Positions 1-55,922 of a DNA stretch of 55,922 nt are shown here, in pieces. The notes beneath the pieces were generated by a model. The model worked only from the letters and a program-made list of their open reading frames with translations, did no database searches and had not been told where the DNA came from. Positions within the stretch are counted from its first letter, which is position 1. The number at the start of each line of letters is the position of its first letter. Both the position numbers and the translations under genes were made by a program. The stretch lies in NCBI GenBank assembly GCA_044340075.1, contig JBIIUH010000001.1, forward strand, positions 1 through 55,922, in the 5' to 3' direction. Origin of the DNA: Ilumatobacteraceae bacterium (GTDB taxonomy: Bacteria > Actinomycetota > Acidimicrobiia > Acidimicrobiales > Ilumatobacteraceae).

Positions 1-22
1 CCACAAGCCCCTCGAGGGTCGC

Positions 23-859
23 GTGCTCCCGGGGCTGGTCAGCCCCCGTCGATCGGTGCCCGACCACATCATGAAGCCTCCGTACGCCGATACGGGCCAC
101 GTCGAGCGTCGCTCGGAGTCGGCGGTGAAGTCGCCCGACGTCATCGAGCGGATGCGCAAGGCCGGAGCAATTGCCGCCGAGGTGTTGCGACTCGCCGGCG
201 CCATGGTGCGGCCGGGGATCACCACCGACGAGATCGACGTGTACGTCCATCAGCTGTGCATCGAGCGCGGCGCATACCCGAGCCCGCTCAACTACCAGGG
301 ATACCCGAAGAGCGTGTGCACGAGCGTCAACGAAGTCATCTGCCACGGCATCCCCGATTCGCGCGTCCTGCAGGACGGTGACATCATCAACCTCGACGTC
401 ACGTGTTTCGTCGACGGGGTGCACGGCGACACGAACGCCACATTCGCCGTCGGAACGATCGACGAAGAGAGCCGTCACCTCATCGAGGTGACTCGTGAAT
501 CCATGTGGCGAGGAATCAACGTCGTGCGCCCGGGAGTGCCGTTGTACGAGATCGGTCGCGCCATCGAATCGCACGCCAAGTCGCACAAGATGGGTGTCGT
601 GCGCGCGTTCATCGGACACGGCATCGGCGAGCAGTTCCACACCGACATCCAGATCCTCCACTACTACGAGCCGCGCAACAGCCTGCTCATGCGCCCGGGG
701 ATGACCTTCACGATCGAGCCGATGATCACGCTCGGTTCGGAGAAACACCGCATGTGGGACGACGACTGGACCGCCGTCACCATCGACGGGAAACGCACCG
801 CGCAGTTCGAGCACACCGTGCTCGTCACCGACGACGGTGTCGAGGTTCTCACCCAGTGA
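23..859 (+). CDS. map: Methionine aminopeptidase, type I
   Basis: 278-aa ORF with MetAP-I signatures ([41 protein letters not shown]). It has an N-terminal [11 protein letters not shown] extension like actinobacterial type Ic enzymes. The frame stays open to base 1, so the true start may lie upstream of the window. Confidence 0.93.
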
Positions 860-1788
860 TCCTCGAGGACGACACGCCGCGTTACGTCCGCTTTGCGCGC
901 GACGAATGGGCAGCCTTGCGCGCCCAGACGCCGTTGACCATTCGCGAGAAGGACCTCGAGGCGTTGCGCGGCATCAACGACCGCATCGACCTCGAAGAGG
1001 TGACGGCGATCTACCTTCCGCTCACCCGGTTGCTTAACCTCTACGTATCGGCGACGCAGAACCTGCACCGCGTGTCGTCGACCTTCCTCGGCACGATCGC
1101 CCCGAAGATGCCGTACGTCATCGGCATCGCCGGCAGCGTTGCGGTGGGTAAAAGCACGTTCGCGCGCATCCTGCAGGCTTTGCTCAGCCGCTGGCCGGAA
1201 CACCCGCGCGTCGAGCTCATCACCACCGACGGCTTCCTCCATCCGAACGACGTCCTTGCCGAGCGCGGCATCATGGACCGCAAGGGATTCCCGGAGAGCT
1301 ACGACACGGCGCGACTGCTGTCGTTCCTGCGCGAAGTGAAGAGCGGTGCACCCGAGGTCGAGGCCCCGGTGTACAGCCACGTCGTGTACGACGTCCTTCC
1401 CGATACGCGCGAAGTCGTGCACCAGCCCGACATCCTCATCCTCGAGGGCCTCAACGTCCTGCAGGTCGACACGAACGCGACCGAGTTCGTCTCGGATTAC
1501 TTCGACTTCTCGATCTACCTCGACTCCGACGAGGAACTCATCGAGGAATGGTTCATCGAGCGGTTCCACACGCTGAGACGCACCGTGTTCCAGGACCCGT
1601 CGAGTTTCTTCCGCCACTTCGCCGAACTCACCGACGAGCAGGCGGAGGAAGTCGCGCACCACATCTGGGCGTCGATCAACGGTCGCAACCTGCGCGAGAA
1701 CATCGCTCCGACCAAGGGTCGCGCGTCACTCATGTTGCACAAGGCCGCCGACCACCGCATCAGCGACATCTTCCTGCGCAAACTCTGA
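856..1788 (+). CDS. coaA: Type I pantothenate kinase
   Basis: C-terminal 311 codons of the 505..1788 ORF. GTG at 856 overlaps the map stop (GTGA). P-loop [12 protein letters not shown], then TTDGFLHPN, and KGFPESYD typical of CoaA. Confidence 0.92.
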
Positions 1789-1815
1789 CGCCTGCGATTC
1801 CGCAGGCGCGAGTCG

Positions 1816-2178
1816 TCAGCTGCGGTGCAACGCGTTGAGGTAGTTGTACACGGTGATGCGCGACACGCCCATGGCGTCGGCGACATCCTCCACTGCGCGA
1901 CGCAGGATGAATGCACCGCGTTCATCGAGCAGGCGGATCGCCCGCTGCTTGTCGGCGCGCGACAACTCGGGAAGTCGACCGCCGAGTTCACGTTCGACGG
2001 ACTCGATGAGGCGGTCGAGCGCTCCGTGCAACACCGGCAGCCGCACCGCGGCGACGGTCTTGCCCTCCCACACGAGAGGCAGGTCGGACTTCGACATGTC
2101 GCGCGGATCGACGACGGTCGCGCCGAGGGCTTTCAGCAGCGGACGCAACGACACGAGGAGCGGATGGTCGTGCTGCAC
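1816..2178 (-). CDS. Small HTH-domain transcriptional regulator (HTH_22/YheO-like C-terminus)
   Basis: 120-aa ORF ending in the helix-turn-helix-like segment VADAMGVSRITVYNYLNAL. Its GTG start overlaps the stop of the upstream gene by 1 nt. Confidence 0.6.
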   Translation of the reverse strand: MQHDHPLLVSLRPLLKALGATVVDPRDMSKSDLPLVWEGKTVAAVRLPVLHGALDRLIESVERELGGRLPELSRADKQRAIRLLDERGAFILRRAVEDVADAMGVSRITVYNYLNALHRS

Positions 2179-2414
2179 TACGCCGACTCTTTCGACACCG
2201 TGACGTTGACGACCGTTGCGCCGTTCGCGTAGGCCGCGTTCATGAGATCACCGACGACGCGACCGAGATCGCCCGCGGCAACTGTGAATACCGTGCCGAA
2301 GGGACCGAAATCAACGGTGATGCCGTGCTTCTCGACGGCAGCGACCGCTTCGGTGACGTGCGGCCCCGGGCGTCCCTCGACGAACGGTTCGACCGTGAAC
2401 TCGACGCTGAGCAT
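2178..2414 (-). CDS. MTH1187/YkoF-family (DUF77) thiamine-binding-like small protein
   Basis: 78-aa ORF with the family pattern V-F-V-P...G...V..A......G......P-GT (MLSVEFTVEPF...GPFGTVF). Confidence 0.6.
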   Translation of the reverse strand: MLSVEFTVEPFVEGRPGPHVTEAVAAVEKHGITVDFGPFGTVFTVAAGDLGRVVGDLMNAAYANGATVVNVTVSKESA

Positions 2415-2517
2415 GCACCGCTCCTTCCCGCAGAACGACCACGAGCGTACCGCTCACCCAATTGACCGAACCCGTCGGGGGTGAACCGTGCATCGCGCAG
2501 CTGACGTACGATGCGGC

Positions 2518-3783
2518 ATGGCCACCGACGACACGACGCACGACGCCCGCGACCGGCACGGAAGCGGCGTCGGACTGCGCGAACATGCCACCGAACTGCA
2601 CTCCGGGGCCGTCGCCCTGCGACGCCGCCTGCACGAATGGCCCGAGGTCGGCAACCACCTGCCCGTCACCCGCAACGCGGTGCTCGCGGCGCTCGAAGGA
2701 CTCCCGCTCGACATCACGCTCCACGAAACGACGAGCGGAATAGCGGCGCTGCTCACGGGTGGCAAGCCCGGACCGACCGTCATGCTGCGCGGTGACATGG
2801 ACGCACTTCCGATGCCCGAGGACACCGGGCTCGACTATGCGTCGCGAACCGACAACGTCATGCACGCCTGCGGACACGACACGCACACGGCAATGCTCGC
2901 AACGACGGCGCGACTGCTCAGCGAGCGGCGCGACTCGCTTCCCGGTCGCGTGCTGTTCATGTTCCAACCCGGCGAAGAGGGACATCACGGAGCGCGATAC
3001 ATGCTCGACGAGGGCCTCCTGGACGTTGCGTCCCTCGCCGACGGCACGCCCTCACCGATCACGGCGGCGTACGCACTGCACATCACGTCGTCGCTGCCGA
3101 GCGGATTCATGGCGGCGCGACCCGGCCCGATCATGGCGTCGTCGGACACCCTCGACATCGTCGTCACCGGAACGGGCGGGCACGCGTCGGAACCGTTCCG
3201 CACCCGCGATCCGATCCCCGTCGCCTGCGAAATTGTGCAGGCACTGCAGATGCACGTCACACGGCGCATCGACGTATTCGACCCCACCGTCGTCACCGTC
3301 ACCCAGATCCACACCGGCACGACTTCGAACGTCATCCCTGAAACCGCGCACATCAACGGCACCATTCGCGCAGTGAGCGAGGCGACGCGCACGAAGATCC
3401 ACGACGGCATTCGTCGCGTCGCCGAAGGAATCGCCGCGGCACACGACATGTCGGCCGAGGTGAACATCACCCTCGGCTACCCCGTCACCGTCAACGATCA
3501 GCCGAGTGCCGAGTTCGGCCTCGACGTCGCCCATGCGGTCGTCGGTACGCAGCGCACCATCCGGCTGCCCAACCCGATCATGGGCGCGGAGGATTTCAGT
3601 TACGTCCTCAACAAGGTGCCGGGGGCGATGATCTTCCTCGGTGGCACACCGCACCACGTCGATCTTGGGAGTGCGGCACCGAACCACTCCAATCGGGTGA
3701 CGTTCGACGAAAGCGCGATGATCGACGGTGTCGCGATGTACTCGTCGCTCGCCCTGCGCACGCTGGGGGTGCGCGTCGACTGA
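2518..3783 (+). CDS. M20-family amidohydrolase (N-acyl-amino acid amidohydrolase / hippurate hydrolase-like)
   Basis: RGDMDALP, HACGHDTHTAML and FQPGEEG motifs of M20D peptidases. ATG 2518 is preferred over GTG 2488. Confidence 0.85.
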   Translation: MATDDTTHDARDRHGSGVGLREHATELHSGAVALRRRLHEWPEVGNHLPVTRNAVLAALEGLPLDITLHETTSGIAALLTGGKPGPTVMLRGDMDALPMPEDTGLDYASRTDNVMHACGHDTHTAMLATTARLLSERRDSLPGRVLFMFQPGEEGHHGARYMLDEGLLDVASLADGTPSPITAAYALHITSSLPSGFMAARPGPIMASSDTLDIVVTGTGGHASEPFRTRDPIPVACEIVQALQMHVTRRIDVFDPTVVTVTQIHTGTTSNVIPETAHINGTIRAVSEATRTKIHDGIRRVAEGIAAAHDMSAEVNITLGYPVTVNDQPSAEFGLDVAHAVVGTQRTIRLPNPIMGAEDFSYVLNKVPGAMIFLGGTPHHVDLGSAAPNHSNRVTFDESAMIDGVAMYSSLALRTLGVRVD

Positions 3784-3810
3784 CGCGACGTGACGTGCAC
3801 CGGCGGCGCG

Positions 3811-4257
3811 TCAGCGTCCGCTGTGCCCGAATCCCCCGCCGCGGTCGTCACCGCTCAATTCGTCGACGGGAATCCATTCGATGACGTCGTGGCGCAACAC
3901 GACGAGCTGAGCGACGCGATCACCGCGCTTCACCGCATAGTCCGTGTGCGGGTCGTGATTGATCATGACGACCTGCAACTCGCCCCGGTAGCCGGCATCG
4001 ATGATCCCGGGTGTATTCACGAGCGAGATGCCGTGCTTCAACGCAAGACCACTGCGCGGAACGACCATGCCGAGAGTTCCCACGGGGAGAGCGATGGCGA
4101 TTCCCGTCGGCACCGCGGCGCGACCGCCGGCAGCAGGAAGAACGACGTCGATGCGTGCGCGCAGATCGAATCCGGCATCGTGAACGTGCGCCGTTGAGGG
4201 CAGTTCGAGATCGGGATCGAGTCGCTGCACGTGCACACGGAGCGTCTCGCGGTTCAC
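3811..4257 (-). CDS. dut: dUTP diphosphatase
   Basis: 148 aa with dUTPase motifs [28 protein letters not shown] and C-terminal GGFGHSGR. Confidence 0.93.
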
Positions 4258-4291
4258 GGCACGACACTACGTCGCGCCGTAGATTCATGGG

Positions 4292-4876
4292 GTGCTCGTG
4301 TGGATGGACCTCGAAATGACGGGTCTCAATCCCGACGTCGATGTCATCGTCGAAATCGCCACGATCGTCACCGACGACGACTTGAACGTCGTTGCCGAGG
4401 GTCCCGATCTCGTCATTCACCACTCCGACGACGTCCTTGCGATCATGGATCCCTTCGTCCTGCAGATGCACACCGAATCGGGTCTGCTCCCCCTCATCCG
4501 CGAGTCGCATACCACCGTCGCCGACGCGGCACGACTCACTCTCGACTTCATCCGTGCGCATGTCACCGAGGCGCGCACCGTACCGCTGTGCGGCAACTCG
4601 ATCGGTACCGACCGGCGCTTCCTCGCCAAGTACATGCCCGACATCGAGGCATTCCTCCACTACCGCAGCGTCGACGTGTCGAGCGTGAAGGAACTGTGCA
4701 AGCGCTGGTACCCCACCGTCACCATCGACAGACCGTCGAAAGCAGGTGCGCATCGTGCGCTCAACGACATTCTCGAGAGCGTGCGCGAGTTGCGGTTCTA
4801 CCGCGAGAACATCTTCACCGCGTCACCGGGTGGCAATGGTCCGACCGCGCCAGCTCACCCGGCCGCGAACGACTGA
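4292..4876 (+). CDS. orn: Oligoribonuclease
   Basis: LVWMDLEMTGL (DEDD exo I), CGNSIGTDRRFL and HRALNDILESV motifs. The 3' end overlaps the convergent GT2 gene by 54 nt. Confidence 0.92.
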   Translation: MLVWMDLEMTGLNPDVDVIVEIATIVTDDDLNVVAEGPDLVIHHSDDVLAIMDPFVLQMHTESGLLPLIRESHTTVADAARLTLDFIRAHVTEARTVPLCGNSIGTDRRFLAKYMPDIEAFLHYRSVDVSSVKELCKRWYPTVTIDRPSKAGAHRALNDILESVRELRFYRENIFTASPGGNGPTAPAHPAAND

Positions 4877-5896
4877 CGACCAGGCACTGCGCACGACGAT
4901 CGCCGAGAAGATCGCGACGTGGATCGGATACACGATCGCGTCGATGACGCGGTAGTTGCCGACGCGTCGCGCCATCCACCACAACTGGACGAACGAGGCG
5001 AGCGCGAACCACGGCGAGGTCAGCCAGCCACCGGCAAGTGACGCAACGAAGGCAACGGCACGCAACGTGACACCCGGCGGCGCTGCCGCACCACCAAGAA
5101 CCGTGTTCTTCGTCCAACCTTCGACGAGTTGACGCAGCCCGAGCGGGTACATGCGGTATTCGACCTCGCCGCGCCGTCCGATACCCGGGCGCGACAACGC
5201 GTAACGCTGCGCAAGCGCGATGTCCTCGATGACCGCACCGCGCACGGACGGCGCGCCGTGGCCACCGCTTGCGAAATACGCCGCCCGTGTCGTTGCCATG
5301 ACGGGGCCGAATGCGACGTGGCGTGAACGCCGGCGGGCCGACACGTGAGCACCGGGCGTACGGGCGACGAACGACGACACGACGTTGAACACGAGACTTG
5401 CGCGCTCGACGAGTGCGCCCGTGCGGTGCCACGGCATGACGCTGACGAGTGCGTCGGGGTGGCCGTTGGCCTCTGCACACAGTGAATCGATGACGCCGGC
5501 CGAGATCGTGACGTCGGCATCGAGGAACACGAGAACGTCGCCCGAGGCCACCACTGCCCCGCGCCAACACGCGTGAGCCTTGCCCGCCCACCCGGCAGAG
5601 ACCGCATCGATGCGCAGGACCCGCGCCCCGGCATCGCGGGCCAGGGCAGCCGTGGCGTCGGTCGATCCGTCGTCAACGACGATGACCTCGTCACCGGCTC
5701 GCAGCTGAGCAGCCACCGATTGGACGATCCCGCCGATCGTTGCCGACTCGTTGCGGGCGGGGATGACGACGCTCACCCGACACGAACGTTGCGTCGGTCG
5801 CACCGAGAAACGGCGCGTCCCGAGCACGACCCACCAACCGCAACACCAACCGACGGCGAACGTGACGACCTGGGTGACGGTCGGCGTCATTCGCAC
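4823..5896 (-). CDS. Family 2 glycosyltransferase, membrane-associated
   Basis: VSVVIPARNES...VIVVDDGSTD...FLDAD motifs of GT2 (GT-A fold) plus C-terminal hydrophobic helices. The start is GTG 5896 or ATG 5890. Confidence 0.8.
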   Translation of the reverse strand: MRMTPTVTQVVTFAVGWCCGWWVVLGTRRFSVRPTQRSCRVSVVIPARNESATIGGIVQSVAAQLRAGDEVIVVDDGSTDATAALARDAGARVLRIDAVSAGWAGKAHACWRGAVVASGDVLVFLDADVTISAGVIDSLCAEANGHPDALVSVMPWHRTGALVERASLVFNVVSSFVARTPGAHVSARRRSRHVAFGPVMATTRAAYFASGGHGAPSVRGAVIEDIALAQRYALSRPGIGRRGEVEYRMYPLGLRQLVEGWTKNTVLGGAAAPPGVTLRAVAFVASLAGGWLTSPWFALASFVQLWWMARRVGNYRVIDAIVYPIHVAIFSAIVVRSAWSSVVRGRVSWRGRTIATR

Positions 5897-5962
5897 GTAC
5901 GTAGCGTACGAACGGCACGTACCGACAACGATCGACCGTCACGACAGCGGTACGGTGGGATC

Positions 5963-7018
5963 GTGTCGCAGGCGGTGAGCAAGCAGGAGAAACTCCCCGC
6001 CCGCACCGACGTCGTCGAGTTGGCACCGGGAGTCCTGCAAACACAGCTCCCCATCGAGCTTCCCGGACTCGGGCACGTGAACATGTACGTCCTCGAGGAC
6101 GGCGATGGCGTTGCCGTCGTCGATCCCGGCCTGCCCGGACGCGCGACGTGGAAGGCGATCAACCACCGCCTCGCGCTCATCGGTGTTCCGCTGCGCAGGG
6201 TGCACACGATCGTCGTCACGCACAGTCATCCCGACCACTTCGGCGGTGCACGACGACTCGCGCGCGAATCCGGTGCGCGCATCATCACCCACGCGAGCTT
6301 TCGCATGTGGTGGGACCCGCTCGAACCCGACGACATCGGACCGGAGGATCTCGCCACGGAAATGCTCCCCGAGAACCGTCGCACCTTCCGCGACACCCCG
6401 TGGGGCGGCGACGGCTATGACATCGCCTGGCGCAACCGGCTCTATTACTCGACGCACCGCAAGTACCCGCGACTCTTTCCGTCGGTGCAACCCACGCACC
6501 GGGTGAATGACGGTGACGCCGTCATGCTCGCAGGACGACGCTGGGTCGCCATGCACACCCCCGGCCACACGGGCGACCATCTGTGTCTCTTCGACGAGGA
6601 ATGCGGACTCGTCATCAGCGGCGACCACGTGCTGCCGAACATCACGCCTCATATCAGCGGGATGACGCTCGCCCGCGATCCGCTGAAGCGCTTCTTTGCC
6701 TCGCTCGACAAGATGGCCCGGCTCGGCGACACCGTGCGGCTCGCGCTTCCCGCCCACGGCAATCCGTTCAACGACCTCGCCGGACGCTGCACGCAGATTC
6801 GCGAGCATCACGAGGGCCGACTCGACAAGATCCGCAGTGCGAGCGTGGACTTCGGGCGCCCGGCGACGGTGATGGAGATTGCGTCGCGCGTGTTTTCCGC
6901 ACGAGCACAGGGGCCGATGGCCGACAGCGAAACGTACGCCCATCTCGAGCACCTGCGCCTCGCGGGTCAGATATCGCGACGCGACGTCGACGGACTCGCC
7001 CGCTACACCGTCGAGTAG
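5963..7018 (+). CDS. MBL-fold metallo-hydrolase
   Basis: C-terminal 351 codons of the 5573..7018 ORF with the THSHPDHFGG (HxHxDH) motif and a later TPGHTGDH. The start is uncertain (GTG 5963 or 5975). Confidence 0.8.
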   Translation: MSQAVSKQEKLPARTDVVELAPGVLQTQLPIELPGLGHVNMYVLEDGDGVAVVDPGLPGRATWKAINHRLALIGVPLRRVHTIVVTHSHPDHFGGARRLARESGARIITHASFRMWWDPLEPDDIGPEDLATEMLPENRRTFRDTPWGGDGYDIAWRNRLYYSTHRKYPRLFPSVQPTHRVNDGDAVMLAGRRWVAMHTPGHTGDHLCLFDEECGLVISGDHVLPNITPHISGMTLARDPLKRFFASLDKMARLGDTVRLALPAHGNPFNDLAGRCTQIREHHEGRLDKIRSASVDFGRPATVMEIASRVFSARAQGPMADSETYAHLEHLRLAGQISRRDVDGLARYTVE

Positions 7019-7032
7019 ATACCGACCGACGC

Positions 7033-7830
7033 TTACGCCGTCGGCGCGACGGTCGTGGCCGGCAACTGCACGATCTGTGTGAGGGCCGCCGTCTCATCGC
7101 CGTCGACGTGGCGCAGCACGGTCCGTCCCTCGAGGCGGTGCACTGCGATGAGCGGTTGCGCATGACGCTCGAGTGCACGGTGATGTTCGACCGTGAGGTG
7201 CAATGGCGCGCGCAACGACCTCTCGCCGGCGAGGTATTCCTCGACGGCTTCCCAGTACACGGCGTTGTTCACGTGACCGATCGCGTCGAAGTCGCTGAAC
7301 CGCAACGGCATCTCCCATGTCGCGTCCGCGCGTGCCGCAGGCGGAACGTCGCGCCCGACGTGGAGTCGCGCACCGATGCGCCGCGAGCCGGCGGCCTCTG
7401 CAACGACCTCGGCGAATCCGTGCGGCAACGGGGTCGGCTTCAACGTGTCGAGATCGACGTGCACCCACAACGTCGCTGCATCGGCAACGACGCGGGACGC
7501 TGCACCATCGACGATCGACACCCGGGTACGCCGTTCGGCCCAATGCGAACCGAGTCCACCGCACCACGTGGCGAGCCGCAGATGCTGCACGTACGACGGG
7601 AATTCGTACATCCACATCTCGGTGCGCCGCACGACCCATCCGTACGGGTCTTCGTACCCGCCGTCGAGCGCATCGTCGGTGGCAATGTCCTGCAGGTACC
7701 GGGCGAGGGCATCGAGTCGCAAGCGCGAGCGGGGTGTGACGTCACCGAGTCGAACGATTCGCTCGCTTGTGAAGACTCGGCCGCGTTGCGGATACGGCAC
7801 CGGATCTGCGACGACGAACACCACGATCAC
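7033..7830 (-). CDS. Acyl-ACP thioesterase-like (double hotdog)
   Basis: The C-terminal part of the 378-aa ORF matches the acyl-ACP thioesterase pattern (RLGDV..R.RLDALARYLQD, RFSDFDAIGHVNNAVYWE). Three in-frame GTGs (7830, 7824, 7821) are candidate starts. Confidence 0.7.
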   Translation of the reverse strand: MIVVFVVADPVPYPQRGRVFTSERIVRLGDVTPRSRLRLDALARYLQDIATDDALDGGYEDPYGWVVRRTEMWMYEFPSYVQHLRLATWCGGLGSHWAERRTRVSIVDGAASRVVADAATLWVHVDLDTLKPTPLPHGFAEVVAEAAGSRRIGARLHVGRDVPPAARADATWEMPLRFSDFDAIGHVNNAVYWEAVEEYLAGERSLRAPLHLTVEHHRALERHAQPLIAVHRLEGRTVLRHVDGDETAALTQIVQLPATTVAPTA

Positions 7831-7860
7831 GCTACCGATGCACGTGGGTAACCTTTCGTC

Positions 7861-8430
7861 GTGCGCATCGATCGTCGGTTGATGGTCATCACGATCGTCA
7901 TCGCGCTGGTGGCGTCCGTTCCTGCCGCATGGTGGTCGATGTCCGACGATGCTGCCGACGCCGACACCGTCGTTCTCGAATCCCCCGGCGGGAGCATCGC
8001 GCTCAACCGCCAATCGGAAGGGTCGCTCCTCGCCACGACTGCACTCGAAACGCTCTCCGGTGACGTCATTTCCTCCGCCGCGCTGCTCGGCCAACCGCTC
8101 GTCGTCAACGTCTGGTACTCGACGTGCGAGCCGTGCCGGCGCGAGTTCCCCGTCCTTGCCGCCGCGCACGAACGGTACGGCGACGAGGTGCGCTTCGTCG
8201 GCGTGAACATCAGCGACACCGCCGAGACGACGAAGAGCTTCGCCGCACAGTTCGGTGCGCGCTTCGAGCAGTACCGCGACCCGAACGGTGTATTCACGAC
8301 GGCGATGGGCATCGCCACCGCACCCGTCACGCTCTTCGTCGATCCGGGTGGAATCGTCGTGCGTCAGGTAGCCGGTGAAATCACCGCCGACGTTCTCGAC
8401 GCAACGCTGAGCGAAGCGTTCGGGGTGTGA
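7861..8430 (+). CDS. TlpA/ResA-family membrane-anchored thiol-disulfide oxidoreductase
   Basis: N-terminal TM anchor and a thioredoxin fold with active site W-YST-CEPC. The neighbouring ccdA overlaps by 4 nt. Confidence 0.8.
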   Translation: MRIDRRLMVITIVIALVASVPAAWWSMSDDAADADTVVLESPGGSIALNRQSEGSLLATTALETLSGDVISSAALLGQPLVVNVWYSTCEPCRREFPVLAAAHERYGDEVRFVGVNISDTAETTKSFAAQFGARFEQYRDPNGVFTTAMGIATAPVTLFVDPGGIVVRQVAGEITADVLDATLSEAFGV

Positions 8431-9275
8431 CGACGATGGTCGGGGTGATCGAGGGCAACTTCGCCTACTCGCTGCTGCTCGGCATGCTCGCCGCGGTGAA
8501 CCCGTGCGGTTTCGTGCTGCTCCCCACCTACCTCGTGTACTACCTCGGACTCGAGGAGGAGGCCGACCAGCGGCAGCGGCTCACCCGCGCGCTCGGCGTC
8601 GGCGGCGCGGTGTCGGCGGGATTCGTCGGCGTGTTCGTCGTCGTCGGAACCATCTCCCGACTCTTCACCCAGTGGGTGGAGTCGCAGGCGAAGTACCTGG
8701 CGCTCGTCATCGGTCTCGCTCTCATCGTCGGCGGAATCTTCATGTTGCGCGGCTGGAAACCCGCGTTGTGGCGACCGACATCGTCGGCGTCGCGATCGCT
8801 GCGCGGCATGTTCGTGTTCGGCGTGATTTATGCGGTTGCCTCCATCGGTTGCACGATCGGCCTCCTCACGACCGCGGTGTTCGGCAGCATCGCCGTGCAC
8901 GGGTTCGTATCCGGGGTCGTGAGCATCGCCCTCTATGGGGTGGGTATGGGGCTCTTCGTCACCGCCCTCACCGTAGGCATCGCATTCGCAAAAACCGGTC
9001 TCGTCACCGGCAGCAGGCGCGTGCTGCGCTACGTCGACAAGGTGTCGTCGGTGCTCGTCATCGTCACCGGCGTCTATCTCACGTGGTACTGGTTCGCCGC
9101 GATCACGCAGCGCTCCTCGGCCGGGGGATTCGTGTCGACCGTCGAACGATGGCAGTCGCGCATCGTCCAAATGCTGCAGGACGTCGGGGCGATTCGTCTC
9201 GCGATCGTCTTCGTCGTCGTCATCGTCGCCGCGATCGTCGTCACCCGGCGCCGTCCCGCTGCGAATCGTTCATGA
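8427..9275 (+). CDS. ccdA: Cytochrome c biogenesis thiol transporter CcdA/DsbD-family
   Basis: 282-aa polytopic membrane protein with the two conserved membrane Cys segments (AAVNPCGF and ASIGCT). GTGA overlap with tlpA. Confidence 0.85.
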   Translation: MTTMVGVIEGNFAYSLLLGMLAAVNPCGFVLLPTYLVYYLGLEEEADQRQRLTRALGVGGAVSAGFVGVFVVVGTISRLFTQWVESQAKYLALVIGLALIVGGIFMLRGWKPALWRPTSSASRSLRGMFVFGVIYAVASIGCTIGLLTTAVFGSIAVHGFVSGVVSIALYGVGMGLFVTALTVGIAFAKTGLVTGSRRVLRYVDKVSSVLVIVTGVYLTWYWFAAITQRSSAGGFVSTVERWQSRIVQMLQDVGAIRLAIVFVVVIVAAIVVTRRRPAANRS

Positions 9276-9922
9276 GCCTGCGCGAACTGCTCGAGCGACC
9301 GAACGTCGAGGAAGTCCTCGAGCTGCGCGGCACGTTCGGACTCATGGCACCGCACGGCGGAGCGCTGGAAGAACGCACCGATCTCATCGCGCGTACAGTC
9401 GCCGAGCGCACGGGAGCCTCGTACTACGGCGTGCACCAACCCGCCGATCTGCGATGGCACGTTCCGTCGCACCGCTACACCGGCGACCAGTCTCCCCGGC
9501 TGGCGCGCTTCCTCGGCCATGTCTCGGTGCTCGTCACGCTGCACGGATACGGGCGCATGGGCTACTTCACGACGATCCTGCTCGGTGGCGGCAACCGCGA
9601 TCTCGCCCGTCATCTTGCCGATCCGTTGCGTCGTGCACTGCCGGCGTACGTCGTCGAGGACGATGCCGACCGCATCCCGCACGATCTCGCCGGACGCCAC
9701 CCGAACAACCCGGTGAACGTGCCCCGGGACGGTGGCGTACAGATCGAACTTCCGCCCCGTGTGCGCGGTTCGAGTCCGCTGTGGTGGGACTGGGAGGCAC
9801 CGCATCCGACGCCGCACACGGCAGCACTCATCGATGCACTCGTCGACGCCGTCTCGACATGGACGAACGACGATCAGGGTGCGAGGCGCTCGATCTCCCA
9901 TCCCGCGGCGGTGCGACCGTAA
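9272..9922 (+). CDS. Poly-gamma-glutamate hydrolase family protein (UPF0714/DUF867)
   Basis: C-terminal 216 codons of the 8504..9922 ORF. ATG 9272 overlaps the ccdA stop (ATGA). Family pattern MAPHGG..E..T, SYYG, LHGY, GG.N, GVQIELP. Confidence 0.75.
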   Translation: MSLRELLERPNVEEVLELRGTFGLMAPHGGALEERTDLIARTVAERTGASYYGVHQPADLRWHVPSHRYTGDQSPRLARFLGHVSVLVTLHGYGRMGYFTTILLGGGNRDLARHLADPLRRALPAYVVEDDADRIPHDLAGRHPNNPVNVPRDGGVQIELPPRVRGSSPLWWDWEAPHPTPHTAALIDALVDAVSTWTNDDQGARRSISHPAAVRP

Positions 9923-10509
9923 CGAAACCGATCATGGAGTCGGTTCGGTCGACCCTGCCAAAACTCCCACTGCGTCGCCACGAGCAACCATCCACCCCAG
10001 TGATCCGGTCGCGGCACGTCGACACCGGCGAAGCGTCGTGACACCTCGGCGACTCGGGCGTCGAGCTCGTCGCGGCCCGTGATCGGTCGGGATTGATCCG
10101 ATGCCCACGCGCCGATCTGCGAATCACGTGGCCGTGAGGCGAAGTACGCGTCGCTTTCCGCCGCCGACAGCGGCTCGCAGCGACCGCGCACGCGCACCTG
10201 GCGGTGCAGATCGAGCCATGCGAACACTCCGCTCGCCGTCGGGTTCGCGGCGAGTTGCCGACCCTTGGCACTGTCGAGATTCGTGTACAGGGCGATGCCC
10301 CGATCGTCGACGGATCGGGCGAGAACGACGCGTGCATCGGTGCCAAGCTCGGCATCGACGGTTGCCAGCGTGAAGGCGTTCGGTTCGCTCAGCCCTGCAG
10401 CGGCTGCCTCGTCGTACCACCGGTGCCATTGCACGACGGGATCGTCGGCAAGGTCGGTGCGGCGCAGTTCGCGTCCCTCGTATTGCACGCGGCGATCACG
10501 CAGCGTCAT
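9874..10509 (-). CDS. pdxH: Pyridoxamine 5'-phosphate oxidase
   Basis: 212 aa starting at MTLRDRR, with the PNPOx C-terminal signature WEFWQGRPNRLHDRFRY. The ATG overlaps the serS stop (ATGA). Confidence 0.9.
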   Translation of the reverse strand: MTLRDRRVQYEGRELRRTDLADDPVVQWHRWYDEAAAAGLSEPNAFTLATVDAELGTDARVVLARSVDDRGIALYTNLDSAKGRQLAANPTASGVFAWLDLHRQVRVRGRCEPLSAAESDAYFASRPRDSQIGAWASDQSRPITGRDELDARVAEVSRRFAGVDVPRPDHWGGWLLVATQWEFWQGRPNRLHDRFRYGRTAAGWEIERLAP

Positions 10510-11816
10510 GCGGTACGGGCAGTGGCCCGGAGCACCTCGATGCCGCGCATGTACCGGCGCAGCGGTTCGGGAACGACGACGCTGCCGTCCTCCTCGCGGT
10601 GGTTCTCGAGGATCGCCGCCCACACACGCGGAACGGCGAGGGCCGAAGCGTTCAAGGTGTGGGCGATCTCGGTGCCCTTGCGACCCTCGCGACGGAAACG
10701 AATGTCGGCACGTCGCGCCTGATAGTCGCTGAACCAGCTGATCGAACTCACTTCGAGCCACAGGTCGCATCCCGGCGCGTACACCTCGACGTCGTAACTG
10801 CGGTGGTGACTCTGACCGAGATCACCGGTGCAGATTTCGACGACACGATGCGGCAAGCCGAGATCGGCAATGGTCGCAACGACGCGACGGCGCATCTCGT
10901 CGAGGATGTCCGGCGCCTGCTCGGGCGTGGCGACAGCGAGGATCTCGACCTTGTCGAACTCGTGGCTGCGCAACATGCCACGGGTGTCGCGTCCGGCAGA
11001 TCCGGCTTCGCGACGGAAGCACGGGGAGAACGCCATGTAGCGCTTCGGCAATTCGGTCTCGGCGAGGATCTCGTCGGCGTGGAGGAACGTGAGCGGCACT
11101 TCCGCCGTGGGGATGCACCACAACGAGTCGCGTTCGATGGAAAAAGCATCGTCGGCGAACTTCGGCAGTTGTCCGGTGGCAGTGAGCGTCGCCGTCGTCA
11201 CGAGCGACGGGGGACGCACTTCCTCGTACAAATCGGCGTTGCGGTCGAGTGCGTACTGGCACAGCGCGCGCGCCAGGGTCGCCCCCGCGCCGCGCTGCAT
11301 CGTGAACATCGCGCCCGAGATCTTCGTCGCCCGCTGTGCATCGAGGATGCCGAGAGCCTCGCCCGTCTCCCAGTGCGGCACGCGCCGATGGGCGGGGAAA
11401 GTGGCGGGCAGTGCATGCGGACCGCTGACGATCGGGTTGTCGGCATCGGAAGCTCCGTCGACGACATCAGCATGGGGCAGGTTCGGGATGCGCAACAAGA
11501 CGTCACGCAAAGCTGCTTCGACGGCTGCTGCCTCGGCGTCGATCGCCTTCTCGCGTTCGCCGTGGGTCCGCGACTCGGCCATGAGCGCCTCGGCCGTCGC
11601 CGAATCCCCCGAGCGCCGGGCGGCACCGACCTTCTGGGACAGATCGTTGACGGCGGCACGGATGCCGTCGCGCTCCGCGGTGAATTCGCGCAATTTGCCG
11701 TCGAGCTGCATCGCCTCGTCGAGTTGGCGGAGAATCTCGGGCTTTCCGCGCCGCGCAAGGGCGCTGCGCACGGCGTCGGGTTGCGAACGCAACACCTTGA
11801 CGTCGATCACGATCAC
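10506..11816 (-). CDS. serS: Seryl-tRNA synthetase
   Basis: 436 aa with an N-terminal coiled-coil arm (MIVIDVKVLR...) and class II core motifs (FRREAGSAGRDTRGMLRSHEF, GLPHRVV..CTGDLG). Confidence 0.95.
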   Translation of the reverse strand: MIVIDVKVLRSQPDAVRSALARRGKPEILRQLDEAMQLDGKLREFTAERDGIRAAVNDLSQKVGAARRSGDSATAEALMAESRTHGEREKAIDAEAAAVEAALRDVLLRIPNLPHADVVDGASDADNPIVSGPHALPATFPAHRRVPHWETGEALGILDAQRATKISGAMFTMQRGAGATLARALCQYALDRNADLYEEVRPPSLVTTATLTATGQLPKFADDAFSIERDSLWCIPTAEVPLTFLHADEILAETELPKRYMAFSPCFRREAGSAGRDTRGMLRSHEFDKVEILAVATPEQAPDILDEMRRRVVATIADLGLPHRVVEICTGDLGQSHHRSYDVEVYAPGCDLWLEVSSISWFSDYQARRADIRFRREGRKGTEIAHTLNASALAVPRVWAAILENHREEDGSVVVPEPLRRYMRGIEVLRATARTA

Positions 11817-11882
11817 ACAGGCTACTGCTGGTCTCCTCGTGACCGGGGTCGAGGCACGTCACCTCGTATCGTTGCCGTCGTG

Positions 11883-12590
11883 ATGACGACCGGTGACGCG
11901 GTGGAGGTCGACTCGCTCGTCGTTCGTTACGGCGACACCGTGGCGGTGAACGGCATCTCGTTCCGCGCGCGCCACGGTGAGGTCACCGCATTGCTCGGTC
12001 GCAACGGCGCGGGCAAGACGTCGACGATCGAATGTTGCGAAGGTCTGCGCCGCGCATCGTCGGGCACGATCCGGGTACTCGGTCACGATCCCCTACGGGA
12101 ACACCTGCACGTCGCTGCGCGCGTCGGTGTCATGCTGCAGGACGGTGGTGTCGGTCCGGGCGCCCGTGTCGGCACGCTCATCCGCCACTACTGCGCCGTT
12201 CACGACCGCGGCGTCGACCCCGACGAGCTCGTGCGCCGCGTCGGGCTCGGTGGCCGCACGAAGCATGCGTGGCGGCGTCTGTCGGGCGGCGAACGCCAGC
12301 GCCTGTCGCTCGCCCTCGCCCTCGCCGCCGCACCCGACGTTGCGTTCCTCGACGAGCCGACGGCCGGACTCGATCTCGACGGTCGCGAAATGGTGCGCGA
12401 CGTCCTCGGCGAGCTCACCGCACGGGGTTGTGCAGTGGTACTCGCCTCGCACGATCTCGACGAAGTGCAGCGCGTTGCTCATCACGTCGTCATCCTCCAC
12501 AACGGCATGGTTGTTGCCAACGACACGATCGGCGCCTTGTGTAGCGGGGGGCGTCGACTCGAGAACGTCTTTCGCGAGGTCACAAGATGA
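11883..12590 (+). CDS. ABC transporter ATP-binding protein
   Basis: Walker A GRNGAGKTS, signature LSGGERQR and Walker B VAFLDEPT. The upstream two-thirds of ORF 10599..12590 is antisense to serS and was discarded. Confidence 0.9.
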   Translation: MTTGDAVEVDSLVVRYGDTVAVNGISFRARHGEVTALLGRNGAGKTSTIECCEGLRRASSGTIRVLGHDPLREHLHVAARVGVMLQDGGVGPGARVGTLIRHYCAVHDRGVDPDELVRRVGLGGRTKHAWRRLSGGERQRLSLALALAAAPDVAFLDEPTAGLDLDGREMVRDVLGELTARGCAVVLASHDLDEVQRVAHHVVILHNGMVVANDTIGALCSGGRRLENVFREVTR

Positions 12591-13312
12591 GACTCGTCCG
12601 CCTCCAGACACGGATGGAACTGCTGCAGATCCTGCGCAACTACGAGCAACTGCTGCTCGTCATGATCATTCCCCTGTTCGTGCTCGTCTTCTTCGGCAAC
12701 GTCGACGTGCTGCCGGGTTCGACGACTATTGCCCAACTCACGTCCTCGGTGCTCACGCTCGCCGTCGTCTCCTCGGCGATGGTGAGCCTCGGTATCTCGA
12801 CGGGTTTCGACCGGTCGTACAACGTACTGAAGCGGCTCGGTGCATCGCCGCTCGGTCGGCGTCGGCTCGTTGCAGCAAAGATCCTCGCGGTCATCGTCGT
12901 ACAGATCGTGCAGTGCGGTGTCCTGCTCGCCGTGGCGGCGCTCATCGGATGGCGGACGTCTGCGGGTGCGGCGCTGCTCACGCTCCTCCCGGCCGTCGCA
13001 CTCGGTTCACTCGCTTGTGGCGGACTCGGTCTCACCCTGGCGGGTCGCTTGCGTGCCGAGGTCAATCTCGCGGTGCAGAACGGTCTCTATCTCGTGCTCA
13101 TCGTCGCCGGTGGAGTCATCGTGCCCGCCGACGAACTTCCCGGGCCGCTCAGCCGGGTGGCCGAATTGCTCCCCACCGGCGCGCTCGCAACGGCGATCAC
13201 CGGTGCACTGAACGGCGGAGCCACGGCGCGTTCCTGGCTCGTACTCGGCATCTGGGCCGTCATCCTGCCGCTCGTTGCGGCACGATCATTCCGTTTCGAC
13301 GCCACGCCGTAG
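12587..13312 (+). CDS. ABC-2 type transporter permease
   Basis: 241-aa polytopic membrane protein. ATGA overlap with the ATPase gene. Confidence 0.8.
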   Translation: MRLVRLQTRMELLQILRNYEQLLLVMIIPLFVLVFFGNVDVLPGSTTIAQLTSSVLTLAVVSSAMVSLGISTGFDRSYNVLKRLGASPLGRRRLVAAKILAVIVVQIVQCGVLLAVAALIGWRTSAGAALLTLLPAVALGSLACGGLGLTLAGRLRAEVNLAVQNGLYLVLIVAGGVIVPADELPGPLSRVAELLPTGALATAITGALNGGATARSWLVLGIWAVILPLVAARSFRFDATP

Positions 13313-13323
13313 CGGCGGGACGA

Positions 13324-14241
13324 TCAACGACGCGGGACGTCGTCTTCCTTGATCGCCGGCGCCTTGTCGAAGGCGCGCGTGACGTCATCGAACGTGAGCG
13401 CCGAGTTCGCCCGACGGTACGTCTGCTGTCCGTGGAACTGGGTGGTGAAACGACGGAACCACAGGAACACGATGATGCTCCACAGGAAGACGGTGCCGCC
13501 CGTCTTCATGATGGCCCCGGCGATCTGTTGGTCGACGGTCGCCGACAAACCCCACACACGGACCGTCACGTCGTAGTGCCTGTACACCACGCCCTCGGCG
13601 AAGGTGAGCCATGCCGCAGGGATCGTCGGAATCACCGACATGAGGAAGAGGTACACCATCCGACCGACGTACCCGACTCGCAGTGACGGCTCCGGCGACA
13701 CGACGGGGATCCACATCAGCAACGACGACGTCACGACGAGCACGTGCAACGTGTAGTGCAGGGGTCCGTTGCTCGCGCTCTGGTTGACGAGTGCAGGGAT
13801 GTGGGTGACGAGAACGACGACGTTGTACAGGAACCCCGCGATGACGGGGTGGGCGAACCAGCGCACCATGCGACCGACGACCGGGGTGTCGAACAACGCA
13901 CGGAAGAGCCACGCGGGGGTCGCCAGCAGTGCGAGCGGCGGAAGGAAGTACGACAGCGCCATGTGCTGGAACATGTGCACCGAGTAGAGGTATTCCTCGG
14001 CGATGTCGTGGATCGGCCAGTCGGACGCGATCCACAACACGGCGATGGCCGCCGCGAACAACCAGTTCTGGCGCCGCGTGACGACGGGTTCACCGCGGCG
14101 CAGGTGCTCGGCGTGCGGACCGATGACGCGAATGGCATACACGCGTGCGCCGATGAGGAACGCCACGAGCAACCACACCTCTGCATGGGCCTGGAAGCGC
14201 CACGGATCGAGGAGCGGGTTGGCGGCCTCGGCGAGGACCAT
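13324..14241 (-). CDS. ctaG: Cytochrome c oxidase assembly factor CtaG (Bacillus caa3_CtaG type)
   Basis: 305-aa polytopic protein with a HMFQHM motif. It is the last gene of the cta operon, 10 nt after ctaF. Confidence 0.8.
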   Translation of the reverse strand: MVLAEAANPLLDPWRFQAHAEVWLLVAFLIGARVYAIRVIGPHAEHLRRGEPVVTRRQNWLFAAAIAVLWIASDWPIHDIAEEYLYSVHMFQHMALSYFLPPLALLATPAWLFRALFDTPVVGRMVRWFAHPVIAGFLYNVVVLVTHIPALVNQSASNGPLHYTLHVLVVTSSLLMWIPVVSPEPSLRVGYVGRMVYLFLMSVIPTIPAAWLTFAEGVVYRHYDVTVRVWGLSATVDQQIAGAIMKTGGTVFLWSIIVFLWFRRFTTQFHGQQTYRRANSALTFDDVTRAFDKAPAIKEDDVPRR

Positions 14242-14251
14242 GTTGCCGACC

Positions 14252-14578
14252 TCAGCGAATGAAGAAGTGGAAGGTGGCGAGGAAGGCCACGTAGACGCCG
14301 ATCGCCAGCACCAGTCCCGAATAGAACAGGAAGCTGAAGATCTTGTTGTCGAACTTCAGGTGCATGAAGTAGCTGACGACGATGACGAACTTCGCGACCA
14401 TCATGATGAGCAGTGACGGCAGGAAGAACGGACCGAAGTCGACGTAATACGTCGCCACCTCGAGCGCCGTGATGAGCGCGAGGATGATCGCGATGTTGAC
14501 GTAGCCGCGGGTGCTCATGCCGTGCTCGGCATGATCCCCGGCTTCTTCGTGTGCGTGGGTATGTGTGTCGGTGCTCAT
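14252..14578 (-). CDS. ctaF: Cytochrome c oxidase subunit IV (prokaryotic CoxIV/CtaF, Bacillus type)
   Basis: 108-aa, 3-TM protein (YVNIAIILALITALEV..., MVAKFVIVVSYFMHLK). It starts 2 nt after the ctaE stop. Confidence 0.75.
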   Translation of the reverse strand: MSTDTHTHAHEEAGDHAEHGMSTRGYVNIAIILALITALEVATYYVDFGPFFLPSLLIMMVAKFVIVVSYFMHLKFDNKIFSFLFYSGLVLAIGVYVAFLATFHFFIR

Positions 14579-14580
14579 GA

Positions 14581-15168
14581 TCAGACCGGGATGAGGTAGA
14601 CGAGGGTGAAGATGATGATCCAGACGACGTCGACGAAGTGCCAGTACAGACCCAGCATTTCGACGGTTTCCGACTTGCTGCCGGGAACCTTGCTGCGCTT
14701 GTTGATGGCAACGAGGGCGAGCAACATGATGATGCCGACCGTCACGTGGACACCGTGGAATCCGGTGAGCGTGTAGAAGCTCGATCCGAAGAGGCTGGTG
14801 GAGAAGCCGAGACCTTCGTTGTAGAAGGCCGTGAACTCGTACACCTGGCCACCGACGAACGTCGCGCCGAGCATGGCGGTGACGACGAGCCACAGGTTCG
14901 TGCCTCGGTCGTCCTTCTTCGCCGCCGCCGACACCGCGAACACCATGGTGAGCGAGCTCATGAGCAGGACGAAACTGCTCACCGAGGTGAACGGGATGTC
15001 GAAGATCTGCGACGGGGTCGGCCCCTCCGACACGCGACCGCGATACAGCAGGTACGTGGAGATGAGACCGCCGAACAGGAGACACTCCGAGCCGAGGAAC
15101 ATCCACATGCCCAACTTGACGTTGGACAAACCGGTGGAGGTCTGATGTGCGTGGGCCGTATCAGCCAT
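14581..15168 (-). CDS. ctaE: Cytochrome c oxidase subunit III
   Basis: Starts at MADTAH. Motifs FYTLTGFHGVHVTVG and LYWHFVDVVW. 8-nt overlap with ctaD (ATGGCTGA). Confidence 0.92.
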   Translation of the reverse strand: MADTAHAHQTSTGLSNVKLGMWMFLGSECLLFGGLISTYLLYRGRVSEGPTPSQIFDIPFTSVSSFVLLMSSLTMVFAVSAAAKKDDRGTNLWLVVTAMLGATFVGGQVYEFTAFYNEGLGFSTSLFGSSFYTLTGFHGVHVTVGIIMLLALVAINKRSKVPGSKSETVEMLGLYWHFVDVVWIIIFTLVYLIPV

Positions 15169-17158
15169 GGTGTGCTCCGTGGCCGTTGTGGCCCGCTTCG
15201 TAGTCGGACTCCTCGGCCACCGACGGCTCGAGCGACCAGCCGTACATCGCGTACAGCAGGATCGCACCACCGACGATCGTGACGGGGAACGAATAGATGA
15301 GGCCGAGTGCGATCGGAATCAGCGAGAACGCAAGGACGATCGGCCAGTACGACGGTGACGGCATGTGGATGTTCGTGTCCGGGTTCTTCTCGAGATCCTC
15401 GAGCACCTTCTCCGCCGTTGCAACCTGCTTCATCGAATGCGTCGACGTGTCTTCCTCGTACTTGCGGTGGAAGAACTCGTCGAGGTGCTCGACGTGCGGG
15501 ATCGCATCGAAGTTGTGCTCCTTCGGCGGGTTCGACGTCATCCACTCGAGGCTGCGTGCGTTCCACGGATCGAGCGGCGCGCGCTCCTTCTTGCGAGCGG
15601 TCACCCAGATGTTGACGATGAAGAGAAGGACGCCGAGGGCGAGAACGAACGAACCAACGGTGGCGACGAGATTCCAGAACGCGAGGTTGAAGAATCCCTC
15701 ACCGGCGCGCGCTTCGGTCCAGATGTACATGCGCCGCGGCTGGCCCTGCAGACCGAGGATGTGCATCGGTCCGAAGGTGAGGTTCATACCGATGATCGTC
15801 AGCCAGAAGTTCCACGAACCGAGTCGTTCGGAAAGCATCTTTCCGAACATCTTCGGCCACCAGTAGTACATGCCGGAGAACAGACCGAGGATCGCGCCGC
15901 CGAACAGCACGTAGTGGAAGTGGGCGACGATGTAGTAGGTGTCGGTCTGCTGGGTGTCCGACGGGGCGATCGAGTGGGTGACACCCGACAGACCACCGAC
16001 GGTGAACAGGAAGACGAGACCGACGGCGTACTTCATCGCCGTCGTGAAGACGAGCTTGCCGCCCCACATCGTGAGCGTCCAGTTGATGATCTTCACGCCG
16101 GTGGGGATCGCAATGGCCATCGTCGCGACGGAGAAGACCGCCACCGACACCGGACCGAGACCGGAGGCGAACATGTGGTGCGCCCACACACCCCATCCGA
16201 CGAAACCGATCGCGGCTCCGGAGAAGACGACGAACGGATAGCCGAACAGCGGCTTGCGACTGAACACGGGGAGGACTTCGGAAATGATGCCGAACGACGG
16301 CAACACGAGGATGTACACCTCGGGGTGACCGAAGATCCAGAACAAGTGCTGCCACAGCAACGGGTCCGCACCGGCTGCAACGTCGAAGAACTGTGCGCCG
16401 AACACGCGCTGGAACATGAGCAGGAACAGCGCAACGGTGATGACCGGCATCGCGAAGAGCAGCAGGAACTGCACAACCGTCACCATCCAGGTGAACACGG
16501 GGATCTTCATCAACGTCATGCCCGGCGCGCGCATGTTCAGCACCGTGACGATGAGGTTGATCGCGCCCGTGAGGGACGCGATACCCGTGATCTGCAGGCC
16601 GAGGGCCCAGAAGTCGACGCCGTGGCTCGGCGAGAAGACGGGACCCGAGTTCGGCGCGTACATGAACCAGCCACCGTCGGCGGCTCCGCCGAGGAACCAC
16701 GACAGGTTGACGACGATTCCACCGGCGAGCAGGCACCAGAAACCGAACGCGTTGATGCGCGGGAATGCGACGTCACGGGCACCGATCTGCAGCGGGATGA
16801 AGTAGTTGGCGAATGCCGACGCCATCGGCATGACGAAGAGGAACACCATCGTCGTGGCGTGCATGGTGAACATCTGGTTGTACAGGTCGGCGTTGAGCAC
16901 CTTGCCGTCCGGTGCCGCGAGCTGCAGACGGATGAGCAGCGCCTCGATACCGCCGACGATGAAGAAGAACATCGCAAGCGCGCCGTACATGATGCCGAGC
17001 TTCTTGTGGTCGACGGTGAAGACCCACGACTTCCAGCCCGTGGAGGCGACGGGGCGCTTCAGCGCGCCGAAGGTGCGCGACGGGGTGATCTCGGCGGCAC
17101 CGGGCAGGAGCGCGGGCGTCGTGATCGTTCCCGGAGCGGGGCGTTCGATGATGGCCAT
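15161..17158 (-). CDS. ctaD: Cytochrome c oxidase subunit I (A-type, 14-TM Bacillus-like form)
   Basis: All canonical ligand motifs are present: TMHATTM (heme a His), WIFGHPEVY (CuB His plus cross-linked Tyr), WAHHMF and VAHFHYV. It also has a two-helix C-terminal extension (IHMPSPSYWPIVLAF...). Confidence 0.96.
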   Translation of the reverse strand: MAIIERPAPGTITTPALLPGAAEITPSRTFGALKRPVASTGWKSWVFTVDHKKLGIMYGALAMFFFIVGGIEALLIRLQLAAPDGKVLNADLYNQMFTMHATTMVFLFVMPMASAFANYFIPLQIGARDVAFPRINAFGFWCLLAGGIVVNLSWFLGGAADGGWFMYAPNSGPVFSPSHGVDFWALGLQITGIASLTGAINLIVTVLNMRAPGMTLMKIPVFTWMVTVVQFLLLFAMPVITVALFLLMFQRVFGAQFFDVAAGADPLLWQHLFWIFGHPEVYILVLPSFGIISEVLPVFSRKPLFGYPFVVFSGAAIGFVGWGVWAHHMFASGLGPVSVAVFSVATMAIAIPTGVKIINWTLTMWGGKLVFTTAMKYAVGLVFLFTVGGLSGVTHSIAPSDTQQTDTYYIVAHFHYVLFGGAILGLFSGMYYWWPKMFGKMLSERLGSWNFWLTIIGMNLTFGPMHILGLQGQPRRMYIWTEARAGEGFFNLAFWNLVATVGSFVLALGVLLFIVNIWVTARKKERAPLDPWNARSLEWMTSNPPKEHNFDAIPHVEHLDEFFHRKYEEDTSTHSMKQVATAEKVLEDLEKNPDTNIHMPSPSYWPIVLAFSLIPIALGLIYSFPVTIVGGAILLYAMYGWSLEPSVAEESDYEAGHNGHGAHHG

Positions 17159-17174
17159 GGTTCCCTTTCGATTC

Positions 17175-18383
17175 CTACTTCAGGGTGAGCAGATATGCGA
17201 CGAGCTTGTCGATATCGGATTCGGAGAGACCGAGGTTCGGCATGCCGCGAACCTTGCCGTTCGTCGGACCGAGCTGATCGGGGTTCGCATACATAGGCTT
17301 CACTTCGGGAGCGTTGCGCAACCACGCCCGCAGGTCGTTGACGTTGAGGCACTCCTCACCGACGCCGGCGAGGTACTTCTCGCCGAATTCCGCGGGTGAG
17401 GCGTTCCATACGCCGGGACGACAAGCCGGCGTGAGCAGGTCGAACATCGCTCCGGCGAAAGTGTTGCGGGTCATCAACTTCGTGAGGTTGGGTGCGGCAC
17501 CCGACCACACGTTCTCATCCGGCGCCGCGATTGCCAGCGTTCCGTCGGCGCGCTTCAGACCGTCGACCTGATGGCAGCGCACGCACTGGTTGAGGAACAC
17601 GCCTTCGCCCTCTTTGGCAAGCGAGCCCTCGGCCGGCGACACGTACGGTGCCTGCTGGTTGGCCACCCACTTCGCGAAGTCTTCCTTGCTCAGTGCGATC
17701 GCTTCCATGCGCATGTTCGCATGCGACAGACCACAGAACTCTGTGCACTGACCGGCGTAGATACCCGGCTCATCGGCCTCGAGGCGCAGGGTGTGGATGC
17801 GACCCGGAACGGCGTCACGCTTGCCGTTCAGCGCAGGGATCCAGTACGAGTGGATGACGTCGCGACTCGTTTCGCGCAGGAGCACCTTGGTACCCGCCGG
17901 GATGACGAGTTGACCGCTCGTCACGATCGGCTGGGCGATGCCGAACTCGTTCTGCACGGGATAGTCGTACTCCCACCACCACTGTTGGCCGGTGACGTTG
18001 ATGATCATTTCCGTGTCGTCGGTCTTCGCGAGATCGAAGATGACACGCACGGTGAACACACCGATCACGGCCAGGATCAGTGCAGGGATGAGCGTCAGGG
18101 TGATTTCGACGACCGGGTTGCCGTGCGTCTGCTCGGGAATCGGCTGACCACGGTCCTTGTAGCGCCACAACACCCAGCCGAGTGCGACGACGACGATGAG
18201 ACCGACAATGCCCGCCACCGCGAACACCGGCTTCTGGAGATCATCGATCATCTGGGCATTCGGACCCTTCGGCGCCCACGTGTCCTGCGGGGCGTTCTGC
18301 GCACACGATGCAGTGACGACGACACCGGTCAACAACGCACCGATTCGGGTGACGGTACGACGCAGGGAAGCGAGCTTGTTCAC
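17175..18383 (-). CDS. ctaC: Cytochrome c oxidase subunit II with fused C-terminal cytochrome c domain (caa3 type)
   Basis: Lipobox-like LTGVVVTASC, two TM helices, CuA site HSYW...CTEFCGLSHANM, heme c site CVRCH and distal GMPNL. Confidence 0.93.
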   Translation of the reverse strand: MNKLASLRRTVTRIGALLTGVVVTASCAQNAPQDTWAPKGPNAQMIDDLQKPVFAVAGIVGLIVVVALGWVLWRYKDRGQPIPEQTHGNPVVEITLTLIPALILAVIGVFTVRVIFDLAKTDDTEMIINVTGQQWWWEYDYPVQNEFGIAQPIVTSGQLVIPAGTKVLLRETSRDVIHSYWIPALNGKRDAVPGRIHTLRLEADEPGIYAGQCTEFCGLSHANMRMEAIALSKEDFAKWVANQQAPYVSPAEGSLAKEGEGVFLNQCVRCHQVDGLKRADGTLAIAAPDENVWSGAAPNLTKLMTRNTFAGAMFDLLTPACRPGVWNASPAEFGEKYLAGVGEECLNVNDLRAWLRNAPEVKPMYANPDQLGPTNGKVRGMPNLGLSESDIDKLVAYLLTLK

Positions 18384-19483
18384 GGTACGAACACCTCAAT
18401 GGACTGGCCGGTGAGACCGGCGACGAACAGGGAATACGGACCTCGGTCGATCGACGCCTTCGCATACGTCAGGGTGAGCGACTGCTCCGCACCCTCGGGG
18501 ATGAGCTGCGTGCACAACTCCTCGGGCTTCTCCGTCGCATCGGCGGCGGCCTTGCCCGGCGAGGCCACGAGGCGGAACTCACCTTCGTCGTAGTTGCGGA
18601 AGATGACGTTCACCGGGTTGGAGCGCTGAATGGTGATCGCCTGTGTCGGCGACTGCACACCGAACTCGTAGGCGGTCAGCTTGCCGTCGCGAAGTTCGAC
18701 GGTGGCAACGACGTTCGAACGCAACGACAGCGTGCGCATCTCGAGCTTGTCGAAGTACTTCGAGCGCTCCGGACCGCATTCACGGTGCGAGTAATGGCCC
18801 TCCGCGGCGGCCTCGACGAGGTCGGCGCGCAATCCGACGCCGGCGCTCGCAATTCCGCCGGCGACGATGCCGAGCGTGGCCAGGGTGCACAGGCCGGTGA
18901 CGATCGAGCGCTTCAGACCGGGACGCACGGCGAACAACGTGCCACCGACGAGAACGATCGTGCCGAACACGAGGAACAGGACGGCACCGGTGCTCTTCGA
19001 CACGGCGAGCATGATGCGCGAGAACGAGAAGATGACGACGCCGACGCCGAGGGTGGCGAGCACCGGGAACTCGATCGGATTGGCGATCCGCTTGCGGGTC
19101 GCGGCGTTGTACGCGGGATCGTCGGACGCCGATTCGCTCCACGACTGCACGGCCCACTCGATGAGACCTGCGAGGACGACGACGATGCCGAAGACGAACA
19201 CCGCGGAGCTCGTGATGAGACCGAGCGCGAGCAACACGACACCGACGACGGTGACGAGCGGCCACATGCTCGCCCCGACGAGTGCGGCATCGGCCGGCTG
19301 GGCCTCGTCGTCACCGTCGCGCACGATGATCGCGACGGCCGACAGACCGCACACGGCGGCAAAGACGATGCTCAGCGCCACTCCGCCGATCGCCAGGCGC
19401 TCGACGAACAACAGGTACGCGATGAGGGTGACGGCGTTGAGCGCCGCGAGCCCGATGAGGAACTTGGAACCCGTGCGAATCAT
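18380..19483 (-). CDS. 7-TM membrane protein with a C-terminal cupredoxin/subunit II-like domain lacking CuA ligands; function unknown
   Basis: ATG 19483 (MIRTGSKF) lies 8 nt after the upstream stop, and the stop overlaps the ctaC GTG (GTGA). About seven hydrophobic helices are followed by a ~150-aa beta-rich domain that aligns by eye to the CtaC CuA domain. Confidence 0.75.
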   Translation of the reverse strand: MIRTGSKFLIGLAALNAVTLIAYLLFVERLAIGGVALSIVFAAVCGLSAVAIIVRDGDDEAQPADAALVGASMWPLVTVVGVVLLALGLITSSAVFVFGIVVVLAGLIEWAVQSWSESASDDPAYNAATRKRIANPIEFPVLATLGVGVVIFSFSRIMLAVSKSTGAVLFLVFGTIVLVGGTLFAVRPGLKRSIVTGLCTLATLGIVAGGIASAGVGLRADLVEAAAEGHYSHRECGPERSKYFDKLEMRTLSLRSNVVATVELRDGKLTAYEFGVQSPTQAITIQRSNPVNVIFRNYDEGEFRLVASPGKAAADATEKPEELCTQLIPEGAEQSLTLTYAKASIDRGPYSLFVAGLTGQSIEVFVP

Positions 19484-19491
19484 CGATCGAC

Positions 19492-20097
19492 CTACTTCTG
19501 TACGTACACCACGAACCACACGGCGAGGAACATTCCGCCGAGTGCGTACCAATAAAGAGCGTGTGCGGCGAGAACGTCGTGGTCACCCATGCGCCCGGCC
19601 CACACGCGGAACAGTGCGACGAGGGAGTACACGACACCCGACACGATGAGCGCGAGCATCGTTCCGGTGACGGCGTAGAACAGCGTCTCGTAGGCGTCGT
19701 TGCGCAGCTCGAGTCCCATCTGCAGGTAGAGCGCGATTTGTGCGTTGACGAGTGCGAGACCGATCGCGGCGGTGATCGACAGGGCGAGGATCGTGTGCGA
19801 CCTGTCGGCGCGGCGGGCCGAGTAGACGGCCCATTGCGCCATGATGCACACCGCGACGAAGGTGATCATCATCGTGTTCGACGCCACTTCCGGCACCGCA
19901 ACGTCGGCCTTCAGCCAATCCTTGATCATCTTTGCGCCGTCGCTCGACGCGCGCAGCGGTGCCTTCGCACGGAAGTCGAGCCACATCGCGAGCATGCTGC
20001 CGATGAGCGCGGTTGCACCCGCGGCGGCGAATGCGGTCGCGACGAACACCGAACTGCGACGGCGAACGGGACCGGCGGTGAGTGCGGGAACGGTCAT
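19492..20097 (-). CDS. Heme-copper oxidase subunit III-like protein (divergent paralog)
   Basis: 201 aa with 5 predicted TM helices. FYAVTGTMLALIVSG and LYWYALGGMFLAVWFVVYV align with the CtaE motifs. ATGA overlap with the upstream gene. Confidence 0.8.
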   Translation of the reverse strand: MTVPALTAGPVRRRSSVFVATAFAAAGATALIGSMLAMWLDFRAKAPLRASSDGAKMIKDWLKADVAVPEVASNTMMITFVAVCIMAQWAVYSARRADRSHTILALSITAAIGLALVNAQIALYLQMGLELRNDAYETLFYAVTGTMLALIVSGVVYSLVALFRVWAGRMGDHDVLAAHALYWYALGGMFLAVWFVVYVQK

Positions 20098-21608
20098 TGC
20101 GCCACCTCTGCCGTGTCGTAGGGATTCGTCGTCGTCTCGGTGCCGCGCGAACGCGCACCGACGATCACGGCAACGGCGCCGAGCACCGCGAGCACCATCG
20201 CGAGATGGCCGAGTGCGGACACGCCGTTGAGGATTCCGCGCAGACCTGCATCGTCATGCCCGGTCGCCGTGGCGGCGGGCTGGTTGAGGAAGCCGGCAAC
20301 GTAATGCGGCAGGGCGGCGAGAACCACGGCGACGAAACCGAGCAGCGACACGCCGAGAACGGCTCCGGTGGGCAGGACACGCCGCCAGATCGCCGTCGAC
20401 CAATACGCAACGGCGCCGAATGCTCCGAGAACGCTGCCGTAGACGACGTAGACGAGGGCTGCTTCCGTGAACACGGTGCCCTGCAGGTCGGTGGTATCGA
20501 TCATCTGCACGGCGGTGCCGACGAGTCCGGTGAGGATCATGCCGACGCCGAGGAAAGCGGGGACGAACGGTGCCACGAGGCGCGGTGAACCGGCCTTCAG
20601 CGCGAGCAACGCGAGCGCGATGACGATGAGCGGCGCGAGCAGCGGCAACAGATGGAACAGCGCAAAGGGAACGAACGATCCGAGCGTCTCGCCGGGGGTG
20701 TCGCCGACGGTGAACGGGTGACTGCGCTGCGTCACGGAAGCGACGACGGCAACGGCGCAGAGCCCGATCCCGACGAGGACTCCGCCGCGCAGCGGTTGGC
20801 GGGTGCGGGCGGCGACGGCACCGAGGTGACCGAGCACACCGAGCGCGGGAGCGGCAAAGAGGAGCGACTGCGGCTGGTCGAAGAGCCAGGCCAACCACGA
20901 AGCCATGAGTCCGGTGCCGCCGAAGGCAACGCGGGCATTGGCGAAATCAACCCACAAATAGATGACCGTGCCGAGGGCGACGGGCATCGTGAGCACGAGG
21001 CCGACGGTCGACACGAGCACGGCGAAGACGAACACCGACACGGAGTCGAGGGTCGCACCGTTGCGCCGCGTCATCACCGTGGCGGCCAACGAGACGGCCG
21101 TGCACAGGATGCCGACGATGGCGATACCGAGACCGAGCAAGTACAACTCGACGGCGTCGGCGGTACCGCCGCCGGGTCCGCCGTTGGCGATGATCGACGC
21201 AACGACGAGCGCGCCACCGGCCGCCCACATCCAGAACCCGAACGATGCGAGTCGTACGAACGAGACGGTGGCTGCCTTGAGCAGCGAGGGCACGACGAGC
21301 AGTGCGACGCCGAGGAACAGAGGTGCGAGGACACCGAGTACGAGGGCGTAGTGGTACAAGCCGAACAACTGCACGTGTGCACCGGTATCGACGAGTGCAG
21401 CTCCGGCGTCCATGCGCTCGGCGCCGAGCAACGCGCCGAGGACGGCGGCGAGCAACAGCCACACCCCGGTCAATCCGAGGTAGAGGCGGCCGAGGCGAGC
21501 GTGATCAGCAACGGTGAACCACGCCGCAAGGCGGGTGACGGCTGAGGGCTCGTCGGCGACGGGGCGAGACAAAGAAGATGCGTCGGCGACAGACATGATC
21601 ACCGGCAA
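20094..21608 (-). CDS. Heme-copper oxidase subunit I-like protein lacking CuB and heme a3 ligands (divergent paralog)
   Basis: 504-aa polytopic protein collinear with CtaD ([48 protein letters not shown]). The start is uncertain (TTG 21608, GTG 21602 or ATG 21596). Confidence 0.85.
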
Positions 21609-21663
21609 GGCTACTCAGAACCGCCCGATTGACCGAACCTCCGCAACCGTTCGGTGTGCCGAA

Positions 21664-22602
21664 CTAGCGCACGAGCACGTCGACGGTGATCGCCACCCCG
21701 ATGAGCGTCACGTAGGAGATGGAGTAGCTGAACACGCGCATCGCCGCCGCCGGCGTGGGTGCGTCACCCAGACGGTACGTGACGACGATGAAGAGCACAC
21801 CGAGCACGACGGCGGCAATCCCGTAAATGACACCCATGTCGGCAACGGGAATGAGCGCGAACGAGCACGCGCACACGACGAGGGTGTACGCACCCATCGT
21901 GCGCACCGTGCGGGCGAGGCTGACGACCACGGGGAGCATCGGCACCGACGCGGCGCGGTAGTCGTCGACGTGGCGAATCGCCAGCGCCCAGAAGTGCGGC
22001 GGGGTCCAGAAGAAGATGAAGAGAAAGAGGATGACCGGGGCCCAGTCGAGACGGCCGGTGACGGCTGCCCAGCCGACGAGAACGGGAACGGCACCCGCTG
22101 CCCCACCGATGACGATGTTCTGACGCGACGTGCGCTTCAACCACAGCGTGTAGATGCCGATGTAAAAGGCGGTCGCCGACAACGCCAGACATGCGGCGAG
22201 CAGGTTGGATGTCGTCCACAGCACGGCAAACGCGGCGACCTCGAGTGCGACGGCGAAGACGAACGCCGCGCGCGGACTCACCATGCCGGTGACGAGCGGT
22301 CGATGCCGCGTGCGCTCCATGAGCGCATCGATGTCGCGGTCGACGAACATGTTCAGCGCGTTGGCACCGCCAGCGGCAAGTGCACCGCCGACCACCGTCC
22401 ACACGACCAGCCACGTCGACGGCCACTCGCCTGCTGCAAGCACCATCGTCGGCACCGTCGTGATGAGGAGCAACTCGATGATCCGTGGCTTCGTCAGCGC
22501 CACGTATGCACCGATGCGCGAACGCGGAGCGCCCGTTCCCGTGTGGGTGAACGCGCGACGACCCAGCCGCGACGGAACCAACGGGCGGCGTCCGAGCATC
22601 AC
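21664..22602 (-). CDS. ctaB: Protoheme IX farnesyltransferase (heme O synthase)
   Basis: UbiA-family motifs YVALTKPRI and [20 protein letters not shown]. 9-TM profile. Confidence 0.93.
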
Positions 22603-22641
22603 GCCGAAAGGCTACGAGGGCCCCGACGGCACAATGGAGCC

Positions 22642-22959
22642 GTGGTCGCAGCGCGCACGTTCACCAATCGCACCGACACCCTGCCCGCCGACACGACGAC
22701 GACCGACACCACCGAGTCGCACGACTCACCGTGGGTCGTCATCGTGTGGAACGACCCGATCAACCTCATGTCCTACGTCACGTGGGTGCTGCAGAAACTG
22801 TTCGGCTATTCGTTGGAAAAAGCGACGGCACTGATGCTCGACGTCCACGAAAAAGGTCGTGCGGTCGTGTCCAACGGGTCGCGCGAGAAGGCGGAGTTTG
22901 ACGTCCACCGGTTGCACGAGCACGGCTTGTGGGCGACGATGCAAAAGGACGACGCGTGA
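22642..22959 (+). CDS. clpS: ATP-dependent Clp protease adaptor ClpS
   Basis: The C-terminal core [26 protein letters not shown]...HEKG.A is diagnostic. GTG 22642 is the nearest plausible in-frame start, so the start is uncertain. Confidence 0.88.
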
Positions 22960-23432
22960 TCGAACGCGTCGGCGACTCGTACCGCATCGTGCTCGACGAC
23001 ACGAGTCGCGCGGTGCTCACGACGGTGCTCGGCGAACTGCGCGACGAGATCACCACCGGCACCGGTGGTCACCTCACCCGACTCTTCCCCGTCGCGTACC
23101 ACGCCGATCCCGTCGCCGACGACGAGTTCCGGCGTTTGATGCACGACGACCTCGCCGCTTCACACCTCGCCGCTCTCGAGACGACCATCACCATGCTCGG
23201 ACGTCACGATGATCTTGGTGCGGAGGAGGTCGAGGCACTCATGCGCTCACTCAACGCAACGCGCCTCGTCCTCGGCACGATCCTCGACGTCACCGACGAC
23301 GATGCCGACGATGAAGAAGAGGACGACCGCGATGCCGACGGGATGGCAGATCACCGACGGCTGTACGCCTTCCTCGGCTGGGCGCTCGGCCACACGCTCG
23401 ACGTTCTCGGTAGCGACCCGACGGGACGCTGA
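22956..23432 (+). CDS. DUF2017-domain protein (conserved partner of actinobacterial clpS)
   Basis: GTG 22956 overlaps the clpS stop (GTGA). The acidic C-terminal tail and the position downstream of clpS are typical of DUF2017. Confidence 0.75.
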
Positions 23433-23468
23433 TAGAGTCCACTTGCTCTTCCAAGGGCACGAATTCCT

Positions 23469-23541
23469 GCCCCCATCGTCTAGTGGCCTAGGACACCACC
23501 CTTTCAAGGTGGCGGCACGGGTTCGAATCCCGTTGGGGGTG
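23469..23541 (+). tRNA. tRNA-Glu (UUC)
   Basis: Hand-folded cloverleaf: acceptor GCCCCCA/TGGGGGT (G1-U72), anticodon loop CTTTCAA, T-loop TTCGAAT. No encoded CCA. Confidence 0.9.
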
Positions 23542-23570
23542 CAAAAGATCAGTTTCGAGTTTTCGAGTCT

Positions 23571-23645
23571 GGTCCCGTGGTGAAGTTTGGAGTTCACGCC
23601 GGCCTGTCAAGCCGGAGGTCGCGGGTTCAAATCCCGTCGGGACCG
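23571..23645 (+). tRNA. tRNA-Asp (GUC)
   Basis: Acceptor GGTCCCG/CGGGACC, anticodon stem CCGGC/GCCGG with loop CTGTCAA, T-loop TTCAAAT. Confidence 0.9.
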
Positions 23646-23671
23646 CAGCGTCGGTGGCAACACCGACACAA

Positions 23672-23744
23672 GGTCGGGTAGCTCAGTTGGCAGAGCACGC
23701 GCCTGAAAAGCGCGGGGTCACCGGATCGACGCCGGTCCCGACCA
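23672..23744 (+). tRNA. tRNA-Phe (GAA), with non-canonical A54 in the T-loop
   Basis: Acceptor GGTCGGG/CCCGACC, D-arm GCTCAGTTGGCAGAGC, anticodon loop CTGAAAA, T-arm ACCGG-ATCGACG-CCGGT. Confidence 0.85.
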
Positions 23745-23782
23745 CAACAGTGTGATGCGTCGTGTCATGATTGCAGATCGTC

Positions 23783-24481
23783 ATGTCGCACGAGAGTGAA
23801 GTCGTCTACTACCACAATGACGAGAGCTCATCCGCAGTTCTCGTGCGAATCTTTCGTCCGCACATTCGCGGTCGCGTTCTCGAAGTGGGTGCGGGGGTCG
23901 GTTTCGTCACTCGCCAGTTGGCTGAATGCACTGACTCCATCATTGCCTGCGAGCCCACGTCTGTTCTGGTCAATCAACTTCGCACGCGCGTCGCTTCACT
24001 TCCGAATGTTGAAGTTCGTCAGGAGACAACTCAACGACTCATAGATGGCGGCTACCGAGAATCCTTTGACACGATCATCTACTTCTCAGTGCTGGAACAC
24101 ATCAAGGATGACGCAGAAGAGGTTCGGCGCGCGTGGGATCTTCTCGCAGATGGCGGACGGCTCCTCGTTCTCGTTCCTGCGCATCAATGGCTGTACGCGA
24201 AGATCGATGAACTGAGCGGTCATTTCCGTCGCTACTCCCGACGCTCGATTCGTGCGCTATTCGGCACCGAATTCAATCCCGTCGAAGTAAGAAACTTCGA
24301 TACCGTCGGGCTTCTGCCCTATTTCATACTCTTTCGTTTGTTGCGAAACACGAACATGTCGGGCGTAACGGCAAGCGTCTACTCCAAGATCGTCATCCGC
24401 GTGTCATATCTGTTGCACGTAGTCACCAGGGGCAGACTCATCGGAAAGAACCTTCTTGTGGTGGCGCACAAGAGCCGATAG
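23783..24481 (+). CDS. Class I SAM-dependent methyltransferase (low-GC, probably horizontally acquired)
   Basis: SAM-binding motif I VLEVGAGVGFVT followed by an acidic loop. ATG 23783 (TTG 23771 is also possible). Clearly lower GC than its flanks. Confidence 0.8.
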   Translation: MSHESEVVYYHNDESSSAVLVRIFRPHIRGRVLEVGAGVGFVTRQLAECTDSIIACEPTSVLVNQLRTRVASLPNVEVRQETTQRLIDGGYRESFDTIIYFSVLEHIKDDAEEVRRAWDLLADGGRLLVLVPAHQWLYAKIDELSGHFRRYSRRSIRALFGTEFNPVEVRNFDTVGLLPYFILFRLLRNTNMSGVTASVYSKIVIRVSYLLHVVTRGRLIGKNLLVVAHKSR

Positions 24482-24489
24482 AAAACCGG

Positions 24490-25059
24490 TTACGAACCGA
24501 AGGCGTACCCGAGATCGGGTGCGGTGAGCATCGGCTCGTAGGCGATGCCCGCGTCACGCGCCATCGCGGCACACGTTCCGCCACGATCGACGATGACGGT
24601 GATGAACACCGGATGTGCACCAACCGCGCGCACGACCTCGACTGCCTCAAAGATCGACGTACCGCGCGTCACCGTGTCCTCGACGATTGCGACACGATCC
24701 CCTTCGCGCAACGCGCCGGCAATGCGACCGGTGATGCCGTGGTCCTTTGCCTCCTTGCGCACGCTGAAACTGCGCAGTTGACGTCCCCGCGCACCGGCGA
24801 GTGCAGCGACGCCGAAGGCGACCGGATCCGCACCCATCGTGAGACCACCGATGGCGTCGATGTCGGCGGGCAGCAGCGACAATGCGACATCGGCGACGAG
24901 CTGGATTCCTTCGCTGCGACATGCGGTCTGCTTCGTGTCGAGGAACCACGTGCTGCTGCGACCGGACTTCAGGGTGAAGTTGCCCGTCTTCAGCGAGTGC
25001 GCAAGGACGTGCTCACGCAACGCGGCACGACGCGCGTCGAGTTCGGGCAGCGTCGTCAC
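24490..25059 (-). CDS. pyrE: Orotate phosphoribosyltransferase
   Basis: FTLKSGRSS..F.D and the PRPP motif VAIVEDTVTRGTS. The GTG start overlaps the purB stop (GTGA). Confidence 0.92.
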   Translation of the reverse strand: MTTLPELDARRAALREHVLAHSLKTGNFTLKSGRSSTWFLDTKQTACRSEGIQLVADVALSLLPADIDAIGGLTMGADPVAFGVAALAGARGRQLRSFSVRKEAKDHGITGRIAGALREGDRVAIVEDTVTRGTSIFEAVEVVRAVGAHPVFITVIVDRGGTCAAMARDAGIAYEPMLTAPDLGYAFGS

Positions 25060-26393
25060 GACGCCGCTCCACCCGGGGCGGTATCGATCGCATCGACGGC
25101 CCGACCCGAGTGACGCACGACGCGGGCGAGGTCGAATGCGTCGGCAATGCGCTCGTCGGACAACACACCGCGGACGCGGGGGTCACCGGCGACGACCGCT
25201 CGGAAATCATCACCGCTCGCGCCGCCGGGGACGGACAACTCCTGCACCAGTTCCTGAACCAGTCGGTACGCATCGTCGCGCGACATCCCCGCTTCGACGA
25301 GCGCGAGGAGCAGCGACTGGGAAAATACGAGACCACCGGTGAGGCCGAGGTTCTCGTGCATCCGTTCGGCGCGCACCTCGAGACCGGAAATAAGGCGGGT
25401 GAGTCGGCGCACCACGTAGTGCGCGAGATGCGCGGAATCGGGAATAACGATCCGCTCGGCGGAGGAATGCGTGATGTCGCGCTCGTGCCACAGGGCGACA
25501 TTGCCGAGACCGGCCTGCAGATTCGATCGCAGCACCCGCGACAAGCCGGTGAGCGTTTCGGCGGAGATCGGGTTGCGCTTGTGCGGCATCGCCGACGAAC
25601 CCTTCTGCCCGCGCCCGAAACCCTCGCGCACCTCGTCGACCTCCGTGCGCTGCAGATGTCGCAGCTCGATCGCGATGCTCTCGACGGTGGTCCCGATGCT
25701 CGCGCACGCCCACAGGAACTCTGCGTGTCGGTCACGCGCGATCACCTGCGTCGCCGGCACGGCACGCAATCCCATCGCCACCGCGACGTGTGCCTCGACG
25801 CGCGGATCGACGTTCGAGTACGTACCGACCGCGCCCGACAACTTGCACACCGAGATGCCGTCGCGCGCCGCACGCAGACGCACCCGATCGCGGCCGACCT
25901 GCAACGCCCACAACGCCACCTTCGCACCGAACGTCGTCGGTTCGGCATGAATGCCGTGCGTGCGGCCGACCATGACGGTGTCGCGGTGCTTGCGGGCGAG
26001 ATCCGACGCGACCGAGAAGAGTTCGCCGAGTGCAGAGTCGATGACGTCACATGCATCGCGCAGCATCGAGCACCATGCCGTGTCGACGACGTCACTGCTC
26101 GTGAGGCCGTGGTGCAACCAGGCACCGTGCGGCATGCCGATGCGTTCCTGCAGGACGTCGACGAACGCCGCGACGTCGTGATTCGTCACTTCCTCGCGCT
26201 GCAACACGGCCGCAACGAATCCGCCGTCGACGTACGGTGCGCGTTGCCGACACTCACGTGCTGCATCGGCGGGAACTGCGCCGACGAGTGCCTGTGCATC
26301 GAGTGCATGCAACTCGACGTCGAGGTACCGGGAAAACCGCGCCGTGTCCGAGAAGATCGCGGTCATTTCGGGCGTCGAATACCTATCGATCAC
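25056..26393 (-). CDS. purB: Adenylosuccinate lyase
   Basis: 445 codons from GTG 26393 (VIDRYSTPEM). Fumarate-lyase signature GSSAMPHKRNP. GTGA overlap with the purA stop. Confidence 0.95.
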   Translation of the reverse strand: MIDRYSTPEMTAIFSDTARFSRYLDVELHALDAQALVGAVPADAARECRQRAPYVDGGFVAAVLQREEVTNHDVAAFVDVLQERIGMPHGAWLHHGLTSSDVVDTAWCSMLRDACDVIDSALGELFSVASDLARKHRDTVMVGRTHGIHAEPTTFGAKVALWALQVGRDRVRLRAARDGISVCKLSGAVGTYSNVDPRVEAHVAVAMGLRAVPATQVIARDRHAEFLWACASIGTTVESIAIELRHLQRTEVDEVREGFGRGQKGSSAMPHKRNPISAETLTGLSRVLRSNLQAGLGNVALWHERDITHSSAERIVIPDSAHLAHYVVRRLTRLISGLEVRAERMHENLGLTGGLVFSQSLLLALVEAGMSRDDAYRLVQELVQELSVPGGASGDDFRAVVAGDPRVRGVLSDERIADAFDLARVVRHSGRAVDAIDTAPGGAAS

Positions 26394-27661
26394 GACCGCA
26401 CCACGCAATCGTCTCGCTCCGGGCCGACACCGACGATCGACACGGGAACACCGACGTGCCGTTCGACGATCTCGAGCAAATGACGCGCCGCGGCGGGCAG
26501 ATCCGCATCCTTGCGACAGTGACGCAGCGCCGTACGCCATCCCGGCAGTTCCTCCCACACGCATTCGACCTTGTCGAGCACCCGCGCGTCGTCGGGATAC
26601 CCGTCGAGGTCCTTTCCATCGAGGCGGTAACCGGTGCACACGCGGATCGTGTCGAAATCGTCGAGGACGTCGAGTTTCGTGAGTGCGATGTCGGTGAGCG
26701 AGTTCACGCGCACGGCGTGACGCAACATGACGAGGTCCAACCACCCGGGTCGGCGGCGACGGCCCGTCACCGTGCCGAACTCGGCGCCGATCTCGACGAT
26801 GCGATCGCCCACGTCTCCGAACACTTCTGTCGGAAACGGTCCACTGCCGACGCGCGTCGTGTACGCCTTGGCAATACCGACGACGCGATCGATGTGACGC
26901 GGTCCGATACCCGATCCGGTGCACGCACCACCCGCCGTCGGACTGCTCGACGTGACGTACGGATACGTGCCGTGATCGAGATCGAGGAACGTCGCCTGCG
27001 CACCCTCGAGAAGGATCGGGTGACGCGCATCGAGCATGTCGTGGAGCAGATTCACCGTGTCGGCGAGATACGGAACGAGACGGCGACCGAGCGCGTCGAA
27101 CGTCGCGACGATGGATGCGATGTCGAGCGGTTCGGCACCGAGTGCAACCAGACGCGCACTTTCCCATTCGGCACGCTCGCGCACGATGCGGCGGAAGTCG
27201 GCGGCGTCGCGCACCGCTGCGGCGCGCACCCCGACGCGCTGCGCCTTGTCGGCGTACGCGGGTCCGATGCCCTTCAGCGTCGTACCGATCTTCGCCTCAC
27301 CGCGCGACGACTCGGCGAGTGCATCGTGGCGCTGGTGCCACGGGAAGATGAGGTGTGCCAATGACGACACCTTCAAGCGCGCGCACGACACGCCCCTCGA
27401 CTCGAGACGGTCGATTTCCTCGAACAAGGTGACGAGATCGACGACGACGCCGTTGCCGATCACCGGAACAACGTGGTCGTACAGCACGCCGCTCGGCACG
27501 AGCTGCAGGGCGTAGCGCTCCGAACCGACGACGACGGTGTGCCCGGCGTTGTGTCCGCCCTGGTAGCGAACGACCGCATCGTGCGAACGGGCCAGCAGAT
27601 CGATGACCTTGGCTTTGCCCTCATCCCCCCACTGGGTACCCACGACGACGGTGACGGGCAT
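26390..27661 (-). CDS. purA: Adenylosuccinate synthetase
   Basis: Starts at MPVTVVVGTQWGDEGKAKVID (P-loop), followed by GGHNAGHT and GIGPAYADK motifs. Confidence 0.96.
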   Translation of the reverse strand: MPVTVVVGTQWGDEGKAKVIDLLARSHDAVVRYQGGHNAGHTVVVGSERYALQLVPSGVLYDHVVPVIGNGVVVDLVTLFEEIDRLESRGVSCARLKVSSLAHLIFPWHQRHDALAESSRGEAKIGTTLKGIGPAYADKAQRVGVRAAAVRDAADFRRIVRERAEWESARLVALGAEPLDIASIVATFDALGRRLVPYLADTVNLLHDMLDARHPILLEGAQATFLDLDHGTYPYVTSSSPTAGGACTGSGIGPRHIDRVVGIAKAYTTRVGSGPFPTEVFGDVGDRIVEIGAEFGTVTGRRRRPGWLDLVMLRHAVRVNSLTDIALTKLDVLDDFDTIRVCTGYRLDGKDLDGYPDDARVLDKVECVWEELPGWRTALRHCRKDADLPAAARHLLEIVERHVGVPVSIVGVGPERDDCVVRS

Positions 27662-27737
27662 TGACGCTCCTATAGATGAGGGACGTGGAACAACGCTACC
27701 CGTCGCACGAGCACATCGCATCGCTAGTTTCATTCGT

Positions 27738-29069
27738 ATGAGTGCAGTGATGCGTCGCGTGCACTGGGCGAGTGCCGGCAACGACGTGCGTCGCACGATC
27801 ACCGATCGGGGTCTGCGCGACATCGTCGACGACTCCCTGCGCCGCGACGTCGTCGCCCTCGTCGACGACGTGCAGAAGCGCGGCGACGATGCCGTGCTCG
27901 AGGCGACGCGGCGCTTCGACGGCATCGATCTGGGCAGCGCCGAACGCTTGCGGGTGAGCGACGCGGAGATTGCCGAGGCACGCGTCGATCCGGCGCTCGA
28001 TGCCGCACTCGCCGACGCCATCGACCACGTGCAGCGGTTCAACGAAGCGGTGCTCGCGCGCCACGGCGACTGGTCGATGACGATCGAGCCCGGTGCAACG
28101 GTCGGGGAAAAGGTGTCGGCGATCGACTCGGTCGGCTTGTTCGTACCCGGCGGAAAGGCGAGCTACCCGTCGGTCGCCTATCAGCTCGCCGTGCCCGCCG
28201 TCGTCGCGGGTGTCGGTCGCATCTCGCTGCTCGTGCCACCGCTGCCGAACGGCAACGGAGCCGTCGATCCCGCCGTGCTCGTCGTTGCGCGAATGCTCGG
28301 CATCACCGACGTCTTCCGCGCCAACGGCCCTGCCGGCATCGCTGCACTCGGTTTTGGTACGCGCAGCATTCCCGCCGTGCGCAAGATCGTCGGTCCGGGC
28401 TCCCCCGCCGTCACGATCGCGCAGGTCGAAATGCAACGGCACGGAATCGCCACGATGATGGTGCTCGGTCCGACGGAGAGCATGCTCATTGCATCGCGTG
28501 AGTCCGATCCACGGCGTGCGGCGCTCGACCTGCTCATCGAAGCAGAACACGGTGAGGACTCGACGGTCTTTCTCGTGTGCGACGACGCCCCGACGATCGA
28601 CACCATTGATGCGCATCTCGCCCGGTTCATGGGTGAGATGCCCGAGATCCGCCGCGCCGCGGCGCACGCATCGCTCGGTCGCAACGGCGGTGCGATCCTC
28701 GTCGATTCACCCGCCGATGCAGCTGCCGTCGCCAACGACTTCGCGCCGGAGCACCTGCAGATCGCCTTCGACGGCGCACGCGCCGACGACCTCATCGCAG
28801 CGATTCACCACGCCGGCGAGATCCTCGTCGGTCAGGACACGCCGTTCAGTGCCGCGAACTTCGTGCTCGGCTGCCCGGCGTCGCTTCCGACGAGCGGCTT
28901 CGCGAAGGTGTCGTCGGGAATCACCGTCGATGCATTCCTCAAGCGCACGGCAATCGCCCGTGCCGATGCAACGGCACTCGCACGGATGTCACCGACGATC
29001 ACGACGCTCGCCGACCACGAGGGTTTCCACGCCCACTCGATGGCGATCCGCCGCCGTCCGGCGAAATAA
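27738..29069 (+). CDS. Histidinol dehydrogenase-family oxidoreductase (divergent; substrate uncertain)
   Basis: Collinear with HisD (GGKASYPS, GPGSPAV, LIEAEHG, APEHL, EGFHAHS), but several canonical HisD motif residues differ (see findings). Confidence 0.8.
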   Translation: MSAVMRRVHWASAGNDVRRTITDRGLRDIVDDSLRRDVVALVDDVQKRGDDAVLEATRRFDGIDLGSAERLRVSDAEIAEARVDPALDAALADAIDHVQRFNEAVLARHGDWSMTIEPGATVGEKVSAIDSVGLFVPGGKASYPSVAYQLAVPAVVAGVGRISLLVPPLPNGNGAVDPAVLVVARMLGITDVFRANGPAGIAALGFGTRSIPAVRKIVGPGSPAVTIAQVEMQRHGIATMMVLGPTESMLIASRESDPRRAALDLLIEAEHGEDSTVFLVCDDAPTIDTIDAHLARFMGEMPEIRRAAAHASLGRNGGAILVDSPADAAAVANDFAPEHLQIAFDGARADDLIAAIHHAGEILVGQDTPFSAANFVLGCPASLPTSGFAKVSSGITVDAFLKRTAIARADATALARMSPTITTLADHEGFHAHSMAIRRRPAK

Positions 29070-29074
29070 CCGCG

Positions 29075-31588
29075 TTACTTCGCCGCAGCCGGTGCGCCGG
29101 TACGCACGACGAACTCGCCGTTGACGTGATCGACGACGATGAGCGATTCGCCGGTCGACTCCGACACCTTGCCCTCGAGGATGAGCACCGATGCGGGATC
29201 GGCGATCGTGCGCTGGATGAGACGCTTGAGGGGCCGCGCGCCGAAGTCGGGGTCGTAGCCCTGCTCGGCGAGCGCAATCCGCGCCGGCGGTGTGACGGCA
29301 AGGACGATGTTGCGCTGCGCGACGCGATCGATGAGTCGTTGCAGCTGGATCTCGACGATTGCACCGAGGTCCTCGCGTGACAACTGCGTGAAGCGCACGA
29401 TTTCGTCGATGCGGTTGACGAACTCGGGCTTGAAGTACTCGATCGGCTCGACGGGAAGGTTGCTCGTCATGATGAGCACGGTGTTCGTGAAGTCGACGGT
29501 GCGACCCTGTCCGTCGGTGAGACGACCGTCGTCGAGCACCTGCAACAGCACGTTGAACACCTCGGGATGCGCCTTTTCGAGTTCATCGAGGAGCACGACG
29601 CTGTACGGACGGCGGCGCACCGCCTCGGTGAGTTGACCACCTTCGTCGTATCCGACATATCCCGGGGGTGCACCGACGAGACGGCTCACGGAGTGCTTCT
29701 CGGAATACTCACCCATGTCGATGCGCACCATCGCCCGTTCGTCGTCGAAGAGGAACTCGGCGAGCGCGCGGGCGAGTTCGGTCTTGCCGACACCCGTCGG
29801 TCCGAGGAACATGAACGACCCGATCGGTCGATTCGGATCCGACAAGCCGGCACGGGAGCGACGGATCGCATTGGCCACGACGTGAACTGCACCGTCCTGC
29901 CCGACGACGCGCTGATGGAGCAGATCCTCGAGGTGAACGAGCTTGTGCATCTCACCTTCCATGAGCCGCGTGACGGGAACCCCGGTCCATTTCGAGACGA
30001 CCTCGGCGATGTCCTCGGCGTCGACCTCCTCCTTCAACATCCGTTCGTCGCTTTGCGACTCCGACAATTGGTGCGTGGCGTCGTCGACGCGCCGCTCGAG
30101 CTCGGGAATGCGACCGTAAATGAGCTCGGCTTTCTTCGTGAGGTCCGTTTCGCGCTCGGCCTGCTGGCGCAGCGTCTCGAGCTCCTCTTTCAGCGTGCGA
30201 ATGGCGGCGATTCCCTGCTTCTCCGACTCCCACCGCGACTTCATCGCCCCGGACTCCCGCCGCAGTTCCGAGAGTTCGTCCTCGAGGTCAGCGAGGCGGC
30301 TCACCGATGCCTTGTCCGTCTCCTTCTCCAGCGCGACGCGTTCGATCTCGAGTTGCATGATGCGGCGTTCGACGACGTCGATCTCCGTGGGCATCGAATC
30401 GATCTCGATGCGCAACTTGCTCGCCGCTTCGTCGACGAGATCGATTGCCTTGTCCGGCAGGAACCTGTTCGTGAGACAACGATTCGAGAGCACCGCAGCA
30501 CTGACGAGTGCGTTGTCCTGGATGCGCACTCCGTGGTGCACTTCGTACCGTTCTTTCAGACCGCGCAGAATCGCAATCGTCGCCTCGACGGAGGGCTCTC
30601 CGACGTACACCTGCTGGAAACGTCGTTCGAGTGCGGCGTCCTTCTCGACGTGTTGGCGGTACTCATCGAGCGTGGTGGCGCCGATCATGCGCAACTCGCC
30701 GCGGGCGAGCATCGGCTTGATCATGTTTCCCGCATCCATTGCACCCTCGGCACCACCGGCACCGACGAGAGTGTGAATCTCGTCGACGAACGTGATCACC
30801 TCGCCACGTGAATCGGTGATCTCCTTCAGCACGGCCTTCAGGCGCTCTTCGAACTCGCCGCGGTATTTCGCACCGGCGAGCATCGCGCCGAGATCGATCG
30901 ACATCAGGCGCTTGTCCCGCAATCCCTCGGGAACGTCACCCGATGCAATTCGCTGGGCAAGTCCCTCAACGATGGCCGTTTTGCCGACGCCCGGCTCGCC
31001 GATGAGCACCGGGTTGTTCTTCGTGCGCCGCGACAACACCTGAACGACGCGGCGGATTTCCTCGTCGCGCCCGATGACCGGGTCGATTTTTCCGGAACGA
31101 GCCCGCTCGGTGAGGTCGACGGCGTACTTCTCGAGCGCCTGAAATTGGTCTTCGGGGTTCTGGCTCGTTACGCGGTGTGAACCGCGTACGTCACGCAACG
31201 CCGTCAACATCTCCTCGGCCGGAATGCCGATGCGATCGTGCATTGCAAGAACGAGATGCTCGACGGAGAGATAGTCGTCGCGCAGTTCCTCGCGCAGGGT
31301 GTTCGCGGCGGTGAACACTCCTGCAAGCTCGCGGTTCATCCGTGGCTCGCCGCCGCCCTGCGTACGCGGCAACTTGTTCACCGCTGCAACGGCCCTGTCG
31401 ACGACCGTATTTGCCGCCACCCCGAGTTTTGCCAACAAGGGATGAACGACGGTGTCGGTCTGCCCGACGACGCTCGCCAACACGTGATCGACGGTGAGCT
31501 CGGGATTGCCGTTCGTCGTGGCAACACCCATCGCTGCGGTGATTGCCTCGGTTGTTTTCGTCGTCCACTTGCGAGGGTCGAGTGTCAT
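29075..31588 (-). CDS. clpB: ATP-dependent chaperone ClpB
   Basis: 837 aa with two AAA+ modules ([18 protein letters not shown]), a long middle coiled-coil domain, and no ClpP-binding loop recognised. Confidence 0.96.
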
Positions 31589-31649
31589 CGCTGCTTCTCC
31601 CGGCCGATGGCGTGTCGGATCGTGTCGTTACGTTGCGAATTCATGGTCG

Positions 31650-32045
31650 TCAGCGACGCTCGTCGAGGAAGCCGCCGGGTCGGGCGAAAAAGCCGAGCGA
31701 CTGGCGCAGTGGAACGATTTCGTTGCGACCGCCGCGGCGCTGCAATTCGGCGCGCAACTGGGCGACCTCGGCGCGCAACTGCGACACTTCGTTCTCGAGC
31801 TCGAGCACTTGGCGGATTCCCTCGAGGCTGAGACCGAGATTCGTCAACTCGGCAATGCGGCGCAGCAGTGCGATGTCGGCATCGCTGTACCGACGGTTGC
31901 CGCCCTGCGTGCGGGCCGGGCGCACGAGCCCCCGGCGTTCGTAGATACGCAACGTTTGCGGATGGACACCGGCGAGCTCGGCCGCCACCGAGATGACGTA
32001 CACCGCGAGGCGTTCGCGATCGCGACGTGCTTCGTTGCCACTCAT
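31650..32045 (-). CDS. hspR: MerR-family heat-shock repressor HspR
   Basis: 131 aa from ATG 32045. MerR HTH ISVAAELAGVHPQTLRIYERRGLV.P.R...G.RRYS. Position after dnaJ as in actinobacterial dnaK operons. Confidence 0.88.
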   Translation of the reverse strand: MSGNEARRDRERLAVYVISVAAELAGVHPQTLRIYERRGLVRPARTQGGNRRYSDADIALLRRIAELTNLGLSLEGIRQVLELENEVSQLRAEVAQLRAELQRRGGRNEIVPLRQSLGFFARPGGFLDERR

Positions 32046-32046
32046 G

Positions 32047-33198
32047 TCACGCACCTCCATGCGTTCGGCTCGACGTGTGACCAGATGCGGACGCAGACGA
32101 TGCAGGTCGTTGTTCCCCGTCCTGCAGCCGGGCGAATCGTTCGAGCAACTCGCGTTCCTCGTCGGTGAGCGACGTCGGCACGCGCACGTCGACGGTGACG
32201 ATGAGGTCGCCCGACTCCTTCTCCGTGACGACACCTCGACCCTTCACCCGGTGACGGCTGCCCGGCTGGGTGCCCGGGCGCAACTTCAGCGTGACGACGT
32301 CACCGTCGAGCGTCTCGACGGGAACGTTCGCTCCGAGTGCCGCATCGGTGAACGCGATCGGCACGGTGACGGCGAGGTGCTGACCGTCGCGACGGAAGCG
32401 CGGGTGCGCAACGACGCGGCACACCACGAACAAGTCACCCGCGGGTCCGCCGTTGCGTCCCGGTGCTCCCCTGTTCTTCAACCGGATGCGGGTGCCGTCG
32501 ACGATGCCGGCGGGGACGCGCACCTTCACCTCGCGATCGCGCATCTGCACGCCCGAGCCGTTGCACGACGTGCACGGTGAATCGATCGTCGCGCCGCGTC
32601 CCGCGCATCGCGGGCACGGTGAGCTGAATGCGAAACCACCCTGGTTCGTCTCGACTGCGCCGCGACCATTGCACTGCACGCAGCGTGAAGGCTGCGTCCC
32701 CGGCCGCGCACCCGAGCCGTTGCACGTCGTACACGATGCCTCCGACGTCAACTGCAACGTCGTCGTCAGTCCCTTCACTGCGTCGATGAACTGCAACGTC
32801 AGCGTGGCTTCGAGATCGGCGCCGCGCTGCGGACCGCCGGCCGTCGTTCGCCGGCCGCCACCGAACATCTGGTTGAGGAGGTCACCGATGCCGCCCATTC
32901 CGGCGGCGTCACCGACGTCGAAACGGAACGAACCCGCACCGGGACCACCGAATCCACCGGGACCCATCCGTCGCACTTCGTCGTACTCGCGACGACGCTG
33001 TTCGTCGCCGAGCACGTCGTATGCCGCGGACACTTCCTTGAATCGTTCCTCGGCCGCCTTGTTGTTCGGGTTCGCGTCAGGGTGGTACTGGCGGGCGAGC
33101 TTGCGGTACGCCTTCGTGATGTCCTTTGCCGATGCGTTCTGGGCGACACCGAGCACGGCGTAGTAGTCCTTCTCAAACCACTCGCGCTGCGCCGCCAC
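32047..33198 (-). CDS. dnaJ: Molecular chaperone DnaJ
   Basis: J-domain with HPD (YHPDANP), a G/F-rich linker and four CxxCxGxG zinc-finger repeats. Confidence 0.95.
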   Translation of the reverse strand: MAAQREWFEKDYYAVLGVAQNASAKDITKAYRKLARQYHPDANPNNKAAEERFKEVSAAYDVLGDEQRRREYDEVRRMGPGGFGGPGAGSFRFDVGDAAGMGGIGDLLNQMFGGGRRTTAGGPQRGADLEATLTLQFIDAVKGLTTTLQLTSEASCTTCNGSGARPGTQPSRCVQCNGRGAVETNQGGFAFSSPCPRCAGRGATIDSPCTSCNGSGVQMRDREVKVRVPAGIVDGTRIRLKNRGAPGRNGGPAGDLFVVCRVVAHPRFRRDGQHLAVTVPIAFTDAALGANVPVETLDGDVVTLKLRPGTQPGSRHRVKGRGVVTEKESGDLIVTVDVRVPTSLTDEERELLERFARLQDGEQRPASSASASGHTSSRTHGGA

Positions 33199-33207
33199 GT
33201 CGGTCTC

Positions 33208-33747
33208 CTAGCCCCGCACCTTCACCATCGCGGCGCGCACGACGCGGCCCTTCCAGCGGTAACCGGTGCGCAACACTTCGACGACGAGCGGTTCCGTCGT
33301 CGTTCCGTCACCGGGTTCGTGCACGACGGCTTCCGCCGTCGTCGGGTCGAACGGCTTGTCGGCGAGATCGAGTGCCTCGAGGCCCTGCTTCTGCAGCGCG
33401 CCGAGGAGTGCGGACCACACCTGTTCGATTCCCTGCACGCCGTGCGCGGCCGCTGCCTCGCACGCATCGAGTACCGGCAACAGTGACTCGACGAGCTTCG
33501 CGGTACCGCGATCGACCTCGTCGGTGAGTTGTTGGGCGACCCGCTTGCGATAGTTCTCGAAGTCGGCCTGCACGCGCAGTGCGATGTCCTTGAATTCGTC
33601 GCGCTCGCGACTCACCGTGTCGACGAGCGAGGTGATGTCGTCGGGTGCGGCATCGCCCGTGTCGGAATTCGTTGGTGCGCCGGAGGGCACCTCACCATGG
33701 GGGGTGGGGGTGTCGGCACCCTCCGGCGTCGATCCTGTCGTCGTCAT
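33208..33747 (-). CDS. grpE: Nucleotide exchange factor GrpE
   Basis: 179 aa from ATG 33747. GrpE pattern DFENYRKR...LLPVLD...GYRWKGRVVRAAMVKV. Confidence 0.9.
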   Translation of the reverse strand: MTTTGSTPEGADTPTPHGEVPSGAPTNSDTGDAAPDDITSLVDTVSRERDEFKDIALRVQADFENYRKRVAQQLTDEVDRGTAKLVESLLPVLDACEAAAAHGVQGIEQVWSALLGALQKQGLEALDLADKPFDPTTAEAVVHEPGDGTTTEPLVVEVLRTGYRWKGRVVRAAMVKVRG

Positions 33748-33763
33748 GATGCGGACGTACGGG

Positions 33764-35605
33764 TCACTTCTCGTCGACGATTTCGGCGTCGACGATGTCA
33801 CCGTCGTTCGATCCCGACGCATCGGTCTGTCCCGATGCCGACGTACCCGCGGCATTCGCATCCTTCGCCGCCGCCTCGTAGAGCTTCTGGCTGAACGCCT
33901 GGCTGGCGCTCATCAGTTTCTCGGTGGCGTTCTTGATCGTGTCGGTGTCGGATCCGGCGAGTGCGGACTTCAAATCGGCGAGCGGTTGCTCGATCGCCTT
34001 GCGTTCGTCCTCGCTCACCTTGTCACCCTGCTCGCGCAGAACCTTCTCCGTTTGATACACGAGCGAGTCGGCGTTGTTGCGCACCTCGGCTTCGGCGCGG
34101 CGCTTGCGGTCCTCCTCGGCGTGCGCCTCGGCGTCCTTCACCATCTTCTCGATGTCGTCCTTGTTCAACGACGACTGACCGGTGATGGTCATCGACTGTT
34201 CCTTGTTCGTGGCGCGGTCCTTCGCCGACACGTGGACGATGCCGTTCGCGTCGATGTCGAAGGTGACCTCGATCTGCGGCACGCCGCGCGGTGCGGGCGG
34301 CAGGTCGACGAGCTGGAACTTCCCGAGCGTCTTGTTGTACGCCGCCATCTCGCGCTCCCCTTGCAGCACGTGGATCTCGACCGACGGCTGCATGTCCTCT
34401 GCCGTCGTGAACACCTCGGTGCGTCGCGTCGGGATCGTCGTGTTGCGCTCGATGAGTCGCGTCATGACGCCGCCCTTCGTCTCGATGCCGAGCGATAGCG
34501 GTGTGACGTCGAGGAGCAGAACGTCCTTCACGTCACCGCGCAGGACACCGGCCTGAACGGCGGCGCCGACGGCGACCACTTCGTCGGGGTTCACCGTGCG
34601 GTTCGGTTCCTTGCCCGTGAGCGACTGCACGAGATCCTGCACGGCGGGCATGCGGGTCGAGCCGCCGACGAGGATGACGTGGTTGATCTGACCCTTCGTC
34701 AGACCGGCGTCGCTGATCGCCTGTTCGAACGGCTTGCGGCAGCGCTCGAGAAGGTCGGCCGTCATCTCCTGGAACTTGGCGCGCGAGAGCGACTCGTCGA
34801 GGTGCAGCGGGCCGTTGGCCGTTGCGGTGATGAATGGCAGGTTGATCTGCGTCTGTTGTACCTGCGACAGCTCGATCTTCGCCTTTTCCGCGGCTTCCTT
34901 CAGACGCTGCGTCGCCATGCGATCGTTCGACAGATCGACGCCGTGCGCCGACTTGAACTGCGTGACGAGCCAGTCGATGATCCGCTGGTCCCAGTCGTCA
35001 CCGCCGAGGTGCGTGTCACCGTGGGTGCTCTTCACTTCGAACACACCGTCGCCGATTTCGAGCACGCTCACGTCGAAGGTTCCGCCACCGAGGTCGAACA
35101 CGAGCACGGTCTCGTCCGACGTTCCCTTGTCGAGTCCGTAGGCAAGCGCGGCGGCGGTCGGCTCGTTGATGATGCGCAACACTTCGAGTCCGGCGATTTG
35201 TCCCGCTTCCTTCGTCGCCGTGCGCTGTGCATCGTCGAAGTACGCCGGAACGGTGATCACCGCCTGTGTCACCGTGTCACCGAGGTACGCCTCGGCGTCG
35301 CGCTTCAATTTCATGAGCGTGCGCGCACTGATCTCCTGGGGTGTGTAGCGCTTGCCGTCGATGTCGTCCGACTGCCATGCCTCGCCCATGTGGCGCTTGA
35401 TGCTGCGGAACGTGCGATCGAAGTTCGTGATTGCCTGACGCTTGGCGACTTCGCCGACGAGCACTTCACCGGACTTCGAGAAGGCGACGACCGACGGGGT
35501 GGTCCGTGCACCTTCCGAGTTGGGGATGACGACGGGTTCGCCCGCCTCGAGCACTGCGACGACGGAGTTCGTCGTTCCGAGGTCGATTCCGACTGCCTTG
35601 GCCAT
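33764..35605 (-). CDS. dnaK: Molecular chaperone DnaK
   Basis: Hsp70 signatures [19 protein letters not shown] and [14 protein letters not shown] 35605 lies 9 nt downstream of AGGAGG. Confidence 0.97.
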
Positions 35606-35665
35606 GAGCACTTTCCTCCTGTGGGGGTTTGCGGGACCCGTACCCTATCCCCGACCATCAACAAA

Positions 35666-35686
35666 ATTGAGTGCTTAGCACTCATG
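35666..35686. promoter_or_regulatory. HspR operator (HAIR) upstream of dnaK
   Basis: aTTGAGT-GCTTAGC-ACTCAtg matches HAIR consensus CTTGAGT-N7-ACTCAAG. It lies in an AT-richer patch about 60 nt upstream of the dnaK start. Confidence 0.75.
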
Positions 35687-35749
35687 TTTTTCGTCACACG
35701 GCCGAACAGGCTGTCCGGGTGCCACCTCGGCCGGGGTGAACCCCGCACA

Positions 35750-36646
35750 TCAGCGGGTCGGCGGGAGGTGCCGGGCGATGGCCGACCACGTCGGCAGCGA
35801 CGGAACGGCACCCCGGGTCAGGGTGGACAGCGCTCCCCCGACAACGGCTGCCTGCAGGGCGACGGGAAGGGTGTCGCCCGCGGCAAGTCGGGCGGCCAGC
35901 ACCCCACAGAAGGCATCCCCCGCACCCGTCGTATCGACGGGGGTGACGGCATGGGGTGCGATCCGTGTCTCACCCTCACGGGTGACGAGTCGGGCTCCTC
36001 GGGCACCTTCGGTGACGACGACGGAGCCGACGCCCGCGTCGAGCAACGCCGCCGTTCCTCCGAGCAGGGTCACCTCGTGTTCGTTCGGCACGATGACATC
36101 GAGTTCGGCGAGCAACCGGCCGGGAAGATCGCGTGCCGGCGCGGGATTGAGAACGACGATCGTGTCGTCTCCGGCACGGGCGACGGCTCGTTCGATGACG
36201 TCGAGGGGAACCTCGCACTGCATGAGCAGCACTCGTGCACCCGTAATGACGTCGCCGGCCGCATCGACATCGGCAACCGACAGCACGTGATTCGCGCCGG
36301 GCACGACCATGATGAGGTTTTCACCGTCGTGCGACACACCGATGAGCGCACGACCCGTCGGTGCATCGACGGTGACGAGGTGCGCCACGTCGACGCCGTC
36401 GGCGACGAACGCCGCGCGCATCTGTCGCGCCGCATCGTCGTCACCCACCGCACCGACGAACGTCGTTCGTGCACCGGCGCGCGCCGCGGCGATGACCTGG
36501 TTGGCACCCTTTCCACCGCATGCTTCGAAGTACCCGTCGGCAGTGACGGTTTCGCCGGGCCGGGGGAGTCGCACGGTCGTCGCAACGATGTCAAGATTCG
36601 CCGATCCGACGACGACGACATCGGTGCGCGCGACCATGTCGCCCAT
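35750..36646 (-). CDS. rbsK: Ribokinase (PfkB family)
   Basis: VVVVGSANLD, GGKGANQ and the C-terminal DTTGAGDAF motifs. Confidence 0.85.
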   Translation of the reverse strand: MGDMVARTDVVVVGSANLDIVATTVRLPRPGETVTADGYFEACGGKGANQVIAAARAGARTTFVGAVGDDDAARQMRAAFVADGVDVAHLVTVDAPTGRALIGVSHDGENLIMVVPGANHVLSVADVDAAGDVITGARVLLMQCEVPLDVIERAVARAGDDTIVVLNPAPARDLPGRLLAELDVIVPNEHEVTLLGGTAALLDAGVGSVVVTEGARGARLVTREGETRIAPHAVTPVDTTGAGDAFCGVLAARLAAGDTLPVALQAAVVGGALSTLTRGAVPSLPTWSAIARHLPPTR

Positions 36647-36671
36647 TCTCGCCGAGATCTAACCTTGCCCC

Positions 36672-37448
36672 ATGAACGCCGTCGCCACCCCGGGAATCCT
36701 CGTTGCGCTGCGCCACGGGCAGAGCACGTGGAACGAGCTGAATCTGTTCACCGGTTGGCACGACGTCGAGCTCAGCGCGCAAGGGGAGAGGGAGGCCGAC
36801 GAAGCGGGGCGCACGATGCGCGCGGAGGGTCTGCACTTCGACGTCGCGTACACGTCGCGGCTCACCCGCGCCGTCAACACGTGTCGCCGTGCCCTCGCCA
36901 CCCTCGGCCAACCCGAACTGCAGATACGCGAGGACTGGCGGCTGAACGAACGCCATTACGGCGCGTTGCAGGGTCTCGACAAGAAGGAGACGATGCGGTT
37001 GCACGGCGAGGAGAAGACGAAGTTGTGGCGACGCAGCTTCGACGTGCCGCCGCCGCCGGTCGACCGATCGTCGCCGGAGCACCCCGCGAACGATCCGAAG
37101 TACGCGGACCTCGACCCTTCGATGCTGCCCGCCACCGAGTGCCTGAAGGACGTCGTCGCACGCGTCGTTCCGATGTGGAACGAGGTACTCGTGCCGCTGC
37201 TCGGTGCCGGTCGCAACGTCCTCGTCACCGCGCACGGAAATTCGTTGCGGGCACTGGCAATGCACCTCGAGGGGATTTCTGCGGCCGACATCGCCGAAGT
37301 GAACGTGCCCACGGGAGTTCCCCGGTTGTACACGTTGCGCCCCGATGCGACGGCGGGCCTCGCCGTCACCGCGGCGCGGTACCTCGGTGATGCCGCGGCC
37401 ATTGCCGCGGCTGCCGATGCCGTCGCGAAGCAAGCCGGCGGGCACTGA
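36672..37448 (+). CDS. gpmA: 2,3-bisphosphoglycerate-dependent phosphoglycerate mutase
   Basis: LRHGQSTWN (catalytic His), YTSRLTRA and TAHGNSLRAL motifs. Confidence 0.93.
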   Translation: MNAVATPGILVALRHGQSTWNELNLFTGWHDVELSAQGEREADEAGRTMRAEGLHFDVAYTSRLTRAVNTCRRALATLGQPELQIREDWRLNERHYGALQGLDKKETMRLHGEEKTKLWRRSFDVPPPPVDRSSPEHPANDPKYADLDPSMLPATECLKDVVARVVPMWNEVLVPLLGAGRNVLVTAHGNSLRALAMHLEGISAADIAEVNVPTGVPRLYTLRPDATAGLAVTAARYLGDAAAIAAAADAVAKQAGGH

Positions 37449-37527
37449 ATCACGGCGCGGCTGCGCCCCGCACCACGTAACGCCGAAGTCGTTCACCCGT
37501 CGTCGCGGATCGTTCTAGAGTCCTGCC

Positions 37528-37953
37528 ATGGCCCGCGTGCCGAACCCGCTCACCGCACTGCGCCACGTTCCGTTGTTCTCGTCGTGTTCGGCGAAGGATC
37601 TTGCGCGCATCGCCAAGGCGTGCGAACGGGTGACGTTTCCCGCCGGACGCGTGCTCATCGAACAGGGACAACCCGGTCGCGAGGCATTCATCGTCGTGAA
37701 GGGAGCCGCCGTCGTGCGACGGTCGGGTCGCAAGATCGCCCACGTCGGCCCCGGGGCGATGATCGGCGAGTTGGCGTTGCTCGACCACGGCCCACGCACG
37801 GCGACGGTCGTGTGCGAGACCGAATGCGATGTCCTCGTGCTCAGTCAGCGGCACTTCCACGGCGTGCTCGACGACGTGCCGGCACTTTCACACAAGTTGC
37901 TCGCCACCCTCGCAGCGCGAATCCGCGAATTCGATCGATCTTCCTACGGGTGA
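37528..37953 (+). CDS. Stand-alone cyclic nucleotide-binding domain protein
   Basis: 141 aa comprising a CNB fold only (FPAGRVLIEQG..G..F.IV..G, GELALLD..PRTATV). No HTH or other output domain. Confidence 0.8.
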   Translation: MARVPNPLTALRHVPLFSSCSAKDLARIAKACERVTFPAGRVLIEQGQPGREAFIVVKGAAVVRRSGRKIAHVGPGAMIGELALLDHGPRTATVVCETECDVLVLSQRHFHGVLDDVPALSHKLLATLAARIREFDRSSYG

Positions 37954-37977
37954 CCACGCAACTAGCGTGAGATCGCC

Positions 37978-40257
37978 ATGGCTGGTGATCACGCGACTCC
38001 TTCTTCTACGGCAGCGACCGACCGTCGTCTGAAGCCGTACCACCTCTCGATCCTCATCGGATGCGGGATCGGAATCTTCACCCTCGTGTCGGGCATCGTC
38101 CCGACACTCACTGGATGGGAGAGTGACTCACCGATCCACCGCACCGTGTTCGGCGGCATCCCCGATCCGCTGAAGGTCGCCTTCTACACGGTCATCCCGA
38201 TGATGCTCATCTGGGGTTCGTTGCGCTTCGCCGACCGCGTGCGCAACTGGGAACGCGGCGCACCCGAGCGCCGCAGCACGAATGCACGCAACGTGAAGCG
38301 TCGCCTTGCCGACTTCCGTGCCGGCGTGTACATGAAGACGCTCTTGCGCGACAGTGCCGCGGGCCTCATGCACTCGATGATCTACTTCGGATTCCTCGTG
38401 CTGCTCGGCGTCACCACCGTGCTCGAGGTCGATCACCAGTTGCCGCCGAGCCTGAAGTTCCTGCACGGCGACGTGTACAAGGGTTACGCACTCGTCGGTG
38501 ACGTCGCCGGTGTCGTCTTCACGGCGGGAGTCGTGTGGGCGATCTTGCGTCGCTACGTCCAGCGTCCGTACCGCATCCGCATCAAGTCGAAGCCCGAGCA
38601 TGCGGCGATCCTCGGAGTTCTCCTCGCGATCGGCGTCAGCGGTTTCGGCGCCGAAATGTTCCGTATCGCCGCCGGCCAGGCAGCGGGGGAGAACCTCGAC
38701 TACGAACGGTGGAGCGTCATCGGATACCCGCTCGCCCAGTTCGTCAACGGCGCATCCGTGGCGAACCTCGAGTGGTGGCACCAGGCGTGGTGGGTGTTAC
38801 ACGTGCTCACGTTCATCGCCTTCCTCGCACTGCTGCCGATCACGATGCTGCGCCACGTGTTCACGTCACCGTTGAACATGTACCTGCGCGATCGCGAGCG
38901 TCCGAAGGGCGCGATGCGGGCAATGCCGAACCTCGCCGAGACGTCGCTCGAGACGTTCGGTGCAAACGTCGTCGAGGACTTCACGTGGAAGCAGCTGCTC
39001 GACCTCGACGCATGCACGATGTGCGGTCGGTGCACGAGCGTGTGCCCCGCCCACGCCACCGGCAAACCGCTCGATCCGCGCGAAATCGTCCTGAAGAGCG
39101 GTGAAGTGATGGCAGCCACCGCCGCACACGCCCCCGGTGGCCGCGTGTCACCGCCGATCGGCGTCGACTCGGAGATCACGGTGAACGCAAACTCGTTGTT
39201 CGAGCGCATCACCGCCGAAGAGGTGTGGTCGTGCACGACGTGCAAGGCGTGCGACGAGATCTGCCCGGTGAACATCGAGATCATGGACAAGATCCTCGAC
39301 ATGCGCCGCTACCTGTCGCTCATGGAGAGCAACTTCCCCGCCGAACTCGGCAACGCGTACCGCGCGATGGAGAACCAGTACAACCCGTGGGGAATGAACC
39401 AGGGCGACCGCGCCGCATGGGCGAAGGACCTCGACGTCACGGTCGTCGATCCGGGTCAGCAACTGCAGCACGAGTACCTGTACTGGGTGGGATGTGCCGG
39501 AAGCTTCGACGACAAGAACAAGAAGGTCACGCAGTCGATGGCCGCGTTGTTGAAGCGGGCGGGCATCGACGTCGCAATCCTCGGGCCGAGCGAGATGTGC
39601 ACCGGTGACAGCGCACGCCGCAGCGGCAACGAGTACCTCTTCCAGATGCTCGCCACACCGAACGTCGAGATGCTCAACGGCATGGGCGTGAAGAAGATCA
39701 TCACTCAGTGCCCGCACTGCTTCAACACGCTGAAGAACGAATACCCGCAACTCGGTGGCAACTACGAAGTCGTCCATCACACCCAGTTGCTCGAGGAACT
39801 CGTGTCGTCGGGTCGCCTCGATCTCTCGGGGGCCACGCTGAACGAGCGCATCACCTACCACGACTCGTGTTACCTGGGTCGCCACAACGACGTGTACCTC
39901 GCACCGCGCAAGGTCGTCGGTTCGATCAAGGGAATCGAGATCGTCGAGATGCCGCGCAACGGCACGACGGGAATGTGCTGCGGCGCCGGTGGCGCCCGCA
40001 TGTGGATGGAAGAGAACGTCGGAGCAAAGGTGAACGACGAGCGGGCGAAGGAGGCGATCGCCACCGGTGCGACGCGCGTCGCCACCGCCTGTCCGTTCTG
40101 TTACATCATGCTCGACGACGGAGTGAAGGGTGCCGGCAAGGACGAGAGCGAGGTGAAGGTGGCGGACATCGCCATCCACCTCCTCGACGCGATCGAGGAA
40201 GGCGAGCGCAGCCGTTCGCTGCGCAACGCTCCGCTGTCGACGTCAGCCGGCGAGTGA
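37978..40257 (+). CDS. Membrane-bound Fe-S oxidoreductase (HdrD/GlpC-like; NarI-like N-terminal TM domain, 2x[4Fe-4S], two CCG domains)
   Basis: CTMCGRCTSVCP and CTTCKACDEICP ferredoxin motifs. Cys-rich CCG-type segments (WVGCAG, TQCPHCFNTL, YHDSCY, MCCGAGG, TACPFCY). Same architecture as the mycobacterial Rv0338c type. Confidence 0.85.
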   Translation: MAGDHATPSSTAATDRRLKPYHLSILIGCGIGIFTLVSGIVPTLTGWESDSPIHRTVFGGIPDPLKVAFYTVIPMMLIWGSLRFADRVRNWERGAPERRSTNARNVKRRLADFRAGVYMKTLLRDSAAGLMHSMIYFGFLVLLGVTTVLEVDHQLPPSLKFLHGDVYKGYALVGDVAGVVFTAGVVWAILRRYVQRPYRIRIKSKPEHAAILGVLLAIGVSGFGAEMFRIAAGQAAGENLDYERWSVIGYPLAQFVNGASVANLEWWHQAWWVLHVLTFIAFLALLPITMLRHVFTSPLNMYLRDRERPKGAMRAMPNLAETSLETFGANVVEDFTWKQLLDLDACTMCGRCTSVCPAHATGKPLDPREIVLKSGEVMAATAAHAPGGRVSPPIGVDSEITVNANSLFERITAEEVWSCTTCKACDEICPVNIEIMDKILDMRRYLSLMESNFPAELGNAYRAMENQYNPWGMNQGDRAAWAKDLDVTVVDPGQQLQHEYLYWVGCAGSFDDKNKKVTQSMAALLKRAGIDVAILGPSEMCTGDSARRSGNEYLFQMLATPNVEMLNGMGVKKIITQCPHCFNTLKNEYPQLGGNYEVVHHTQLLEELVSSGRLDLSGATLNERITYHDSCYLGRHNDVYLAPRKVVGSIKGIEIVEMPRNGTTGMCCGAGGARMWMEENVGAKVNDERAKEAIATGATRVATACPFCYIMLDDGVKGAGKDESEVKVADIAIHLLDAIEEGERSRSLRNAPLSTSAGE

Positions 40258-40261
40258 CGAA

Positions 40262-40825
40262 CTAACGGAAGTTCTCGAAGTAGCGGCTCGGTGTCGGGCC
40301 GCGTTGGCCCTGGTACTTCGACCCCCGCGCACCCAATCCGTACGGACGGTCGGCGGGCGTCGTCATCGTCATGAACGACACCTGACCGATCTTCATCGAC
40401 GGATACAGCGTGATCGGCAGGTTCGCAACGTTCGACAACTCGAGCGTGATGTGTCCGTCGAAGCCCGCATCGATGAACCCCGCCGTCGAGTGGATGAGGA
40501 GTCCGAGGCGACCGAGCGAACTCTTGCCCTCGACGCGCGCAACGAGATCGGCGGCGATGCCGATCCGCTCGAGCGTCGAACCGAGAACGAACTCACCCGG
40601 ATGGAGGATGAACGCCTCTCCGTCGGGAATCTCGACGAGTTCGGTGAGTTCGGTGAGATCTTTCTTCACGTCGATGATCGCCGTCGAATGGTTGCGGAAC
40701 ACGCGGAACAGGTTGGACACCTTCACGTCGATCGACGACGGTTGCAGACACGCTTCGTCGAACGGATCGACGATGATCCGACTGGCGTCCATCGCTTCGC
40801 GAATCGAGCGGTCTGACAGGATCAT
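40262..40825 (-). CDS. dcd: dCTP deaminase
   Basis: MILSDRSI.., [18 protein letters not shown], and [13 protein letters not shown] motifs. Confidence 0.92.
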
Positions 40826-40895
40826 GCGCCGCTCACCTTAGTGAATTCGTCGGTTCCGGCCCGGAGCCGTCGTTGGTACGATTTTTCACGATTCT

Positions 40896-40966
40896 GCGGG
40901 TGTAGTTCAATGGCAGAACATCAGCTTCCCAAGCTGAGAACGCGGGTTCGATTCCCGTCACCCGCT
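40896..40966 (+). tRNA. tRNA-Gly (CCC)
   Basis: Acceptor GCGGGTG/CACCCGC, D-arm TAGTTCAATGGCAGAACA, anticodon stem TCAGC/GCTGA with loop TTCCCAA, T-loop TTCGATT. Confidence 0.9.
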
Positions 40967-40993
40967 CCGGTAGCGCGTTGATGTTCGCGAAGA

Positions 40994-41197
40994 TCAGACG
41001 AGGCTGGCGAGTGCCCATACCGCGGCGACGGCGCCGATAACCGCCATCGTCACGCTGCGCGCCACCGGCGCGCGCTCGAGATCACCTTCGTCCGCACGTC
41101 CGCGACGCGGAGCGACGACCGCGGCAACGTTGCCGACGACCATCGCCGCACCGAACGCAAGGACGAGCCAGGCGAGCAGATCCTCACCGAGAAACAT
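40994..41197 (-). CDS. Small two-helix membrane protein, function unknown
   Basis: 67-aa ORF starting 3 nt after the dnaB stop. Two hydrophobic helices are separated by a charged loop (PRRGRADEGDLER). No family was recognised. Confidence 0.5.
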   Translation of the reverse strand: MFLGEDLLAWLVLAFGAAMVVGNVAAVVAPRRGRADEGDLERAPVARSVTMAVIGAVAAVWALASLV

Positions 41198-41200
41198 CGC

Positions 41201-42580
41201 TCAGAACCTCGGCTCGTTCTCGTCGAAGACGTTCTCGAAGCGTGTGTACGGCTGCACCCATGCCAGTTTGACCGTGTCGGTGGGTCCGGCGCGATGCTTT
41301 GCGACGATGATGTCGGCGAGTCCCCGGGCCGCACTTGCGTCGTCGACGACTTCGCCGCGATAGATGAACATGACGACGTCGGCGTCCTGTTCGATGGCGC
41401 CGGATTCGCGCAGGTCGGAAAGGTTCGGGCGCTTGTCCTGGCGACTCTCGATTCCGCGGCTGAGCTGACTCAACGCGATGATCGGCACGTTGAATTCGCG
41501 GGCCATGAGCTTCAAGTTACGGCTGATGTCGCTCACCTCGAGCTGACGGTTCTCCACCTTCGTATCGCCGCCCATCAGTTGCAAATAGTCGATGACGATG
41601 AGGGCGAGATCGCCGTGGCGCAGCTTCGTGCGACGGGCCCGTGCGCGCATCGAACCGATTGACGTCATGGGGGAGTCGTCGATGATGAGTGGGATGTCGA
41701 GTCGACCGACGGCGCGACCGATGTCGCGCCACTGGTTCTCGGTCGGATTCGCCCCGCGCAACACTTCGGACGGAATGCTCGCCTCGCTCGACAACACGCG
41801 TTGCGCAAGTTCGCCGGCGCTCATTTCGAGGCTGAAGAAGATGACCGGTCGCAACGAAGTGCGCGCAACGTTCACCGCGATGTTCAGTGCGAACGCGCTC
41901 TTTCCCATTCCCGGACGGGCACCGATGACGTGCAGCGCACCCGGCTGCAATCCGAGGAGCAACTTGTCGAGTTTGTTGAAGCCCGTCGGTACTCCGTTCA
42001 GGGCATCGGGATCGTTCGCCCGCTGCTCCATGAGCTCGAGTGACTGAGTGAGCAACGGCGACAACAACTGTCCGCCTTCCGACACCTGTCCGGCGGAAAC
42101 GTCGTAGATGCGACCTTCGGCTTGATCGACGGCCGAGTCGACATCGTCGGGTTGGCTGTAGGCGATTTCCGCGATCTGCGACGCAGCGGAAATGAGATGA
42201 CGCAGCTTCGCCGCGTCGCGCACGATCTTCGCGTAACGCTCGGCATTCGAGATGGCGGGGGTGAGGTTCTGCAGTCCGACGAGGGCTTCGAGACCACCGA
42301 TCGAATCGAGAACACCGGCGCGGCGCAGTTCCTCGCCGACGGTGACGGGGTCGACCGGTTCACCGGCGACACTCAGCGCGCGAATTGCATCGAAGATGCG
42401 CTGATGCGCCGGCTTGTAGAACTCGTCGGCGATGACGCCCCGCTCGAGTGCGACGGCGATCGCCTCGTCGGAGAGCAACATCGCACCGAGCAGTGATGCT
42501 TCAGCGTCGAGGTTGTGCGGCGGCACGCGCTGCAACGACGTGCGACGATCGTCGTCGCGGGATACCGACGTCATTGACAT
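41201..42580 (-). CDS. dnaB: Replicative DNA helicase DnaB
   Basis: 459 aa with PPHNLDAE..LLGAML at the N-terminus, Walker A GARPGMGKSAF and Walker B IVIDYLQLM. No intein insertion. Confidence 0.96.
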   Translation of the reverse strand: MSMTSVSRDDDRRTSLQRVPPHNLDAEASLLGAMLLSDEAIAVALERGVIADEFYKPAHQRIFDAIRALSVAGEPVDPVTVGEELRRAGVLDSIGGLEALVGLQNLTPAISNAERYAKIVRDAAKLRHLISAASQIAEIAYSQPDDVDSAVDQAEGRIYDVSAGQVSEGGQLLSPLLTQSLELMEQRANDPDALNGVPTGFNKLDKLLLGLQPGALHVIGARPGMGKSAFALNIAVNVARTSLRPVIFFSLEMSAGELAQRVLSSEASIPSEVLRGANPTENQWRDIGRAVGRLDIPLIIDDSPMTSIGSMRARARRTKLRHGDLALIVIDYLQLMGGDTKVENRQLEVSDISRNLKLMAREFNVPIIALSQLSRGIESRQDKRPNLSDLRESGAIEQDADVVMFIYRGEVVDDASAARGLADIIVAKHRAGPTDTVKLAWVQPYTRFENVFDENEPRF

Positions 42581-42627
42581 GCCATCACCCTGCTCGTTCC
42601 GTGCTGTTCACAACAAGGGGAACAACG

Positions 42628-42735
42628 CTGTGGACAACGTGGGGAGAGGTGTGGATGACGCTGATCATCGTGCACGGCACTGCGGATGCCCACGGACGGC
42701 ATCGCCGGTTTGACCTGTGGACAACGTGTGGAGAG
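42628..42735. promoter_or_regulatory. DnaA-box cluster / 21-bp direct repeat upstream of dnaB
   Basis: Boxes, given as the reverse complement of the + strand: TTGTCCACA at 42629-42637 and 42716-42724, TCATCCACA at 42650-42658, CTCTCCACA at 42727-42735. All four have the same orientation. CTGTGGACAACGTG[G/T]GGAGAG is repeated 87 bp apart. Confidence 0.5.
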
Positions 42736-42772
42736 TGAGGGTACGGCGAACGACCACGTGGTGTTGCGCGCG

Positions 42773-43219
42773 TCAGCGCGCAACGACCTCGAGGCGCACC
42801 GTTCCGACGATGTCGGCAAACAGGGCCACCGTCACCGAATGTGCACCGACGGTGCGGATCGGCTCGGAGATGTCCACCTTCTTGCGATCGAGGCTGATGC
42901 CGAACTGTTCGTCGACGGCAGTCACGATGTCGTTCGCGGTGACCGAGCCGAACAGGCGACCCTCTGCACCGGCCTTCGCCGTGATCGTGACGGCGCGCTG
43001 GGCGAGCGAGGCGGCGATCGTCTGGGCCGACTCACGGTCGGCTGCTTCACGAGCCGATCGGGCGCGCTGCATCGCAGCGGCCTGAGCGACCGTTCCTTCG
43101 CTCGCCTCGACGGCGAGACCCTTGGGCAGCAGGAAGTTGCGGGCATGACCGGACGACACGGTGACGATGTCACCGCGACGACCGATACCGGCGACGTCGG
43201 AGCGGAGCAACACTTGCAT
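42773..43219 (-). CDS. rplI: 50S ribosomal protein L9
   Basis: MQVLLRSDVAGIGRRGDIVTVSSGHARNFLLPKGLA N-terminal domain. Confidence 0.93.
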   Translation of the reverse strand: MQVLLRSDVAGIGRRGDIVTVSSGHARNFLLPKGLAVEASEGTVAQAAAMQRARSAREAADRESAQTIAASLAQRAVTITAKAGAEGRLFGSVTANDIVTAVDEQFGISLDRKKVDISEPIRTVGAHSVTVALFADIVGTVRLEVVAR

Positions 43220-43221
43220 GA

Positions 43222-43632
43222 TCAGGCCTCCTCGCGCGCCGTTTCGGGTGCGGTCGTGACGGTGACGTCACCGCCCGTTGCAGCGGCGACTTCGGCGTAT
43301 GACGCAGGTGTCTCGGCATCCTCGCGGCGATCGTCACGACGATCGTCGCGGCTGCGGGGACCGCGCACGGCGGCAACGCGCTTCGTGTACGGCAACAGCG
43401 CCATTTCGCGGGCGTTCTTCACCGCCGTGGCGATGTCACGCTGCTGCTGGGTGTTCGTGCCGGTCATGCGTCGCGCACGCAGCTTCGAGCGATCCGACAT
43501 GAACCGCTGGAGAAGGTTGACGTCCTTGTAATCGATGTACTCGATCTTCTCGGGCGTCAGCGGGTTGGGGCGCTTCTTGTGCTTGCGCATCGCCATCTTG
43601 GCAGCGCGAAGTTTGTTCTTCTTGCTCGTCAT
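43222..43632 (-). CDS. rpsR: 30S ribosomal protein S18 (with a long charged C-terminal tail)
   Basis: Core [29 protein letters not shown]...[20 protein letters not shown]. 136 aa in total. An alternative start is at MAMRKH. Confidence 0.9.
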
Positions 43633-43679
43633 TGTTCAGTCTCCGGTGTGCAATCTCGTGATGTGAATGTCGTGGGTTC

Positions 43680-44111
43680 TCAGAACGGCTCTTCGCCGTC
43701 GAATGGATTGGCGTCGGCCGCGGGTGCGCTCGATGCGCCCTTGCCGCCACCTTCGCCGCGCGGTGTGCGCTCGACCTGAGCGGTTGCCCAGCGCAGGCTG
43801 GGTCCGAGCTCGTCGGCGATGACGTCGATGGCGGTGCGCTTGTCGCCGTCACGAGTGGTGTACTCGCGCTGCTCGAGGCGACCGGTGACGACGACCCGCG
43901 TTCCCTTGCCGAGCGACGCCGCGGCGTTTTCGCCGAGCTGTCCCCAGGCGGTGACGTTGAAGTACGACGTCTGTTCCTGCCATTCGCCGTTCACCTGGTA
44001 GCGGCGCCCGACGGCAATGCCGAACGAGGCAACGGCGCGACCGTTGGCGGTGAAGCGGAGTTCCGGATCGCGGGTGAGGTTCCCGACGAGTGTGATCGTG
44101 TTGTCTGCCAT
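43680..44111 (-). CDS. ssb: Single-stranded DNA-binding protein
   Basis: OB-fold N-terminus (ITLVGNLTRDPELRFT), a Gly-rich linker and the acidic tip DGEEPF. Confidence 0.94.
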   Translation of the reverse strand: MADNTITLVGNLTRDPELRFTANGRAVASFGIAVGRRYQVNGEWQEQTSYFNVTAWGQLGENAAASLGKGTRVVVTGRLEQREYTTRDGDKRTAIDVIADELGPSLRWATAQVERTPRGEGGGKGASSAPAADANPFDGEEPF

Positions 44112-44162
44112 GTCACTGGCTCCTTCGTGAGTGTGCGGTGTGGATCGAACCCGACGCGGCGA

Positions 44163-44495
44163 CTACTTTGCGGCGCTGCCGAGCAGCCCGCGACGTGCAG
44201 CCTCGTAATCGGGAAGTCGAAGCAACTTGTGTCGCAACACGTCGTCGGAAAGACGAAGCGTGCGCTCCACTTCATCCATTGCACCCGCAGGTGCAACGAG
44301 ATTGAAGACGGCGTAGTAGCCGTCGGATTGCTTCTTGATCGGGTAGGCCAAACGGCGCCGGCCCCACCAATCGGGCGTGCCGTGAACGGTCCCGCCCACC
44401 GCGGTGACCGACTTCGTCACCGAGCTGACCCAACTGTGTGCGGCGTTCTCGTCGAGTGCGCCACTCACGATGACCATCAATTCGTATGGTCGCAT
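44163..44495 (-). CDS. rpsF: 30S ribosomal protein S6
   Basis: MRPYELMVIV...WGRRRLAYPI...GYY pattern. SD GGGAG lies 9 nt upstream. Confidence 0.93.
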   Translation of the reverse strand: MRPYELMVIVSGALDENAAHSWVSSVTKSVTAVGGTVHGTPDWWGRRRLAYPIKKQSDGYYAVFNLVAPAGAMDEVERTLRLSDDVLRHKLLRLPDYEAARRGLLGSAAK

Positions 44496-44604
44496 GTATA
44501 AGTACTCCCTTCGGACACGATCACGCGGATCGTGGCCCCCGTGGGGGCAGGGTGAATATGACGAATGGAGCGTATCGGCACCCCGTCACGATGCCACGGG
44601 GGTG

Positions 44605-45045
44605 TTACGAGGTGGCGTGCCGCCGCGTGAATCCGCCGAGCGGCACCATGCGCAGCAAGTGGTGCCACCAACACTCACGGCACACTTCGACGACGTACGA
44701 CGCATACACCGTGCGTCCGACGTCGTAGCTCGCCAGTTCGGATTCCTTCGTCACGCACCGCCCGGACTTCGGCAGTCGCGGTCCGAACACGTACGTCACG
44801 CGCACGGTCATCGCCTGCTCGCAGATCGGGCATCGCACGCGGGACGGCACACCGTAAGCGACGGCGGCACGACGCAAGTCGGGGTGCGCATCACACACGT
44901 CGTGCGGTGCCAGTTGTCCCGAGCGCACCTTGTCGATGACGCTGCGCCGCACGAAACGATGGTCGACGACTCCGCCGCGCACACTGCGCTCGTCGGGTGC
45001 GTCGCTCGGTTGGCGAACCGAATCCTGTGAGCGACGCCGCGTCAT
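44605..45045 (-). CDS. DUF5318-family protein (conserved actinobacterial, Cys-rich)
   Basis: CDAHPDL, CPIC...VTYVFG and VEVCRECWWHHL segments. Its position between cca and rpsF is typical. Confidence 0.7.
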   Translation of the reverse strand: MTRRRSQDSVRQPSDAPDERSVRGGVVDHRFVRRSVIDKVRSGQLAPHDVCDAHPDLRRAAVAYGVPSRVRCPICEQAMTVRVTYVFGPRLPKSGRCVTKESELASYDVGRTVYASYVVEVCRECWWHHLLRMVPLGGFTRRHATS

Positions 45046-45054
45046 GGCGCGAGA

Positions 45055-46452
45055 TTAGCCCCGCCGTGCCCACCACTCGTCGAGTCGGGCACGAATTTTC
45101 TCGTCGCCGATGAGTCCTTCCTCGAGACGTATCTCCATGAGGAAGTCGAGTGCGTCACCGACGGCGCGCCCCGGTGCGATACCGAGATGTTCCATCACCG
45201 CGGCTCCGTCCATCTCGGGGCGCAGTGCGGCAAGTTCCTCGGCGGCGGCGAGTTCCTCGATGCGCGCCTCGAGTTGATCCATGCGCTTGTTCAGCGCATC
45301 GACCTTGCGTTCGCTGCGCGTCGTGCAGTCGCAGCGCACGAGCACGTTCAGTTCGGTGAGGACGTCTCCCGCATCTCGCACGTAGCGACGCACCGCGGAA
45401 TCCGTCCACCCCATTTGATACGTGTGGAACCTGCCGCTGAGAAACACGAGTTGGGTGATGCGTTCGATGTCGTCGTTCGAGTAGCGCAACGCACGCAAAC
45501 GTTCCTTCGTCATTCGCGCACCCACGACCTCGTGGTGGTAAAACGTCATGCCCTTGCCGGGAAGCACCTTGCGGGTACGGGGTTTTCCGATGTCGTGGAA
45601 GAGCGCTGCGAGACGCGTGATCCGGAATTCACCGGGCATCTCGCGACGCACGTTGTCGACGACGGCAAAGGTGTGGGTGAGCACGTCCTTGTGACGGTGG
45701 ATCGGATCTTGCTCGAGTGAGAGGGCGGGAAGCTCGGGCAGGAACCGATCGGCCAGTCCGTATTCCACGGCGAATCGCAGGCCGAGCCCGGGGGAGTCGG
45801 TGACGATGAGCTTGTCGAATTCGTCGCGAATTCGTTCGGCCGACACGATCGACAACCGCTCGCTCAACGATCGCACCGCGTCCATGAGTCCCTGCGTCGG
45901 CACGACGTCGAGGGCGGAGATGAATCGTGCGGCGCGCAACATCCGCAGCGGGTCGTCGGTGAAACTCACTTCCGGCGACAACGGCGTGCGCAGGATCCGC
46001 GCCGTGAGGTCCTGCAACCCGTTGTACGGATCGACGAGCGTCGGTGCGTCCGACGTCAACTCGAGTGCCATCGCATTGATCGTGAAGTCGCGGCGCGACA
46101 GGTCGACGAGCACGTCGCTCGAGAACTTCACGTCGGGCTTGCGGGACTCGGGGTCGTACGCCTCGGCACGGTGCGTCGTGATCTCGAGCGTGCGCCCGTT
46201 GCGCAGGGCCGCAATGGTGCCGAACCGCTCACCCTGCGTCCAGAGATTGTCCGTCACCGGCGCGACGATGCTCTTCACCGCGTCCGGTGTCGCATCGGTC
46301 GTGAAGTCGAAGTCGAGACGGTCGATGTCGCGACCGAGCAGGAGGTCGCGAACGCTCCCGCCGACGAGATACAGCCGATGACCTGCGGCGCGGAACTGGT
46401 CGACGACCGGTTGCAGTTCACTCATCACCGCATCGAATCGGCGTGGCTGCAC
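45055..46452 (-). CDS. cca: CCA tRNA nucleotidyltransferase (with HD domain)
   Basis: LYLVGGSVRDLLLGR..D.DF.T polymerase-beta head, RRDFTINA, and the HD motif LFHDIGKP. Confidence 0.9.
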   Translation of the reverse strand: MQPRRFDAVMSELQPVVDQFRAAGHRLYLVGGSVRDLLLGRDIDRLDFDFTTDATPDAVKSIVAPVTDNLWTQGERFGTIAALRNGRTLEITTHRAEAYDPESRKPDVKFSSDVLVDLSRRDFTINAMALELTSDAPTLVDPYNGLQDLTARILRTPLSPEVSFTDDPLRMLRAARFISALDVVPTQGLMDAVRSLSERLSIVSAERIRDEFDKLIVTDSPGLGLRFAVEYGLADRFLPELPALSLEQDPIHRHKDVLTHTFAVVDNVRREMPGEFRITRLAALFHDIGKPRTRKVLPGKGMTFYHHEVVGARMTKERLRALRYSNDDIERITQLVFLSGRFHTYQMGWTDSAVRRYVRDAGDVLTELNVLVRCDCTTRSERKVDALNKRMDQLEARIEELAAAEELAALRPEMDGAAVMEHLGIAPGRAVGDALDFLMEIRLEEGLIGDEKIRARLDEWWARRG

Positions 46453-46494
46453 GTGCTACAGGTTACGGAAACTCACGCGCAGTAGCGTTCGTGG

Positions 46495-47301
46495 GTGTCG
46501 GCACTGGTCACGCTGCGACGATCGTTGCGCCACCGGATGCGAGTGAAGGGTGTTCCGGTTCTCCTGACGCCGATGACCGACGACCCCCGCGGTGTCGTCG
46601 CCCAACTGCAGTCAGATGCCGACATCTCCCCTGAATTTTTCGTTTCTCTGCACCGCGAACTCACGGCACTCGGCTGGGAACGTATCCGCACGAACGCCGT
46701 CGCCGAACGATTCGCCGATGCGGCCCGTGACGCCGGTTTCGTCACGGCACAGCGTCTCGTGCTGCTCGAACGTCCGCGTCTCACCGTTGCCGGTCTCGCA
46801 AGTGACGGGGATTCGGCCTTCGTCGTTCATGCAACGACGTACCACGGATCGTCACCGCGCATGCGGCGGATGCTCGATGCGTGTGCACGTATCGATGCGT
46901 CGTCATTCCCGGCAACGTGGTCGCTCGATGCCCGGGCGCTGCGCGATGCCGCAGCAGCGACGCCGCGACATCGCTTCTTCACCGTCACCGCGACTCATGG
47001 CGACACAGATGGCGACACAGATGGCGACACAGATGACGACGCACTGAGCGGTTATCTGCTGTGCGGCGCCGATTCGACGCATGGCTTCATCCAGCGACTC
47101 GCCGTGCACCCTCGGCAGCGCGCACGGGGCATCGCCCGCGAATTGCTCGCACGATCACTCGGGTGGCTGGGTGCGCTCGGCGTGCGATCCACGTGGGTGA
47201 ACACCGAACCGGACAACGCCGCCGCCTTGCATCTGTACCTCGGCACCGGTTTTCAACGCCACGCCACGGGCCTCGTCGTCGTTGAGCGTGCAGCGGCATG
47301 A
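46495..47301 (+). CDS. GNAT-family N-acetyltransferase
   Basis: The C-terminal acetyl-CoA motif A (IQRLAVHPRQRARGIAREL) and NAAALHLYLGTGF are present. The start is uncertain (GTG 46495, ATG 46537 or 46573). Confidence 0.75.
   Translation: MSALVTLRRSLRHRMRVKGVPVLLTPMTDDPRGVVAQLQSDADISPEFFVSLHRELTALGWERIRTNAVAERFADAARDAGFVTAQRLVLLERPRLTVAGLASDGDSAFVVHATTYHGSSPRMRRMLDACARIDASSFPATWSLDARALRDAAAATPRHRFFTVTATHGDTDGDTDGDTDDDALSGYLLCGADSTHGFIQRLAVHPRQRARGIARELLARSLGWLGALGVRSTWVNTEPDNAAALHLYLGTGFQRHATGLVVVERAAA
46999..47034 (+). repeat. Perfect in-frame 12-bp tandem repeat (GGCGACACAGAT)x3 encoding (GDTD)3
   Basis: Read directly from the sequence: three identical adjacent 12-mers inside the GNAT gene, in frame with the ORF. 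Confidence 0.95.
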
Positions 47302-49298
47302 GAACGGCAATCCGAACCCTCGTCGGTGCCGTCGTTGTTGCTCTCGTTGCCGCCGTCGCACCGGCTACCCCGGCCGCGGCAAACACCCCGGCGCGGCTCG
47401 AGGTCATCGGTGGGGCATTCCACGTCCGTGCCGGCGTCACCGCCTCGCTGCGTATCGGTGCATCGGGCGATCAGGCGTTCCTTGCCGCGGTGGGTCAAGC
47501 GTCGACGCGGATCGTCGTCTCGGCGAGCGTGCCGCTCGTGCGACGCAGGGACGTCGCCGCGGTCGCACGGGGTGCGACACCCGACGTCGAGAGCACACTC
47601 GAGTTGCCGGTGCGGGCACTCAGCCTCGAGCAACGTGACGGCATCACGGCGTGGCGATTGAACGTCGCTACCTCGGCGTCCCGCGACTCCGACCGTCTCG
47701 CTCTGCGCAGCGACGGAGTACGTCTGCTCACCGTCGACATCACCACCCGCGACGGAGTCGTCGCACGTGCACGCACGTTCCTCAACGTCGTCGGCTTCCG
47801 CGCGTCGTACACGCGCCTACCCGTGTCGATGCTCGCGTCGGTGACCTCACCGACCACGCTCCAACCCGACGGCTCTTTCGCCGTCGCCGACGACGTGCGC
47901 ACCCGCCTGCAGAAACTGCGCGACCTGCTGTTCATCGTCGACGACCGCTTCCCCGTCTCCGTCCATATCACTCCGGAACTCCTCGACGGTCTCAGTCGGG
48001 CCACGGACGACGTCGACTCACGGTTGTGGCTCGACTTGCGCGGACTTCTGCAGGGCGCCGACGTCCTCACGAATACGTACCGCAGTTTCGACCCGACGGC
48101 GGCAGCGGCGGCGAAACTCGATGCGCAGTTCCTCGATCAGTTGCAGCGCGGTGAAACGGTCGTTGCCGGACAAACGGGATCGAGCGTCGTCCGCCGCGGG
48201 ATGTGGGTGACGCAAGACCCCGTCGACGTACGCGGTGCGCGCCTTTTGCGCAAAAGCGGCGTCAATGCCGTCACCGTGTTCGGTACGGCAACCGACGCCC
48301 TCGGCGATCTCGACAACTACGTGCGTCCGTACCGCATCTCCTTCGACGGAACCGGTCTCGCCGTGTACTCACCCGAACCCCGTTATGCCGAACTGCTCGA
48401 CGCACCGATCGGAGGTGCCTTCGAAACGGCGATCGCCCTCGTCGCCGAACTGCACGCCCATCGGCAGGAGATTGCCGTTGCCGGCGGTGACTCGGCCGTT
48501 TCGACGCGACAGGTCATCCTCACCGGCCTCGACGGTCTGCCGAACGAACCGTTGGTCGCCGGCTTCGTCCTCAACCAACTCGGTCGTAGTCCGCTCGTCG
48601 AGGTGCGCGGGTTGTCGCTTGCCGCGAGTGCACTCGACGGACTCACATCGGTGCGTCTGCCCGACGTCACCCCCGTCGATCTCGCCGCAGTGCAGGCCGA
48701 GGTGAACGTCACTCTCGCATCGATCGACGAAGTGCGCTCGATGCTCGTCGGTGACCAACCGATGATCGAGTCATGGCTCAGCCGCGTCGATGTCGTCAAC
48801 GACACGTCACTCGCACCGGAGCGGCGCAACGACTACCTCAACGCGGTGAATGCCGAGATCGGCGCAATCCGCAACGCATTGCGGCTGCCGCGCGCCTCGT
48901 TCACGCTGGGCAGCAGGGAGAGCGACCTGCGCGTCACCCTCGCCAACGACACGGCGTACGACCTGTCGGTGCGCATTTCCTTCGCCAGTTCGCGCATGAC
49001 GTTCGACCGAGAGACGTTCGACGTCACCGTTCCGGCCCGCGCGACGAGTGAAGTGCTCGTCACCGTCACCGCACGGGCGAACGGATTGTTGCCCGTCGAC
49101 ATGACCCTCGCGACGCCGAGCGGACTGATCATCGACTCACAGCGCATCACCGTGCGCGTCAATGCCCTCGCCGGCCTCGGCCGGGGTGTGAGTGCCGTCT
49201 TTCTTGCTTTGCTCACACTGTGGTGGATCGTGCACCTGCGCCGCACCCGCCGCAAGAAGATGAGCCGCCACCACCCTGCACTACGCTCCACGCCATGA
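47298..49298 (+). CDS. Large secreted protein with a C-terminal TM anchor, function unknown (Rv3909/DUF6049-like by position and architecture)
   Basis: Signal peptide (LVGAVVVALVAAVAPATPAAA), a ~600-aa Ala/Val/Leu/Arg-rich ectodomain, and a terminal TM plus basic tail (VFLALLTLWWIVHLRRTRRKK). ATGA overlaps with both neighbours. Confidence 0.8.
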   Translation: MRTAIRTLVGAVVVALVAAVAPATPAAANTPARLEVIGGAFHVRAGVTASLRIGASGDQAFLAAVGQASTRIVVSASVPLVRRRDVAAVARGATPDVESTLELPVRALSLEQRDGITAWRLNVATSASRDSDRLALRSDGVRLLTVDITTRDGVVARARTFLNVVGFRASYTRLPVSMLASVTSPTTLQPDGSFAVADDVRTRLQKLRDLLFIVDDRFPVSVHITPELLDGLSRATDDVDSRLWLDLRGLLQGADVLTNTYRSFDPTAAAAAKLDAQFLDQLQRGETVVAGQTGSSVVRRGMWVTQDPVDVRGARLLRKSGVNAVTVFGTATDALGDLDNYVRPYRISFDGTGLAVYSPEPRYAELLDAPIGGAFETAIALVAELHAHRQEIAVAGGDSAVSTRQVILTGLDGLPNEPLVAGFVLNQLGRSPLVEVRGLSLAASALDGLTSVRLPDVTPVDLAAVQAEVNVTLASIDEVRSMLVGDQPMIESWLSRVDVVNDTSLAPERRNDYLNAVNAEIGAIRNALRLPRASFTLGSRESDLRVTLANDTAYDLSVRISFASSRMTFDRETFDVTVPARATSEVLVTVTARANGLLPVDMTLATPSGLIIDSQRITVRVNALAGLGRGVSAVFLALLTLWWIVHLRRTRRKKMSRHHPALRSTP

Positions 49299-50131
49299 CC
49301 GTTCGAATCGTCACCGACAGCGCCTGCGACCTGCCCCAGAAGCTCATCGACGACCTCGGGATCACCGTCGTCCCCCTGTCGATCCGGTTCGGAGACGAGG
49401 AATTCGTCGACCGTCGCGACCTCACCGTCGACGAGTTCTGGCGTCGCTGCCAGTCGGCCGACGTACTGCCGTCGACGGCCGCCCCGGCACCGGGTCAGTT
49501 CGCCGAGGCGTACCGCACGCTGGCGAACTCCGGGGCAACGGGAATCCTCGTCGTCAACATTTCCTCGAAGCTCTCGGCGACCATGCAAAGCGCCGAGCTC
49601 GGGGCGAAGCAGGCAGGAGTCTCGGTCCCCGTGGAAATCGTCGACACCGCATCGGCATCGATGGGCATCGGGCTCGTCGCCGTCGCGTGCGCGAAGGCGG
49701 CCCGCAGCGGTGCGTCACTCGGTGATCTCGTCGCTATGGCGAAGGACCTCTCCTCCCGCACGAAGGTGTGGGCGGCCCTCGACACCCTCGAAAACCTGAA
49801 AAAGAACGGTCGCATCGGCGGGGCGAAGGCGATGCTCGCCACCGCGCTGTCGATCAAGCCGATCATCACCGTTACCGACGGAGCCGTCGGCGAGGGTGGC
49901 AAGCAGCGCACGCGTGGCAAGGCACTCGCCTTCCTCGTCGATCGCGTCCGTGAAGCCGGACCGATCGAGTCACTCGCCATCCTCCATGCACAGTGCCCCG
50001 ATGTCGAGCAGTTCACCGCGATGATTCGCGAGGTGTACTCGGGAGACATCACCGTCGGCGACATCGGTGCCGTCATCGGTGCGCACGCCGGACCGGGAAC
50101 CATCGGCGTCGCGTTCCACGTCGCACGCTGA
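49295..50131 (+). CDS. DegV-family fatty-acid-binding protein
   Basis: IVTDSACDLP, STAAPAPG and SSKLSAT motifs typical of DegV. 278 aa from ATG 49295. Confidence 0.9.
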   Translation: MTVRIVTDSACDLPQKLIDDLGITVVPLSIRFGDEEFVDRRDLTVDEFWRRCQSADVLPSTAAPAPGQFAEAYRTLANSGATGILVVNISSKLSATMQSAELGAKQAGVSVPVEIVDTASASMGIGLVAVACAKAARSGASLGDLVAMAKDLSSRTKVWAALDTLENLKKNGRIGGAKAMLATALSIKPIITVTDGAVGEGGKQRTRGKALAFLVDRVREAGPIESLAILHAQCPDVEQFTAMIREVYSGDITVGDIGAVIGAHAGPGTIGVAFHVAR

Positions 50132-50237
50132 TCCTTCGTCACGACACAACGACGTAGCGTCGCGTCGTCCTCGTGTCACCGTGACGCAACGAGTCCCCCA
50201 TTCGCACGACGTGCACAACTAGCGTCGCTGTGCGATC

Positions 50238-51833
50238 ATGCCTGCACGCGAACTCGCCCCGGGATTCATCGGCGAGCGGTACCGTCTCGATCGACTCATC
50301 GCCCGCGGCGGCATGGCGGAAGTGTGGCTCGGTGAGGACACTTTCCTCAATCGTCGCGTCGCGGTGAAGGTGTTGCGGCCGCAAATCGCCGGCGACGAGG
50401 TGGCGATCGAACGCTTCCGGCGCGAGGCACTGGCCTGCGCAGCATTGAATCATCCGAACATCGTCGCCGTGTACGACTCGTTCGAACATGACGGGTACCG
50501 CGCGGTCGTCATGCAATACGTGCAGGGCAAGAGCCTGCGCGATCTCCTCGACCGCAAGAAGCGTCTCGGGCCGCAGCTGACGATCATGATGGGTGCGTCG
50601 ATCGCGGCAGCACTGCACGTCGCCCACGAGCACAACCTCGTGCACCGCGACGTGAAGCCGGGCAACATCCTCGTCACGCCCAGTGGACACTTCCTGCTCG
50701 CCGACTTCGGCATCGCCAAGCCGCTCGGCAGTGAATCGACGAGCGACCTCACGAGCGACAACATCATGATGGGTACGGCGAAGTACCTGTCGCCGGAGAT
50801 CGTGCGCGGCCGACCGCTCGACGGTCGGGCGGACCTCTACAGCCTCGGCATCGTCCTCTACGAATGCCTCGCCGGCAAGGTGCCGTTCCTCGGCGACAAC
50901 GACGCCGACACGGCACTCGCCCGCCTCCAACGCGAACCCACCGATCTCGGACATTTGCGCCCGATCCTGTCGCCGCAACTCGTGCGCGTCGTGCACCGGC
51001 TTCTCGCCCGCAACCCCGACCACCGCTACGCCACCGGTGAAGAGACGCGCAAAGCGTTGCTCGAGGCGATGACGGGTGAGCGGGACACGACGACGACGCT
51101 CACTCCCCCGGCCGGTACGTCACGTGTCGACACCGGAGAGCGCCCGCGCATCGGCACGCAGGACGTCACGCCCGGTACGCCGACGACCCGACGCAGCGAG
51201 GCGTTGCGGGCACGTCGCACGCCATCGTCGGCGCGCACGGCACTCTCGCATCCGCGGTGGCGATGGCTCGCCGGTGGCATCGCGGTCGCCGGTCTCGTCG
51301 CCGTCGCCGTGCTGCGCACGTCGGACACGGAGAACCTCGTCGTTCCGGAGACGGTTCCCGCCGTCGCCGAACCGACCGGACCGGTCGACATCGCCGAGAT
51401 CCACTCGTACGACCCGAACGGCGAAGACGGTCTCGAAAACGAGGAATTCATCGGGTTGCTCGTCGACAAGAACCCCGCCAGCGCATGGGCGACGTCGTGT
51501 TACGCCGACAAATACTTCGGCGCGAAGCAATCGGTGGGCATCGTCGTCAGTCTCACCCGGGCATCCACGGGAACGTTGCGGGTGAACTTCGCCAACGGGC
51601 CGTTCGGGGCCGACGTGTACACGATGAGCGGCGAGACCCCGGCGACGTTCGATGCCTGGACGACGAAGGTCGGATCGCTGTACAACACGCGATCCCAGGT
51701 CGTTCGCTTGTCGATCACCGAACCGGTCGATCGCATCCTCATCGCCCTCACCGAAATCGGTCGCAGCGATGCGTGCGGAACGCAGAATCCGTTCCAGGGA
51801 CGCGTCAACGAAGTCGCATTCGTCCCCAACTGA
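50238..51833 (+). CDS. Transmembrane Ser/Thr protein kinase with an extracytoplasmic beta-rich sensor domain
   Basis: Complete Hanks motifs (GGMAEVW, VAVKVL, HRDVKPGNILV, ADFGIAK, GTAKYLSPE), a Pro/Arg/Thr-rich linker, one TM (WLAGGIAVAGLVAVAVL) and a ~180-aa C-terminal ectodomain. Confidence 0.92.
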   Translation: MPARELAPGFIGERYRLDRLIARGGMAEVWLGEDTFLNRRVAVKVLRPQIAGDEVAIERFRREALACAALNHPNIVAVYDSFEHDGYRAVVMQYVQGKSLRDLLDRKKRLGPQLTIMMGASIAAALHVAHEHNLVHRDVKPGNILVTPSGHFLLADFGIAKPLGSESTSDLTSDNIMMGTAKYLSPEIVRGRPLDGRADLYSLGIVLYECLAGKVPFLGDNDADTALARLQREPTDLGHLRPILSPQLVRVVHRLLARNPDHRYATGEETRKALLEAMTGERDTTTTLTPPAGTSRVDTGERPRIGTQDVTPGTPTTRRSEALRARRTPSSARTALSHPRWRWLAGGIAVAGLVAVAVLRTSDTENLVVPETVPAVAEPTGPVDIAEIHSYDPNGEDGLENEEFIGLLVDKNPASAWATSCYADKYFGAKQSVGIVVSLTRASTGTLRVNFANGPFGADVYTMSGETPATFDAWTTKVGSLYNTRSQVVRLSITEPVDRILIALTEIGRSDACGTQNPFQGRVNEVAFVPN

Positions 51834-52009
51834 CACCGCACCAACGCGCAGGTTCGCGCGAGGCGCACGCACACTGCGGTTCACGTCACGACGTTCGTAC
51901 CGAATCGCACATCACCGTGACGGTGTGCGTTCGCGGGGAATCGACGTCCGTTAGCCTCAGCGACGTGGCCGACAATCCGCTCTCCGATCCGGAGTTGCCG
52001 CGCAAGGTG

Positions 52010-52297
52010 ATGGATGTCGTCGACCGTGCGGTCGACGTCGTGCGCAAGCGAACCACCCTTCCGGTCATCACGATCATCCGGGGCCTCGTCTTCGGCACGA
52101 TCGTCGTCGTCGTCGGTCTCGCCCTGGTGGTCGTCACGCTCATCGCGCTCGCACGCGGCGCACACGAACTGCTCGATATTTGGCTCGATCGGGCGACGGC
52201 GGTGTGGGTGTCGTACTTGGTGCTCGGTCTCGCCTTCGTCGCCCTGGGTGGAGTGCTCATGCGCAAACGGCGTAGCGTCTCCCCCGATACTCACTGA
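52010..52297 (+). CDS. Small membrane protein, function unknown
   Basis: Two strongly hydrophobic helices (PVITIIRGLVFGTIVVVVGLALVVVTLIAL, AVWVSYLVLGLAFVALGGVL). The start is ATG 52010 or GTG 51965. The opposite-strand ORF 51881..52300 looks non-protein-like. Confidence 0.5.
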   Translation: MDVVDRAVDVVRKRTTLPVITIIRGLVFGTIVVVVGLALVVVTLIALARGAHELLDIWLDRATAVWVSYLVLGLAFVALGGVLMRKRRSVSPDTH

Positions 52298-52350
52298 CAT
52301 CTACGAACCGTGCACCCGTGACGGGACGGCACACCACAAGGAGCAACACC

Positions 52351-53295
52351 GTGACGGCGAAGCGCAAAGTCATCATCATCGGTTCCGGTCCGGCCGGACT
52401 CACCGCGGCGATCTACACCGCCCGCGCCTCGCTTGCACCCCTCGTCATCGAGGGTGAGCCGTCCTCGACCTCCGACCAGCCGGGCGGGCAGCTCATGCTC
52501 ACGACCGAAGTCGAGAATTTCCCCGGGTTCCCCGAGGGTGTCCAGGGTCCCGAGCTGATGATGCGCTTCCGCGAGCAGGCGGCCCGATTCGGGGCCGAAT
52601 TCATCACCGAAAAGGCCACGAAAATCGACTTTTCGGGGGCTGTAAAGAAAGTGTGGGTGCGCGACACCCTGCACGAAGCCGATGCGATCATCGTGAGCAC
52701 GGGGGCGCGTTCGTTGATGCTCGGCTTGCCGAAGGAGAACGAGCTCATCGGTCACGGCGTGTCGACGTGTGCAACGTGCGACGGATTCTTCTTCCGCGGA
52801 CAGGAGATCGCCGTCGTCGGTGGCGGCGATTCGGCGATCGAAGAAGCGACGTTCCTCACCAAGTTCGCCACGACCGTGCACCTTCTCGTGCGTCGCGACA
52901 CGTTGCGAGCCTCGAAGATCATGCGTGACCGGGCGCAGAACAACCCGAAGATCAGCATCCACTGGAACACACAAGTCGCCGAGATCCACGGTGATTCGAC
53001 GCTCACCGGTCTCACAGTCGTCGACTCCGTGAGCGGCGAGAAGCGTCCCCTCAACGTCACCGGCTTGTTCGTCGCAATCGGCCACCGCCCGAACACCGAT
53101 CTGTTCTCCGGCGTGCTCGACATGGACGACACCGGTTACCTCGTCACCCGGCCCGGTTCGACGTACACGAACGTCTCCGGTGTCTTTGCCTGCGGCGACG
53201 TCCAGGATCACACCTACCGACAGGCGATCACCGCCGCGGGATCGGGATGCATGGCGGCGATCGACGCCGAACGCTGGTTGGAAAGCCACCACTAG
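52351..53295 (+). CDS. trxB: Thioredoxin-disulfide reductase
   Basis: GSGPAG FAD motif, redox-active CATCDG and GGGDSA NADPH motif. GTG 52351 lies 7 nt after AAGGAG. Confidence 0.95.
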   Translation: MTAKRKVIIIGSGPAGLTAAIYTARASLAPLVIEGEPSSTSDQPGGQLMLTTEVENFPGFPEGVQGPELMMRFREQAARFGAEFITEKATKIDFSGAVKKVWVRDTLHEADAIIVSTGARSLMLGLPKENELIGHGVSTCATCDGFFFRGQEIAVVGGGDSAIEEATFLTKFATTVHLLVRRDTLRASKIMRDRAQNNPKISIHWNTQVAEIHGDSTLTGLTVVDSVSGEKRPLNVTGLFVAIGHRPNTDLFSGVLDMDDTGYLVTRPGSTYTNVSGVFACGDVQDHTYRQAITAAGSGCMAAIDAERWLESHH

Positions 53296-53357
53296 TCGCG
53301 TCGCCGTGACGCACGTTGCGTCGCGGTGCCATCGACGGTCGCAGTAACCTCGAGGCC

Positions 53358-53687
53358 ATGGCAGCTGCTCCCGTCACTCTCACGACCGCAACGTTCGACG
53401 AAACCATCCGTGGTTCGTCGGTTCCCGTCCTCGTCGATTTCTGGGCCGAATGGTGCGGCCCGTGCAAGATGATCGATCCAGTGATCAAGGAAATCGCCGC
53501 CGAACAGGCGGGCAAACTCACCGTTGCAAAGCTCAACGTCGACGATCACGGCGACATCGCGTTGCGTTACAACGTCATGAGCATCCCGACGATGATCGTC
53601 TTCCAGAACGGTGCCGAAGTGAAGCGGCTCGTCGGAGCCAAGGGTAAGTCGGCTCTTCTTGCCGATCTCGCCGCATTCATCGGCTGA
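53358..53687 (+). CDS. trxA: Thioredoxin
   Basis: WAEWCGPCK active site. 109 aa from ATG 53358. Confidence 0.94.
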   Translation: MAAAPVTLTTATFDETIRGSSVPVLVDFWAEWCGPCKMIDPVIKEIAAEQAGKLTVAKLNVDDHGDIALRYNVMSIPTMIVFQNGAEVKRLVGAKGKSALLADLAAFIG

Positions 53688-53693
53688 GTCGTT

Positions 53694-53758
53694 TCGTCCA
53701 CAGCCTCATCCACAGGATGTGTGGAACCTCAACGTCCACCTCACCCTTGATCTCCACA
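53694..53758. promoter_or_regulatory. Cluster of DnaA-box-like TCCACA motifs between trxA and parB
   Basis: TCGTCCACA (53694), TCATCCACA (53706), TGTGGAACC (53720, inverted), ACGTCCACC (53732) and ATCTCCACA (53750). Each has 1-3 mismatches to TTGTCCACA. Confidence 0.3.
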
Positions 53759-53770
53759 AGACGGTGAGGT
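53738..53770 (+). terminator. Possible terminator hairpin between convergent trxA and parB
   Basis: ACCTCACC ... GGTGAGGT forms an 8-bp stem with a 17-nt loop, followed by TCTTCTC. The loop is large and the U-tract weak. Confidence 0.3.
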
Positions 53771-53805
53771 TCTTCTCGTGGTGATGTCACCACGGTGCGT
53801 AGTCG

Positions 53806-54702
53806 TCAGTCGAGGATGACCCGCGACAGACGCTCAAGGTCGTCGATATCCGCGAAGTCAATGACAAGTTGTCCACGCCGGGTCGTCCCCCGCGGCGGAT
53901 GCACCTGCACCCGAGTCGCCAGTTGTTCGCCGAGGAGTGCAGCAACTTCGGCATATGCCGCAGTCGGAACCACCGTCGCCGAACCGGGAGTCGACGATCG
54001 TGACGATGACGTCGTCGTCCCGCTGCGCGCCGACACGCCGTGGCTGTCAAAGACGGCTTGTTCCGTCGCCCGCACCGACAGACCTTCGGCAACGATGCGA
54101 GCGGCAAGACGCTCCTGCTCTTGGCGGGTCGCTACACCGAGCAGTGCCTTTGCGTGTCCGGCCGTGAGCCGCCCGTCAGCGACCAGCTGTTGCACGGCAA
54201 CGGGAAGGGTGAGGATGCGCAAGGCATTCGTGATTGACGTACGACTCTTGCCGACCCGCGTCGCCACTTGGTCATGCGTGAGGGCGAAGTCCTCGAGCAG
54301 CTGCTTGTACGCCGCCGCTTCCTCGAGTGGGCTGAGATCTGCTCGGTGAAGATTTTCCACCAAGGCTTGTTCGGCGCTGTTGACGTCGTCGGCATCGCGA
54401 ATGATCGCCGGAATGGCGCTGAGACCCGCTTTCTTCGCCGCGCGCAGACGGCGTTCCCCGGCAATGAGCTGGTATCGACCATCGGCGGACTTGCGCAGCA
54501 GGACCGGTTGAAGAACGCCGAGTGCGCCGATCGATGCGGCGAGTTCGTCGAGGCTCTCTTCGTCGAATCGTGTCCGCGGTTGGTGCGGATTGGGGTCGAT
54601 GAGCTCGACGGCGATCTGGGCGAATCCCTGCCCGGTTGGCGGCGTTGACCCGCCGGTCGGGATGAGTGCGGAAAGACCGCGGTTGCGATTCATTCCTGCC
54701 AT
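53806..54702 (-). CDS. parB: Chromosome partitioning protein ParB
   Basis: GLSALIP, the ParB box LIAGERRLRAAK and an HTH segment. ATG 54702 lies 8 nt after AAGGAG and overlaps the parA 3' end by 13 nt (ATG 54693 is an alternative). Confidence 0.94.
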   Translation of the reverse strand: MAGMNRNRGLSALIPTGGSTPPTGQGFAQIAVELIDPNPHQPRTRFDEESLDELAASIGALGVLQPVLLRKSADGRYQLIAGERRLRAAKKAGLSAIPAIIRDADDVNSAEQALVENLHRADLSPLEEAAAYKQLLEDFALTHDQVATRVGKSRTSITNALRILTLPVAVQQLVADGRLTAGHAKALLGVATRQEQERLAARIVAEGLSVRATEQAVFDSHGVSARSGTTTSSSRSSTPGSATVVPTAAYAEVAALLGEQLATRVQVHPPRGTTRRGQLVIDFADIDDLERLSRVILD

Positions 54703-55478
54703 GCGGCGATCTCCTTTGCAGCTTCGCGATACGCCTTCGCGCCGACCGATGACGGATCGAAGGTGATGACGGGTTTGCCGTAACTCGGTGCCTCAGCCAC
54801 GCGGACGGTACGCGGAATCACGGTCTTCAGGGTCTTCGGTCCCCACGTCGGATGCTTGCGCACCTCTTCGACGACGTCCTGGGACAACTTCGTGCGGGCG
54901 TCGTACATCTGGAGCAACACCATCGAGATGTGCAGGCGGGGATTGAGGTTCGCGCGGACAAGATCGACGTTCTGATCCAGCTGCACCATGCCTTCGACGG
55001 CGATGTACTCGCATTGCATGGGGACGAGAACCTCATCGGCAGCCGTGAGTGCATTGATCGTCAGCAAACCGAGCGACGGCGGACAGTCGATGAGCACGAA
55101 GCTGTAGTGATCCGCCACACCGTCAATGGCGCGGCGCAAACGCGTCTCACGCCCCATCATCGGTACGAGTTCGATCTCTGCACCGGCGAGGTTGAGGTTC
55201 GACGGCGCAATGAACAGCCCCCGAACGGCCGTTGCTTCGACACAATTCTCGAGGGGAAGGTCCTGCAACAACACGTCGTACACGCTCACCTGCAGTGATG
55301 CGGGGACGAGACCAAGGCTCGACGATGCATTTCCTTGTGGGTCGAGGTCAATAATGAGAACACGATGACCCAACTCCGCCAAGGCGGCGCCGATGTTCAC
55401 CGTCGCGGTCGTCTTGCCGACGCCGCCCTTCTGGTTCGCCATGGCGATGACTCGGGCGCGGGTCGAGGTGTCTGCCAC
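54690..55478 (-). CDS. parA: Chromosome partitioning ATPase ParA/Soj
   Basis: Deviant Walker A NQKGGVGKTT, then LIIDLDPQGNAS and IDCPPSLG motifs. Confidence 0.95.
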   Translation of the reverse strand: MADTSTRARVIAMANQKGGVGKTTATVNIGAALAELGHRVLIIDLDPQGNASSSLGLVPASLQVSVYDVLLQDLPLENCVEATAVRGLFIAPSNLNLAGAEIELVPMMGRETRLRRAIDGVADHYSFVLIDCPPSLGLLTINALTAADEVLVPMQCEYIAVEGMVQLDQNVDLVRANLNPRLHISMVLLQMYDARTKLSQDVVEEVRKHPTWGPKTLKTVIPRTVRVAEAPSYGKPVITFDPSSVGAKAYREAAKEIAAWQE

Positions 55479-55518
55479 ACCGCCAAACTACCCGTGTATC
55501 GGGGTTGAACGGGGGATA

Positions 55519-55534
55519 TGTTCCACGTGGAACA
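55519..55534. promoter_or_regulatory. parS site
   Basis: Perfect 16-bp palindrome TGTTCCACGTGGAACA in the parA-rsmG intergenic region. Confidence 0.85.
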
Positions 55535-55554
55535 TCACCCGACGATGTGTCAGC

Positions 55555-55577
55555 GGCGGCCGGGTTCTGGGGCCGCC
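55555..55577 (-). terminator. Possible rsmG terminator hairpin
   Basis: GGCGGCC-N9-GGCCGCC (7-bp GC stem) lies 10 nt downstream of the rsmG stop. There is no U-tract. Confidence 0.3.
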
Positions 55578-55587
55578 TGATCGTCAT

Positions 55588-55922
55588 CTAGGCAACCGCA
55601 GGACGGGAGGGATCTGTCGGGGTTCCCCCAGACGGATCGCGATGTTCCACGTGGAACACGGCGACAGCACCGTGACGGATGGGGGTGGAGACTCCAATGG
55701 CGGCCAACTGGCGTGGCTCCCAGCGATTCGCCGCGGTGGCCGGGGGTTCGCTGACAAGAACCCAGCCCCCCGGACGCACCAGGCGCGCCGCCCACAACAC
55801 CGTTGTATACGGGGCGGTAAACCCCCGGCTCACGGCGGCATCAAAGCTGCCCATCCAGTGCCGATCGTTCGTCAGCGTCTCGACATCGGCGCAGACCACC
55901 CGCGCCGTGTCGTGGAGATCGA
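55588..55922 (-). CDS. rsmG: 16S rRNA (guanine527-N7)-methyltransferase RsmG, 3' part (5' end beyond the window)
   Basis: FDAAVSRGF and LVRPGGWVL segments match the RsmG C-terminal half. The frame is open to the window edge. Confidence 0.85.
   Translation of the reverse strand, partial: DLHDTARVVCADVETLTNDRHWMGSFDAAVSRGFTAPYTTVLWAARLVRPGGWVLVSEPPATAANRWEPRQLAAIGVSTPIRHGAVAVFHVEHRDPSGGTPTDPSRPAVA
55643..55658. promoter_or_regulatory. parS site (inside the rsmG coding sequence)
   Basis: A second identical perfect palindrome TGTTCCACGTGGAACA, 124 bp from the first. Confidence 0.85.

Follow-up and report, generated by a model that had tools for sequence, protein, structure and literature searches.

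A metal-ligand-free copy of the oxidase core encoded within the caa3 oxidase operon of Acidimicrobiia

A caa3 operon with three additional genes

Why would an operon for a caa3-type cytochrome oxidase carry, between ctaB and ctaC, three further genes, two of them resembling oxidase subunits without their catalytic residues? The question is raised by a 55,922-nucleotide stretch of an Ilumatobacteraceae genome (GCA_044340075.1, contig JBIIUH010000001.1, positions 1 to 55,922), which we refer to as the window. Here we show that the three genes, which we call I', III' and X, encode an ancient paralogue of the A-family oxidase core in which the cofactor sites are gone. In the literature that we searched, we found neither a description of such a cofactor-less oxidase copy nor a described cta operon with such an insertion, in agreement with what a sequence-only reading of this DNA had proposed. 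This is apparently a never-described, metal-ligand-free copy of an oxidase core that is well conserved across a whole class of Actinobacteria.

Nine open reading frames, all on the minus strand, follow one another in the order ctaB, I', III', X, ctaC, ctaD, ctaE, ctaF and ctaG. The first gene, ctaB (21664..22602), encodes heme O synthase (NF003349, 386.5 bits against a cut-off of 246; PF01040 UbiA, 1e-65). The ctaC gene (17175..18383) encodes a subunit II in which the CuA motif is intact and to which a cytochrome c is fused, with CVRCH as its CxxCH motif (PF00116, PF02790, PF00034; TIGR02866, 191 bits, above the cut-off), and its GTG start overlaps the stop codon of X. The catalytic subunit I, ctaD (15161..17158, 665 aa; TIGR02891, 687 bits against a cut-off of 670.75), has every ligand present and a two-helix extension at its C-terminus. 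It is followed by ctaE (14581..15168), a subunit III of the 5-helix type (PF00510, 79 bits), ctaF (14252..14578), a Bacillus-type small subunit IV (COX4_pro, PF03626, 37.6 bits against a cut-off of 28.9), and ctaG (13324..14241), a caa3-type assembly factor (Caa3_CtaG, PF09678, 137.7 bits). The caa3 set is therefore genuine, as had been claimed. The same reading saw a Bacillus-type enzyme in an actinobacterial genome, which is right for the operon content but not for the ancestry of subunit I, because ctaD is equally close to mycobacterial CtaD and Bacillus QoxB.

Computed from the sequence, the eight junctions from ctaB to ctaG are 55, -4, 8, -4, 16, -8, 2 and 10 nt, identical to the values first reported, when I' is started at the TTG at 21608. 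The ATG at 21596 is the likelier start, given its Shine-Dalgarno sequence (GGTGA) and the agreement of public gene calls such as P0001; I' is then 500 aa long and the gap between ctaB and I' is 67 nt rather than 55. A scan for sigma-70-type consensus sites found no promoter-like or terminator-like sites in the array junctions, and so no sign of signals that would isolate 18380-21608 from the cta genes. The sole candidate site for an operon promoter is the divergent intergenic region (22603..22689) between ctaB and the plus-strand gene clpS (22690-22959, ClpS, PF02617), in which we found no sigma-70 consensus. Across related loci the median gap between ctaB and I' is 89 nt, which could leave room for an internal promoter.

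A subunit I fold without cofactors

I' (20094..21608) is a heme-copper oxidase subunit I paralogue with 12 TM helices. Its match to PF00115 is weak (100.9 bits, compared to 512.8 bits for the real ctaD) yet full-length, covering profile positions 1-413 of 436. It shares 24% identity with ctaD, aligns with the ctaD family at an hhalign probability of 99.9%, and in profile comparison lies nearest to QoxB of B. subtilis and to mycobacterial CtaD. The AlphaFold model (pLDDT 89.5, pTM 0.90) matches solved A-family subunit I structures in Foldseek with a TM-score of about 0.8 over ~500 columns.

Ligand loss was checked in the pairwise alignment of I' with ctaD, which served as the reference for the ligand columns, across the family, and in 102 representatives of clusters at 50% identity. 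None of the six His ligands remains in I', and the cross-linked Tyr, Glu286, the residues of the D- and K-channels and the Arg pair for the heme propionates are missing too. At the six His positions and the Tyr position, the window I' and its clade have Gln, Ala, Val or Leu. Gln occupies the position of the first CuB His in 51 of the 102 representatives (just 5 keep His there), that of the second CuB His in 73 and that of Glu286 in 55, and the propionate-binding Arg pair is gone. The family has Val or Leu at the K-channel Lys and Thr, Ser or Ala at the D-channel Asp. In the predicted structure the overall architecture of the heme pocket is retained. I' is a complete 12-helix subunit I fold without any residue for binding heme a, heme a3 or CuB or for conducting protons. 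It also has polar features of its own that are invariant in the family: an NGGPGGG loop, Glu64-Arg65, Asp221, Arg274, Glu382 (in the tenth helix, helix X) and Gln443.

Some distant relatives (P0411, P0456 and P0483), with the same genes around them, keep the His of helix II and the HxH of helix X but none of the CuB His. The presence of three heme His without any CuB His suggests that the cofactors were lost stepwise; judging from these sequences, the loss of CuB may have preceded that of the hemes.

The companion genes

III' (19492..20097), whose start overlaps the stop codon of I' (ATGA), is a 5-helix, CtaE-like subunit III paralogue: it matches PF00510 with 28.2 bits (cut-off 23.8) and the ctaE family at an hhalign probability of 97%, and it scores 42 bits, below the cut-off, against NF050119 (aa3_CtaE_Actin). 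The claim that the locus holds extra I-like and III-like genes with their catalytic residues lost is borne out.

X (18380..19483) encodes a 367-aa membrane protein with ~7 TM helices and an extracytoplasmic beta domain, for which hydropathy and the positive-inside rule predict the N-terminus inside and the C-terminus outside. It has no family match in Pfam or NCBIfam, and its homologues are annotated as hypothetical throughout. Residues 6-116 (19136..19468) form a four-helix region that resembles CtaF, the actinobacterial subunit IV (PF12270). We built a profile from the membrane domains of 14 diverse X proteins, and its four best PDB matches were each a "cytochrome c oxidase polypeptide 4" (9wcx_m, 2.3e-4; 7q21_F, 8e-4; 8hcr_H, 2e-3; 6adq_H, 1.3e-2), spanning 5-126 of 139 residues, and 10 of the 14 members matched PF12270, with a best E-value of 6.5e-4. 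The similarity is weak, with E-values of 1e-2 to 2e-4 that fall under the Pfam gathering score. The same region aligns with the C-terminal hairpin of ctaD at an hhalign probability of 74%. The family's best-conserved motif, EWxxQxWSExxSxDxxxNxxxRxRxxxPxExP (residues 109-140, 19064..19159), lies in a predicted cytoplasmic loop and is kept in 71 X sequences down to ~32% identity and also in the short forms.

Three further helices follow the CtaF-like four, and then a cupredoxin-fold domain (residues 256-367, 18383..18718), which is the only part of X that AlphaFold models acceptably (pLDDT 70-86, compared to <50 for the membrane part) and whose top Foldseek matches are all cupredoxins (E-values 5e-4 to 1e-2). 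There is no CuA or type-1 copper ligand motif in this domain, and X has no heme c motif. The cupredoxin-bearing forms share two conserved cysteines, Cys236 and Cys324, which, from this pattern, may form a disulfide. The domain is missing from X in four deeper lineages (L081, L083, L084 and L085), and in L082 its place is taken by a genuine type-1 copper domain, so that the cupredoxin fold is an optional addition to X that is absent in deeper relatives. By sequence, X is not subunit II-like (BLASTP; hhalign probability of 2% against the ctaC family). The description of a second, degenerate I/III/II-like set therefore holds for I and III and fails for II, and "degenerate" fits the cofactor sites and not the genes, which are intact and under purifying selection.

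It is very improbable that I' is still active as a non-canonical reductase of oxygen or nitric oxide with unconventional ligands. The NOR families, related to heme-copper oxidases but changed in their active sites, provide a precedent, a minority of the I' family keeps the heme His, and the type-1 copper site in the X of L082 is intact. However, the window I' and its clade lack every one of the six His and the Tyr, the Arg pair that binds the propionates is lost, X offers no subunit II-like entry for electrons, and I' reaches just 117.7 of the 670.75 required by TIGR02891.

Conservation across Acidimicrobiia

The order ctaB-I'-III'-X-ctaC is present in all 85 loci that we recovered (80 genome loci and 5 further contigs), whose credible taxon labels are all Acidimicrobiia or Actinomycetota, so the array is not a chance juxtaposition. 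The comparison of ctaB-ctaC intervals in relatives, which had been suggested for this locus, thus finds the trio inserted in 85/85, and its linkage to ctaC-G is unbroken down to 38% I' identity. Open reading frames are intact for I' in 79/79, III' in 78/79 and X in 69/72 cases, with dN/dS of 0.07-0.14 for I', 0.03-0.09 for III' and 0.07-0.22 for X, compared to 0.06-0.13 for ctaG. Throughout Acidimicrobiia the trio has a fixed place between ctaB and ctaCDEF(G), and it is under purifying selection.

These results refute, by synteny, dN/dS and integrity of the reading frames, the least probable of the explanations, namely that the trio is a decaying, lineage-specific tandem duplicate with pseudogenes in the making. 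Low scores against oxidase-family models would fit decay, as would the trio's higher rate of evolution relative to ctaCDE (it has a median identity of 45-55% to the window, compared to 74-82% for ctaC, ctaD and ctaE), but dN/dS is far below 1 and the genes are conserved class-wide with invariant motifs of their own. Split copies occur only in two MAGs of the MFD series, and in one of these (L056) ctaD is split as well, suggesting assembly frameshifts.

Within the trio, the 4-nt overlap of I' and III' is the median state (78 loci), and the III'-X gap has a median of 8 nt and stays within 20 nt in 99% of loci; almost everywhere, all three genes are linked by translational coupling. The coupling of X to ctaC, on which the sequence-only reading had based co-production with the real oxidase, does not extend beyond the window's clade, to which that overlap is specific; the X-ctaC gap is usually 20-50 nt, with a median of 49 nt.

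Possible roles of the trio

We lean modestly toward the reading that I', III' and X form a non-catalytic, oxidase-derived subcomplex that is co-produced with the caa3 oxidase as its structural or assembly partner, with gene order pointing to a physical association. The three proteins would assemble 1:1:1 into a redox-inactive "pseudo-oxidase" in the membrane, made from the same transcript as the oxidase. It would not be an oxygen reductase; it could serve as a scaffold, a docking adaptor (for example toward a bc complex) or an assembly platform. Mycobacterial CtaF completes subunit III. In M. smegmatis, CtaE and CtaF jointly correspond to subunit III and are the principal point of contact for QcrB within the III2IV2 supercomplex (PMC8361435), which by analogy offers a precedent for docking by the trio. 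Operon membership does not separate a structural from an assembly role, because the array also includes two assembly genes, ctaB and ctaG.

A purely assembly role, in which the trio helps cofactor insertion as a chaperone or platform in the membrane and is absent from the finished enzyme, is an unlikely but serious alternative. With similarly limited likelihood, the trio might act as a mould in the shape of an oxidase that retains apo-CtaD, or new heme O or heme A supplied by CtaB and CtaA, until maturation. It lies directly after ctaB, ctaA adjoins on the opposite strand in deeper Acidimicrobiales, ctaG is in the array, the heme-pocket architecture is preserved in the model, and some relatives retain heme-ligating His. 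I' identity to the window also tracks that of ctaB and ctaG (r = 0.95-0.97) more than that of ctaC, ctaE and ctaF (r = 0.72-0.77), although this signal is weak and confounded by phylogeny. On the other hand, known heme a chaperones such as Surf1 rely on a conserved His (cf. PMC9145763), whereas window-type I' offers neither a conserved axial ligand to either heme nor the propionate Arg pair. In L068 an opposite-strand regulator gene parts the trio from ctaB and not from ctaC-G, and a full I, III and IV-like set far exceeds the needs of known assembly factors.

More doubtful still is a new function unrelated to the oxidase, in which the scaffold was reused as a transporter, channel or sensor (of ions, copper, heme or oxygen, for example) and is merely co-transcribed with cta. 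The invariant polar residues of I', which lie outside oxidase chemistry, and the conserved motif of X would suit such a function. However, linkage to ctaC-G in every locus would be unusual for functionally independent genes, and we detected no transporter-like family or defence-like context.

Comparison with known systems

Compared to the A-family oxidase core (the actinobacterial aa3 oxidase with its CtaD/CtaE/CtaF, and the caa3 and aa3-600 oxidases of B. subtilis), the trio shares the complete subunit I fold, the 5-helix subunit III and, at the N-terminus of X, a CtaF-like region, and the order I'-III'-X mirrors ctaD-ctaE-ctaF. In contrast, it has no heme or copper ligands, proton-channel residues or subunit II partner, X adds three helices and the optional cupredoxin-fold domain, and the scores fall far short of every curated equivalog cut-off.

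NorE and other stand-alone COX3-like proteins are non-catalytic accessory membrane proteins of NO reductase operons, and so also put a subunit III homologue to a non-catalytic accessory use. They are linked to nor genes rather than found in a cta operon, and have no dead subunit I copy beside them.

The trio has homologues of CtaE and CtaF, the subunits that dock the oxidase to the bc complex at the mycobacterial and corynebacterial III2IV2 interface (PMC8361435). In contrast to that system, the active oxidase of the window, known here from its genes, is a caa3 enzyme that carries a cytochrome c domain itself, and there are no bc-complex genes within the window.

In cytochrome bd, a ligand-less duplicate of the catalytic subunit is an obligatory structural partner, encoded beside the active copy. 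CydB and archaeal CydA' are cofactor-poor paralogues of the catalytic CydA in one and the same enzyme (cf. bioRxiv 10.1101/2021.01.16.426971). Cytochrome bd belongs to another superfamily, a single subunit is involved rather than a three-protein core, and its partnership is demonstrated, whereas for the trio we infer one. The likeness lies in a catalytic subunit that was duplicated, was stripped of its redox ligands and was retained beside the active copy.

Gene content and surroundings of the array

Nine consecutive open reading frames lie on the minus strand at 13324-22602, in the order ctaB, I', III', X, ctaC, ctaD, ctaE, ctaF and ctaG. We refer to I' (20094..21608), III' (19492..20097) and X (18380..19483) as the trio; they fill a ctaB-ctaC interval of about 3.2 kb, and the interval is the same in all 85 related loci (80 genome loci and five further contigs). 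The junctions had been read from the sequence as 55, -4, 8, -4, 16, -8, 2 and 10 nt, and computation from the start and stop positions returns exactly these values.

Pfam and NCBIfam models identify ctaB as heme O synthase (386 bits, exceeding the cut-off), ctaD (15161..17158, 665 aa) as catalytic subunit I (TIGR02891, 687.2 bits against a cut-off of 670.75), and also ctaE, ctaF (COX4_pro, PF03626) and Caa3_CtaG (PF09678). The ctaC product carries COX2_TM, COX2 and cytochrome c (PF00034) domains, with the CuA motif and CVRCH intact. The gene content is thus of the Bacillus caa3 type, as the sequence-only reading had recognized: cytochrome c fused to subunit II, a COX4_pro subunit IV and Caa3_CtaG are all present. 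At about residues 15-27 of ctaC (17175-18383) the N-terminus reads LLTGVVVTASCAQ, a lipobox-like motif, on account of which this subunit II is probably a lipoprotein. Subunit II is a lipoprotein in other Gram-positive bacteria.

Consensus scans, a weak test for this phylum, found no sigma-70-like promoter and no intrinsic-terminator-like site in any junction; by the same scans, no such element isolates the trio from the cta genes, in agreement with the single operon first proposed. One flank of the array holds serS and an ABC-2 transporter, and the other clpS-DUF2017, purA, clpB, dnaJ, dnaK, dnaB and ribosomal protein genes, with GC even across the window (61-68%). The locus is chromosome backbone rather than an island, and its flanking genes are core housekeeping genes. 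The clpS-DUF2017 pair (22603-23432) is divergent from ctaB and is also found in distant Acidimicrobiales (7088-8865 in locus L084, 2225-4268 in locus L085). In these two loci ctaA, encoding heme A synthase, lies between clpS and ctaB, and L083 has a partial match where its contig ends. Neither the window nor any flank of the 80 closer loci contains ctaA, and the heme A synthase of the window organism must be encoded elsewhere.

Two other genes of the window deserve mention. A 759-aa protein at 37978-40257 (plus strand) has a nitrate-reductase-gamma-like membrane domain, 4Fe-4S dicluster motifs and two CCG (HdrD-like) domains, and looks like a membrane-bound heterodisulfide-reductase-like oxidoreductase. 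In the longest ORF of adenylosuccinate synthetase (26390-28042, minus strand), about 131 residues precede the start of the Pfam domain, and the true start is probably internal.

A subunit I paralogue without cofactor sites

The 504-aa ORF of I' scores 100.9 bits with PF00115 and covers positions 1-413 of the 436-position profile. Its start is probably ATG 21596 rather than TTG 21608: the protein then has 500 aa, a GGTGA Shine-Dalgarno sequence precedes the start, and public gene calls agree. With the neighbouring ctaD, I' shares 24% identity in an alignment that spans all twelve helices, and hhalign relates it to the ctaD family with a probability of 99.9%. The AlphaFold model, built from a 39-sequence alignment (pLDDT 89.5, pTM 0.90), matches A-family subunit I structures in Foldseek over about 500 columns with a TM-score of about 0.8. 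Both the full-length PF00115 match and the model give I' the 12-helix subunit I fold.

The cofactor sites are gone. At the six histidine columns of ctaD, which ligate heme a (two), heme a3 (one) and CuB (three), a MAFFT alignment with the window's ctaD places Tyr, Gln, Gln, Arg, Ala and Val in I', and none of the six is conserved across the I' family. Tyr replaces the helix II His and AxV the helix X HxH. DQPQSL stands in place of GHPEVY, so that the CuB His has become Gln, Glu286 Gln and the cross-linked Tyr Leu. For the WAHHMF His pair, MAFFT gives Gln-Arg at both columns; BLASTP retains one His, one column away as Ser-His, which is unconserved in the family. Thr stands in place of the D-channel Asp, Ala in place of the Asn of FPRxN and Val in place of the K-channel Lys; the heme-propionate Arg-Arg pair has become Ala-Thr. 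The same catalytic features are lost across 102 full-length I' representatives, and I' scores 117.7 bits with TIGR02891, far from the cut-off that ctaD passes. The claimed loss of catalytic residues in the I-like gene is therefore borne out by the alignments to ctaD and by the family alignment. The I' family also has invariant residues of its own: an NGGPGGG loop, Glu64-Arg65, Asp221, Arg274, Glu382 and Gln443.

The companion proteins III' and X

III' (201 aa) matches PF00510 with 28.2 bits (cut-off 23.8) and the ctaE family with an hhalign probability of 97% over 160 columns, and its five hydrophobic segments agree with a 5-helix subunit III core. With NF050119, the curated actinobacterial CtaE model, it reaches 42 bits against a cut-off of 190. 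For the class Acidimicrobiia, five hypothetical proteins of 226, 130, 99, 194 and 185 aa have been listed as class-specific conserved signatures (PMC5962788, Table 2); judging by size, the 194-aa protein, WP_015798164.1, could be III'.

X (367 aa) belongs to no Pfam or NCBIfam family. It has about seven helices, with the N-terminus predicted inside and the C-terminus outside, and its conservation centres on the membrane part, which bears the motif EWxxQxWSE...N...RxR...PxExP. When the membrane domains of 14 diverse X proteins were made into a profile and compared with PDB, the top four matches, from mycobacterial and corynebacterial supercomplexes, were all "cytochrome c oxidase polypeptide 4" (CtaF), near full length and with E-values of 2.3e-4 to 1.3e-2. 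PF12270 is matched by 10/14 of these members, all under the gathering score, and not by the window's own X. In M. smegmatis, CtaE and CtaF jointly are the equivalent of canonical subunit III and make the main QcrB contact in the III2IV2 supercomplex (PMC8361435). The resemblance of X to CtaF is a weak signal; on that footing, the trio would be equivalent to subunit I together with a subunit III in two parts and would have no subunit II. Stand-alone CtaF has about 140 aa; X ranges from 262 to 380 aa and has three further helices, to which the window clade adds a 110-aa ectodomain.

The catalytic ctaD has a C-terminal two-helix extension (residues 599-644, window 15227-15364), which brings it to 14 helices in all. 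This extension resembles the actinobacterial subunit IV hairpin, with a weak PF12270 match and an hhalign probability of 74% to the hairpin at X residues 68-113, and for this reason we consider that the active oxidase also has a CtaF-like element, fused to subunit I, besides its Bacillus-type COX4_pro ctaF.

The third gene had been read as II-like, a claim that did not hold at the sequence level. X has no Pfam or NCBIfam match to subunit II, a BLASTP E-value of at least 1 and an hhalign probability of 2% against a 62-sequence ctaC family, and we rejected homology to subunit II at the sequence level. What X may share with subunit II is a generic cupredoxin fold, weakly indicated for its C-terminal 110 residues. 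Residues 256-367 are modelled by AlphaFold with pLDDT 70-86, and their top Foldseek matches are all cupredoxins with weak E-values (5e-4 to 1e-2), among which the caa3 subunit II 2yev_B ranks 14th. The domain is without copper ligands: the CuA motif H...CxExCxxxHxxM is absent, there is no conserved His or Met, and a single Cys (CTQLIPxGAEQ) is conserved. Cys236 and Cys324, the only conserved cysteines in cupredoxin-bearing forms of X, possibly form a disulfide. Because the membrane part of X has pLDDT below 50 in the full-length model, we draw no conclusions from that part.

Conservation, spacing and selection

A genome-collection scan found I' relatives in 174 species-level genomes. Eighty loci were kept, labelled almost all as Ilumatobacteraceae, Acidimicrobiia or Actinomycetota, and the closest public ones (82-99% protein identity) are Ilumatobacteraceae MAGs, including one from Lake Mendota. 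These labels were taken from the titles of MAG records, several of which are clearly in error: the records of L001, L004, L051, L053-L055, L059, L060 and L077 go under the names "uncultured Bifidobacterium sp.", "Bifidobacterium breve" or "Ferrithrix thermotolerans DSM 19514 isolate ...". These MAGs bear the Acidimicrobiia operon, with up to 94-99% protein identity to the window, so the public labels are unreliable. When 1.84 billion cluster representatives were searched exhaustively with a profile, at least 150 I'-family clusters at 50% identity scored 215 bits or more; a genuine subunit I would reach about 150 bits. Among the distant members looked up, those with organism labels are again Acidimicrobiales or Acidimicrobiia MAGs.

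Comparative synteny puts the trio between ctaB and ctaC in all 85 loci, and wherever a locus offers enough sequence, tblastn mapping recovers all nine genes in this order on a single strand. The five contigs of distant members have the identical gene order. The wider neighbourhood of L084 is that of the window (DUF2017-clpS, the array, then ABC-2 and serS), as is that of L085, but with a GDPD/fn3/SLH protein in the place of ctaG.

The spacing is uneven along the array. Median gaps, which are affected by the estimation of gene starts in the related loci, are 89 nt from ctaB to I' (never 20 nt or less), -4 nt for I'/III', 8 nt from III' to X, 49 nt from X to ctaC (20 nt or less in 23% of loci), 12 nt from ctaC to ctaD, -8 nt for ctaD/ctaE, 3 nt from ctaE to ctaF and 21 nt from ctaF to ctaG. 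The trio is a tightly coupled block in its own right. Of the translational coupling first noted, that within the trio is general, and the overlap of X with ctaC is peculiar to the window clade. In L068 (3982-7733, minus strand), an Acidimicrobiales MAG, the space between ctaB and I' is occupied, on the opposite strand, by a 909-aa LAL/LuxR-type regulator (AAA_16, TPR, GerE) and by an ORF of 341 aa that belongs to no family; here the trio is parted from ctaB but still joined to ctaC-G. A new function unrelated to the oxidase ranks third among our readings and seems distinctly unlikely, given the adjacency of the trio to a functional, co-oriented caa3 oxidase in every case.

Among assessable cases the ORFs are intact in 79/79 loci for I', 78/79 for III' and 69/72 for X. 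Two split X copies both come from MFD-series MAGs; one of these, L056, has a split ctaD too, which suggests frameshifts introduced by the assembly. In comparisons with three close relatives, I' gives a dN/dS of 0.07-0.14, III' one of 0.03-0.09 and X one of 0.07-0.22, the same range as for ctaB, ctaF and ctaG. The set had been called degenerate, and this is right for the catalytic residues of I' but not in the sense of decay, with intact ORFs, dN/dS of 0.03-0.22 and presence in every locus. A decaying duplication is refuted by class-wide conservation, intact ORFs and purifying selection, and pseudogenes, the least probable of the readings we ranked, are effectively excluded for the window clade. 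Correlations of gene identity across loci were set aside as evidence, as shared phylogeny dominates them.

Intermediate forms and origin

A minority of distant I' homologues (P0411, P0456 and P0483), in the same gene context, retain all three histidines that ligate heme, one in helix II and two in the HxH of helix X, but none of the CuB histidines. Homologues with this pattern, also without the Arg pair, lie in loci L081 (721-2346), L083 (1445-3079) and L082 (434-2041), P0483 being the I' of L082. These are candidates for heme-only, copper-less members of the oxidase superfamily, and they suggest that CuB was lost before the hemes.

The cupredoxin-fold domain is missing from X of L081, L083, L084 and L085. 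In its place, X of L082 (2629-3669, plus strand) has an intact type-1 (blue) copper domain (H...FCDVPGHRDAGM), and a second, lipoprotein cupredoxin (FYCDIREHREAGM) follows directly on the opposite strand (3683-4069). The L082 module may be a still redox-active version. In the window clade, where heme, CuB and proton-channel residues are all replaced, an active non-canonical reductase is effectively excluded, with a very small probability left to it. By eye, an alignment of the window-clade cupredoxin domain as a degenerate relative of the L082 type-1 copper domain is suggestive; neither hhalign nor hmmsearch gave any signal of homology between the two, and a relationship is at most tentative.

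A foreign, Bacillus-like oxidase beside a native trio finds no support in the PDB comparisons. The catalytic ctaD and the I' profile rank PDB oxidases identically, mycobacterial CtaD and B. subtilis QoxB coming out about level, and there is no evidence of differing origins.

Interpretation and comparison with known systems

Throughout the class, the trio is a cofactor-less paralogue of the oxidase core, under selection and internally coupled in translation, and we classify it as a pseudo-enzyme derivative of the heme-copper oxidase core. We propose that I', III' and X would form a redox-inactive membrane subcomplex, which would work with caa3 either structurally, as a partner or docking adaptor, or during assembly, as a platform. 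Taken together with what is observed, the structural-partner reading is the most likely, and we hold it with moderate confidence. A pure assembly factor ranks second and appears rather improbable. More tentatively, the structural partner could be a "fossil" oxidase of the Acidimicrobiia: a cofactor-stripped I/III/IV-like core that would be an obligatory, stoichiometric structural block of the respiratory chain, for instance an adaptor that would dock caa3 onto the bc complex via its CtaE/CtaF-like face, with the intermediates that keep heme without CuB, some with a blue-copper X, recording the steps from enzyme to scaffold. If so, this would be the first time that a pseudo-enzyme copy of complex IV is seen as part of a respiratory supercomplex. 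A structural caa3 partner would in any case be a clear instance of an entire enzyme core converted into a non-catalytic scaffold, with its evolutionary intermediates extant, and would suggest that a deep actinobacterial lineage has a supercomplex architecture so far unknown.

It is the set of ligands that defines a heme-copper oxidase, and surveys normally drop sequences without these ligands. We suggest that so large a family went unnoticed because of this and because pipelines label its proteins as oxidase or "hypothetical". In public records the proteins go under "cbb3-type cytochrome c oxidase subunit I" or "hypothetical", names that either mislead or say little, and no curated model accepts I' or III' as an equivalog. 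We found no description of the trio in open-access full text, and to that extent the earlier statement that no cta operon with such an insertion had been described stands. As the I' family belongs to Acidimicrobiia, including lake Ilumatobacteraceae MAGs, terminal oxidases may be over-counted in metabolic reconstructions. The family needs its own model and name, to end the annotation of I' as an oxidase.

In the Bacillus-type caa3 operon ctaC directly follows ctaB, whereas in the window and in 85/85 loci the trio intervenes. The A-family oxidase core shares its folds with the trio, which differs in being without cofactors. Among the closest known likenesses is the CtaE/CtaF docking face of actinobacterial supercomplexes. 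A further likeness, by analogy, is to CydB and CydA' of cytochrome bd, paralogues poor in ligands that have been retained beside a catalytic subunit as its partners.

Follow-up and report, generated by a model that had tools for sequence, protein, structure and literature searches.

Why a gene cluster that already encodes a complete caa3-type cytochrome c oxidase should carry a second, full-length gene for a subunit I-like protein is the question raised by this locus. The cluster lies in the window analysed here, a stretch of 55,922 nucleotides from an Ilumatobacteraceae bacterium (contig JBIIUH010000001.1), and the second gene, which we call psCOX1, has the gene for the functional subunit I, CtaD, 3 kb downstream of it. 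An earlier note on this DNA had read its product as a pseudo-enzyme, a subunit I scaffold stripped of its redox chemistry, rather than as a second oxidase. The loss of ligands across the family, the retained 12-TM fold, purifying selection and the intact reading frames of its orthologs all bear out this reading, and psCOX1 is most likely a non-catalytic scaffold, either attached to the caa3 oxidase or used in building it. The genes of the cluster are given below, from the first to the last.

ctaB, 21664..22602, (-): heme O synthase (protoheme IX farnesyltransferase), first gene of the cluster (Pfam UbiA, E 1e-65)
psCOX1, 20094..21608, (-): subunit I paralog of the heme-copper oxidases, predicted to be without cofactors; 504 codons, starting with a TTG
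psCOX3, 19492..20097, (-): subunit III paralog of 201 aa and 5 TM helices (Pfam COX3, PF00510, E 2.1e-6, 28.2 bits against a cut-off of 23.8)
p367, 18380..19483, (-): protein of 367 aa with about seven predicted TM helices, followed in Ilumatobacteraceae by a C-terminal beta-rich domain of roughly 130 residues
ctaC, 17175..18383, (-): subunit II with a fused cytochrome c domain, caa3 type (Pfam COX2_TM, COX2, Cytochrom_C)
ctaD, 15161..17158, (-): functional subunit I, 665 aa, with a C-terminal two-helix extension (Pfam COX1, E 1e-153)
ctaE, 14581..15168, (-): functional 5-TM subunit III, the start being taken as the ATG at 15168 (Pfam COX3, E 7.7e-22)
small subunit IV (COX4_pro type), 14252..14578, (-): 108 aa; orthologs in L001, L003 and L005 carry PF03626 COX4_pro
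ctaG, 13324..14241, (-): caa3-type oxidase assembly factor, last gene of the cluster (Pfam Caa3_CtaG, E 5.4e-40)

The true start of psCOX1 is likely the ATG at 21596, which would give a protein of 500 aa, because its closest database relatives (P0001-P0003) are 500 aa long and begin with MSV. Its homology and fold as an A-type subunit I are secure. The 504-aa frame reported earlier is indeed present and collinear with the CtaD of the same window, as shown by BLASTP over about 500 residues (E 2e-21, 24% identity), and the three collinear motifs quoted at the time are all found in this alignment. [quoted passage not shown] An intact scaffold of 12 or more TM helices had also been claimed, and the AF2 model (pLDDT 89.3, pTM 0.90) predicts with high confidence the 12 long TM helices of the subunit I fold; its top Foldseek matches were solved A-type subunit I chains (TM 0.75-0.82, E about 1e-16), those with a TM of about 0.8 including 9gy6_F, 7qhm_D, 3fye_C and 2yev_A.

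With the A-family caa3-type CtaD/CoxA (TIGR02891, PF00115), psCOX1 thus shares the 12-TM fold, collinearity over its whole length and the operon itself, together with a set of non-catalytic motifs (DHxxxG, F-x-R...FGFW, R-x-x-G, the GG loop, HP-Pro and Q-P), and the longer members of its family keep the A-type C-terminal segment DPW..TLEW..SPxP..NF. By contrast, the two-helix extension at the C-terminus of the real CtaD is missing from it, and it scores far below the models for the working enzyme, with 117.7 bits against a cut-off of 670.75 for the CtaD/CoxA equivalog TIGR02891 and 80.9 against 880 for NF050116.

The difference lies in the catalytic residues, which were compared column by column in a MAFFT alignment of 86 psCOX1 orthologs and 62 true CtaDs. 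The CtaD of the window is complete in this respect (H100, D129, H278, E280, Y282, H327, H328, K356, D406, H413, H415, R475 and R476), and every ligand and channel residue compared is kept in 62 of the 62 true CtaDs. At helix VI, the copper ligand His278 of CtaD becomes Q245 in psCOX1, the gating Glu280 becomes Q247 and the cross-linked Tyr282 becomes L249, exactly as had been read from the pairwise comparison; the same agreement was obtained for helix X, where both heme ligands are gone (A384 for the heme a3 ligand His413, V386 for the heme a ligand His415), and for the D-channel, where T114 replaces Asp129. On helix VII, the earlier comparison of WAHHMF with QRSHPF had left at most one His, and the two CuB ligands His327 and His328 indeed face S296 and H297, the latter kept in 74 of the 86 orthologs. 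"At most one" is the proper wording, since the alignment of this helix is unstable: H297 coincides with the third CuB His in one alignment and is displaced by 1-2 columns in another. The helix II ligand is the single point on which the earlier reading fails. His86 (LYHYA) had been taken as a retained heme ligand, but it is one residue out of register: the column of the heme a ligand H100 holds Y85, and it is not conserved, with a His in just 14 of the 86 orthologs. H297 remains as the sole His that is widely kept.

Three losses come in addition to those listed before, namely the K-channel Lys356 (V329), the Mg-site Asp406 (G377) and the heme-propionate pair Arg475/476 (A445/A446). In all, 13 functional columns are replaced across the 86 psCOX1 orthologs, with the lone exception of H297, while the 62 co-resident CtaDs are unchanged. 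As a criterion for inclusion in this superfamily, Sousa et al. (2011; PMC3084760) used six invariant His, of which two bind the low-spin heme, one the high-spin heme and the remaining three CuB/FeB. At these six positions psCOX1 has Y85, Q245, S296, H297, A384 and V386, so that a curated alignment scored for the six His did not bring to light any set of ligands at the heme a, heme a3 and CuB positions that would speak against the pseudo-enzyme reading. Among 106 full-length family representatives, none has all six and 65 have none. The His-Tyr cross-link, the D-channel (Asp, Glu) and the K-channel (Lys) that characterise the TIGR02891 family are likewise absent from psCOX1, as is the ligand set of the NO reductases of the superfamily, cNOR, qNOR and the newer families (two heme ligand sets, and three His plus a Glu for FeB; definitions after PMC11214002). 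On these grounds, psCOX1 is predicted to be unable to ligate heme a, heme a3, CuB or Mg, and to be without D and K proton pathways. The pattern of constraint has shifted in position: relative conservation has moved off the catalytic core (TM VI, TM VII, loops VII-VIII and IX-X) and towards helices III, IV, V, XI and XII and the loop that joins III to IV.

Altered active sites have been described before in this superfamily. In the divergent families eNOR, bNOR, sNOR, gNOR and nNOR, like psCOX1 found within the heme-copper oxidases and recovered by genome or metagenome mining, the cross-linked Tyr alone is missing, with one CuB His additionally replaced by Asp in gNOR; both hemes and a metal site are kept, and a function as NO reductase has been proposed or shown for these proteins (Murali et al., 2024; PMC11214002). 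The psCOX1 family differs from them in having no binuclear centre and, in the branch of the window, no heme ligands either.

This family is large. At E<=1e-30, its profile recovered at least 444 clusters at 50% identity, and all matches to which a source gives a family or class belong to Acidimicrobiia; psCOX1 is kept, among others, in metagenome-assembled genomes of freshwater Ilumatobacteraceae (acIV). In a neighbour-joining tree, its members group as a single clade, which a long branch sets apart from CtaD. Its deeper-branching members retain the two His of the low-spin heme in 103/120 and 83/120 sequences, and never the binuclear centre. The order of ligand loss read from this tree points to a stepwise process, in which the binuclear centre would have gone first and the low-spin heme later, and the deeper-branching members probably bind one low-spin heme. 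The term "redox-dead" used in the earlier note thus holds for the branch of the window, which has no heme ligands, and has to be limited to it, because the deeper relatives keep those of the low-spin heme. Metal-capable residues common to both branches of the family are confined to the canonical DH motif and the helix I Glu.

Purifying selection is evident. An examination of dN/dS across orthologs, suggested as a further check, gave an omega of 0.069-0.122 for psCOX1, compared with 0.02-0.06 for CtaD, and showed signs neither of relaxed selection nor of pseudogenisation; the psCOX1 frame is intact, with zero internal stops, in 85/85 orthologous loci, down to 40% identity. The protein nevertheless evolves about three times as fast as CtaD, with a median identity of 45% vs 79% over the same 44 genome pairs. 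Since the derived branch has lost even the low-spin ligands and is still constrained, the function under selection must be one that needs no redox cofactor.

What this function may be is best approached from the neighbouring genes. psCOX1 is no lone paralog: it is the first gene of a three-gene module, followed by psCOX3, a 5-TM subunit III', and by p367, a CtaF-like multi-TM protein. The module is always located between ctaB and ctaCDEF-ctaG. The order ctaB-psCOX1-psCOX3-p367-ctaC-ctaD-ctaE-(IV)-ctaG is the same in 85 Ilumatobacteraceae-type and 3 deeper-branching loci, with breaks only at contig ends; ctaB precedes psCOX1 at all loci with enough contig on that side, and psCOX3 follows psCOX1 in 83/85 loci, which are all those with a contig long enough. 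The stop of psCOX1 overlaps the start of psCOX3 by 4 nt, as does that of p367 the start of ctaC, which suggests translational coupling to the structural genes. A promoter and terminator scan of positions 13000-23200 yielded nothing beyond shuffled expectation.

Both partners of psCOX1 are under purifying selection as well, with an omega of 0.03-0.09 for psCOX3 and 0.065-0.135 for p367, and both fall far below the cut-offs of the curated families of subunit III and CtaF. psCOX3 can be identified as an oxidase subunit III, as it passes the threshold of PF00510 and its profile matches that of CtaE over 157 columns and five TM helices (hhalign probability 96.9%, E 1.7e-10); for NF050119 its score stays below the cut-off (E 1.2e-10, 42 against 190). 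The nature of p367 is less straightforward, and its AF2 model is poor (pLDDT 50). The C-terminal hairpin of CtaD (residues 600-644) has a homologous stretch in p367, at residues 69-113 (hhalign probability 85.5%, E 5.7e-6), and the hairpin motif S-x-W-P ... E-W is also found at the C-terminus of the CtaD of this lineage; a weak likeness was seen to TM1-2 of subunit III of Rhodobacter sphaeroides (1m56_C, E 0.2). PF12270 (CtaF) matches 2/20 p367 orthologs at E 2.7e-5, the copy of the window giving no match to this or any other Pfam family, and p367 differs from CtaF by its extra TM helices and, in Ilumatobacteraceae, by the beta-rich domain, in which two Cys, C236 and C324, are invariant. We considered that this domain might make p367 a pseudo-subunit II with a degenerate CuA cupredoxin, and rejected this: hhalign against the CtaC profile gave a probability of 1.4%, neither it nor Pfam detected similarity to COX2 (PF00116) in the C-terminal domain, and the deeper-branching relatives of p367 (267-279 aa) have no beta domain.

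From a mechanistic point of view, psCOX1 would be a catalytically dead paralog of the A-family subunit I that has retained the 12-helix fold and that, with psCOX3 and p367, may assemble into a cofactor-free shadow sub-complex (I'-III'-IV'). This sub-complex, whose genes share a transcript with those of the real caa3 oxidase, would dock onto that oxidase in the membrane as a non-catalytic accessory or scaffolding part, and the benefit could be stability, oligomerisation, supercomplex docking or the organisation of lipids around the enzyme. That paralogs of subunits I and III and a protein with a CtaD hairpin are kept together speaks more for a mimic of the complex than for a lone chaperone. Taken as a whole, this is the explanation that we favour, with a confidence that falls somewhat short of even. 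A comparable case is that of core proteins 1 and 2 of cytochrome bc1, which are related to the mitochondrial processing peptidase but inactive, and act as structural subunits: there too, selection maintains the paralog of an enzyme within a respiratory complex in which it has no catalytic role. psCOX1 would differ in being derived from the catalytic subunit of the very complex that it accompanies, and its membership of this complex is putative.

The alternative that survives best is that the module is an assembly platform, a transient scaffold absent from the finished enzyme, which would for example hold CtaB (and CtaA) together with nascent CtaD, or act as a buffer for heme O/A ahead of its insertion. 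Co-transcription alone cannot separate a subunit from an assembly factor, because the operon also holds ctaB and ctaG. The module directly follows ctaB, and at the deeper-branching loci it adjoins a divergent ctaA; this adjacency, together with a bis-His low-spin site that could hold a heme transiently, is a hint of an ancestral connection with heme handling. The fast evolution of psCOX1 relative to the core subunits would also fit an assembly factor, and counts against a docked module. The residual distance covariation of psCOX1 is highest with ctaB (r 0.66), and p367 pairs with ctaC and ctaD, but these signals are confounded by linkage and recombination, as the paired genes are adjacent and dS varies block by block from one part of the operon to the next. 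Moreover, heme handling cannot be the conserved function, since the Ilumatobacteraceae branch is free of ligands and still constrained, and three linked paralogous subunits coupled to the structural genes would be unusual for a chaperone. NifEN offers an analogy, being a paralog of the catalytic nitrogenase subunits NifDK that is encoded beside them and serves as a platform for assembly; it keeps its cofactor-binding ligands, however, whereas psCOX1 of the Ilumatobacteraceae type keeps none. On balance, we regard an assembly platform as rather unlikely.

An independent membrane function appears less probable still. The emptied 12-TM bundle would then conduct ions or protons, work as a transporter, or bind hydrophobic molecules, for instance quinones or lipids, with lineage-specific polar residues in the region of the old active site. 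Such residues exist at the former binuclear centre in the Ilumatobacteraceae branch (Q245 in 65/86 orthologs, Q247 in 64/86, Q294, H297 and E382), and the whole family carries two signatures that have no canonical counterpart, GxER at the end of helix I and GGPxGG in loop III-IV. Conservation of these polar residues does not extend to the deeper-branching group, however, so that no single site is common to the family; the residues of the canonical D- and K-pathways are gone, and the strict embedding in an oxidase operon argues for a role tied to the oxidase.

That psCOX1 is instead a cryptic enzyme, which would still catalyse some reaction with a heme or redox metal bound by non-canonical ligands, is very doubtful. 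H297 and E382 are conserved in this branch close to the old active site, and the probable low-spin heme of the deeper-branching members would agree with such an activity. Of the six ligand columns, however, five are occupied by Ala, Val, Ser, Tyr or Gln; two Ala stand in place of the propionate-anchoring Arg pair, and Gly replaces the Asp of the Mg site. The module also lacks any partner with a redox-centre domain, p367 being unlike a CuA domain and having no heme c motif. A decaying duplicate, arisen recently in tandem from ctaD/ctaE, or an annotation artefact would agree with the faster divergence of psCOX1, but this reading is refuted by the low dN/dS, far from an omega near 1, and by frames unbroken in its relatives, which show that psCOX1 is not decaying, as well as by the hundreds of clusters, the class-wide distribution with conserved synteny and the single clade on a long branch.

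If the docked shadow sub-complex is the right reading, the caa3 oxidase of Acidimicrobiia might be described, tentatively and with slightly less assurance than the docking itself, as a live oxidase accompanied by a cofactor-free ghost oxidase (I'-III'-IV') derived from duplicated subunits by stepwise loss, whose fold would now be purely structural. What can be said of the family is that it is large and selected, that it has given up the chemistry and kept the fold, and that it spans a whole bacterial class, always beside a working oxidase. Should the module belong to the enzyme, psCOX1 would be a natural pseudo-subunit I, able to reveal what the scaffold contributes apart from catalysis (stability, oligomerisation, lipid or supercomplex organisation), and the abundant freshwater acIV Actinobacteria would possess a respiratory complex of undescribed composition. 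A literature search for a ligand-less subunit I family found no description of one, which, given the incomplete coverage of this search, is absence of evidence only. Such a family is filtered from oxidase surveys by design, because the standard classifier drops sequences that do not have the six His (PMC3084760). Automated annotation errs in the opposite direction: it labels the genes of the psCOX1 family "cbb3-type cytochrome c oxidase subunit I", and genome-based counts of terminal oxidases in Acidimicrobiia are inflated as a result.

The product of the subunit I paralog (psCOX1, 504 aa) shows unambiguous homology to heme-copper oxidase subunit I. It matches Pfam COX1 over nearly the whole profile (E 1e-28), it is collinear with the functional caa3 subunit I, CtaD, of the same cluster (BLASTP, E 2e-21), and a phmmer search of PDB sequences returned subunit I chains only (best 6koc_A, E 2.6e-18). 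Its AlphaFold2 model, with 53 family members as input, contains twelve long helices (mean pLDDT 89.3, pTM 0.90) and fell in Foldseek on A-type subunit I structures, with a TM of ~0.8 at 19-21% identity. The earlier note had described a subunit I-like protein collinear with CtaD, and profile search and structure prediction both agree with it.

That note had also proposed that the catalytic ligands were replaced, which is borne out by an alignment of 86 psCOX1 orthologs with 62 co-resident true CtaDs. The functional columns were, in order, helix II His, D-channel Asp, CuB His, gating Glu, cross-linked Tyr, two further CuB His, K-channel Lys, Mg-site Asp, heme a3 His, heme a His and two propionate Arg. 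All 62 CtaDs read H-D-H-E-Y-H-H-K-D-H-H-R-R, against Y85-T114-Q245-Q247-L249-S296-H297-V329-G377-A384-V386-A445-A446 in the window copy; of the CtaD residues at most one, at H297, is widely kept among orthologs (74/86). His86, which the note had named as the retained helix II His, is out of register with the heme a ligand by one position, and the ligand column itself is His in just 14 of the 86 orthologs. The observation thus holds, and is indeed stronger than first stated. K channel and Mg site are lost too, as are the two Arg that anchor the heme propionates.

psCOX1 thus belongs to the subunit I superfamily by homology and fold and lies outside it by functional definition: it fails the six-His criterion, lacks the Tyr cross-link and both proton channels, and scores 117.7 bits against a curated equivalog cut-off of 670.75. 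The most divergent known heme-copper oxidase families, unlike psCOX1, lack the Tyr only, or have one CuB His replaced (PMC11214002). No description of such a family was found in the literature searched, probably because the standard classifier, which explicitly discarded sequences without six His, excluded them (PMC3084760); source annotations read "cbb3-type cytochrome c oxidase subunit I" or "heme/copper-type cytochrome/quinol oxidase subunit 1". We rate the family as a pseudo-enzyme lineage within a very well studied superfamily, of note in being widespread, ancient, under selection and testable.

psCOX1 lies in a single densely packed cluster on the minus strand (13324-22602).

Genes of the oxidase cluster (window positions)
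21664-22602, minus strand: ctaB, UbiA family
20094-21608, minus strand: psCOX1, COX1 homolog, the ORF under study
19492-20097, minus strand: psCOX3, 201-aa ORF
18380-19483, minus strand: p367, 367-aa ORF
17175-18383, minus strand: ctaC, COX2 plus cytochrome c
15161-17158, minus strand: ctaD, 665 aa
14581-15168, minus strand: ctaE
14252-14578, minus strand: small COX4_pro-type subunit
13324-14241, minus strand: ctaG

The psCOX1/psCOX3 and p367/ctaC junctions each overlap by 4 nt, and 8 nt separate psCOX3 from p367. The mechanical ORF list starts psCOX1 at a TTG; the alternative ATG at 21596 gives 500 aa, in agreement with the closest database relatives in length and N-terminus.

Scanning at one genome per species yielded 201 genomes with a relative; the best 80 loci were compared, along with five others retrieved by exact-protein look-up. 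The psCOX1 ortholog is uninterrupted in all 85 (40-94% identity), and the order ctaB-psCOX1-psCOX3-p367-ctaC-ctaD-ctaE-ctaG is identical throughout, broken only at contig ends. Nei-Gojobori estimates against two relatives with 93-94% protein identity (L006 and L007) gave a dN/dS of 0.069-0.122 for psCOX1 at dS 0.30-0.39, compared with 0.024-0.058 for ctaD, 0.03-0.09 for psCOX3 and 0.065-0.135 for p367. Median identity to the window copy over 44 genome pairs was 45% for psCOX1 versus 79% for CtaD. psCOX1 evolves faster than CtaD, yet is clearly constrained: a maintained gene, not a wreck. Along the cluster, dS between the window and L007 shifts blockwise, from ~0.24-0.30 (ctaB, psCOX1, psCOX3) to ~0.42-0.55 (p367, ctaC, ctaD, ctaE), which suggests that a recombination breakpoint lies within it.

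psCOX1, psCOX3 and p367 constitute a module. psCOX3 is a five-helix paralog of subunit III: it scores over the Pfam COX3 threshold and aligns with the CtaE profile (hhalign probability 96.9%, E 1.7e-10). In p367, with ~seven predicted TM helices, residues 69-113 are homologous to the two-helix extension that the real CtaD carries at its C-terminus (hhalign 85.5%, E 5.7e-6), and this S-x-W-P hairpin is weakly visible in subunit III TM1-2 and actinobacterial CtaF (PF12270). The extension itself (CtaD residues ~600-644, S-x-W-P ... G-W motif; gene at 15161-17158, minus strand) looks like TM1-2 of a subunit III with seven helices, and like PF12270 CtaF; CtaE, encoded separately, has five helices only. 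The beta-rich C-terminal domain of p367 (residues ~230-367), with two invariant Cys (C236 and C324), showed no similarity to the CuA domain, nor were any relatives detected; an extracytoplasmic location is probable, in view of the ~seven TM helices and of a disulfide that the two Cys are likely to form.

The family profile retrieved at least 444 clusters at E<=1e-30 from 1.84 billion cluster representatives. Of 106 full-length top representatives, 65 carry none of the six His and not one carries the full set. A neighbour-joining tree unites the family in one clade on a long branch away from CtaD, and its earliest branches still carry the helix II His along with the heme a His in helix X. Among 120 full-length matches to a second search seeded with these early-branching sequences, these two His occur in 103 and 83, respectively, the heme a3 His in 3 and a CuB His in none; any named order or family was Acidimicrobiales or Acidimicrobiaceae, with soil metagenomes among the sources. 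The window belongs to the Ilumatobacteraceae branch (94% identity to an Ilumatobacteraceae MAG). The simplest reading of these sequences is that Acidimicrobiia underwent one ancient duplication; loss of the binuclear centre would have come first and that of the low-spin heme site later, toward Ilumatobacteraceae, an order that is provisional because the tree is distance-based and without support values.

Three deeper-branching loci keep the gene order, with a shorter p367 ortholog of 267-279 aa that lacks the beta domain found in Ilumatobacteraceae-type loci, which is therefore a lineage-specific addition. Upstream of ctaB they carry a divergently oriented ctaA/COX15 (heme A synthase; L086 7099-7989, L087 6888-7820, L088 1-291). 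Neither the 55.9-kb window nor any of the 85 Ilumatobacteraceae-type loci gave a tblastn match to ctaA, so that the gene is missing beside the operon in the branch whose psCOX1 has lost the low-spin heme ligands. Several MAG records with this Acidimicrobiia operon (L006, L008, L042, L051, L055, L056, L069, L071, L080 and L081) bear the title "uncultured Bifidobacterium sp." or "Bifidobacterium breve", and one "Acidimicrobium ferrooxidans DSM 10331"; these look like wrong public taxonomic labels.

From a mechanistic point of view, the function for which psCOX1 is selected cannot need a redox cofactor: in the derived branch the protein lacks one altogether, yet remains under constraint. Relative conservation has moved off the catalytic core (TM VI, TM VII, loops VII-VIII and IX-X) and onto TM III, the III-IV loop, and TM IV, V, XI and XII, as expected if protein-protein surfaces, not cofactor pockets, are now selected. 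We tentatively propose that psCOX1, psCOX3 and p367 form a sub-complex that is bound to the caa3 oxidase and has a non-catalytic accessory or scaffolding role. The module would mimic an oxidase core with a function tied to the real oxidase, as argued by three duplicated subunits kept together, their fixed place among structural genes and the overlapping gene junctions. The main rival, a possible but appreciably less probable one, casts the module as an assembly platform connected with heme O/A delivery. It is suggested by the adjoining ctaB and ctaA and the heme site of deeper-branching members, but weakened by the fact that the window's branch has lost its heme ligands completely. An independent conduit or ligand-binding function, one that would draw on polar residues specific to the lineage where the active site used to be (Q245, Q247, Q294, H297, E382), is unlikely, a cryptic enzyme highly unlikely, and a decaying duplicate scarcely credible given the intact ORFs and low dN/dS.

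Two further features of the window were noticed. The plus-strand AT skew reaches 0.35 at 20001-22000, with T far above A on the coding (minus) strand, and is at most 0.16 elsewhere; this probably reflects a strongly hydrophobic membrane protein, poor in Lys, Asn and Glu, that is encoded in a genome of 65% GC. Besides the oxidase cluster, the sole respiratory-looking gene noticed is a 759-aa ORF (37978-40257, plus strand), whose nitrate-reductase-gamma-like (NarI-type) membrane domain, 4Fe-4S dicluster motifs and two CCG cysteine-rich domains identify an HdrD/DsrK-like membrane-bound oxidoreductase fusion.
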